Shown here one piece after another: positions 1 to 33,791 of a stretch of DNA of 33,791 bases. The notes beneath the pieces are model-generated. The model ran no database searches, was not told the origin of the DNA, and saw only the letters and a list, made by a program, of their open reading frames with translations. This DNA comes from Candidatus Hodarchaeota archaeon (GTDB lineage: Archaea > Asgardarchaeota > Heimdallarchaeia > Hodarchaeales > Hodarchaeaceae). Location of the stretch: positions 1 to 33,791 of the forward strand of contig JAEOTC010000122.1 in the NCBI GenBank assembly GCA_016840035.1, written 5' to 3'. The translations under genes and the position numbers were made by a program. Each line of letters begins with the position of its first letter. The stretch's first letter is position 1.

Positions 1-314
1 AAATCACTGTGGCCTGGAGCATCGATTAAGTTATAGATGAATTTCTTGGTCTTAAATTCTTGGAAAGATATGTTAATTGTGAGACCTCGTTCTCTTTCAT
101 CCATCAGAGGATCCAAAATCCAGGCATACGACCAGCTACCCATACCTGTAGCTTTGCTATCTTTATAGTATTTTTCAGCAATTCGCCAAGGGTGTCGTTT
201 CTTTTTAGGATCATGTATCTGACCTAGTAAGAACAACATGTGGCCAAGACCGGTAGATTTTCCGTGATCAACGTGACCTGTGACCACTAAATTCATTCTT
301 TCGAGATCTGCCAT
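1..314 (-). CDS. Translation elongation factor EF-1alpha-family GTPase, N-terminal part (truncated by window start)
   Basis: Not in the ORF track. Hand translation from ATG at 314 gives MADLERMNLVVTGHVDHGKST...YAWILDPLMDERERGLTI...NLIDAPGHSDF, with G1 GHVDHGKS, switch I ERERG.TI and G3 DAPGH. A GGTGA RBS-like motif lies upstream (321-325, minus strand). Confidence 0.9.
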   Translation of the reverse strand, partial: MADLERMNLVVTGHVDHGKSTGLGHMLFLLGQIHDPKKKRHPWRIAEKYYKDSKATGMGSWSYAWILDPLMDERERGLTINISFQEFKTKKFIYNLIDAPGHSD

Positions 315-669
315 TATTATTCACCAGAATATTATTTACTTCTTGTGTGTTGGATTAATTAAACACAAAATATCTTTGAAATTGGTTTAAATCCTAAGAA
401 ACAGCGAAACAAAAAGCTGTTTATCTCATTTTGCTTTCAATATGTAGAATAAATTCTCGAGAGGGGGACTAACAACTCCACTTTTTGGGATTCTATAAAC
501 CTGAAACAAATTCGTGGGATGAGGTTATGTAAAATGAACCCCCCACAAGACCACCCCCCAGGCTTTTAAGTTTTAAACATACACTATTTGTGTACAACTA
601 ACTCCTCTTCTTTTTTTTTATTATTAACAAATAATATTTATTTAATTAAGACTAGGTGACCACAACGAG

Positions 670-1698
670 TTAATATAATTGTACAAGCGGTTTTGCTAGA
701 AGTAAATAATGTTCCCTCAAGGTAAACTCCGCAATTTCCAGAATTTCAGATAATTTTTTCTGAGTTAGAACACCTCGTCTACTCTGCTTTAAATAACACC
801 CAGGAAAGATTTTCTGTCTTGCTAGTAGAATATCGGCTGCATTAATCATTGCAGCGGCTAAAATAAATGGATTCCTTCCCCCTCGCTTTACCAGTGGGAA
901 TTGATTGAGAAGCTGTTTCGCAACAACCCTAAGATGCTGAAAAAACTCTTCACGGTTGCTAGTTCTTTTTTGAATTGCGTTTCTAATTAGATAATCTTTC
1001 TGAATCCTACCTATAATTGCATCAAGATACTCTTCAGATTTCACATGCCTAACTCTAATTTTAGCATATTGGCGAATCAACGATGCCGATCTGATAATAT
1101 CCTTACCTGCTATTGAATAGCCATTGATTTGAGCTGCCTTTACCAGTCTTTTTAACTCAATATTCTCCTTTCTTGATCTTACGGCTAAATATAAAGCTCC
1201 CATAATTACACAAGACAATTTTGTCTTCTTTTTTAACTGATAATGAACTTTTTGGAAAAGATAAAGGGCATCCGCTCTTGTAGAATCCGTCACTTCAAGC
1301 GAACTACAAACTCGTGACAGCAAGCTATAACCTCGATATTCTCTTTGACGACCATTAAAATGTAAATAGATGTCATTTAATGGTTTTAATCTACGATATT
1401 GCAACTTCTTTGAGAGAGCCAACTGATTTCCAGAAGAATCGACAAAATTTTTCTTTTGAAACGATCCAATAAATGTCCCAAGGGTTTTCATTTTACTTGG
1501 TTGTTCACTTACTGATGCATACTGACTTCCATAACTACCTTCGGAACTTATGAGCTGAAGGGATGGTTTTTCATAAATTTGTTGGGCAATCAAACCACAG
1601 TTTATACAAACAATATCAGAATCTGTCTGAATTAGGTTTCCATCGCATTCAAGGCATTTATATTTCATCCTTTTCACAATTATACGACTAGATCTCAT
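670..1698 (-). CDS. Divergent transcription initiation factor IIB (TFB)-like protein
   Basis: N-terminal Zn ribbon (CLEC-x12-CINCG) followed by cyclin-fold-like repeats (GALYLAVR; GRNPFILAAA; LTQKKLSEILEIAEFTLREHY). The real start is probably ATG 1668 (MKYKC). Confidence 0.8.
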   Translation of the reverse strand: MRSSRIIVKRMKYKCLECDGNLIQTDSDIVCINCGLIAQQIYEKPSLQLISSEGSYGSQYASVSEQPSKMKTLGTFIGSFQKKNFVDSSGNQLALSKKLQYRRLKPLNDIYLHFNGRQREYRGYSLLSRVCSSLEVTDSTRADALYLFQKVHYQLKKKTKLSCVIMGALYLAVRSRKENIELKRLVKAAQINGYSIAGKDIIRSASLIRQYAKIRVRHVKSEEYLDAIIGRIQKDYLIRNAIQKRTSNREEFFQHLRVVAKQLLNQFPLVKRGGRNPFILAAAMINAADILLARQKIFPGCYLKQSRRGVLTQKKLSEILEIAEFTLREHYLLLAKPLVQLY

Positions 1699-1913
1699 AG
1701 TATCTAAACTAAGGATAGAATGAGAGACTAGTGTGAAAATGATGAAGTTTGGATCTATATCTTAAACGGGCAAAAGTGTTATTTGTCAAAGCATTTTTTC
1801 GAAATAGTACAATGAATCAGAGATTCTGAAAATATAAAAGATCAAGATCTCTCCAGAAATTATAAGTGATAATTATTTGATTCCTTGAAAAATACGCTAG
1901 AGGAATAAAACTG

Positions 1914-2516
1914 ATGAAAAGACAAGGTGAAGGATCCAAGAAAGGAAAAAGATTTCCTCCAAAATATAAACGGGGAATTGGTAAAGTTCTTGTCTTAGAT
2001 TATTACCCTCAGGGGAAATCTTTGAGTCGGAAATCTGCTGAGGCTTTTAACCCGTTGGCTGTTGTTATTTCAATAGATCAAATGCAATTCTTTGATATAA
2101 TACTGGCTAGGGGAAAGGATATTCAGGTAAGTGAATCACTTAATGTCTCTGAATTAAAATCTACTATTTTAAAAATTAATCGAATAGGATTTAACGAATT
2201 ATCTGATTCCGCGGTCGATATACTTCCTGAAATGATAAAAAAAATTGTCTCTCTTACAGAATCAAGATTCACTAACTTCCTGAATAACGCCCGTCCTTTA
2301 ACCACTCAAATGCACCAACTTCAACTGTTACCAGGAATAGGGAATAAGCGTCTTTGGCAAATTATTGAGGCACGAAGAAAAAAACCGTTTGAGGGTTTTA
2401 TTGATTTTACAGATCGGACAGGTATCTCTGATCCAATCGGACTATTTTCAAATAGAATACTGCAGGAGATCGAGGGAGGAGAAAAATATCAAATTTTTAT
2501 TAAGAAACAGAAATGA
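1914..2516 (+). CDS. DUF655 putative RNA-binding protein (OB fold + HhH)
   Basis: VLDYYPQG, FLNNARPLTTQMHQLQLLPGIGNK and RILQEI motifs; conserved archaeal position just upstream of ksgA. Confidence 0.9.
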   Translation: MKRQGEGSKKGKRFPPKYKRGIGKVLVLDYYPQGKSLSRKSAEAFNPLAVVISIDQMQFFDIILARGKDIQVSESLNVSELKSTILKINRIGFNELSDSAVDILPEMIKKIVSLTESRFTNFLNNARPLTTQMHQLQLLPGIGNKRLWQIIEARRKKPFEGFIDFTDRTGISDPIGLFSNRILQEIEGGEKYQIFIKKQK

Positions 2517-2522
2517 TTTAGC

Positions 2523-3422
2523 TTGACTCAATTCCACTTCCTGAACGAGGGGGATCTAAAGCGTTATACACAATCTATTATAGCTCAGTATGCCATTACT
2601 CCCCGTAAAGCACATGGTCAAAATTTCGTAATAAATAAGGAACTAATTAATGAGATCTTATCAGCAGCTAACATAAAAGAAGATGAAACGGTTGTGGAGA
2701 TAGGGGGTGGTATTGGAACACTCACATATTTTTTGTTACAGGAAGCAAAACAAGTTATTTCGTATGAAATTGATCCGTTATTGGCTTCTGTCTTGAAGAA
2801 AGAATTTTTTAACTATAACAAAAAACTCGAGATAATTTCTAAAGATTTCTTGAAAGACAAAGTCATTCCATGTGGGAAAATTATTTCCAATCTTCCATAT
2901 TCGATTTCTTCTCCAGTTATTTGGAAGATCACAAATATGAGTAACCCACCGAATTTGATTGCTTTTACTCTCCAAGAGGAATTTGCTAATCACCTTTGTG
3001 CAAAAGTAGGTTCAAAGGACTATAGTAGATTGTCTGTCTATTCTTCATATTTTTACGAATTTGAAAAGATTTCATCTTTCTCTGCAGAATATTTTTATCC
3101 CACACCTCAAGTTTCTTCTTGTTTGGTGAGAGGAGAACGTATTAAACCACCAGATATTGTAAAGGAAAAATCTTTTTTGCTTTTTCTAACCTCTCTATTT
3201 TGTAGAAAAAATAAAAAGACTCGCAATAACCTAATGGTGTACCAAAAGAAATTAGATCGTAAATTTCGATCTGGATATCGAAAACTTGTCGATTCCTTGG
3301 AATATTCACAAATAAAACCGATTAACCTTTCTCCCAACGCGATCTTGACCCTTTATTCAGATTATCGTCAGATCATAACTGAAAATCTGAAAATTGAAAA
3401 TTTCTTAAGTTTTATGGAATAA
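2523..3422 (+). CDS. ksgA: 16S rRNA adenine dimethyltransferase KsgA/Dim1
   Basis: GQNF, SAM motif VVEIGGGIGTLT, YEID, SNLPYSISS, YSRLSV, FYPTPQVSS; TTG start. Confidence 0.95.
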   Translation: MTQFHFLNEGDLKRYTQSIIAQYAITPRKAHGQNFVINKELINEILSAANIKEDETVVEIGGGIGTLTYFLLQEAKQVISYEIDPLLASVLKKEFFNYNKKLEIISKDFLKDKVIPCGKIISNLPYSISSPVIWKITNMSNPPNLIAFTLQEEFANHLCAKVGSKDYSRLSVYSSYFYEFEKISSFSAEYFYPTPQVSSCLVRGERIKPPDIVKEKSFLLFLTSLFCRKNKKTRNNLMVYQKKLDRKFRSGYRKLVDSLEYSQIKPINLSPNAILTLYSDYRQIITENLKIENFLSFME

Positions 3423-3690
3423 AAGGGTAGATCAGAGGAAGTTTAGCTAGGAAAAATGGAACAGTCACAATGGTGAATGTAATTGCTGTTATTACAATGT
3501 TAAGTTCGTTCTCTTTTCTATTCCTAAGTAATTTCTCCCCAAGACGTAGTATGAGCATTATTAATGAAATTGCTCGTACAAACCAAGCAACAAATACGAG
3601 TAAAGTCCATAGAATTTGATCTCCTGATTCTATAAGGAGCTGCCACCCATGAATGTACTCATCCCACTGGTTTAGAAAAAATACAAACAT
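3412..3690 (-). CDS. Small hypothetical membrane protein (2 TM)
   Basis: ORF 3412..3702, probable ATG at 3690. Two hydrophobic stretches separated by a charged loop (EKLLRNRKENE); 11-nt convergent overlap with ksgA. Confidence 0.55.
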   Translation of the reverse strand: MFVFFLNQWDEYIHGWQLLIESGDQILWTLLVFVAWFVRAISLIMLILRLGEKLLRNRKENELNIVITAITFTIVTVPFFLAKLPLIYPFIP

Positions 3691-4269
3691 TTCATGCACC
3701 AAGAAGAAATCAATATATCGAATTTAGACTCACTTATAATCTCCTAAGTTCCTGAAAACTGATAATCTACCTATTCAGAGTTTACATTTCAAAATCCAAC
3801 TATTTTGTCAAGAAAATGATCTTATCAATTCTTATAATCAAATGAATTTCCGTATAAATATCCAATCTTTGATACTGATAGAATTTAATACGGTTGAGAA
3901 AAATAAAAGATTACGTTGGACCTTTAATCAGGTATTAAGTAGGGCCAAAAAAAGATTCCACCTTATTTCACTTAAAAAGATTAGATAAATTGGGATTATA
4001 TTACTGGAAATATCCAGATAACCATTTAATAAACGAGAGTTATCATAAAATCTTCTTTAATACATTTTAAACAGGTTTAAAACTAAATCGTTCCAAAAGG
4101 AACCAGATTCAGAAAAAAACATTTAAAGATAGCTCAAGTGTTGCCAAACTGGACATAATAACGTAAATTTACCAACTGGATGAATAAAGAAGTAATATCC
4201 TTATGTAATTTTATGTTCAACCTTTATAGATTGAATTAGATGACCAAAATACACAGCAGATGGACAATT

Positions 4270-5070
4270 ATGGAACTAGAGATATTAGAACAGCATGAAA
4301 ATTTTGCCAAATTCGTCCTCTCTGGTATTACTCCTACCTTTGCAAACACATTACGTCGGCTAATAATGAGTGAGGTACCAACAATGGCGATTGATGAGGT
4401 TATTATCATTGAAAATACTACCCCTCTTTACGATGAAATCGTGGCACATCGTCTTGGTTTATTACCACTCAAAACTGATCTGTCCAACTATGTTTTACCT
4501 TCAGAATGTGAATGTGGAGGACAGGGTTGTACCTCATGTGAAGTATCCTTGACTCTTGAAGTTTCAGGAGAAAAAGATATTGAGATTGTCTATTCAAACA
4601 GTCTATTATCGCAAGATCCGAAGATTACACCAGTATTTCCAAATATTCCAATTCTGAAAATGGCTAAAAACCAGAAAATCTTTCTTGAAGCAATAGCTCG
4701 TCTTGGACGAGGAATTGATCACGCAAAATGGCAACCTATTTCTACAGTTTCTTACAAATACTACCCAGTTGTTCAATTCAATGAAAAGAACTGTACTTAC
4801 TGCGAAGATTGCGTTAATGCATGTCCTCGTGACATTATCAAGATTGAAAATGGGAAAATATCTGCACAAAATGTTATCAATTGTAGTTTGTGTAATCAAT
4901 GTGTAGATGTTTGTGAAACCAATGCTGTTTTTATCACAACAACAGGAACCGATTTTATTTTCACCATTGAAAGTACAGGAGCTCTCAGTACGAAAGAAAT
5001 ACTGCTTAAATCTCTTAAAATTTTAAACGGTAAAGCAGACGAATTTAAAGTTTATGTCGAAGAATTTTAG
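4270..5070 (+). CDS. rpoD: DNA-directed RNA polymerase subunit D (Rpo3) with ferredoxin-like domain
   Basis: FANTLRRLIMSEVPTMAID, LYDEIVAHRLGLLPL, GRGIDHAKWQP, FTIESTGAL; two CxxCxxCxxxC motifs. The track start is 4240; ATG 4270 fits the family better. Confidence 0.97.
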   Translation: MELEILEQHENFAKFVLSGITPTFANTLRRLIMSEVPTMAIDEVIIIENTTPLYDEIVAHRLGLLPLKTDLSNYVLPSECECGGQGCTSCEVSLTLEVSGEKDIEIVYSNSLLSQDPKITPVFPNIPILKMAKNQKIFLEAIARLGRGIDHAKWQPISTVSYKYYPVVQFNEKNCTYCEDCVNACPRDIIKIENGKISAQNVINCSLCNQCVDVCETNAVFITTTGTDFIFTIESTGALSTKEILLKSLKILNGKADEFKVYVEEF

Positions 5071-5081
5071 AAGGGATAACG

Positions 5082-5444
5082 TTGAAAATAACTACAAGAA
5101 CTGACCCAAACAAAGTTTCATTAATAGCCTCAATTAAAAAAGCTGGTATACAAAACAAGGCTAATATTTGGAAAACATTAAGCGAGGAGCTGTCATCTGC
5201 TAACCGAAGGCGAGTAGTTGTGAATTTATCACATATTAATAGAGTGTCTTCCCCCGACGATGTTATCGTTGTTCCAGGAAAAATCCTAGGAGCGGGAGAA
5301 TTAAAGCATAAATTAAGTATTGCAGCGGAAAGCTTTTCTGAATCAGCAAAAGAGAAAATTCTTTCAACTGGTGGTCAGTGTCTATCGTTTGAAGAATTAG
5401 TAAAGTCAAACCCAAAAGGAACTAATGTTCGATTAATGAAATAG
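5082..5444 (+). CDS. rpl18e: 50S ribosomal protein L18e
   Basis: VNLSHINR, VVPGKILGAG, FSESAKEKI, NPKGTNVR; follows rpoD as in other archaea. Confidence 0.96.
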   Translation: MKITTRTDPNKVSLIASIKKAGIQNKANIWKTLSEELSSANRRRVVVNLSHINRVSSPDDVIVVPGKILGAGELKHKLSIAAESFSESAKEKILSTGGQCLSFEELVKSNPKGTNVRLMK

Positions 5445-5461
5445 CAAAAGGGATTAGAAAA

Positions 5462-5899
5462 ATGAACGACAACACAATAGACAACTCTAAAATTATTAAT
5501 GCTGAAGATGCAGTAATCGGACGATTAGCGAGTGTCGTTGCCAAACGATTGTTATCAGGGGAACAAATCATAGTTGTGAACGCAGAAAAAGCATTAATCT
5601 CTGGGAGACCTGGTTTCGTCGCTAAAAAATATATTGATAGGTATCACATTAAAACAAAATCTAATCCGATAAAAGGTCCATTTTATCCAAGAAAACCCGA
5701 TCAGATCTTAAAACGAACAATAAGGGGCATGCTTCCTTTTCAAAAAAGCAGAGGAAAAGAGGCATACAAACGGTTGAAAGTTTTTAATGATGTTCCAGGT
5801 TTATTTGAAGACCAGGAACACGAAATTATCGGTGGTACTCAACGTAACAACCCAAAATCCTCATACATCTCGCTTAGAGACCTCAAGAAAAAAATATGA
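5462..5899 (+). CDS. rpl13: 50S ribosomal protein L13
   Basis: IGRLASVVAKRLLSGE, IVVNAEKALISG, GPFYPRKPD, RTIRGMLP. Confidence 0.97.
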   Translation: MNDNTIDNSKIINAEDAVIGRLASVVAKRLLSGEQIIVVNAEKALISGRPGFVAKKYIDRYHIKTKSNPIKGPFYPRKPDQILKRTIRGMLPFQKSRGKEAYKRLKVFNDVPGLFEDQEHEIIGGTQRNNPKSSYISLRDLKKKI

Positions 5900-5909
5900 A
5901 GGGATTATC

Positions 5910-6311
5910 GTGAAAAGCCTATTACGAAGTGGGAAACGAAGAACAGCGATTGCTCGTGCAATCATAAAAGAAGGTAAAGGTAGAATTTTAATCAACGGCA
6001 AACCTATAGAAATCGTTGAACCAATGTTTGTAAGAATGAAACTCCTCGAACCTCTCCATTTTTTGGATGAAAAAGACCGAAACAAAATCGAAATAAAGGT
6101 AAAGGTCAAAGGTGGAGGATTTATGGGACAAGCTGATGCCGCGAGAACAGCTATGGCAAGAGCAATCTTAGCTTGGATTGATTCTGAAGCATTACGTGTA
6201 AAATTTATGAATTATGACAGACACATGATTGTTGGTGATCCAAGAAGGAGAGAACCGAAGCATTTTGGTGGCCCTGGAGCGCGTGCTAAATATACAAAGA
6301 GCTATCGATAA
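5910..6311 (+). CDS. rps9: 30S ribosomal protein S9
   Basis: SGKRRTAIARA, VKGGGFMGQADAAR, DPRRREPKHFGGPGARAKYTKSYR. GTG 5910 is the likely start within ORF 5787..6311. Confidence 0.97.
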   Translation: MKSLLRSGKRRTAIARAIIKEGKGRILINGKPIEIVEPMFVRMKLLEPLHFLDEKDRNKIEIKVKVKGGGFMGQADAARTAMARAILAWIDSEALRVKFMNYDRHMIVGDPRRREPKHFGGPGARAKYTKSYR

Positions 6312-6372
6312 TCCATAACCTTTATGTAATCATGAATAACGAAGATAGATGTCATTTTAGTTGAATATTTTT

Positions 6373-6507
6373 GGGCCCATGGCTTAGCCTGGTTAAAGCG
6401 CTCGGCGTTCAGAAAAGATTCTGAACGGGCGATGCTGATAACGCATCTGGTTCTCCAGGCTGCCGACAGAAACCGAGAGATCCCCGGTTCAAATCCGGGT
6501 GGGCCCA
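6373..6507 (+). tRNA. tRNA-Ile(GAT) containing two introns (6405-6433 at position 30/31; ~6441-6471 at 37/38)
   Basis: Acceptor GGGCCCA/TGGGCCC plus discriminator A; D stem GCTT/AAGC; T arm CCCGG-TTCAAAT-CCGGG. Removing both inserts gives the anticodon arm CTCGG-CT-GAT-AA-CCGAG. Intron 1 forms a clean bulge-helix-bulge. Confidence 0.88.
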
Positions 6508-6570
6508 TTTCAAACATCTTCTTAGAAAAGAACTGTCTACATTCAGCATCAAAATAATCGCCCTTTATTT

Positions 6571-8013
6571 TTAATGTTCAAATATGGTTTGATTTTCTCT
6601 AACCATTTCAGTTTCCTGATTCGGTGTTAGTTGAAGAAAATCCATTATGGAATGATGGGGATAAGCTGAATTATCATCTTTTCTTTGTTCGATTTGTTTC
6701 TGTATCATAGCGATGAGTAATCTTATCATTTGATTATCTAGATAATTTTTGGTGTTGAACTGAAGATAGTTTGCAATTAAACAATAGAGCTGTTGAAAAG
6801 ACATATGCTTTAATAAATCGGAAAGTAGAACATCTCTTCTTTGTTTACTCTCGCGTTTTACAAGCTCGTTTAAGAAAGTAGTTAGATTCTGATTATTTAG
6901 CGCTTTCCTGCAAAAATCCCTTCTATTTGAGCAATTCCTTAACTTTAATGTAAGTTCGTCAGAGCTTTTATAGATTGTACAGAATTCTTTACAAATTTGG
7001 TTATATCTGTAAGAAGTATTCGAAATCGTGACATCATCTAGTTCAATATTATTTGGAATTTTTGGGGGGGAAATATCTTCTTTTTCTTCTTCAAATGAAG
7101 TAGATTTCGTGATATAGGGGGCTAAAAGGTGTTGTAAATTCAGATCACTCCCTTCTTTGTCAATTAATGCGTATCTATCTAGATCGTAACGGATAATTAC
7201 CCTATAGAGGAAATCCTCTTTGATTTTTTCTTCAAAATAGGTTTTTCCATGAGTGGAAATCATTTCCCCAAAGAAATCAAAAAAAGAACCTAATCGAAAT
7301 TTTGTTAATGAATAGAACTGATTGGAAGACAATGAACCTTGACTAATCGTTGTTTTTCTAGGAATACTAAACCTAAAGACCGTTGAGGATTCATGAAAAG
7401 CCTTTGTAGTTAAATTTTGATTTATTGTAGGAATAAACAAATACTTTCCTTGTTTAATTAATAAATAGTCCCCATTTCGGTAGATCGAATAGTTACTAAA
7501 TTCCGATCTGAATTTTGACCTGTTTAAGAGGGATGAATTAGGAAAAATGTTATCTAGTAATGGTTTTACTTCCTCAATTTGCTTATATAAATTAATTTTA
7601 GAATTTGCATAAAGAAAGATCCTTAAGCGCTGCTCATCTTTAACCAGCTCAATTGAAATATTATGTATATTTGTTATCAGGTTGAAACCGTCAACATGAA
7701 CATCTGAAAGTGTAGAACATTCAAATATACATAAGTAAACATTAAAGTGGGGAATGAATATCATTTCATTTCCTACTATAGAAATTATTGCTTGGGATTT
7801 AAAGGGAAGTAGTTTAAGATTAGTAAAAATCACCAAACATGTAATGGCTAAAGGAATTAAATTTCCTAAGATAATTAAGCCATTTAAATCAGGGGAAAGT
7901 TGAAGTTCCTTTGAATCCATAATATTCAGAAATATGATTAAGATTAAAAGTCCTAATAGGTAGCTTAGAAATGAGAGGATCCCCCAAAGATGATTTCTAT
8001 TGGTTAGAATCAT
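6571..8013 (-). CDS. Hypothetical membrane protein (2 N-terminal TM, large soluble domain with 4-Cys cluster)
   Basis: 480-aa ORF starting 9 nt after the stop of the upstream surface-protein gene; no family recognised. Confidence 0.75.
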   Translation of the reverse strand: MILTNRNHLWGILSFLSYLLGLLILIIFLNIMDSKELQLSPDLNGLIILGNLIPLAITCLVIFTNLKLLPFKSQAIISIVGNEMIFIPHFNVYLCIFECSTLSDVHVDGFNLITNIHNISIELVKDEQRLRIFLYANSKINLYKQIEEVKPLLDNIFPNSSLLNRSKFRSEFSNYSIYRNGDYLLIKQGKYLFIPTINQNLTTKAFHESSTVFRFSIPRKTTISQGSLSSNQFYSLTKFRLGSFFDFFGEMISTHGKTYFEEKIKEDFLYRVIIRYDLDRYALIDKEGSDLNLQHLLAPYITKSTSFEEEKEDISPPKIPNNIELDDVTISNTSYRYNQICKEFCTIYKSSDELTLKLRNCSNRRDFCRKALNNQNLTTFLNELVKRESKQRRDVLLSDLLKHMSFQQLYCLIANYLQFNTKNYLDNQMIRLLIAMIQKQIEQRKDDNSAYPHHSIMDFLQLTPNQETEMVRENQTIFEH

Positions 8014-8022
8014 TACGACATC

Positions 8023-11000
8023 TCATAGAATTGCGTTTTGTCTTTTTCTTATGAATCTAAAGGAAAAAATGGCTGAGATTACCAAGAGGGAGAAAATTGA
8101 GGGGAGAAATATTGTAGGATCAATTATGCTTCTTGACCGCCTTGAATCCATTTCAAGCATTAGATCGATATAAAAAGAAATCGTATTTCCAGCCCAGTCT
8201 GAAATTGTAACGTTAATTTTTCCATTTTGAGAATAAGCATTCTGGAATTCAATCAGATGATGATTGGAGGTTAACTTTATAGGAGAATAATGGCTTCCTA
8301 AATAAGTACAGGTAATTTCCTTGACTCCTGAACTTAATTCTGGTTCTGAAGTAAAGAGATGGAGATATATATCATTATTATTTGAATCGAGATAGTACGA
8401 ATATTTCGGAGAAAATGGATCCATTATTGTAAACGTTTGCTCCGAGCTAATAGAATGTGTTTCGTCCGAAAATTTCAGTTCCATTGCCACAATAACTGTA
8501 GAATTCCACTTAAAATTCTGAAAAAATGCTTCAACAATATATGTATCATTCATAAGAGATTGAAGAGTTGTATTTCGACATTCTGAGACATATTCATCTT
8601 GAAGGGTATATATTACTCTAAACGAAAAATCAGCTGTTGTGGAAAATCGCCACCTTCCTATAATTGACTCGTTATATGCATAAAGTTCCTTTAAATTCGT
8701 CAATAGATCGATTGCTGGTACTTCAAAGTGAACTAAGACAAAATATTCTACTGCTACATTGCTAATAATACTTAGATTCCGCAGATAAAGAAAAGAATCA
8801 ATAATTTCTATTTCGAATTTCGATGTAATATCACGATTTAGGAAATCTCGAATATAGATCTCTTTCAATGGAAATTTAATGAAGTCTAATTCTAATACTA
8901 TACTATAATTCATGATTGTACCATTCGATAAGCATTCAATGTGGATTTCATAGCTTAATGAATCCTCTGAAACTGTGGAAAGGACAGTAGGCCCTTGGAA
9001 CTCTACAACTAAGGTATCATTAACAAATGGATTGGTTGAAAGATCCCAAGTAAGAGATTGATCGTTGACATCTAGTTCAAAAACAAAATCATTTCGTATT
9101 AAATAAGCAGTTATCGGTTTGTTTAGAAACTTATTAAGGGAAATATACCAAGAAGTTCCATTTATGGGATATGTAACATTGTATATATGATAAAAGGTAC
9201 TATTACTCTTGATAGGAGTCTTTCCAATTTTATCAATCAAGGGTTGAATTCTATCATAGGGGGTAGAATTGGTAGAGACTGATATTGAGGTTGTGTTCAT
9301 CTTGAGGATTTTGTCTTCAATCTGTGCTACTAGGATCATATTAAGAAGTTTTGAAGAATTAAAACCATTAGTGGGGATGAAGATATTTGCATAGCCGAAA
9401 TTATCAGTTTGAGAGTATTGCATTAGTGTATTGTTAATCCAGACCTTTAGATCTGCCTTACATAGCGGCCAATTTGTTCCTCCCTCATGTGGAGTTATAT
9501 ACATATTTACATGAATAGAAATATTATCATTCGGATTTAAGTTCTCTGGGATACCTTGAATATCCCAACTTACTTGTACAGGGAAGATCGTTAAATTAAT
9601 TTTCTTCGACGCATGAAAGTCTACACCGTTTGAGGCTATTATGGTTAGATTCCACTTTTGAGGTGGCCATATGATGTGATTCACGATTAGATTGTAAAAT
9701 CCGTTAGAAACCTCATCAAATTCATGAATAAAGTCGTTAAGAACTGCAATCACAAGTATATCTGAATTCAAATATTGTTGATGATTTTTATACAGAGAGA
9801 GGTTGATAAATAATGGATCATATTGAAAAACTTCCATATTCTCCGGAGTATGGAGTTTAATTTGATAATTTTCTATCTCTTCAGAGTAAATATGAACAAT
9901 CTGTTGATAAAATCCGAATTGATACTGTGAAGAGAGATTGACTAATAGATTGATTGCTCCGGTGGGAAATTGATCATCTAGATACCCCATTGGAAAAAGA
10001 AAACTGCCATTTAACATACAAACTGTCGTATCATAGTAAAAAATGGTTTGGTTCATCAAATAAAGATTCAATATACCAGGAATTGAATGTAGTAACTTCC
10101 CACTTATTTGAAACCATTCATTAGAGGAAATTATTGTTGGATTCGTTACAGTTTCTACATAATTAGGTGTTTCAAATCTTAATACAAGATAGTTATTATT
10201 TTCGGTCGAGAATCGATAGAAAAACCTGGTCACGTCATCTGGAGGAATTTCGGAATTCTCTAGAATCTCAAATGAGGCTGTATTATTGGAATTTTCGAGA
10301 AACGTCCAATCAATAGGTAATTTGAATAATAAGTGGCTTGAGAGAGGTAGAAGAAACAGATGAGGAATTGAAAGATTCATACTGATTTGTACAAAGGAAT
10401 TATTCCAGCTTAAAATACTTGGAGAGCAATATTCTTCATACGTTCTTGTAATTGTCAAATTGAATTGTGTCGATTGGTAAGAATTCCATAACGAGTTTTC
10501 AATTACCTGAATTGATACATTATCACTAAAAAGATCATATTTCAAGCTGACATTCTCACTGTGAATAATTACATCATTTATATGGTATGTAACTGAGCTT
10601 TCGTTGGGAAGTAAAGTAGAAGTGTAATTAATTCCCATAATATCAAGACTAACATCAAATTCAGGGATAAATGCGAACATATAGCAAAATACGGAATTGA
10701 TCTGTGAAAACATACTGTACTCTGAAGGGAGGAAATATCGAGTAATCAGATGAGAAATATTATAGGTATTTGTAATCCAATTAGATTGATCAGATTCGTT
10801 ACATAAAATATAGAGAGCATTTGAACCGGGTTTATATATACTAGGTTCAAGTGGATCTCCGAAGTGACTCCCTTTATCAGCAAGTATAAAGTTTAAAGAC
10901 CCGTTATTAAATCTCAATTCTAAAACTAATGAATGGACTTCATCGACCAATCTACTATCAAAAAATGGAATTCTATATCCAAAAGAAAACTTAGTCGAAT

Positions 11001-11553
11001 AATTACATAAGAAAGGATTAGTGGTTACATTAAAATCGATATTTGTAATTCCTGAAACTGGAGTTACATTATTTTCAGAAAAATTTAAGCGATAATGAGG
11101 AATTGGATCAGTAAGGTTTTTAAAAACTTCTACTTCCCCATAATCAGGTTCTACATTATTTTTCCAAGAAAAATTCTCATCTATGGGTACAGAATGTATG
11201 TTAAAAGACGAAGACTTAGGGGTTGACTCTAGAGAAATATTACTTGAATATGAAGAATTAAAAAAAAATAAATTCTTGCTAGTAAGATTGATACTAGTAC
11301 TCTGTTGGGTAGTATATGGAATCCGAATATCTTCGGATGTATTTGACAGAATTCTTGAGGAAATTCTTGGCCTTTTTTCACTATTGTCTGGAATGAAAGA
11401 TAACGTTTCTAATTTCTTTAATTTCGGTTTAGTTTCTGTAACATTCGCATTTGGGGGGCCGTTAAACAAGATAAATACAGGACAAATGATTATAAGAAGA
11501 ATAAAAAGCGATCTCCTTTCATACGAACATCTAAAAATAATAACAGACATCAA
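8023..11553 (-). CDS. Large membrane-anchored surface (glyco)protein, probably beta/Ig-like domains
   Basis: 1176 aa; N-terminal hydrophobic segment; C-terminal TM plus basic tail (RFIRKRQ); many N-x-S/T sequons; Ig-like strand motif VTISDWAGN near the C-terminus. Confidence 0.75.
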   Translation of the reverse strand: MMSVIIFRCSYERRSLFILLIIICPVFILFNGPPNANVTETKPKLKKLETLSFIPDNSEKRPRISSRILSNTSEDIRIPYTTQQSTSINLTSKNLFFFNSSYSSNISLESTPKSSSFNIHSVPIDENFSWKNNVEPDYGEVEVFKNLTDPIPHYRLNFSENNVTPVSGITNIDFNVTTNPFLCNYSTKFSFGYRIPFFDSRLVDEVHSLVLELRFNNGSLNFILADKGSHFGDPLEPSIYKPGSNALYILCNESDQSNWITNTYNISHLITRYFLPSEYSMFSQINSVFCYMFAFIPEFDVSLDIMGINYTSTLLPNESSVTYHINDVIIHSENVSLKYDLFSDNVSIQVIENSLWNSYQSTQFNLTITRTYEEYCSPSILSWNNSFVQISMNLSIPHLFLLPLSSHLLFKLPIDWTFLENSNNTASFEILENSEIPPDDVTRFFYRFSTENNNYLVLRFETPNYVETVTNPTIISSNEWFQISGKLLHSIPGILNLYLMNQTIFYYDTTVCMLNGSFLFPMGYLDDQFPTGAINLLVNLSSQYQFGFYQQIVHIYSEEIENYQIKLHTPENMEVFQYDPLFINLSLYKNHQQYLNSDILVIAVLNDFIHEFDEVSNGFYNLIVNHIIWPPQKWNLTIIASNGVDFHASKKINLTIFPVQVSWDIQGIPENLNPNDNISIHVNMYITPHEGGTNWPLCKADLKVWINNTLMQYSQTDNFGYANIFIPTNGFNSSKLLNMILVAQIEDKILKMNTTSISVSTNSTPYDRIQPLIDKIGKTPIKSNSTFYHIYNVTYPINGTSWYISLNKFLNKPITAYLIRNDFVFELDVNDQSLTWDLSTNPFVNDTLVVEFQGPTVLSTVSEDSLSYEIHIECLSNGTIMNYSIVLELDFIKFPLKEIYIRDFLNRDITSKFEIEIIDSFLYLRNLSIISNVAVEYFVLVHFEVPAIDLLTNLKELYAYNESIIGRWRFSTTADFSFRVIYTLQDEYVSECRNTTLQSLMNDTYIVEAFFQNFKWNSTVIVAMELKFSDETHSISSEQTFTIMDPFSPKYSYYLDSNNNDIYLHLFTSEPELSSGVKEITCTYLGSHYSPIKLTSNHHLIEFQNAYSQNGKINVTISDWAGNTISFYIDLMLEMDSRRSRSIIDPTIFLPSIFSLLVISAIFSFRFIRKRQNAIL

Positions 11554-11639
11554 AAGCTAGGTCCTACTTTTTTTTATATCTGCTTAAAAAGACTGAAATT
11601 AATTTAAAATAACCCAAGAATTTAGAAAATTTATTGTCT

Positions 11640-13103
11640 TCAAATAGATACAGTAAGGAATTGTCTTGAAGTCATGAATGCAATCAAAAACAGTAAAAAT
11701 CTTAAAAATCTAATTATTATGTCTTGAATTGATTTAGTTTTGAATTCAGGACTGAATTTAAAGGTTAATGGCAATATACTCATAATTAATCCAAGTAAGT
11801 AATAAATAGGGTCAAAATTTAAAACGGGATTAGTCTGCAAATCCGTTTCTACAACGGAACGAGAGATTAATTGAAAGAATGGGCTTGCTCCAGAAATAAA
11901 GGCTAATGAAATCAGAGAGAAAATCTGAATAACTGTGGTTTGCATTGCAGTCGCTTTAAGTCTGGCTTTTCCTAGCTGAAGTGATCTTCCTGTTCTGTTC
12001 AGTTCCTCTGTTATAGTATGCAGTTTTAAACCTGCTAGTCTAGTATCTATTTGGCTGAACTTCTCAGTAAGCTTCAAAATGTGTATTATTCTTGAGGGAA
12101 AAAGATCTCCTAGTACAGTAAGGTGTGTAGATGAGGAATCATTGATACCTAACCGAAAAGCTGTTAATGATTCTTTCGATGAAAGATTTAGGTTTTTCTT
12201 TGAATTTCTTAGATAAATGGAAAGCGATTCATTTATACTTCTGGTGTAGGACATCCCTGCAGATAAATTTTCACCATGAATTACTAAAAATTCTATCGTT
12301 TGTTTATCCATGAATGGAAGAATCAAAGATTGACTTGTAAGAATCGAAAGGTGTCTATCAGGTCGAAAGAAAATTGAACCAATTAAAACAATAGCTACCA
12401 GAATAAATCCAATGATATAATGAAGATGTCCTGAAAGTAAGAGAAAGCATATAATTACTGGAGGACACAAAAACACAAATCCAGAGTATAAAGAACCCCA
12501 AGTATCAATTTTATCGGTTTCTTCTTTGATATATTCAAAAAGATGGGAATTAATTAGATTCTTTGAATGTTTGGTGACTTCTGCTCCAGTTTCCCATGTA
12601 TCTATTATATTGAGAAAGATCCTTTGTAAATCCCCAGTAATTATGCTGTTTATTTGGAATACTAAGGCATCTTTTAATGGTGTACCATAATGAGATTCAA
12701 GTAGACTCTTCCTGAATAATTCTGAATAGATGGGATAATTTCCCGTAATAATAAATTTAGTTGCATCTTTCAGTGATTTTGAAGTTTCTAGGACAGTTAG
12801 TAGTTCATGTAGAACAAAAATTCCAATAGTCTCTGCTTTAATTACAAAATGTCTATAATCTTGCTGAATAAATAGGACCATTAAGCGTAAACTTACGAAG
12901 AGGAAAAGGATCTCAAGTATTAAAGTCTCGATCAATATCTCAGTCATTAATAATTGTGTGACTGTGATCCCGAAGAGAAAAATGACACAAAATAACAAAA
13001 TTCTTTCTATGCGGGCCCTACTAAGGTTATATTTGGTTTCCAAATACTGTGAGTAACTTAATGTGTCAAAGAATTCTAAATCCCCGAATAATAACTTTAT
13101 CAC
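11640..13103 (-). CDS. Type IV pilus/Tad platform protein, TadB/TadC (FlaJ-like, two T2SSF-type halves)
   Basis: TM pairs alternate with two cytoplasmic domains: LETSKSLKDATKFIITGNYPIYSELF...GTPLKDAL and EFLVIHGENLSAGMSYTRSI. A cognate ATPase lies ~750 nt away. Confidence 0.7.
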   Translation of the reverse strand: MIKLLFGDLEFFDTLSYSQYLETKYNLSRARIERILLFCVIFLFGITVTQLLMTEILIETLILEILFLFVSLRLMVLFIQQDYRHFVIKAETIGIFVLHELLTVLETSKSLKDATKFIITGNYPIYSELFRKSLLESHYGTPLKDALVFQINSIITGDLQRIFLNIIDTWETGAEVTKHSKNLINSHLFEYIKEETDKIDTWGSLYSGFVFLCPPVIICFLLLSGHLHYIIGFILVAIVLIGSIFFRPDRHLSILTSQSLILPFMDKQTIEFLVIHGENLSAGMSYTRSINESLSIYLRNSKKNLNLSSKESLTAFRLGINDSSSTHLTVLGDLFPSRIIHILKLTEKFSQIDTRLAGLKLHTITEELNRTGRSLQLGKARLKATAMQTTVIQIFSLISLAFISGASPFFQLISRSVVETDLQTNPVLNFDPIYYLLGLIMSILPLTFKFSPEFKTKSIQDIIIRFLRFLLFLIAFMTSRQFLTVSI

Positions 13104-13492
13104 AGGATAAATATTGAAATCCTCCTTATATATCGTTATTAGGCAAATTCATTCAGTCCCAGCATAATTAACGTGTTTAAAATAATTTATTCGGGAATTA
13201 AATACCTTAAGAGGTATAACCTTCAATTTTGAATGACAAATCCGATCGAATTTTGATCAAATCTTTCACAAAATCGCTTTTGGTTAATTGCTATTAAGAT
13301 CCTAAGAATTGACAGTCCAGAGAAGATCTGATGTTTATGCTTATTTAGCTCAATATAATTGAATTTAATCGTACATATCATCTTAAAGTACGGTTACAAT
13401 TTAATGATGAGGAATTATTTTTAATTTAGCAGGTGTTAAGCACTTTTCAGCTTAAATTTGGGTGTTTTTAATTATTTACAGCTTTTTGATAA

Positions 13493-13822
13493 TTGATGGA
13501 TTTGCCAGTCTTAGACGAACAGACAAAACAAATTACTACAAAGTGTCCAATTTGTGGTAAATGTGAAACAATAACTCTAAATCTTCTTGAATTAGAACAT
13601 GCGAGAATAAATCATTCTCTTCTTACTAAAGCAATACCTCATGTCAAAAATGGACATGTACTGACGTTATACATTGATGGAGAGGGACTTGTAAGAAGGA
13701 AATATTGTTTTGATTTAGTTCGGAATAATGTCATTAACATAGATAAGCTTACTCCAGGAAAGCTGGATAATCTGTTCGATAAAATGATTAAAGACTCAAT
13801 GCACAAAGAAAAACAAATTTAA
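13493..13822 (+). CDS. Small putative metal-binding protein (CxxC...H-x4-H...YID..G.VR)
   Basis: 109 aa with KCPICGKC and PHVKNGHVLTLYIDGEGLVRR; first gene of the ATPase operon. Confidence 0.65.
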   Translation: MMDLPVLDEQTKQITTKCPICGKCETITLNLLELEHARINHSLLTKAIPHVKNGHVLTLYIDGEGLVRRKYCFDLVRNNVINIDKLTPGKLDNLFDKMIKDSMHKEKQI

Positions 13823-13847
13823 TAAAAGAATTAGGGGATGATAACCC

Positions 13848-15185
13848 TTGCGGTTATATGATCTAGTAAAAATTCAAGATCCCAGCTCGCTAATTGATTC
13901 TTACGAGTTTCAATGCTATCAGACTACAATAAGAAAAAATTCAACCTCATCCATTGTTGAGTACTCAGTAAACTATAATAAGAAGGTTTTAAGGGAATTA
14001 ACAAATTTCAATGCTTATGAAAGACAATTAAAAGATGTGATCAAGGAATTTATTTTAAATTCTGAAGATTTTGTTACACTCGATTGTCTAATTTCGTTCG
14101 TGTCAAACATTGAAGATAAATTTTCAGACATTTCTATTTCTTTAAGAATAGCAGTCCTCCTCCGGATTCTTAATATGGAAAGAATTGGTCCTTTGTTAAT
14201 AGATGACCAAATTGATGAAATTTATTTGGATTCGAGTCAGTCATACGTTTATATTGATCATGTTCAATATGGGAGGTGTTCAACCCAAATCCGGCTCAAT
14301 AAACAAGAGATTGACTCTTTTATTAGTAGGATTACTCTTGAAAACGATTTCAACTTGAATAGAGAAAATCCAACCATGAAAGGAGAATTAATAACTAAGC
14401 TCTTTCATACAAGAATTACTATTGATATCCCGCCTCTATTAGTTGACGATATTCACCTTGATATTAGGAAATTTCATCCCAATAATCTCCAATTAAGAGA
14501 TCTTGTTAAAATTGGAAGTCTTACAAAAATACAGGGAAAATTCCTTAAGGAAATGATAAAGAATTTAATTTCAATATCAATTATTGGACCTCCTAATTCG
14601 GGAAAAACAACACTGCAAAATGCTCTAATAGAATATCTCCCTTCACATTTTAGACTTTTATCTGTTGAGGATGTTCTTGAATCTACAAATTTAAGAAAGG
14701 GAAATCAAATACGATTTAGACTGGGTTATGATCCAAAGGACACTAGAACTTATTCAAAGGCAATGGAAATCCAGAAATTATTGCATAGAAGCCCTGATTA
14801 CGTTAATTTGGGGGAACTTTCAACTGAAAGCAATTTTATCGCGTTTTTGAATGTTCTTTCTGTAGGTATTCCTTCAATTCAGACTATTCACGGTAGAGAT
14901 CCAAATTATTTACTTTTACGTTTACAGGATATTTACAAGATCCCTGTAAGTTTAATTAAAACTTCATTTCCACATATTTTTATCGAAATGGACACTATCT
15001 GGAATAAAAGCTTCCGAAACCGGTTTGTTGTTAGAATTGCAGAATTAACAACAGAAGGAACAATAGTAATCCTTTCTGATAGAGAAAGAGATGATACTGG
15101 TAATATAGGTATTAATAAAGACAATTCTACATCATTAGAATTTCTTGAATATCGAAAACATGAGTCTTTAGGACATTATGATTAG
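13848..15185 (+). CDS. Type II/IV secretion ATPase, TadA/CpaF/VirB11 family
   Basis: PLLIDDQIDEIY, LDIRKF, Walker A GPPNSGKTT, Asp box SVEDVLE, Walker B RSPDYVNLGE, partial His box QTIHG. Confidence 0.9.
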   Translation: MRLYDLVKIQDPSSLIDSYEFQCYQTTIRKNSTSSIVEYSVNYNKKVLRELTNFNAYERQLKDVIKEFILNSEDFVTLDCLISFVSNIEDKFSDISISLRIAVLLRILNMERIGPLLIDDQIDEIYLDSSQSYVYIDHVQYGRCSTQIRLNKQEIDSFISRITLENDFNLNRENPTMKGELITKLFHTRITIDIPPLLVDDIHLDIRKFHPNNLQLRDLVKIGSLTKIQGKFLKEMIKNLISISIIGPPNSGKTTLQNALIEYLPSHFRLLSVEDVLESTNLRKGNQIRFRLGYDPKDTRTYSKAMEIQKLLHRSPDYVNLGELSTESNFIAFLNVLSVGIPSIQTIHGRDPNYLLLRLQDIYKIPVSLIKTSFPHIFIEMDTIWNKSFRNRFVVRIAELTTEGTIVILSDRERDDTGNIGINKDNSTSLEFLEYRKHESLGHYD

Positions 15186-15353
15186 TTTTGTCCAGAAAAA
15201 ATTATCATTGATGTAAAAATAATAAGAAAAAAATTCAGAATATTGGATTGATATTTTGGTTTTTATAACCTTTCTTGAGAATAGATCCCAAAGATGTATT
15301 CGTTCACTTTCTCGATTAAGAAATATACGTATTTGTTTTCAATGAACGGAAAA

Positions 15354-15842
15354 ATGTCTCAAATTAGTGATATATTTGATATGAATCAGTTTGAAGGGAT
15401 TTCTTCTTCTGTTATTAACTTATTCACTGAAATAATTCCTATACTTTACACAATTGCCATTATTCTCTCAAATATTTCTTTGATTCTGGGAGGTTTAACG
15501 TTTCTATTCGATGAAAGGGAAGAAAACGGAAAAAAGATGATTTTTCGTGCACTCACTATTATTCTAGTATTTATCTTCGTATTTAATGATGTTTCTACAA
15601 CTAGCTTATTTTCTTCTACCGAATATGAACAACTTGAGTCATTCACATCATTCATTAGTATGTATTTAGTATTTATCCTTGCTACATTATCTTTAATCTT
15701 TCTTATTGGTAATTGTGGTTTATACCTGATAAATCAAGAACGAGTTTACGTTAAGAATATTAGAAAAAGCATTTTATGTCTTTTAGTCGTAATACTGCCC
15801 CTTGGTAATCACTTTCCTAAATTCCCTATTTGGAGTGTGTAA
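15354..15842 (+). CDS. Membrane protein with two TM hairpins, tandem VirB2/TrbC-pilin-like pattern
   Basis: ORF 15294..15842, start uncertain. Two repeats of hydrophobic helix-G-aromatic-charged loop-K-hydrophobic helix (ILGGLTFLFDEREENGKKMIFRAL; GNCGLYLINQERVYVKNIRKSIL). The CDS is well supported; the family call is tentative. Confidence 0.55.
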   Translation: MSQISDIFDMNQFEGISSSVINLFTEIIPILYTIAIILSNISLILGGLTFLFDEREENGKKMIFRALTIILVFIFVFNDVSTTSLFSSTEYEQLESFTSFISMYLVFILATLSLIFLIGNCGLYLINQERVYVKNIRKSILCLLVVILPLGNHFPKFPIWSV

Positions 15843-15846
15843 GACT

Positions 15847-16029
15847 ATGTTTGAGACAATGATTCTTCAGATAATTATGGAGATTATAACGATTTTTATC
15901 TCAATACCCTTTGGACTGGTTACTCTCACGTTTGGAGCTATAATCTATGTTCCAACTGGAATAAAAATTGGAAAGTACTCAATATTCTATGGTCTATTTG
16001 TTCTAACTCTAAATGCTTATCTAATTTGA
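15847..16029 (+). CDS. Small 2-TM protein, VirB2/CedA1-like hairpin
   Basis: 60 aa from ATG 15847, 4 nt after the upstream stop; TFGAIIYVPTGIKIGKYSIFYGL pattern. The family call is tentative. Confidence 0.5.
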   Translation: MFETMILQIIMEIITIFISIPFGLVTLTFGAIIYVPTGIKIGKYSIFYGLFVLTLNAYLI

Positions 16030-16384
16030 GAGCTGTGGGGGAAAAAATAATTAATGTTTAGACTAATCCTGTTTATTAGACGACTAGAACACTTTAATGA
16101 ATCAAAAGTTGTTGTAATACGAGCTAGTTGAATCAGGGAGAAGAAAGGACTTAGAGAAAATTATATTTTTTCCTAAGAAACAATTCTTCCGGATTAAGCT
16201 CCCCCTCAAAGTTTCGAAATCTTGGATGAGTCGAATCCTCTATGAAACTACATAAATCATTTTCAATTTTGCATTAGTTGATTAATGCTTACATTCCGAG
16301 CGAATACCTCCAATAAAAAATTTCTAATTATTCCCTGAATATATAATTCTTACTCAGCTGATACTATGACTGGGAGAAAACACT

Positions 16385-19072
16385 ATGTGGACACCAGAGC
16401 TTAAAAAAATTAGTCAAATCCAATTTGGTATTTTATCACCTGATGAAATTCGGAAAATGGCTGTTACTAAGATCATTACAGCTGATACATATAATGAAGA
16501 CGGTACCCCTATCGAAGGAGGGTTGATAGATCGCCGACTAGGTACAATTGAACCTGGACAGCGATGTAAAACTTGTGGTAATCAGGTGGGAGATTGTCCA
16601 GGTCATTTTGGTATGATTGAGCTAGCACGACCTGTTATCCATGTTGGTTATGCAAAATCGATTATATACAAGCTTCTTCGATCAAGTTGTCGTGCCTGTT
16701 CTCGAATAATCCTAGATTCAATAACAATTAAGAACTATCACAAACAGATGGATGCACTTGCAGAAAAGGAAGACATCAAATCAGTTTCTGAACTAATAAA
16801 GGAGATTATCAAAGAAGCCAAAAAGAAGGCAGAGTGTCCTCATTGTAGCCAACCTCAATATAAAATTAAATACGAGAAACCGACTAGTTTTTTTGAGGAG
16901 ACTCCTGAAGGATCTGTTAGAATTACACCATCAGAAATCCAGAAACGATTTGAGGGCATTCCTACATTGGATTTAAGGTTACTTGGTATAGATGCACACC
17001 ATTCCAGACCTGAATGGATGATAATTTCGGTGTTACCAGTTCCACCGGTTTCTGTACGTGCTTCAATTACGCTTGAATCTGGGGTTAGGAGCGAAGATGA
17101 CCTAACGCATAAATTAGTTGATATTATTCGGATTAACCAGCGTTTAAGAGAAAATATTGAGGCGGGTGCCCCTCAACTGATTGTTGAGGATTTATGGGAA
17201 TTACTTCAATACCATGTTACGACTTTCATGGATAATGAAGTCGCAGGTATTCCACCAGCTCGACATCGATCTGGAAGAGCTCTTCGTACGTTAACTCAAC
17301 GTCTGCGTGGAAAAGAAGGTCGTTTTCGTGGTAATTTATCAGGTAAAAGGGTAGATTTTTCAGCCCGTACCGTTGTATCCCCAGATCCCAATATTTCTAT
17401 TAATGAGGTAGGTGTTCCTGAACAAATTGCAAAGATCCTAACGGTTCCCGAACGAGTAACAGAGTGGAACATTGAAGAAATGAAAGAACTGGTTATGAAT
17501 GGTCCCAATCCTGATATTGATGAAAAAACTGGGGTTTCACGTACAGGTTCAAATTATATAATTAGACCTGATGGAAAACGGATTGACCTCAGATTTGTTG
17601 GTGATCTCAACAAAACAGCAGAGATGATCGATCAAGGGTTCATTGTAGAAAGACATCTTCGTGATGGAGATATGGTTCTTTTTAATAGGCAACCTTCTCT
17701 GCACAGAATGTCTATTATGGCTCACGAAGTTCGTGTGATGCCATTTAAGACCTTCAGGCTCCATCTATGTGTGTGCACTCCCTATAATGCCGACTTTGAT
17801 GGAGATGAAATGAATTTACACGTCCCACAGAGCGAAGAAGCAAGAGCCGAGACCAGAGTTCTTATGCGTGTACAAGAGCAAATTCTTTCTCCAAGGTATG
17901 GAGGTCCTATAATTGGTGCTCTGCATGATTATGTATCAGCTGCTTTTCTATTGACAAGAAAAAAGACACTCATCTCTAAAGAGGATGTATGGCAACTATT
18001 ACTGGCTGGAAATTATGATGCTGAATTACCAAAGCCAGCCATCGCATACCCTGAAGAATTATGGACAGGAAAACAAGTTTTCAGTTTACTTCTACCCCCT
18101 GATGTAAATGTTACAACAAAAGCTAGAACTTGTCGTAAACACGAGCAGTGTAAGTCTGAATTGTGTGAATTTGATAGTTATGTGTATATCCGTAATGGCT
18201 TATTACTTTCTGGAGTAATAGATCGTCGTGCGATCGGAGCAGATGAGTCTGAAAGTGTACTACACGTTGTAGTCAAAGATCATGGAAGTGATCGTGCACG
18301 AGAATTCTTGGATTCATTAACCCAGTTATTATTAGAGTTTTTATCTCATGAAGGATTCAGTCTTGGTTATTCAAATGTTAATCTCCCTGATGAAGGTAAG
18401 AAAAGAATTGATATGCTTATTGAAGAAAAAGAAAATGCTGCAAATGAAATGATTGAAGCATATCGTAGAGGGGAGTTGGAACCTCTTCCTGGAAAATCAC
18501 TTGAAGAAACTCTTGAAATGAGGATTATGAGTATTTTAGCAAAAGCAAGAGACAGTGCAGGGAGTGTTGCAAACGATTATATGGGTATTTCAAACTCTGC
18601 GGTAGTAATGGCTTCAACTGGAGCAAAAGGTACTCAACTAAACATAGCTCAAATGGCTGCATGTGTCGGTCAACAATCAATCAGAGGAGAGAGAATTTTA
18701 CGAGGATATAGAAAACGAGCACTCCCTCATTTTAAAAAGAATGATATAGGTCCTGTAGCAAGAGGATTCGTCCGTGCAAATTACCGTTCAGGATTAAATC
18801 CAACAGAATTTTTCTTTCATGCACAAGGTGGTCGTGAAGGATTAGTTGACACAGCTGTTAGAACCTCAACTAGCGGATATCTCCAAAGAAGATTGGTGAA
18901 TGCCCTGCAAGATTTACATGTAAACTATGATATTATCGTCCGAACCACTGAAGGGGATGTAGTTCAGATGAAATACGGTGAAGATGGTGTGGATCCAATG
19001 AAATCGTATCATGGCAGACCAGTAGATATCGATACAATCATTGAGGAAGAAATTTCATCAGAGGAGAATTAA
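16385..19072 (+). CDS. rpoA1: DNA-directed RNA polymerase subunit A' (Rpo1N)
   Basis: CPGHFG Zn site, GRFRGNLSGKRVDFSARTV, NRQPSLH, catalytic YNADFDGDEMN, GREGLVDTAVRT. Confidence 0.99.
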   Translation: MWTPELKKISQIQFGILSPDEIRKMAVTKIITADTYNEDGTPIEGGLIDRRLGTIEPGQRCKTCGNQVGDCPGHFGMIELARPVIHVGYAKSIIYKLLRSSCRACSRIILDSITIKNYHKQMDALAEKEDIKSVSELIKEIIKEAKKKAECPHCSQPQYKIKYEKPTSFFEETPEGSVRITPSEIQKRFEGIPTLDLRLLGIDAHHSRPEWMIISVLPVPPVSVRASITLESGVRSEDDLTHKLVDIIRINQRLRENIEAGAPQLIVEDLWELLQYHVTTFMDNEVAGIPPARHRSGRALRTLTQRLRGKEGRFRGNLSGKRVDFSARTVVSPDPNISINEVGVPEQIAKILTVPERVTEWNIEEMKELVMNGPNPDIDEKTGVSRTGSNYIIRPDGKRIDLRFVGDLNKTAEMIDQGFIVERHLRDGDMVLFNRQPSLHRMSIMAHEVRVMPFKTFRLHLCVCTPYNADFDGDEMNLHVPQSEEARAETRVLMRVQEQILSPRYGGPIIGALHDYVSAAFLLTRKKTLISKEDVWQLLLAGNYDAELPKPAIAYPEELWTGKQVFSLLLPPDVNVTTKARTCRKHEQCKSELCEFDSYVYIRNGLLLSGVIDRRAIGADESESVLHVVVKDHGSDRAREFLDSLTQLLLEFLSHEGFSLGYSNVNLPDEGKKRIDMLIEEKENAANEMIEAYRRGELEPLPGKSLEETLEMRIMSILAKARDSAGSVANDYMGISNSAVVMASTGAKGTQLNIAQMAACVGQQSIRGERILRGYRKRALPHFKKNDIGPVARGFVRANYRSGLNPTEFFFHAQGGREGLVDTAVRTSTSGYLQRRLVNALQDLHVNYDIIVRTTEGDVVQMKYGEDGVDPMKSYHGRPVDIDTIIEEEISSEEN

Positions 19073-20278
<1,206 letters not shown>

Positions 20279-20280
20279 AT

Positions 20281-20583
20281 TTGAAACCAGACATTGAAAA
20301 AGCAATAAATATGGCAATGAGTACAGGAAAAGTTAGAATGGGATACAGTGATGTTTTAAAAAGTGTATTAAATGGGAAAGTAAAAGCTACGATTGTATCT
20401 AGCAATTTACCCCTAAATGTCGCAGAAGAATTAAAGAGAAATTGCGAACTCTCAAATATACCGATAATAAATTATGAAAAAAGTGGAAAAGAACTGGGAG
20501 CAGTATGTGGCCGACCACATAAGGTTTCAACAATTGCAATCTTAGATCCAGGAAATTCCAAAATTTTAGATTATATTGAATAG
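20281..20583 (+). CDS. rpl30e: 50S ribosomal protein L30e
   Basis: TGKVRMG, ELGAVCGRPH, ILDPGNSKIL; canonical position after rpoA2. Confidence 0.96.
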   Translation: MKPDIEKAINMAMSTGKVRMGYSDVLKSVLNGKVKATIVSSNLPLNVAEELKRNCELSNIPIINYEKSGKELGAVCGRPHKVSTIAILDPGNSKILDYIE

Positions 20584-20594
20584 GAAGTTCATCT

Positions 20595-21035
20595 TTGTCC
20601 AGTATTCGAATGTCTCAAGAAGAATTGAGCTTCATATCAACTCTAGAAGGATTAACAGGCGCTTTAGCTGTCGATTGTATTTGGGAAAAGGATGATAACA
20701 GAGTTATATTCATTGTTCGCAGAAATGACACAGGAAAAGTTATTGGGAGGGGAGGCACAACTATTCAGAGACTTCGAGAGCATTTCAAGAAAAATATCGA
20801 CGTTGTTGAATACTCAGAAAAAATCGAGAAATTTACATCAAATACGCTAGCCCCTGCTAAGACGAAAAATGTTGAAATTGTTGAAAAAGCAGGGAGGAAA
20901 ACAGTAATCGTTACAGTAATTCAACGAGAAAAAGGTAAAGCTATCGGAAAAAACGGTAGGAATATCCAACGATCAAGATTATTGTTAAAGAGACATTTTG
21001 GCGTTAATAACGTAATAATTCAGTGTCCTAATTGA
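20595..21035 (+). CDS. nusA: Archaeal NusA (two KH domains)
   Basis: GKVIGRGG and KGKAIGKNGRNI KH motifs, IDVVEYS; canonical position. Confidence 0.95.
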   Translation: MSSIRMSQEELSFISTLEGLTGALAVDCIWEKDDNRVIFIVRRNDTGKVIGRGGTTIQRLREHFKKNIDVVEYSEKIEKFTSNTLAPAKTKNVEIVEKAGRKTVIVTVIQREKGKAIGKNGRNIQRSRLLLKRHFGVNNVIIQCPN

Positions 21036-21173
21036 TCTAACTTAGTATTAAAATTGCCAAACTGTTCAAAAACCTAACTAAAAAGAAAGTTACATACGTT
21101 CATTGCTATATCAAAATATTAATTAAAGAGAATACATTAAACGCATTAATCTACACACTTTAGGCGAAAAAAT

Positions 21174-21617
21174 ATGACTGGATTAAAATCACCAAGAGGC
21201 GAATTCGCAGCAAATAAGCTGGTCAGGAAACGGAAAAAGTTTAGGTGGAAGAGTACTACATACAAGAGAAAAGTACTTCGCTTGAAGGAAAAATATGACC
21301 CTCTGGAAGGTTCCCCACAAGCTCGTGGAATTGTGATTGAAAAAGTCGGAATTGAATCCAAGCAGCCGAATTCAGCCATTAGAAAATGCGTGAGAGTTCA
21401 ACTCATCAAGAATGGAAAACAGGTAACTGCTTTTGTGCCTGGAGACGGGGGTTTACTCTTCATTGATGAACATGATGAAGTTTCAATTGAAGGTATCGGT
21501 GGAGGAAAAGGTGGAGCAGTTGGCGATCTTCCTGGTGTACGATATAGAGTTGTACATGTTAATGGTGTAAGTCTAAAGGCAATGCTCTCTGGAAGAAAAG
21601 AAAAACCCATGCGTTAA
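21174..21617 (+). CDS. rps12: 30S ribosomal protein S12 (uS12)
   Basis: [39 protein letters not shown]. Confidence 0.99.
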
Positions 21618-21650
21618 TTTCTATCTTCAATTCTTATTTTTCTTCTTACG
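21618..21650 (+). terminator. Probable archaeal pyrimidine/T-rich terminator after rps12
   Basis: TTTCTATCTTCAATTCTTATTTTTCTTCTT directly after the stop codon. Confidence 0.35.
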
Positions 21651-21705
21651 AATTTGAGGGGGAGAAATATTTTTAGGGAATTTTTATACAAGCTTACGCA
21701 CAATA

Positions 21706-22392
21706 ATGTTCTCTATAAAGAATGCTCAATTTATTTTGCATTATCCATCAGCGATTGATTTTTCAAAGAGTGATTGGAAGCTATTTTATGATATAAAATT
21801 ACTTCTTGAGAAAATCAACATCTTTCATGATCCAAAAATTTACCTTGAACAATACTCTCTACCAAGTGACTTAATTTCTTATATCCTTATCTTAACAAAG
21901 AAAGATTTGTCTAATAAGAATGTTGTTGACTTAGGGTGTGGTACAGGCAGGTTCTCACTACCTATATCAAAATTTTTTTCTGATAGAGTCTTAGGGGTTG
22001 ATAATGACTTTTCTGTCCTTGAAAATTTACTTTGGAATATGAATAAACTCCAACTCCGAGTTGATTTGCTCCAATCATCAATTGAATTCGTAGAGAGTTC
22101 TAATTGGAGAAATATGTTCCAAACTACAATTATGAATCCCCCTTTTGGTACTCAGAGGAGAGGTATTGATCAAGTCTTTCTCAGAAAATCACTGATTTAT
22201 TCGGAAGTAGTTCTTTCAATACATAAATCAAGTAAACGATCGAGAAAATTATGGAAACAAATTGCTTCTTCATTTAATAAAAAGGCAGAGCTACTGACAA
22301 CCGTTGAGTTTTCCCTACCACGAACATTCAGTTTTCATACGCGTAACCAACATAAAGTCAAAGTAGATCTATTTCGATTCTTTAAGAATTGA
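21706..22392 (+). CDS. METTL5-family SAM-dependent (rRNA m6A) methyltransferase
   Basis: PKIYLEQY, VVDLGCGTG, MNPPFG, SIHK, FSFH; upstream of csl4 as in other archaea. Confidence 0.88.
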   Translation: MFSIKNAQFILHYPSAIDFSKSDWKLFYDIKLLLEKINIFHDPKIYLEQYSLPSDLISYILILTKKDLSNKNVVDLGCGTGRFSLPISKFFSDRVLGVDNDFSVLENLLWNMNKLQLRVDLLQSSIEFVESSNWRNMFQTTIMNPPFGTQRRGIDQVFLRKSLIYSEVVLSIHKSSKRSRKLWKQIASSFNKKAELLTTVEFSLPRTFSFHTRNQHKVKVDLFRFFKN

Positions 22393-22538
22393 TTTTAGCA
22401 ATTCTCTCACTATTTCATTCATTGCAGTTTTTGTTTTACCCGATATTGAAGGATTTCGAGATGTGAATGGCACAATTTTTCTGTGAAATTTGAAACAATC
22501 TCTAGCAGAATATTAAAATTATTCCCCATAATCTATAT

Positions 22539-23162
22539 TTGGGATTGGAATTGAGTAAAAAACAAGTAGAAAAATCAACTCAAAACCGAGTTGTACCAGG
22601 TGACAAAATTGCAGTAATAGAGGAGTTTCTACCAGATGAAACGTGCTTTGAGCAGGATGGGAGCATCTTATCGATGACAACAGGTGAAGTTTTACCTGAT
22701 CAGAAAAAGCATAAAATTACTGTAAAACCATTTAAACAGGTTTTACAACTGAGGAGAGGTGATGTCGGTGTTGGAAGGGTTGTTTATGTTAAAAAACAGA
22801 TCGCCTCTGTTGATATTCATAGGATTAATGAAACAAGCGTACCTCTACCAGTAAATAGCATATTACATGTATCTGAAGCATCAAAAAGGTTCGTAAGAAA
22901 TATGTATGAAGTTACCCGTCCTGGAGATTGGCTGAAATTTAAAGTTGTAAGGACCATGAAACCTGTATATATCAGTCTAATCGGTGAAGGCTTAGGAGTC
23001 GTAATTGCACAGTGTAACCATTGTGGGCATGATCTTAATTTTTACAGACGCAATACGTTAAAATGTCCGAATTGTAGTCTTGTTCAAAACCGAGTTACTG
23101 CAAAATCATTTGGGAAGCTCGTTACCTCATTTAAGAGGACTTCAAACAATGAAACCAGATGA
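22539..23162 (+). CDS. csl4: Exosome RNA-binding subunit Csl4
   Basis: VVPGDKIAVIEEF, S1 domain (LHVSE...RPGD), LGVVIAQCNHCG...LKCPNC Zn ribbon. Confidence 0.93.
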   Translation: MGLELSKKQVEKSTQNRVVPGDKIAVIEEFLPDETCFEQDGSILSMTTGEVLPDQKKHKITVKPFKQVLQLRRGDVGVGRVVYVKKQIASVDIHRINETSVPLPVNSILHVSEASKRFVRNMYEVTRPGDWLKFKVVRTMKPVYISLIGEGLGVVIAQCNHCGHDLNFYRRNTLKCPNCSLVQNRVTAKSFGKLVTSFKRTSNNETR

Positions 23163-23973
23163 TAAGAGAATATGGGAAAAATTAACTGATGACAACGATC
23201 GTTGGCGTAAAAAAAGGAAAGGGAAAGAGGATTATCAAACAATTAATGCAGTAATTGATGGAAATACAACAAAAATATTATCAGGTCTTCAGACTAGGGG
23301 AATAATTGGCACTATTACTGGCACGATAGCATCAGGGAAAGAATCAGGAGTTTTTCTTGCTAAGCTTGGTTCAAAAGGAAAAGCAATATGTGATGATCTC
23401 TCTGTTGGATCACCAATCGTTATCAAAGTATTTAGAACAAGTACGTTAAATTTTAAAAAAATTCAACAATATATCTCAGGTGATATTAGGTTTAGAAAAT
23501 ACAGCAAGAAAACTAGAAATGTTGTCAAATTGTGGGTTGAAAAAGAATACAGAAATTTGCATCGAAGTAATTCAGCTGGAGTAAATGTGCCAAAACCCAT
23601 ACTAGTGAAAGGTAATGTTCTGTTGATGGAATTAATTGGAATTGAAGGTTTTCCATCTCCTCTCTTAAAAGTTGTCCCCCAGGAAGCCACTGAAAATACG
23701 ATGACCGCTATCTTAGCCCAAATTAAAATCTTATATCAAAAAGCGAGTCTTATCCATGCTGATCTATCCCCCTACAACATTTTGATAAAAAATTCTGTTC
23801 CGTATCTCATAGATATGAGCCAGAGTGTCACTACTTCTCATCCAAAAGCAAAAGAATTTTTGGAAAGAGATTTAAACAATATCTTGTTTTATTTCTCAAC
23901 AAAAGGAGTTAATTCACCTGCAACTGAGACAATATTTAATGATATAACAATGAATGAATTAAATTCTGATTAG
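23149..23973 (+). CDS. rio1: RIO1-family atypical protein kinase/ATPase
   Basis: ASGKESGVF, IKVFRTS, WVEKEYRNL, LIHADLSPYNIL, IDMSQSV, FLERD. ATG 23149 is preferred over the track start 23080. Confidence 0.93.
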   Translation: MKPDDKRIWEKLTDDNDRWRKKRKGKEDYQTINAVIDGNTTKILSGLQTRGIIGTITGTIASGKESGVFLAKLGSKGKAICDDLSVGSPIVIKVFRTSTLNFKKIQQYISGDIRFRKYSKKTRNVVKLWVEKEYRNLHRSNSAGVNVPKPILVKGNVLLMELIGIEGFPSPLLKVVPQEATENTMTAILAQIKILYQKASLIHADLSPYNILIKNSVPYLIDMSQSVTTSHPKAKEFLERDLNNILFYFSTKGVNSPATETIFNDITMNELNSD

Positions 23974-23984
23974 GAAATGAACTT

Positions 23985-24551
23985 ATGAGTATTTCTTGTA
24001 GAATAAAAATCCCAAAAAGTCGAATTGGAGTCTTAATTGGTAGAAATGGAGAAACAAAGGCAGAAATTCAATCACTTGCTGGTGTAAAAGTTCATATCGA
24101 TAGCGAGGATGGATCTATAGAGATTTCTTCCACTGATGAGACAGTTGATCCTACAGATGTATGGAAGGCACGAGATATAGTAAAAGCCATAGGAAGAGGA
24201 TTTAATGCCGATAAAGCTTTTTATCTAATTGATGATAGTATTTATTTAGAAACTATTCAGCTAGAAGGATCTAGAAATAATATTAAAAGACTCAAGGCTC
24301 GATTAATAGGTGAAAAAGGTAAAGCACGAAATATGATTGAGTCTGGAACTGATACCTATATTTCTATATTCGGCTCCCAGATATCTATTATCGGAGATAT
24401 TGACGAAATTCGTTCTGCAAGAGAAGCAATTGATATGTTAATAAGAGGTTCAAAGCATGGGACTGTTTACAGACTCTTAGAACAAAAACGCTTTAAATTA
24501 AGACAGGATCCTATGAAAATTTGGAAAGACCTCCCTCCGAAAGATGATTGA
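23985..24551 (+). CDS. dim2: KH-domain pre-rRNA processing protein Dim2/Pno1
   Basis: RIGVLIGRNGETK, KAIGRGF, RLIGEKGK, GSKHGTVY; follows rio1. Confidence 0.92.
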   Translation: MSISCRIKIPKSRIGVLIGRNGETKAEIQSLAGVKVHIDSEDGSIEISSTDETVDPTDVWKARDIVKAIGRGFNADKAFYLIDDSIYLETIQLEGSRNNIKRLKARLIGEKGKARNMIESGTDTYISIFGSQISIIGDIDEIRSAREAIDMLIRGSKHGTVYRLLEQKRFKLRQDPMKIWKDLPPKDD

Positions 24552-24594
24552 AACCTTTTTAAAAAATCAACAAATTAACAGAAAATAGTCAATT

Positions 24595-24669
24595 GGGCCG
24601 ATAGCTCAGCTTGGTAGCAGCGCCTGGTTTGCATCCAGGAGGTCGTGGGTTCAAATCCCACTCGGTCCA
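24595..24669 (+). tRNA. tRNA-Ala(TGC), no intron, CCA not encoded
   Basis: Acceptor GGGCCGA/TCGGTCC with the G3:U70 identity pair and A73; anticodon arm CCTGG-TT-TGC-AT-CCAGG; T arm GTGGG-TTCAAAT-CCCAC. Confidence 0.96.
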
Positions 24670-24811
24670 TGTAATTGCTCCAACTCACTTTTTATACAGA
24701 TAACTTTTTCCTGGATAATCCTGCATATTGATTTCATATCTAAATGACAGATGGGGGAACTTCCTGTTTTGTATTGGGATTTAATGCAGAGAAAGAGGAA
24801 AAATGAATTTA

Positions 24812-25024
24812 TTAAGAAAACAATGAGCCAAGTTCTCTTAATAACTCATCTGCATTCATCAGTAACCAATCTAAAACTCCAGTTACAATAGAAAAGATTA
24901 GCAAGAAACCGAATAAGCTCAAACCTATTAATATACCTTCCTCCACAAGAGGCGAGCCTCTCCTTTTAGATTGAATTCTTTTGAACTGTGAATGAGCCTT
25001 TCTTAACCTTTTATGCCTTTTCAT
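24812..25024 (-). CDS. Putative Flp-like type IV prepilin (class III signal peptide)
   Basis: Basic leader ending KRRG, then SPLVEEGILIGLSLFGFLLIFSIV (Glu at +5, hydrophobic helix) and a short amphipathic tail; 47-aa mature peptide. Confidence 0.65.
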   Translation of the reverse strand: MKRHKRLRKAHSQFKRIQSKRRGSPLVEEGILIGLSLFGFLLIFSIVTGVLDWLLMNADELLRELGSLFS

Positions 25025-25128
25025 GATTCCATCACAATAATAAATATTTGGTTGCTTTTAATCTCCTAAATTTCTAGGTTTTTGGGACTTTAAAATGCAA
25101 AAAGATAACTATGAAGTTGGTGTAGTAC

Positions 25129-25719
25129 TTGCGGTTAGTTCCTTCGAAAGAAAAAAAACCATTAAAAATAGTCCTTTTGGGAGAAGGCGGTGTGGGAAAA
25201 ACAACAATATCAAAATCTTACATTGATAACTACTTTTTTACGAAATCAAAACAAACAATTGCTGTAGAATTTCATTCAAAGATAATTACACGTTCAGATA
25301 AGGAAGTTAGTAAACTTCAGATTTGGGATCTTGGGGGCCAAGGGCACTTCAAACATATGGGTGTCTTTAGTGAATTTTGTAGGGGAGCTGATGCAGCCTT
25401 ACTTTGCTTTGATCTTACAGATCTTTCATCCTTATTCAATCTTGCAGAATGGCTTGGGTTCATTGCTCCCACTATTCCTAGGTTTTTGATTGGTACAAAA
25501 TCTGACCTAGCAACTCAAGATGAACAGAATTTCAATCTAGAACGTTATGTTCACAGATATAATTGTGTCACATCATTTAAATGTTCAGCTAAAGATCTGA
25601 AAACGGTTATGAGTATTTTCGAGAGCGTTCTACAAACAATCGAAAGAAAAAACGGCAAAATGAGTAATATATCTTCAGAATCGAATTCTCACATTTCTAA
25701 TAGACTTTTAGTTTCATGA
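25129..25719 (+). CDS. Ras-superfamily (Rab-like) small GTPase
   Basis: G1 GEGGVGKT, G2 QTIAVEF, G3 KLQIWDLGGQ, G4 GTKSD, G5 CSAK. Confidence 0.95.
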   Translation: MRLVPSKEKKPLKIVLLGEGGVGKTTISKSYIDNYFFTKSKQTIAVEFHSKIITRSDKEVSKLQIWDLGGQGHFKHMGVFSEFCRGADAALLCFDLTDLSSLFNLAEWLGFIAPTIPRFLIGTKSDLATQDEQNFNLERYVHRYNCVTSFKCSAKDLKTVMSIFESVLQTIERKNGKMSNISSESNSHISNRLLVS

Positions 25720-25729
25720 GGTACTAGTA

Positions 25730-26479
25730 ATGCAAAAACTGTTAAGAAAAACCATGAATGAGCAATCTTCACGAATTCCAAGTGGAGTTATTGGCTTTGA
25801 TAAGCTTGTAAAAGGAGGATTTAGAGAACATTCAGTTAATGTGATCATTGCGGATCCTGGCTGTGGTAAGTCCACTTTCTGTTGGCAATATTGTTCCAAT
25901 GATCTGAATATTCCAGCGCTTTATGTGTCATTAGAGCAAAATGTAAACTCCGTATTAAGAGATTGCAACGATATCGGATTAAAGAAATTCAATAAAAAAT
26001 ATAGAGAAGGAAATTTGCAATTCCAAGTTGCTTTCAATGTCGAATCTGAACTAACTTCAGGAGAAATTGGATTGAGATTTTTCATGAATGAGCTACCTAA
26101 ATATCTTGAAGTAATCAAGGAAACGGCCTCTAAATACTCAGGAGGAATTCGAATCGCGATTGATCCTTTAACGCCATTACTACTAGAAATTTCGGACCCA
26201 AATCAACAGAGAAATGCAATCAACCGAATTTTTTCATCGCTAAGAGAGATCGGAACTGCAGTGGTCACACTAGAAAAAGGTTTTGGCGATGTATTAGCAA
26301 GAATCCCTCTTTTTCTCTCAGATTCTATAATAGAGCTCGAGCATATTGGGCTAGGGGGTATATACAACCGCACATTGAGTATCAGAAAATTTAGAGGATC
26401 ATCTCATTCTGAAACTCCTCAACCAATTGGTTTTCAAAAGGAAAAAGGATTAATTGTTTATGATATCTCAAATACATGA
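25730..26479 (+). CDS. Single-domain KaiC/RAD55-like RecA-superfamily ATPase
   Basis: RIPSGVIGFDKLVKGGF, Walker A DPGCGKST, YVSLEQ, Walker B IAIDP, RTLSIRKFRGSSHS. Confidence 0.9.
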   Translation: MQKLLRKTMNEQSSRIPSGVIGFDKLVKGGFREHSVNVIIADPGCGKSTFCWQYCSNDLNIPALYVSLEQNVNSVLRDCNDIGLKKFNKKYREGNLQFQVAFNVESELTSGEIGLRFFMNELPKYLEVIKETASKYSGGIRIAIDPLTPLLLEISDPNQQRNAINRIFSSLREIGTAVVTLEKGFGDVLARIPLFLSDSIIELEHIGLGGIYNRTLSIRKFRGSSHSETPQPIGFQKEKGLIVYDISNT

Positions 26480-26909
26480 TATTGAAGCTCATACATTTAC
26501 ATTAAATAGGGCAATCGAATCCATTCAAAATGAGGCCAACCACTTATTTTTATTTCAGGATGTAAAAGCAGCAATTCTTTTCCGTTTGGATGGGAGAGTA
26601 ATTACCTCTTTTTATGAAATGGAAACATCTAATTCTATATTATCTGTTATCAAATGGGTCAAAGAAATTATCTCAAAAACTAAAGATGAACTTAAACATG
26701 GTGCAAGTTCAATTAAGTATAATAAACGGAGTCATCAAAATGAATCATTACCAGTTTATTTTTACCGTACTGGAAATTCTGGAATCTTAGTAGTTATTTT
26801 ACATTCAAAAGCTAATACAGGATTAATGGAAATAGAGATGAGTCGAACCGCTAGACGATTAGGGATAATTATTGATAAAAAAAGGCCAATAGGGGATTTA
26901 AATATATGA
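26460..26909 (+). CDS. Roadblock/LC7 (MglB/LAMTOR-like) domain protein
   Basis: DVKAAILFRLDGRVITS and ILVVILHSKANTGLMEIEMSRTARRL match the roadblock strand/helix patterns; overlaps the KaiC-like gene end. Confidence 0.8.
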   Translation: MISQIHDIEAHTFTLNRAIESIQNEANHLFLFQDVKAAILFRLDGRVITSFYEMETSNSILSVIKWVKEIISKTKDELKHGASSIKYNKRSHQNESLPVYFYRTGNSGILVVILHSKANTGLMEIEMSRTARRLGIIIDKKRPIGDLNI

Positions 26910-28285
26910 AAGCTTCAGTTGGCCTTTGTATAGACCATGATTTGGAAATCGCAACAAGTTCTGCGATTGAACAGGCTGAAAATACTTTAAATGCCAAACC
27001 AACTGGGATATTGTATTTTACTGGGACACACCCAGGTGGTAAGAAAGTTTATAATCGAGCTTTACGAATTATTCAGAAGAAATTTCCCAATACTCCATTA
27101 GCAGGGTGTTCAGGCATTGGGATAGCAAATAAAGCGGATCACGGTCTGAAAGGTGCTGCGATCATGCTTTTTACAGGAATTACAGTCAGAACACAACTTG
27201 TAAAACGTTTCAGAATAAGGAATAAATCCAAATCTAAAAACATATTGAGAAGATGTCTTAGTATTGAATCCGAGGAATTAAAAAAAAACGCTTCCACAAC
27301 TTTCATCTTCTTCCCTCCTGGTCTAGGATTTCCAAAATTAATGGTAAATTTATTGAACCATAAACTTCAAGGTTTCAATCCATTTTTTATGTTAAATAAC
27401 CGAATATGGAGAGATGTACCTGCTCTTTCACGAATATCAGGAAAGATGGTCAATTTTCTTATGAATGTGGGTGGGATTGGAATTTCCTATTCCTCAGCTT
27501 GGCCATTATTTCGAGAGTTATATGAACGAGGCATTCATTATACTGGTACATTCGGTGTAGACCCCATTACTATGAATAAATCTTACCAATTTCATAATTT
27601 TAAAGCGTTTAAGGATTCTATGACATTTATTGCTCTGAGCTCCCCTGAATTACGATTTATGAGTAAAACTGATACTGGAGCGAAAGTTGATTTCCAAAAA
27701 ACCTTCTCTCTTGATAGTTATTTAGATGGAGGATTTATTCCGAGGATTAATGGTCAATGGGGAGCAGAATCTTTACTTAAATTGTACGAAATGGAGAAAA
27801 CACCAGAAATTTTGGAAGAATGTACTCAAAAATACTTCTATTATCACCCATTCAGACCTTTATGTATTTTGGATGATAAAAATCGTCAAAATCTGTATGG
27901 ACTTTCGATAAATCCGAATCTCAATCATGCATTAATTACTGCACCGAATCAGGTTGCAAAGCAGCTTTATACAAATAAAAAAAGTAAGACACCATCCTAT
28001 ATCTGTAATCAGAGTGCTATTACAATTGAAAACTTGTTAGATCAAAGTTTATCTTCCTTAATAGGAGACAACACCAAATTTGGGCTATTTTTTGACTGTG
28101 GTAATCGAGCGATGATCGTTGGAGACCGATTTAAACAGTATCTTGAGCATTATTCAGATAATTTAGGTGATATTCCTTATCTTGTTATCATATCAGGAGG
28201 AGAAGTTAATTCCCAGTCTTTTCCAATTGTAAACTTTAGTTTGGTTTCTGGAGTTGCAGAAAAACTTTTACCAGCCTTATCTTAG
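26906..28285 (+). CDS. FIST-domain (FIST_N + FIST_C) sensory protein
   Basis: N-terminal SAIEQA...ILYFT...FPNTPLAGCSGIG and C-terminal FGLFFDCGNR...ISGGEV...NFSLV; ATGA overlap with the roadblock gene. Confidence 0.8.
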   Translation: MKASVGLCIDHDLEIATSSAIEQAENTLNAKPTGILYFTGTHPGGKKVYNRALRIIQKKFPNTPLAGCSGIGIANKADHGLKGAAIMLFTGITVRTQLVKRFRIRNKSKSKNILRRCLSIESEELKKNASTTFIFFPPGLGFPKLMVNLLNHKLQGFNPFFMLNNRIWRDVPALSRISGKMVNFLMNVGGIGISYSSAWPLFRELYERGIHYTGTFGVDPITMNKSYQFHNFKAFKDSMTFIALSSPELRFMSKTDTGAKVDFQKTFSLDSYLDGGFIPRINGQWGAESLLKLYEMEKTPEILEECTQKYFYYHPFRPLCILDDKNRQNLYGLSINPNLNHALITAPNQVAKQLYTNKKSKTPSYICNQSAITIENLLDQSLSSLIGDNTKFGLFFDCGNRAMIVGDRFKQYLEHYSDNLGDIPYLVIISGGEVNSQSFPIVNFSLVSGVAEKLLPALS

Positions 28286-28300
28286 GAAAATTCAGTTAAA

Positions 28301-29680
28301 TTGGTGTATAAGGATATGTTTTATGTCGATACTCTACTTGGTATCAAATCATATCCTCAAGAACTGAAAATTTTAATATTCAAGTTTTTTAGCCTTGAAC
28401 TTATTATTACGGTGATTTATTTAAGTAATACTTGGATATCACTATATTATATCTCTATTTTAGGATCCTATGCACTTTTTGGGACCATCGTTGCGATAGG
28501 TACCATTATTGGATTCACTCTAGATCTTCCCTTAGGGATTCTTACCGATAGATTTGGTCAAAGAGGGGCTTTTTGTGGGGCTTTATTGTGCCTAACAATA
28601 TACTATATGGGTCTAATAATAGCTACAACTCCGTTTCAGTTATTATGTCTTGAAATTCTAGTAGGAATTTATTCTGCTCTTCTTTCGGGGTCATATCTAG
28701 CTTGGTTTTTCAACTCTTGGGCTTACCTTGTAGAAAAGAATGAAAGAAACGATAAACTCCTACGAAGTACGATGGGGAATGTAAATTTCATCAAAATGAT
28801 ATTTGTCTCCTCTTTTACAATCTTAGGGGGATTTTTGTTATTTCAAGCACATCTACCTCCCCAATTGATATTTTTAATACAGGGAATAATATCCTCAATT
28901 GGATTTATGTTTGGATTCATAATTATGGTTAATAAGTATCCCATATATCGAAATATAAAACATAAAATGACAACTAGAGAGAAAAAACCACCTATTCGCT
29001 CCATTATTAGAAGAAAAGGAGGAAAAATACAAAACCAATATCTGAGGATTTCTCCATATTTCATCAGTTTTGGAGTTCTAAGGTTCACTTCATTGTCTTT
29101 TTCAACAGTAATATTCCCGTTGATCATCTATATTCTTTTATCTTCTGAGTCCAAATCAATCAATAGTAGTTACTTTAATATTGATTTTACATCAATGGCT
29201 ATCTTGGTATTATCTCTTGTTAATTCTATTACAGATTTCACGTACGGAATTTCTAGTAGATTTACAGGAAAATTTACACGTTCAATTAAATCCCCTCGTA
29301 AAGGTCTCGCTATGATCTACACTCTGAATTTCCCATTAGCGTGGTTGTCGATTCTCTTTGTTCTAATAATCCAACTTGATGCAATATTGAAGCTTCAAAT
29401 AGTAATATTACTATTTCTAGGCAGACTCATTATCAGTGGATTAACCTCAGGCCTACATTGGCAATTATATTATTCCATAACCTCATCAGAAAATCGAAGC
29501 TCCCAAGAATCTTACCAAAATACGTTAAATCTTCTGATTTATACATTTGGCTTTAGTATTCTTGGACAGATTATGGAGAGAAAGGGATTGTTAGAAGGAT
29601 TGTTATTGCTATTTATACTAGGTTTATTTGGTGTCCTAATTTTAGTAAAGGTAAAGGATCCTGAACCAAATTACGACTAA
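28301..29680 (+). CDS. MFS transporter
   Basis: About 12 hydrophobic segments in two halves with a central basic loop; MFS motif A GILTDRFGQR. Confidence 0.85.
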   Translation: MVYKDMFYVDTLLGIKSYPQELKILIFKFFSLELIITVIYLSNTWISLYYISILGSYALFGTIVAIGTIIGFTLDLPLGILTDRFGQRGAFCGALLCLTIYYMGLIIATTPFQLLCLEILVGIYSALLSGSYLAWFFNSWAYLVEKNERNDKLLRSTMGNVNFIKMIFVSSFTILGGFLLFQAHLPPQLIFLIQGIISSIGFMFGFIIMVNKYPIYRNIKHKMTTREKKPPIRSIIRRKGGKIQNQYLRISPYFISFGVLRFTSLSFSTVIFPLIIYILLSSESKSINSSYFNIDFTSMAILVLSLVNSITDFTYGISSRFTGKFTRSIKSPRKGLAMIYTLNFPLAWLSILFVLIIQLDAILKLQIVILLFLGRLIISGLTSGLHWQLYYSITSSENRSSQESYQNTLNLLIYTFGFSILGQIMERKGLLEGLLLLFILGLFGVLILVKVKDPEPNYD

Positions 29681-29740
29681 TTACATTTCTCCACTAGATA
29701 TTTATAAAAAGAAAAGAGGAGGATAGGAATTATTTAGTCC

Positions 29741-31249
29741 CTAACTAATTCCCAAGAAACCGCGAAGGGCAGGATTCATCTCAGCGACTCTTTCTTTACT
29801 AATAAGCTCGAAATATTGCCTCATAATACTAACAGAAAGAAGTATTCCCATTCCAGAACCTATTGCTCCTAAGAAATCCGCAAAGGCCGCAAGAACTCCA
29901 ATAAACAGACCACCAATAACTGCTATTGTTGGGATATACATTTCTAATCGTCTTTCAACAATTTTCTTACTCCTTCTCCATCCAGGCATCTGCATACCAG
30001 ATTGTAGAAATTGGCTTGCAACATCCCTTGGACCCATGCCTGCAGTTTCCAGCCACATCATTGAGAAGACAACAGAAAGAAGTATCAGGATAATCGCATA
30101 AATAAAAGCCCTAGTAATGGAACTTAGCGGATCTCCAAAGTTAAGAACGCCTTGTTCTCCAATCAGAGAGCGCGGGGGGGTTAAAAAGTAAACTAAACCT
30201 CCTGTTGGAACATACTGTTCGCTATTAGCATCTAATCGAAACGTACCTAATATTTGGGTCAATAGACTCGTTGAATTCTCTCGTCCTGAACTATTCCAGA
30301 CCATCTGAGCTATAAAGTAAACATCAGCAAAAACCGCTGAAGTTAGTATTACCGGGATATTCGAGACGTAGAGTAATTTTATTGGATAAGTAGACCTAAT
30401 TCCTTTATATTGCGCGTATGAAATTGGAATTTCAATCCGCATTGATTCAAAATAAATCACGATTACGAATACGACAGCTGTTGCAATCACGGAAAGGATA
30501 GATAAAGATGGTAGATTTAAATTATGATTAGGATTTGTACTGTATCTGAAAAACAGATTTCCAATTGTATTTAATGGTCCTTCTTCTCCTAACCAATAAA
30601 TAAATGCTAGAACTATACCACGAGCTGATGTAACTTCATTTGGTCCTTCTAAGATATTATTAGGGGCAAATAATCCCTGGAAAATTTGTAATCCAACCCC
30701 TCCAGCAATAAACAAAGAAATCCCTGAACCTAAGCCCCATCCTTTTTGAACCATTTCGTCAAGTAAGATAATAATTATCCCAGCTGCTAATAATTGTGAA
30801 ATAATTCCCACTTGTGCACTAAGAGGTAGGTCAGTACCATAGGTTCCACCTATAAGAAAAGCACCTGCTTCAATAATTGTCATTAAAACAGACATTACTT
30901 TTTGGGCACCAGTATAAAGTGATCTTTCCTCTGGGTCTCCCATATTAACATTGATAATCTTAGAGCCGACTAATATTTGCATGATTAACCCCGCTGTTAC
31001 GATTGGCCCAATCCCTAATTCAGCAAGTGATCCCTGTGTTGATGCGGTAATTGTCCTCATAAATGCAAATGGATCACCTTCTCCTAAATCTGCACCAATA
31101 ATTGGGGTAGAGGTCATAACAAAATATATTACAAGAGCTGCAAAAGTCCAAATCATCTTTTCATTGAAATGAACCTCACGAGTTGGTTTTACAACCTCAG
31201 GCGTAATTGACATAAAGGGTCGAACGGCTTGTAGAAATCTAGAAGTCAT
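29741..31249 (-). CDS. secY: Protein translocase subunit SecY/Sec61alpha
   Basis: ELGIGPIVTAGLIMQIL, LLDEMVQKGWGLGSGISLFIA, YPIKLLYVSNIP, GSGMGILLSV. Confidence 0.98.
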   Translation of the reverse strand: MTSRFLQAVRPFMSITPEVVKPTREVHFNEKMIWTFAALVIYFVMTSTPIIGADLGEGDPFAFMRTITASTQGSLAELGIGPIVTAGLIMQILVGSKIINVNMGDPEERSLYTGAQKVMSVLMTIIEAGAFLIGGTYGTDLPLSAQVGIISQLLAAGIIIILLDEMVQKGWGLGSGISLFIAGGVGLQIFQGLFAPNNILEGPNEVTSARGIVLAFIYWLGEEGPLNTIGNLFFRYSTNPNHNLNLPSLSILSVIATAVVFVIVIYFESMRIEIPISYAQYKGIRSTYPIKLLYVSNIPVILTSAVFADVYFIAQMVWNSSGRENSTSLLTQILGTFRLDANSEQYVPTGGLVYFLTPPRSLIGEQGVLNFGDPLSSITRAFIYAIILILLSVVFSMMWLETAGMGPRDVASQFLQSGMQMPGWRRSKKIVERRLEMYIPTIAVIGGLFIGVLAAFADFLGAIGSGMGILLSVSIMRQYFELISKERVAEMNPALRGFLGIS

Positions 31250-31780
31250 TTAGAAAACCTCAAAGGTTAAATCTCTCTATCGGATCCATTCAAGTATAGA
31301 AATCAATGCTATTAAGTTCTTAGTCTGAAGAAATCCGATTTTAAGCTTATTTAAAGGGAAAAATGCAATTCATTTATTTTTTTTCTAGTATTTATGATTC
31401 AAATTTCAAGGAATCACAAATTAATTCTTGGTTTAAAATCTAAATAATTCAATCAAATTAAACGAAGCAAAAAGCCAATTTAATAAGAGGAGTGACGAGA
31501 TTAAATTAGAAAGAACATTAACCTTCAAATTAAAGACCAATGTGTTATAATTATGTTGATTTCAAGCCGAAGAATAAATATATTCCACTTTATGGTAAAT
31601 TTGGATGAAAAATTGATTGAATGGACGAGGTGGGATTAAGAACAAAATATATTACACTCTGGAAAACGAGAACCATTCAGTATTATTCCTCAAACTTAAA
31701 GAGTAAACTTAAAGATTGCTTAGAAGCTTAATTTAAAGGATCCGAAAGTTCATTGTACAGATAATACGGAGTTTTTATAA

Positions 31781-33791
31781 ATGAAGAAAATCCTAGGAAA
31801 TGGTTTGCGTTTTTTAATACTCGCATTAGTTATCACTTCAACATTCTTAATCGCTGATACCCAAGCAAAACTTGGTGAAGTTAATTCTAGCGCTGATTCA
31901 GTAACCGTCAAAGACAATAAGTTAAATGTCTCAGAATTAATGTACTTTGACATTACAGAATTTACAAATACAAGTCATCTAATCGATGTTGATAGAATTA
32001 TTACTGCGAACCAATATGGATACACTTTCTCAAAAACTATGATAGAAATCTCTAGTAATAGTACTAAGGAAATAAATGCGATCAATTATACGTTACCGAC
32101 AATGGAGTATAATGAATCAAAATATTTTAGAATCTATTCAAAGAATGATACAGAAACAGAAAATACGACATATAATGATCACATTGGGAATGAAACAACA
32201 GAACTCGTTGTAAAATTCCCAACAGTTGGTTTTGAGGAAACAGTTACATTAATCATAGAAATTGATTATCCAAACGCCATAGAATATGATGAAAACGATG
32301 AATTGGTGGAGACTGAATATCCTTATCATTTTAACATAAGTTTTCTTCCCTTAATTACGATTCCTATTACTTCATATAGCATAAATTGGAGGGTAGGAAA
32401 AGATGTTTCTATGAGTGTAAATAACGACACATTAAAGCCAACAGAAGCGAATTTTACGGGTAGAATTGAACAAGAAAGTACAGCCTTAAGATATCGAAAT
32501 ATTCAGGAATTAACTTCTATCAATCGTGAAGTTTTAAATCAGTCTGAATATGGAGGTTATAATCTCACATTACTAACAGATCGGAGTTTCATTCCTTCTT
32601 ATCAACAGAATATGGCAACAAATTTCACTGATTATCTAACTTTTGATTACTACCAAGTTGGTGGAACTTTCATTACGTTCACATCCTTAACAACTACCAT
32701 CAAGGTTTCAGAATGGGGAACCGTGTATACAAAGCAATCAATCAAGATAAAGAATATAGGGCTACAATCTGGACCAGTTCTTTCCACTGCTCTAGGGGGT
32801 ATCACATTCCCGACCTTATCATTCAATGTTCCCGAATCTGCAGGTAAAATAGGGATAACTGATAATTACGGAAATATCACTCCCATCGTGAATACCGATG
32901 CCGTAACTCAGAAGAAATCAATCGAATTTAGGCCGAGAATTCAAATAGAACAAGGCTCAGAATACGATATATTCCTTTCTTATACCCAACCGTCTACCAA
33001 AGTAATTAATAATCTCGGTGGGGGAAAGGTTCAATTATTAACACCGTTATCAATGAGCTTCAATTGTACCATACAGAATTATGAGCTTGAATTATTTTTC
33101 CCATTTGGTTCATCAATAACCAAGCAGAAAATTAGTGATGCTACGTTTGAAGGTACATTGAGAAACCCTGTATCGATTACTTCAATTCAGAAAACACAAT
33201 TCTTAGGTTTATTTAATAGTAAAGGGTATCGATTTACATTTGAAGACCTTACACCACTTAGCAATAAACAGTTAAAAATAGAATTTGGAATGAGCCCATT
33301 TAACCAACTTTATACTCCACTTTCATTTTCAATATTCTTTTTGTTAATTGGATTTGTTTATGCACTAACTAGAAATTTATCATTTGGATATAAACCTTCC
33401 AAGCTAGCACTAGAAGAAATTCCACTTGATATGATCAAAAGTTTCGTTAAAGCATACGAAGAAAAGACTGCAATTCGTGAACAAATTCTAAGATTGGATA
33501 GGAAACGTAAGTCAAAGAACATCAGTGCGAGAGAATATGAACAAACAAAAATTATTCTTCGAAATCAGCAACAACAGAATGATCGGGCAATTGTTTCAGT
33601 TTCACGTAAGCTTTCAGAAGAAAATCCTCGCTTTCGATTATCTATGAGATCAATTGAAGTAGCTGAGGCAAGCCGAGAAGATTATTTATTAAATATTGAA
33701 TCCTTAGAGAAAAAGAAGACTCAAGGTCGGATTGGAAAAGAAGCCTATGCTAAATTAAAAATTGATTATGATAATAAGCTTAGAAAGGCAA
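31781..33791 (+). CDS. Ribophorin I (OST1/RPN1)-like oligosaccharyltransferase subunit (truncated by window end)
   Basis: Not in the ORF track because it has no stop in the window. ATG 31781 gives a signal peptide (MKKILGNGLRFLILALVITSTFLIADTQA). In-frame spot checks give TIKVSEWGTV...IKNIG, DNYGNIT and EFRPR, matching ribophorin I motifs (evShWG, D.iGN.st, PR). A late TM helix and a charged helical cytoplasmic tail follow. Confidence 0.8.
   Translation, partial: MKKILGNGLRFLILALVITSTFLIADTQAKLGEVNSSADSVTVKDNKLNVSELMYFDITEFTNTSHLIDVDRIITANQYGYTFSKTMIEISSNSTKEINAINYTLPTMEYNESKYFRIYSKNDTETENTTYNDHIGNETTELVVKFPTVGFEETVTLIIEIDYPNAIEYDENDELVETEYPYHFNISFLPLITIPITSYSINWRVGKDVSMSVNNDTLKPTEANFTGRIEQESTALRYRNIQELTSINREVLNQSEYGGYNLTLLTDRSFIPSYQQNMATNFTDYLTFDYYQVGGTFITFTSLTTTIKVSEWGTVYTKQSIKIKNIGLQSGPVLSTALGGITFPTLSFNVPESAGKIGITDNYGNITPIVNTDAVTQKKSIEFRPRIQIEQGSEYDIFLSYTQPSTKVINNLGGGKVQLLTPLSMSFNCTIQNYELELFFPFGSSITKQKISDATFEGTLRNPVSITSIQKTQFLGLFNSKGYRFTFEDLTPLSNKQLKIEFGMSPFNQLYTPLSFSIFFLLIGFVYALTRNLSFGYKPSKLALEEIPLDMIKSFVKAYEEKTAIREQILRLDRKRKSKNISAREYEQTKIILRNQQQQNDRAIVSVSRKLSEENPRFRLSMRSIEVAEASREDYLLNIESLEKKKTQGRIGKEAYAKLKIDYDNKLRKA

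Follow-up and report, generated by a model that had tools for sequence, protein, structure and literature searches.

A conserved gene cluster in Hodarchaeales that probably encodes a strongly diverged, Flp-type type IV filament machine

What kind of machine is encoded by two divergent operons that sit among the core genes of a Candidatus Hodarchaeota archaeon? The window analyzed here is the whole 33,791-nucleotide stretch of contig JAEOTC010000122.1, and the operons occupy positions 6571 to 16029. A first-pass annotation had described them as a Tad/type IV pilus-like locus mixed with VirB2/Ced-like small membrane proteins. We find that the cluster probably encodes a lineage-specific, strongly diverged Tad/Epd-like ("Flp-type") type IV filament machine.

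RESULTS

Seven genes are conserved at one site among core genes

The open reading frame (ORF) list agreed exactly with the first description of seven ORFs around a divergent spacer of ~390 nt (389 nt). The features of the window discussed here are listed below, with the evidence for each in parentheses.

670-1698, minus: TFB (TFIIB-like) paralogue (weak Pfam TFIIB and Zn-ribbon matches)
6571-8013, minus: 480-aa protein with two N-terminal transmembrane (TM) helices and a ~400-aa domain (ORF list, TM scan)
8023-11553, minus: 1176-aa type I membrane surface protein (ORF list, TM scan, sequons, AF2, Foldseek)
11640-13103, minus: 487-aa putative platform, very diverged, T2SSF type (ORF list, fold and transitive profile links)
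13104-13492, no strand: divergent promoter spacer (two conserved blocks in an alignment of five orthologous spacers)
13493-13822, plus: 109-aa cytoplasmic Cys/His protein (ORF list, invariant Cys and His residues)
13848-15185, plus: 445-aa secretion/assembly ATPase of the T2SSE (FlaI/GspE2/TadA) family (ORF list, Pfam, solved relatives, motifs, tree)
15294-15842, plus: 182-aa ORF; 4-TM membrane protein of 166 aa from its likely start (15342-15842; alignment of 12 orthologs)
15802-16029, plus: 75-aa ORF; 60-aa 2-TM hairpin protein from its likely start MFETM... (15847-16029; ortholog alignment)
24812-25024, minus: 70-aa Flp-like class III prepilin (translation)
25129-29680, plus: candidate regulatory module (head-to-head with the pilin gene; Pfam)

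The setting among core genes was borne out, with rpoD, L18e, L13, S9, and an intron-bearing tRNA (6373-6507) on the left and rpoA', rpoA'', L30e, and NusA on the right. The order and orientation of all seven genes are kept across ~19 related genomes, indicating that the genes are real. Co-occurrence in relatives and conservation of the neighborhood had been proposed beforehand as tests; the seven genes were found in the same order between S9 and rpoA' in 19 of the 21 same-family genomes, and the assemblies of the other two have N-gaps at that very spot, abutting rpoA'. The sister family also has orthologs of the ATPase. The label "Asgard-specific" needs narrowing, because the seven-gene form is specific to Hodarchaeales. 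Other Heimdallarchaeia families carry a simpler, ancestral form consisting of a TFB-like gene, the ATPase, split TadB/TadC genes, an Flp pilin, and a large anchored protein.

When the seven proteins were scanned against Pfam and NCBIfam, no archaellin, A24 peptidase, VirB4/HerA, relaxase, or integrase turned up, as first reported. An alternative reading makes the cluster an ancient integrated element at a tRNA site, or what decay has left of one, and gives it no cellular function today. The tRNA gene abuts the cluster, which is more AT-rich than its flanks (GC of 0.29-0.33 versus 0.34-0.41) and evolves much faster than its neighbors (35-60% identity for the platform among relatives versus 90-99% for rpoA'), and in the G065 genome a split has left two pieces of the 4-TM gene 6.8 kb from each other. 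However, an integrase and evidence of flanking repeats are lacking, the seven genes are intact at one site across the family, the catalytic motifs of the ATPase are invariant, and the ATPase tree indicates vertical inheritance within the family. We consider this reading extremely unlikely.

The ATPase and platform resemble a type IV filament core

Sequence comparison assigns the 445-aa protein, first described as a TadA/VirB11 ATPase, to the T2SSE family, and its catalytic motifs are intact. It matched Pfam T2SSE above the cut-off (E value of 8.7e-15), and its closest solved relatives are Archaeoglobus fulgidus GspE2 (2oap, 1.3e-18), FlaI (4e-13), and CpaF (6e-10). The Walker A motif (GPPNSGKTT), Asp box, Walker B motif, His box, and N-domain IRKF are invariant in 15 orthologs. 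The same orthologs have GE-L-S in place of the usual GE-V/I-R, the arginine after the Walker B GE being replaced family-wide. In the ATPase phylogeny, which had been suggested as a check, the protein formed a 100/100 clade with Flp-adjacent ATPases from other Heimdallarchaeia families, separate from the canonical pilus ATPase of the genome.

The 487-aa protein had no match in Pfam or NCBIfam scans. Its AF2 model (pLDDT of 79.5) is all-helical with two repeated units, and its best Foldseek match was PilC (3jc8_Ca; E value of 0.03, prob 0.97). VIA-align of residues 82 to 204 returned SpoIIIAB (Z of 7.3), the PilC N-domain (2whn; Z of 6.9, 101/103 residues), and EpsF (2vma; Z of 6.5), all with near-complete domain coverage, although unrelated helical bundles can also reach a Z of ~7. 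An archaeal Atlas cluster with PF00482 in 12% of its members matched at a TM score of 0.74, and the family profile reached proteins bearing PF00482 above the cut-off. In other families, split 270-aa and 230-aa genes beside the Flp-type ATPase correspond to the N and C halves of ~500-aa relatives. Using hhalign, we found nothing between the platform and the genome's own TadB and TadC and only an E value of 6e-4 against a split TadC-like gene. The initial reading had been staked on a T2SSF fold in this protein; both the fold and profile links to T2SSF proteins were found. We assign it as a T2SSF-type platform with moderate rather than strong confidence, and it is probably a TadB-TadC fusion. The proposal that this ATPase and platform make up a type IV filament core is supported.

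An Flp-like prepilin is encoded 9 kb from the cluster

The machine does not lack a candidate pilin. Outside the coordinates first described, 9 kb away, lies the gene for the 70-aa prepilin, whose leader ends in KRRG. Cleavage after RRG would leave a mature peptide of 47 aa that begins SPLVEEGIL, carries Glu at +5, and has no globular domain. Pfam Flp_Fap does not detect the pilin. Orthologs with 70-86% identity occur in 20 of the 21 same-family genomes, and the mature part is near-invariant in 13 same-family genomes. Flp-like pilins are found throughout the class.

In relatives, the pilin gene is embedded in, or adjacent to, the same ATPase/platform set. At the distant locus L051, the genes for the Flp-like pilin, a GTPase, and an MFS protein lie inside the ATPase/platform cluster. 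Three other loci with enough flank, from two other Heimdallarchaeia families (G006, G072, and G081), were available for a count of spacing, and in all three a same-clade ATPase lies 1.7-2 kb away from the pilin. These ATPases are 36-40% identical to the 445-aa protein versus 24-27% to the canonical ATPase. Within the family, the 9-kb linkage could be mere conserved synteny of the intervening core genes, and in principle the canonical machine encoded on C186 could assemble the Flp-like pilin instead. The C186 locus has four RRRG-type pilins of its own with globular parts and therefore needs no Flp pilin. The 70-aa prepilin is the probable filament subunit. The genome search for a prepilin peptidase, another check suggested at the outset, returned a class III signal peptidase candidate on another contig, C112, with an above-cut-off match to Arc_PepC_II (38 bits) and a weak match to Peptidase_A24.

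The small membrane proteins have no significant match among DNA transfer systems

The CxxC/His protein described ahead of the ATPase was confirmed in the 109-aa family, in which C18, C21, H41, H50, H55, and C72 are invariant and the block TLYIDGxGxVRRKYCF is conserved. It probably binds Zn. Its gene is always immediately upstream of the ATPase gene, and the family is limited to Hodarchaeales-type genomes; the homologue upstream of the ATPase at L051 is 39% identical (E value of 1e-11).

Two hairpin membrane proteins had been described downstream. The description holds for the 75-aa ORF, which opens at 15802 and probably starts at 15847; the conserved loop of the resulting 60-aa protein reads Y-x-P-T-G-x-[RK]-x-G-[KR], and no Pfam or PDB-sequence relative was found. 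It does not hold for the 182-aa ORF, which opens at 15294 and probably starts at 15342, the public gene call. Its 12-ortholog alignment contains four hydrophobic segments with conserved loops rather than a single hairpin, in a family limited to Hodarchaeales. No relationship between the two proteins was detectable.

These proteins had been the grounds for suggesting a hybrid of a type IV filament with a Ced/Ted-type DNA transfer apparatus, in which the hairpins would be VirB2-fold pilins and the ATPase VirB11-like. Among NCBIfam models, the ATPase indeed scores best against VirB11, but with 83 bits against a cut-off of 250 and over the P-loop domain only; in full-length comparison with solved structures, GspE2, FlaI, and CpaF rank well above VirB11 (only 4e-5). 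The 182-aa protein matched Pfam TrbC/VirB2 weakly (13.8 bits, cut-off of 27.9; E value of 0.07), a match seen in 2 of 12 orthologs and always below threshold, and profiles of both small membrane proteins against the PDB retrieved no VirB2, TraA, CedA1, or TedC chain. What they share with VirB2 and Ced/Ted proteins is only an overall shape, a hydrophobic helix, a short basic loop, and a second hydrophobic helix; neither has a cleavable leader peptide. At two distant loci (L051 and L070), the pilin has as its neighbor a DUF87/HerA-like ATPase that weakly matches TrwB, whereas both DUF87 homologues of this genome are on other contigs. VirB4/CedB, VirB6/CedA, a coupling protein, and a relaxase were absent from the cluster in Pfam and NCBIfam scans, and a T2SSE-type ATPase such as the cluster encodes receives no mention for Ced/Ted in PMC9905601. 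We find no support for the VirB2/Ced-like assignment, and the hybrid is very improbable.

A large anchored surface protein is encoded with the platform

The 1176-aa protein is an anchored surface protein, as first described, with an N-terminal hydrophobic leader, ~10 beta-sandwich domains, a C-terminal TM helix, a conserved basic tail (RKRxxSIL), and 45 N-x-S/T sequons. Its AF2 model (pLDDT of 78) is all-beta over residues 78 to 1130, and Foldseek matched macroglobulin/Ig domain arrays and an archaeal S-layer protein (8c8m) with E values of 1e-17 to 1e-13. Large proteins of the same architecture and tail, homologous or analogous to it, adjoin Flp-type loci elsewhere (L051, L066, and L068). The 480-aa membrane protein was likewise upheld, the TM scan placing two helices at its N terminus. 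The sequon count is low, C341, C345, C361, and C411 form an invariant Cys cluster, and the ~400-aa domain is probably cytoplasmic. No Pfam, PDB-sequence, or Atlas relative was found, and in every orthologous cluster the gene comes after that for the 1176-aa protein.

An alternative is that the ATPase, platform, and a short Flp pseudopilus insert, organize, or extend the 1176-aa glycoprotein in the envelope with no long adhesive pilus, much as a type II secretion piston or the system for bindosome assembly in Sulfolobus would. The platform gene is predicted to be cotranscribed with the 1176-aa and 480-aa genes, Flp-type loci in several Heimdallarchaeia lineages are accompanied by a large anchored beta-sandwich protein that shares the basic tail, and the S-layer match and a weak NCBIfam match to BasE (E value of 1.5e-7) point the same way. 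However, the BasE match scores 30 bits against a cut-off of 1000, and the near-invariance of the Flp pilin is expected of a polymerizing subunit. The 1176-aa protein has an ordinary Sec-type leader, its own C-terminal anchor, and no consistent class III signal, and so needs no pilus machine for its export. We regard such a deployment role as unlikely and favor the filament machine.

A candidate regulatory module lies head-to-head with the pilin gene

The operon at 25129-29680 encodes a Ras-family GTPase (Pfam Ras, 1.6e-30), a single-domain KaiC-like (ArlH-type) ATPase (KaiC, 5.8e-29), a 151-aa protein, a FIST protein, and an MFS transporter, the last two also recognized by Pfam. It is a probable regulatory module. 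The spacer between the pilin and GTPase genes is conserved in 12 of 12 relatives, and at L051 the genes for the GTPase (45% identity), the MFS protein, the 109-aa homologue, and the ATPase all run in the same direction as a single string.

In Myxococcus and Thermus, type IVa pili are controlled by MglA/MglB, a system with a Ras-family small GTPase encoded beside pilus genes. The placement of the GTPase in the same gene string as the pilus ATPase at L051 is similar. In contrast, the GTPase here matches eukaryote-like Ras/Roc/Arf Pfam models, and its putative partners are the KaiC-like ATPase, FIST, and MFS proteins.

In the divergent spacer, the five orthologous sequences share TAAGATCCTAAGAAT (13295-13309) and TTTGGGTGTTTTTAATT (13457-13473), the latter ~20 nt before the 109-aa start. 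The promoter-like motif TTTGGG-N3-TTWWAAT fronts both operons, recurring at 25081-25096 ahead of the GTPase operon, and relatives retain it at the two loci. The 4.3-Mb genome has only 7 occurrences, counted with a motif that had been defined post hoc from the sites it then matched. The TFB paralogue is 28% identical (E value of 2e-36) to a TFB-like gene directly upstream of the Flp-type ATPase in G006, an arrangement also seen in G081, and is possibly a dedicated transcription factor.

DISCUSSION

The closest parallels are the Epd ("system 1") pili of Methanococcus maripaludis and the bacterial Tad/Flp (type IVc) pili. In Epd and Tad systems, the pilin lacks a globular domain and there are two genes for the platform (PMC13705601, a census of type IV filaments). 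Epd shares with the present cluster an archaeal FlaI/GspE2-type ATPase and TadB-like and TadC-like platform units; a class III signal peptidase and a presumed adhesive role are further likenesses. Here, however, the platform units are probably fused in one protein that Pfam T2SSF misses, the pilin and peptidase are encoded away from the motor, and Epd-type minor pilins were not found in the cluster. Epd also has no counterpart of the Zn-type, 4-TM, 2-TM, 1176-aa Ig-array, and 2-TM Cys-rich proteins. The Tad/Flp system (TadA/CpaF, TadB, TadC, Flp, and TadV) resembles it in that the pilin is very short, is cleaved after Gly, and has Glu at +5 of the mature peptide, the ATPase is TadA-like (CpaF being among the closest solved relatives), and the platform units are like TadB and TadC. 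It differs in that secretin and Rcp outer-membrane parts are absent here, no TadZ, TadE, TadF, or TadG was recognized, the ATPase is closer to archaeal GspE2 and FlaI than to CpaF, and the pilin escapes Pfam Flp_Fap.

From these comparisons we infer how the machine may work. The class III signal peptidase would cut the prepilin after RRG to release the 47-aa helix with Glu at +5. The ATPase, presumably a hexamer, would sit under the fused TadB-TadC platform, and ATP hydrolysis would drive the platform to lift processed pilins from the membrane into a stacked, thin pilus. The remaining five cluster proteins would be accessory parts confined to Hodarchaeales: the 109-aa protein as a small Zn-type partner of the ATPase, the two small polytopic membrane proteins probably beside the platform, and the 480-aa 2-TM protein with its Cys-rich domain probably in the cytoplasm. 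The glycosylated Ig-like array of the 1176-aa protein, held by its C-terminal helix with a short cytoplasmic tail, is probably an adhesin or an envelope-spanning partner. The Ras-like GTPase/KaiC-like/FIST/MFS operon beside the pilin gene and the TFB paralogue are probably linked to the machine's expression and activity. The likely role of such a machine in these archaea would be adhesion or cell-cell contact.

A divergent gene cluster conserved between the S9 and rpoA' genes

The seven open reading frames and the divergent layout drawn by the first-pass annotation for positions 6571 to 16029 were reproduced exactly by the ORF list, with a spacer of 389 nt between the two arms.

Genes of the cluster (coordinates from the ORF list)
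6571-8013, minus strand: 480-aa protein
8023-11553, minus strand: 1176-aa protein
11640-13103, minus strand: 487-aa protein, candidate platform
13493-13822, plus strand: 109-aa protein
13848-15185, plus strand: 445-aa protein, predicted ATPase
15294-15842, plus strand: 182-aa ORF, 4-TM protein
15802-16029, plus strand: 75-aa ORF, 2-TM hairpin

The left flank carries rpoD and the genes for L18e, L13, and S9, followed by a tRNA gene, and the right flank carries rpoA', rpoA'', and the genes for L30e and NusA. The tRNA gene (6373-6507, plus strand, 135 nt) forms the left border of the cluster; since it is detected by Rfam (51.5 bits) and missed by ARAGORN, it presumably contains one or more introns. 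No rpoH or rpoB lies upstream of rpoA'/rpoA'' (16385-20278), a place that the pilus cluster holds in all same-family genomes examined. A 125-aa ORF (11183-11560, plus strand) overlaps the beginning of the 1176-aa gene on the opposite strand and is probably not a gene.

The idea that these genes form a unit presupposed that they co-occur in relatives, and they do: the platform family is present in 19 of 21 genomes of the same family, and tblastn searches of the fetched loci showed the full set of seven, in unchanged order, as far as each contig permits, nearly always between the S9 gene and rpoA'. Beyond the family, the platform was found in one of two sister-family genomes and not in any of the 59 from the remaining five families of the class. 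True absence from two relative genomes (G055 and G056) was considered and rejected, as 100-N scaffold gaps abut rpoA' in both. ATPase orthologues in the sister family are 42 to 44% identical, and the 109-aa and 4-TM families occur only in Hodarchaeales-type genomes. The cluster evolves fast, with identities of 35 to 60% for the platform and 22 to 40% for the 480-aa protein compared to 90 to 99% for rpoA'. In another relative genome (G065, 99% complete), the left arm is rearranged and the 4-TM gene on contig C18 lies in two pieces 6.8 kb apart (L089 and L090, 76256-76462 and 83280-83609), which points to an insertion or inversion within that cluster.

The motor ATPase belongs with archaeal pilus and archaellum ATPases

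Among the seven proteins, the 445-aa protein is the only one with a family-model match, to T2SSE (Pfam PF00437; 54.7 bits against a cut-off of 24.9, E = 9e-15). Walker A, the Asp box, Walker B, the His box, and the IRKF motif of the N-domain are invariant in 15 orthologues, and Ser stands family-wide at the position where the Walker B GE is normally followed by Arg. Judged by these motifs, which are the set of the type IV filament superfamily, the protein is a predicted T2SSE-type ATPase, presumably hexameric. Ranked against solved structures, it is closest to Archaeoglobus fulgidus GspE2 (1e-18), followed by FlaI (4e-13), CpaF (6e-10), and, far behind, VirB11 (4e-5). Every match to the NCBIfam models for VirB11, FlaI, TrbB, and TadA fell far under the equivalog cut-off; the VirB11 model (TIGR02788) reached 83.4 bits against 250 and covered only residues 231 to 364, the FlaI model reached 62 bits against 550, and the BasE model of the bindosome assembly system (NF053672) reached 30.5 bits against 1000. 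The structure ranking therefore indicates an archaeal-type ATPase of the pilus/archaellum family and not a VirB11.

The source genome also encodes a canonical pilus on contig C186, the ATPase of which shares 24% identity with the 445-aa protein. In a maximum-likelihood tree of Heimdallarchaeia ATPases, midpoint rooted and built without TadA/CpaF, EpdL, or other named references, the Flp-type ATPases, the 445-aa protein included, form one clade (100/100) apart from the canonical ATPases. The canonical locus (L007, 1711-9586 of C186) adjoins the gene for the DNA polymerase D large subunit.

The 487-aa protein resembles a fused platform

Neither Pfam nor NCBIfam has a model that matches the 487-aa protein, and the profile of its family found no match among PDB sequences. 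Evidence for its identity comes from structure and from deep profile searches. An AlphaFold2 model built with 25 homologues (pLDDT of 79.5) is all-helical with two repeated units, and Foldseek ranked PilC, a component of the type IVa pilus machine, first among its matches (E = 0.03, probability of 0.97). VIA-align placed residues 82 to 204 on the cytoplasmic domains of SpoIIIAB (Z = 7.3), PilC (Z = 6.9, 101/103 residues), and EpsF (Z = 6.5). An ESM Atlas search matched the protein, with a TM score of 0.74, to a cluster of archaeal proteins that includes T2SSF-bearing members, and an exhaustive profile search of 1.8 billion representatives reached proteins with PF00482 above the cut-off. The T2SSF fold on which the original platform call depended is thus supported by both the fold matches and the profile links.

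Split genes in other Heimdallarchaeia families bear on how this protein is built. There, the genes after the related ATPase encode proteins of 270 and 230 aa that match the N- and C-terminal halves of ~500-aa members of the platform family. For this machine, the source genome has the single 487-aa gene in place of two separate platform genes (TadB plus TadC, or EpdJ plus EpdK); compared with the split genes that match its halves, it therefore carries a fused variant. Using hhalign, the platform family gave nothing against the source genome's own TadB and TadC or against the split TadB-like gene of a relative (G006), and only E = 6e-4 against the split TadC-like gene. The fold matches and profile links are each moderate and mutually consistent, and they moderately favor a T2SSF-type platform that may be read, with the same reserve, as a fused TadB-TadC.

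A predicted Flp-like pilin and a candidate peptidase are encoded elsewhere

We found a candidate pilin outside the cluster. The ORF at 24812-25024 (minus strand) encodes a 70-aa prepilin with a class III signal peptide feature, in which a basic leader ending in KRRG is followed by SPLVEEGIL and a hydrophobic helix; the mature protein is 47 aa long with Glu at +5. This Glu is conserved across the class, and the mature pilin is near-invariant within the family, where it is present in 20 of 21 genomes. Although Pfam Flp_Fap does not match it, the predicted prepilin has the features of the Tad/Flp-Epd subtype, namely, a short pilin without a globular domain that is cut after Gly and carries Glu at +5.

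Relatives connect this pilin to the motor. L051, a metagenomic contig with a distant relative of the cluster, encodes homologues of four of the cluster proteins: the ATPase and the 109-aa protein, each at 39% identity, the platform, at 23%, and the large surface protein, at 22% over 700 residues. Their genes are interleaved with those for a Ras-like GTPase, an MFS transporter, an OST3/6-like protein, and a DUF87/HerA-like ATPase and with a 63-aa gene that is 62% identical to the 70-aa prepilin ORF. The OST3/OST6-like membrane protein and the DUF87/HerA-like ATPase, which has a weak TrwB match, lie at 9611-12307 within that pilus cluster. At three further loci, in genomes from two other Heimdallarchaeia families (G006; G072 and G081), a related Flp-like pilin lies 1.7 to 2 kb from an ATPase that is 36 to 40% identical to the 445-aa ATPase and 24 to 27% identical to the canonical one. 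Gene context in relatives thus ties the predicted pilin to the clade of the 445-aa ATPase. The canonical locus on C186 has four pilins of its own, of RRRG type and with larger bodies. The genome also has one candidate class III signal peptidase (A24), on contig C112 outside the window, which scores 38 bits for Arc_PepC_II (PF06847; cut-off, 29.9) and 19 to 22 bits, under the cut-off, for PF01478.

Given the pilin context, the ATPase clade, the separate pilins of C186, and the peptidase on C112, the machine is therefore not pilin-less. On this gene content, it is predicted to be the form that a class-wide Flp-type system takes in Hodarchaeales. No archaellin match was obtained with Pfam in the cluster or in the other scanned genes of the window.

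Sequence searches do not support kinship of the small accessory proteins to conjugative pilins

The functions of the remaining five proteins are inferred from position and topology alone. The 1176-aa protein combines a Sec-type leader with a C-terminal TM helix and a conserved basic tail, and it contains 45 N-glycosylation sequons. Its ectodomain was predicted with confidence as an all-beta array of ~10 sandwich domains, for which Foldseek returned macroglobulin/Ig arrays and an archaeal S-layer protein. Large proteins that share these ends are encoded near the Flp loci of L051, G006, and G081. We rejected this protein as a pilin-like class III substrate, because G, A, or S does not consistently precede the hydrophobic stretch and the anchor is C-terminal. 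A protein Atlas look-up gave no usable match for it and only weak unnamed rows (score of 0.85) for the 480-aa protein, which combines two TM helices at its N terminus with a conserved cluster of Cys residues and whose family returned nothing from Pfam and PDB-sequence searches. The 109-aa protein has invariant Cys/His residues and is always encoded directly before the ATPase. In ortholog alignments, the 182-aa ORF yields a four-helix membrane protein that probably starts at 15342, and the 75-aa ORF yields a 60-aa hairpin starting at 15847. The idea of three paralogous hairpins is not supported (60-aa versus 4-TM family, hhalign E = 0.22, no detectable kinship), and the 4-TM protein was ruled out as a mini prepilin peptidase by its lack of an invariant Asp.

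These small membrane proteins had earlier been likened to VirB2, and a partly Ced-like, possibly hybrid machine had been proposed. Neither proposal is supported by the searches. The TrbC/VirB2 model (PF04956) matched 2 of 12 orthologues of the 4-TM protein, below threshold (13.8 bits; cut-off, 27.9), and the 60-aa family did not match it. Searched against the PDB, the profiles of both families returned only chance rows, with no VirB2, CedA1, TedC, or other conjugative, Ced, or Ted pilin chain. None of the seven cluster proteins is a VirB4/CedB, a VirB6/CedA, or a coupling protein, and the paper on the Ced and Ted systems does not mention a VirB11- or TadA-type ATPase (PMC9905601). The DUF87 homologues of the source genome are on contigs C105 and C28, outside the cluster; a DUF87 gene lies in the cluster or beside the pilin only at two distant loci, L051 and L070 (the latter in genome G069), and this is the sole remaining hint of a link to conjugation.

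A small-GTPase operon may be coregulated with the motor

The operon at 25129-29680 (plus strand), near the Flp pilin gene, encodes a Ras-family GTPase, a KaiC-like protein, a FIST protein, and an MFS protein. The KaiC-like protein (25730-26479, plus strand), encoded after the Ras-like GTPase, is a single-domain ATPase of the ArlH/FlaH type (PF06745, 101 bits). The GTPase and MFS genes of L051 match the window genes at 25129 and 28301, and on that contig the GTPase, the MFS transporter, the 109-aa homologue, and the ATPase are strung together in one direction, and the junctions between their genes are short or overlap.

Two blocks in the divergent spacer are conserved in five species; one of them, at 13295-13309 in the middle of the spacer, reads TAAGATCCTAAGAAT. 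The other is a promoter-like motif, TTTGGG-N3-TTWWAAT, which occurs at 13457-13472 (plus strand), ~20 nt before the start of the 109-aa gene, and again at 25081-25096 (plus strand), before the GTPase operon, and it is kept at both loci in relatives. The 4.3-Mb genome contains only seven copies, of which the other five are not at relevant promoters. Because the pattern was defined post hoc, this evidence is only suggestive of shared regulation of the ATPase and GTPase operons. A diverged TFB (TFIIB-like) paralogue is encoded at 670-1698 (minus strand); its homology (E = 2e-36 for G006) to TFB-like genes located directly upstream of the Flp-type ATPase in G006 and G081 suggests a pilus-dedicated transcription factor.

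Discussion

The locus is real and conserved, and it probably encodes a variant of the Tad/Epd-type filament machine. Its nearest known systems are the archaeal Epd/"system 1" pilus and the bacterial Tad/Flp pilus, both of which combine two platform units with a pilin that lacks a globular domain (PMC13705601). Unlike these, the Hodarchaeales system has a fused platform that is invisible to family models, a pilin and a peptidase encoded away from the motor, five orphan accessory proteins, and a linkage to a GTPase. In the latest census of archaeal type IV filaments, the Asgard components reported were only scattered, ambiguous, and hard to classify (PMC13705601), and our literature searches found no description of the Hodarchaeales cluster. 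Surveys would probably miss this machine because family models are blind to its platform. The analysis also removes a tempting but unsupported annotation, that of a conjugation hybrid.

Cultured Hodarchaeales bear unexplained globular-tipped filaments, seen only on Hodarchaeales protrusions at contacts with partner methanogens (bioRxiv 10.1101/2025.02.26.640444); any link between these filaments and the locus is speculation. A joint reading, which we consider improbable, is that the Hodarchaeales additions make the Flp pilus a GTPase-switched cell-contact organelle, the product of which would form or nucleate the globular-tipped filaments. The additions in this unlikely scheme would be the fused platform, the Zn-type partner, the 4-TM and 2-TM proteins, the giant Ig-array glycoprotein, and the 2-TM Cys-rich protein; the Ras-family GTPase, the KaiC/ArlH-like and FIST proteins, and the dedicated TFB paralogue would, just as doubtfully, set the machine's place and time.

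The analysis links three loci of the window between which no connection is obvious at first: the cluster of motor genes, the tiny pilin, and the operon of the small GTPase. Together they provide a concrete candidate for a surface appendage of Hodarchaeales and a possible instance in which a prokaryotic filament motor is coupled to a small GTPase of eukaryote-like type.

Follow-up and report, generated by a model that had tools for sequence, protein, structure and literature searches.

We propose that five genes of a Hodarchaeales (Heimdallarchaeia) archaeon contain a conserved Heimdallarchaeia signalling module built on an older archaeal trio, a reading to which we assign a probability of roughly 50%. 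The genes lie together on the + strand of the window (the whole 33,791-nucleotide stretch of DNA that was analysed) and encode a Rab-like small GTPase, a KaiC-like ATPase, a roadblock-fold protein, a FIST protein and a divergent major facilitator (MFS) transporter. Based on neighbourhood and fold, the FIST protein would provide the input, the KaiC-like ATPase would gate it and the roadblock protein would act on the GTPase. The operon thus names likely partners for an otherwise unassignable Asgard GTPase in the group closest to eukaryotes. A literature search found no published description of the five-part combination, in agreement with the original prediction.

The operon and its five proteins

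The open reading frames on the + strand match exactly the five co-directional genes that had been predicted, and the junctions between them support a single operon. The TGA of the GTPase gene (25129..25719, 196 aa) is followed after 10 nt by the ATG of the KaiC-like gene (25730..26479, 249 aa). This gene overlaps the roadblock gene by 20-26 nt, depending on whether the latter starts at ATG 26460 (26460..26909, 149 aa) or at TTG 26454 (151 aa). The roadblock and FIST (26906..28285, 459 aa) genes share an ATGA overlap, and the TAG of the FIST gene is separated by 15 nt from the TTG of the MFS gene (28301..29680, 459 aa). Within the proposed older trio, the roadblock gene is probably translationally coupled to the KaiC-like gene. 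A TATA-like TTTAAA (25089..25094, + strand), a weak pattern match 40 nt upstream of the GTPase start, is a candidate archaeal promoter; a sigma-70 scan was set aside as not applicable to archaea. The domain assignments of the five products were also borne out, that of the roadblock protein by fold alone and that of the MFS more tentatively.

The GTPase matches Pfam Ras (1.6e-30, 106 bits versus a cut-off of 21.6), and its best 60 solved relatives are all Rabs, led by Rab7, Ypt7 and Rab9. Motifs G1 to G5 are represented by GEGGVGKT, the T of QTIAVEF, WDLGGQ with the catalytic Gln of DxxGQ, GTKSD and CSAK. The G4 motif is TKSD throughout the genus, with Thr for Asn, compared to NKxD in the sister family, Heimdallarchaeaceae. 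The TTG start aligns with the ATG or GTG starts of relatives. Three GTPase classes were rejected. A eukaryotic Rab proper would carry a C-terminal Cys prenylation motif, and no prenylation Cys was found in the tail, which ends in ...NRLLVS. A Rag/Gtr protein was rejected because the GTPase is a G domain alone, lacking the C-terminal roadblock domain; PF04670 (Gtr1_RagA) covers residues 13-75 at 19.8 bits, below its cut-off of 22. The G3 motif of MglA-type GTPases lacks the canonical Asp, whereas all operon GTPases have a canonical WDLGGQ or WDFAGQ, and MglA was not found among the best 60 solved relatives.

The KaiC-like ATPase is the product of the most conserved gene in the set, with 74-80% identity across the genus. 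It matches PF06745 (5.8e-29, 101.5 bits versus a cut-off of 26.6), and among solved structures it is most similar to KaiC and to three single-domain archaeal proteins (PH0284, PH0186, SSO2452). Conserved over 17 sequences are the Walker A motif ADPGCGKST, the Glu of SLEQ, the Walker B Asp (IAIDPL) and RKFRGSxH. Circadian KaiC consists of two tandem KaiC domains (about 500 aa) and was rejected, as this protein has one domain and scores far below the cut-offs of the NCBIfam KaiC equivalogs. ArlH/FlaH was likewise rejected (NF052589, 32 bits versus 215; PRK06067, 22 versus 194).

The third gene product is assigned to the Roadblock/LC7 (MglB-like) family by its predicted fold. It had no Pfam or NCBIfam match, with a Pfam library that did not include PF27410; PF03259 matched 3 of 16 relatives, with a best E of 0.0045, and not the window protein. 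In precomputed annotations its homologues are tagged PF27410 'AF0774', and their JGI name is Roadblock/LC7/MglB. The AlphaFold (AF2) model (pLDDT 83.6) has the order alpha-beta-beta-alpha-beta-beta-beta-alpha with a C-terminal helix as in MglB, and Foldseek matched it with probability 1.0 to Asgard Roadblock3 (9jue), MglB (1j3w, 3t12) and Thor Roadblock (7f8m). Further fold matches included Ragulator as well as Rag C-terminal domains. The gene is present in a single copy in the genome.

The FIST gene, also single copy, encodes a protein that scores 35 bits for FIST_N (cut-off 23.2) and 26.2 bits for FIST_C, just below the cut-off of 28.5; many homologues carry precomputed tags for both. The family is small, with 408 representatives among 1.84 billion proteins. 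FIST domains act as ligand sensors, as in NosP. The best Foldseek match of the AF2 model, which is of moderate quality (pLDDT 75.8), is the FIST-containing FBXO22, a loose match (TM 0.4-0.5), followed by Toblerone-fold cyclic amide hydrolases. A DENN protein was rejected, with no Pfam DENN match and none among the Foldseek matches listed to rank 50.

The hydrolase matches bear on another interpretation, namely that the trio serves metabolism or membrane-lipid homeostasis: an enzyme-like or substrate-binding FIST protein would work with an MFS or other membrane protein that moves the compound, and the GTPase would be accessory. Several versions of the trio are accompanied by a membrane protein or MFS, and distant FIST relatives adjoin LuxE acyl-protein synthetase, a B12/radical SAM enzyme and geranylgeranyl-reductase-like (GGR) FAD enzymes, neighbours suggestive of metabolism rather than sensing. 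We nevertheless consider this unlikely. No catalytic motif was identified, the enzyme partners vary by lineage while KaiC and roadblock persist, and the Heimdallarchaeaceae version has no adjoining enzyme or transporter. The DPANN-like contigs that carry the GGR neighbours are related, and this adjacency may reflect simple synteny.

Conservation and gain of components

A search of the neighbourhood in relatives found the gene set kept together within the genus and its core kept in Heimdallarchaeaceae. Within the genus, all 21 genomes retain the whole gene order. Heimdallarchaeaceae instead have the order KaiC-roadblock-FIST-GTPase, at 25-35% identity and with the GTPase at the opposite end. 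Because the order is invariant in the genus and the core is kept, reordered, in another family at this level of divergence, the association of the genes is far beyond chance. The roadblock and FIST genes adjoin in all genomes with strong matches to both (21 of 21 in the genus, for FIST, and 28 of 31 in Heimdallarchaeaceae), and also in one genome each of two other scattered families. Both genes are missing from the same three Heimdallarchaeaceae genomes, all of which are incomplete. It is extremely unlikely that the genes are neighbours through inherited synteny alone and share no function: across the genus, the KH, tRNA and SecY genes on the flanks show equal synteny, but the core has different flanks in the two families, stop and start codons overlap, and roadblock and FIST co-occur perfectly.

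Beyond these groups the module is patchy. It is present in 1 of 12 genomes of one Heimdallarchaeial family (f4) and was not found in three others (f2, 0 of 2; f5, 0 of 12; f7, 0 of 3), and the FIST relative of Heimdall LC_3 has no called gene with a KaiC or AF0774 tag within 5 kb. Another Hodarchaeales contig has the order GTPase-KaiC-AF0774-FIST. Without the GTPase, the trio of KaiC, AF0774-type roadblock and FIST genes is present in DPANN-like contigs, fully co-directional in one of them, and in one Asgard genome outside Heimdallarchaeia. The restriction of the MFS gene to one genus and the absence of the GTPase outside Heimdallarchaeia point to KaiC, roadblock and FIST as the conserved unit, which the GTPase joined later, at the level of the class.

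A tree of 89 small GTPases that included paralogues placed the operon GTPases in a distinct, fast-evolving clade. The branch uniting them has a support of 72, within an enclosing clade with an SH-aLRT of 95. They may constitute one dedicated Rab-like subfamily common to both families, although a support of 72 is weak, and reciprocal best matches between the operon GTPases of the Hodarchaeales genus and Heimdallarchaeaceae failed. Because the branch joining the two families' GTPases alone is weak, the GTPase may have been recruited twice, once per family.

The MFS is a genus-specific addition at the 3' end. The protein has 12 hydrophobic segments and an invariant motif A, GILTDRFGQR (G-x-L-x-D-R-x-G-x-R), but scores 23.6 bits for MFS_1 (2.9e-5), below the cut-off of 33.4. 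Its gene is downstream of FIST in 10 of 10 genus loci whose DNA reaches past FIST, and is absent from the Heimdallarchaeaceae loci and from the other Hodarchaeales contig. MFS genes adjoin FIST relatives in two other lineages, but these belong to unrelated subfamilies: the three proteins have the general MFS motif in common and no more (hhalign probabilities 29 and 39). The original prediction of a complete transporter-sensor-adaptor-switch circuit is therefore not borne out in that form, given an MFS found in one genus, unrelated FIST-adjacent MFS proteins elsewhere and a GTPase missing outside Heimdallarchaeia.

The same evidence makes it very unlikely that the operon is a nutrient-sensing circuit equal to SLC38A9-Ragulator-Rag, in which the transporter would report its substrate to the GTPase via FIST and roadblock proteins. 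An MFS gene next to a FIST relative in three lineages, a GTPase whose closest relatives are the lysosomal Rab7/Ypt7, and a roadblock fold that matches Ragulator and Rag C-terminal domains are all consistent with such a circuit. However, in addition to the unrelated or absent MFS proteins, the GTPase has neither the Rag C-terminal domain nor a score above the Gtr1/RagA cut-off, and there is a single roadblock gene rather than a Ragulator-like set. The likeness to Rag and Ragulator that had been suggested extends to the logic alone, the GTPase being Rab7-like.

Proposed signalling role and a possible link to pili

We envisage that the signalling module began as an archaeal trio of single-domain KaiC-like ATPase, AF0774-type roadblock and FIST proteins. 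A Rab-like GTPase of a dedicated, rapidly evolving subfamily would have joined it in Heimdallarchaeia, taking the 5' end of the operon in Hodarchaeales and the 3' end in Heimdallarchaeaceae, and in the host's genus the divergent MFS would have been added at the 3' end. The input would be a small molecule bound by FIST, which in the host's genus could be the MFS cargo. A KaiC-like hexamer would turn this input into an ATP- or phosphorylation-dependent state, and a roadblock dimer would serve as KaiC adaptor and as a GAP- or GEF-type platform for the GTPase, which would relay the state to downstream effectors. The roadblock step is modelled on precedents: MglB is a roadblock GAP of MglA, and roadblock/longin platforms serve Rag (Ragulator) and Rab7 (Mon1-Ccz1).

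A small GTPase adjoins 4 of the 8 KaiC-like genes of the host, and the counts for two further genomes are 3 of 8 (G010) and 2 of 5 (G038), compared to the 3-4% per gene expected by chance. This recurrent adjacency is a new observation. We speculate, at odds well short of even, that KaiC-like ATPases generally act as partners of small GTPases in Heimdallarchaeia, forming a class not recognised before, and that the nucleotide or phosphorylation state of the ATPase, set by FIST and read through the roadblock protein, controls the Rab-like switch. If so, the closest archaeal relatives of eukaryotes would possess a logic of GTPase control without bacterial or eukaryotic counterpart, and a small Cys/His protein may carry the output to a type IV pilus-like machine in Hodarchaeaceae.

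In Heimdallarchaeaceae, a homologue of this small protein is encoded directly after the module GTPase, ending the operon. Its family matches an open reading frame in the window (13493..13822, + strand; hhalign probability 88, E 3e-6) that encodes a small CxxC/His protein, with one match per genome in each of five genomes. Here the gene lies 25 nt upstream of a T2SSE/VirB11-type ATPase gene. We tentatively regard its product as a relocated fifth component of the sister-family module.

This link also raises the possibility that the module controls a type IV pilus-like or surface filament machine, comparable to MglA/MglB polarity or archaellum ArlH. The pilus-type locus with the T2SSE ATPase is in the window, 10 kb upstream of the operon, and a gene for a 70-aa prepilin-like product is oriented divergently to that of the GTPase. 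The sole Hodarchaeaceae relative of the last gene in the Heimdallarchaeaceae operon is the one directly upstream of the T2SSE ATPase. Archaeal type IV pilus loci with KaiC-family ATPases and roadblock proteins have been reported (PMC4858521), a precedent that also favours this interpretation. Yet the link through the small protein is weak, at 26% identity and hhalign probability 88, and no other pilus-locus protein has a relative near the Heimdallarchaeaceae modules. The prepilin-like gene is kept only within a genus-wide synteny with KH, tRNA-Ala and SecY, and the KaiC-like ATPase falls far below the ArlH/FlaH thresholds. Pilus control, offered originally as an alternative, gains this weak connection to a pilus-type ATPase, is weakened by the genus-limited synteny of the prepilin-like gene and by the ArlH/FlaH scores, and is in our judgement quite unlikely.

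Relation to known systems

The proposed signalling module resembles several known systems in part. Like MglA/MglB of Myxococcus xanthus and Thermus thermophilus, the operon pairs genes for a Ras-superfamily GTPase and a roadblock-fold protein, and MglB is among the best roadblock matches. Unlike MglA, its GTPase is Rab-like with a canonical DxxGQ; the roadblock gene is separated from that of the GTPase by KaiC here and by FIST in the sister family, and MglAB has no counterpart of KaiC and FIST. Ragulator-Rag and Mon1-Ccz1-Rab7 similarly place roadblock-type dimers on small GTPases, and the operon GTPase is nearest Rab7/Ypt7. However, the operon has one roadblock gene, its GTPase has neither a roadblock C-terminal domain nor a prenylation Cys, and neither eukaryotic system includes a KaiC-type ATPase or FIST protein.

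In actinobacterial conservons (CvnA-D), a four-gene operon likewise encodes a roadblock protein and a Ras-like GTPase, together with an ATP-binding sensor and a further protein whose role is not established. They are bacterial, whereas this operon is archaeal and has unrelated KaiC and FIST proteins in place of the histidine-kinase-type ATPase and DUF742; a conservon was rejected, with no HATPase or DUF742 match in the five proteins (Pfam).

Closer in lineage is an Asgard operon that encodes a DENN protein along with a LAMTOR1-like roadblock and a Rab-like GTPase (Liu et al., bioRxiv 10.1101/2020.10.19.343400). It too is conserved in Asgard and combines roadblock, Rab-like GTPase and a larger third protein, but here the large protein is FIST rather than DENN, a KaiC-like ATPase is invariant and the distribution is narrower. 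Makarova, Galperin and Koonin (mBio 2017; via PMC5847659) proposed that KaiC-like ATPases, ArlH/FlaH among them, act as hubs of archaeal signalling. The operon shares with such hubs a single-domain KaiC-like ATPase, a small adaptor-like partner and putative input and output genes, although its KaiC is not ArlH.

The non-Heimdallarchaeial trios also combine the KaiC, AF0774 (PF27410) and FIST families; as in the operon, the genes are co-directional in L109, and they lie within about 3 kb in L068, L071 and L108. These versions differ from the operon in that they have no small GTPase gene, and that a gene for a membrane protein (about 190 aa) separates KaiC from roadblock.

Gene content of the operon

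The genes at 25129-29680 constitute a real, conserved operon. ORF calls recover five genes in the positions originally predicted, all on the forward strand. The GTPase and KaiC-like ATPase genes are joined by TGA, 10 nt and ATG. The KaiC-like gene overlaps the third gene by 20 nt if the latter begins at ATG 26460, the roadblock start used by most relatives, or by 26 nt if it begins at TTG 26454. The roadblock and FIST genes share an ATGA overlap, and the FIST-MFS junction reads TAG, 15 nt, TTG. A TATA-like TTTAAA lies 40 nt 5' of the GTPase start. The upstream flank holds tRNA-Ala (24594-24670) and a prepilin-like 70-aa ORF on the reverse strand (24812-25024), divergent from the GTPase gene, and the downstream flank holds a convergent secY.

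The domain assignments in the original prediction held as well, by profile for the GTPase, KaiC-like and FIST proteins and by fold for the roadblock protein; hydrophobic segments and motif A make the MFS assignment probable. The first gene encodes a Ras-superfamily GTPase (Pfam Ras, 1.6e-30) whose best 60 solved relatives are all Rabs, with Rab7/Ypt7 at the top. Motifs G1-G5 are intact, with the Asn of NKxD replaced by Thr in the host genus, and the sequence has no C-terminal Cys. The second gene encodes a single-domain KaiC-like ATPase (PF06745, 5.8e-29) in which Walker A, the catalytic Glu and Walker B are all conserved; assignment to ArlH/FlaH was rejected because the protein scores far under the cut-offs of those models. 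The third protein has no Pfam or NCBIfam match, the Pfam copy searched being one without PF27410. Its AlphaFold model (pLDDT 83.6) has the element order of a roadblock domain and best matches the structures of Asgard Roadblock3, MglB and Thor Roadblock; its homologues are tagged PF27410 'AF0774' in a newer Pfam and labeled Roadblock/LC7/MglB by JGI. The fourth is a FIST protein, with FIST_N over the cut-off and FIST_C slightly under it, and the top match of its model (pLDDT 75.8) is FBXO22, a FIST-domain protein. The fifth is probably a divergent MFS protein: its score falls under the Pfam cut-off, but the sequence shows 12 hydrophobic segments and motif A is invariant.

GTPase-plus-roadblock and KaiC-hub themes are already known, and the module is a variation on both. 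A roadblock/Rab-like/DENN operon has been described (Liu et al., bioRxiv 10.1101/2020.10.19.343400), but it is different from the module; we rejected it as the same system since the large protein here is FIST by both profile and fold, and no DENN structure is among the FIST-model matches listed. According to Tran et al. 2024, GTPase genes in the cultured Asgard archaeon MK-D1 generally do not share an operon with roadblock genes. The original prediction knew of no description of the gene set, and our full-text literature search agrees: it found no report of FIST, roadblock, KaiC and GTPase together in archaea, with the proviso that a 2017 KaiC-hub paper may mention part of the set, no paper joining KaiC, Asgard and GTPase, and no paper on AF0774.

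Conservation within and beyond Asgard archaea

A search for the conserved neighborhood, suggested with the original prediction, recovered it in relatives both within the genus and across families. FIST is present in all 21 genomes of the host genus, whose examined loci preserve the complete gene order from KH to secY. In a one-contig genus record (L028, G016:C1:615000-631000) the roadblock gene is truncated, with neither GTPase nor KaiC after it; because a named partial protein sits at that spot, this gap suggests a scaffold join rather than a true loss.

In the sister family Heimdallarchaeaceae, which includes Candidatus Heimdallarchaeum, 28 of 31 genomes carry the order KaiC-roadblock-FIST-GTPase without the MFS gene, as does one genome of another family, at 25-35% identity. 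The same three Heimdallarchaeaceae genomes, all incomplete, are without both roadblock and FIST. When 400 Asgard genomes were scanned with FIST and roadblock profiles separately, the two genes adjoined wherever both matched strongly; the weak roadblock matches seen in other families of Asgard archaea adjoin neither KaiC nor FIST. Variants of the arrangement include another Hodarchaeales contig with GTPase-KaiC-AF0774-FIST followed by unrelated genes; a soil contig with KaiC-AF0774, two opposite-strand genes and then FIST, with secY adjoining; and one genome of another Asgard class with KaiC-roadblock-FIST and then a strong, unrelated MFS match, without the GTPase. Comparison of the three MFS proteins linked to FIST did not support their homology. 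Loki-type Asgard families (L046 5726-9634, L047 5250-9938, L066) have one or two roadblock-like genes, a distant FIST relative and then a LuxE acyl-protein synthetase. In Heimdallarchaeaceae (L035 4640-6086, L033 4868-6152, L036 10543-11301), a gene for a winged-helix protein matching the E3 UFM1 ligase and DDRGK profiles points away from the module, and an OST3/OST6-like gene adjoins the winged-helix gene.

Distant FIST relatives led to four contigs outside Asgard archaea, one of them assigned to Candidatus Diapherotrites by NCBI, that carry genes for a KaiC, a membrane protein (about 190 aa) and an AF0774-like protein. These genes adjoin FIST or lie no more than about 3 kb away, and on one contig all are co-directional. 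An hhalign comparison of the roadblock alignment with one of these AF0774-like proteins gave a probability of 92.5. The four-contig sets and this match support the view that the trio of KaiC-like ATPase, AF0774-type roadblock and FIST is old in archaea. The possibility that the protein of about 200 aa between KaiC and AF0774 in these DPANN-like loci is a FIST fragment was rejected. On DPANN-like contigs L068, L108 and L109, FIST is immediately next to genes for one or two FAD enzymes of geranylgeranyl-reductase-like type, with the KaiC, membrane protein and AF0774 genes beside them.

GTPase origin and KaiC pairing

Reciprocal best hits failed to establish orthology between the operon GTPases of Hodarchaeaceae and Heimdallarchaeaceae (ranks 8 and about 15-28), and a tree was therefore needed. 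By quick search, we inferred a maximum-likelihood phylogeny from 89 small GTPases: all host-genome paralogues, 18 paralogues of a complete Heimdallarchaeum genome and 18 operon copies. All operon GTPases fall on one side of one branch (support 72), within a clade (SH-aLRT 95) that also has two long-branch host-genome paralogues, and each family's own operon GTPases are supported at 99. The simplest reading is that the operon GTPases form a single fast-evolving subfamily, which was recruited once and changed position later. Two separate recruitments are possible, given the quick tree search and the weak branch uniting the two families. The paralogues closest to the operon GTPases are two tandem GTPases at L093 (G000:C117:25500-32500), preceded by a 144-aa ORF and a coiled-coil protein of 420 aa on a contig with at least five small GTPase genes.

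Pairing of KaiC with a small GTPase is recurrent. In the host genome, a small GTPase gene lies just upstream of four of eight KaiC-like frames on the same strand: the module, an Arf-like GTPase-KaiC-ubiquitin-ThiF/E1 locus, and two copies of Rab-like GTPase-65 aa-KaiC-LplA. In complete genomes, the pairing occurs in 3/8 (G010) and 2/5 (G038). GTPase genes cover about 3-4% of positions within 1 kb, which gives binomial probabilities of about 1e-4 to 7e-3. These figures overstate independence because the genomes are related and two of the pairs are duplicates. The repeated pairing suggests that the KaiC-GTPase link extends past this one operon.

At the ubiquitin-type locus (L089, G000:C184:72500-79500; 1109-4302, reverse strand), genes for the Arf-like GTPase, KaiC-like ATPase, ubiquitin-like protein and ThiF/E1-type enzyme are co-directional. 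This GTPase-KaiC pair, tied here to a ubiquitin-type system, is also adjacent in G010. The duplicated set, ending in an LplA-type lipoate ligase, is at L091 (G000:C11; 1736-4370) and L090 (G000:C139; 785-3470).

Proposed function and a possible output link

Asgard archaea encode small GTPases by the dozen, with 63 GTPase-like frames in the host genome. Because their operons seldom point to GTPase regulators, Asgard GTPases cannot be paired with GAPs or GEFs (PMC10933270). The module is an exception: for one GTPase subfamily of the lineage closest to eukaryotes, it indicates likely partners, namely a specific roadblock protein, an ATPase and a sensor-type protein. Its value is a testable pairing. 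The four soluble proteins are all small and amenable to biochemistry.

A signaling module best fits the gene anatomy. We propose that FIST would provide the input and that the KaiC-like ATPase would gate it in an energy- or phosphorylation-dependent way. The roadblock protein, translationally coupled to KaiC, would serve as adaptor and GTPase regulator, and the Rab-like GTPase as the output. In the host genus, the MFS protein might supply or report a ligand.

The product of the prepilin-like ORF at 24812-25024 has a basic N-terminus, followed by G|SPLVE (Glu at +5) and a single hydrophobic helix. Its identity across the host genus is 70-86%, and in other families no relative turned up close to the module. 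The last gene of Heimdallarchaeaceae operons encodes a conserved protein of about 105 aa with CxxC and a His/Asn/His-rich motif. Its sole relative in Hodarchaeaceae genomes is a 109-aa protein encoded at 13493-13822 (forward strand), in a pilus-like locus that lies 11-13 kb away from the module. The two proteins are weakly similar, at 26% identity and an hhalign probability of 88; an Atlas search matched the small protein to unnamed Asgard clusters only, and other pilus-locus proteins have no relatives near Heimdallarchaeaceae modules. The small protein is a possible output link from the module. Directly downstream of its gene is a T2SSE/VirB11-type ATPase gene (PF00437, 8.7e-15), the two together spanning 13493-15185 on the forward strand.
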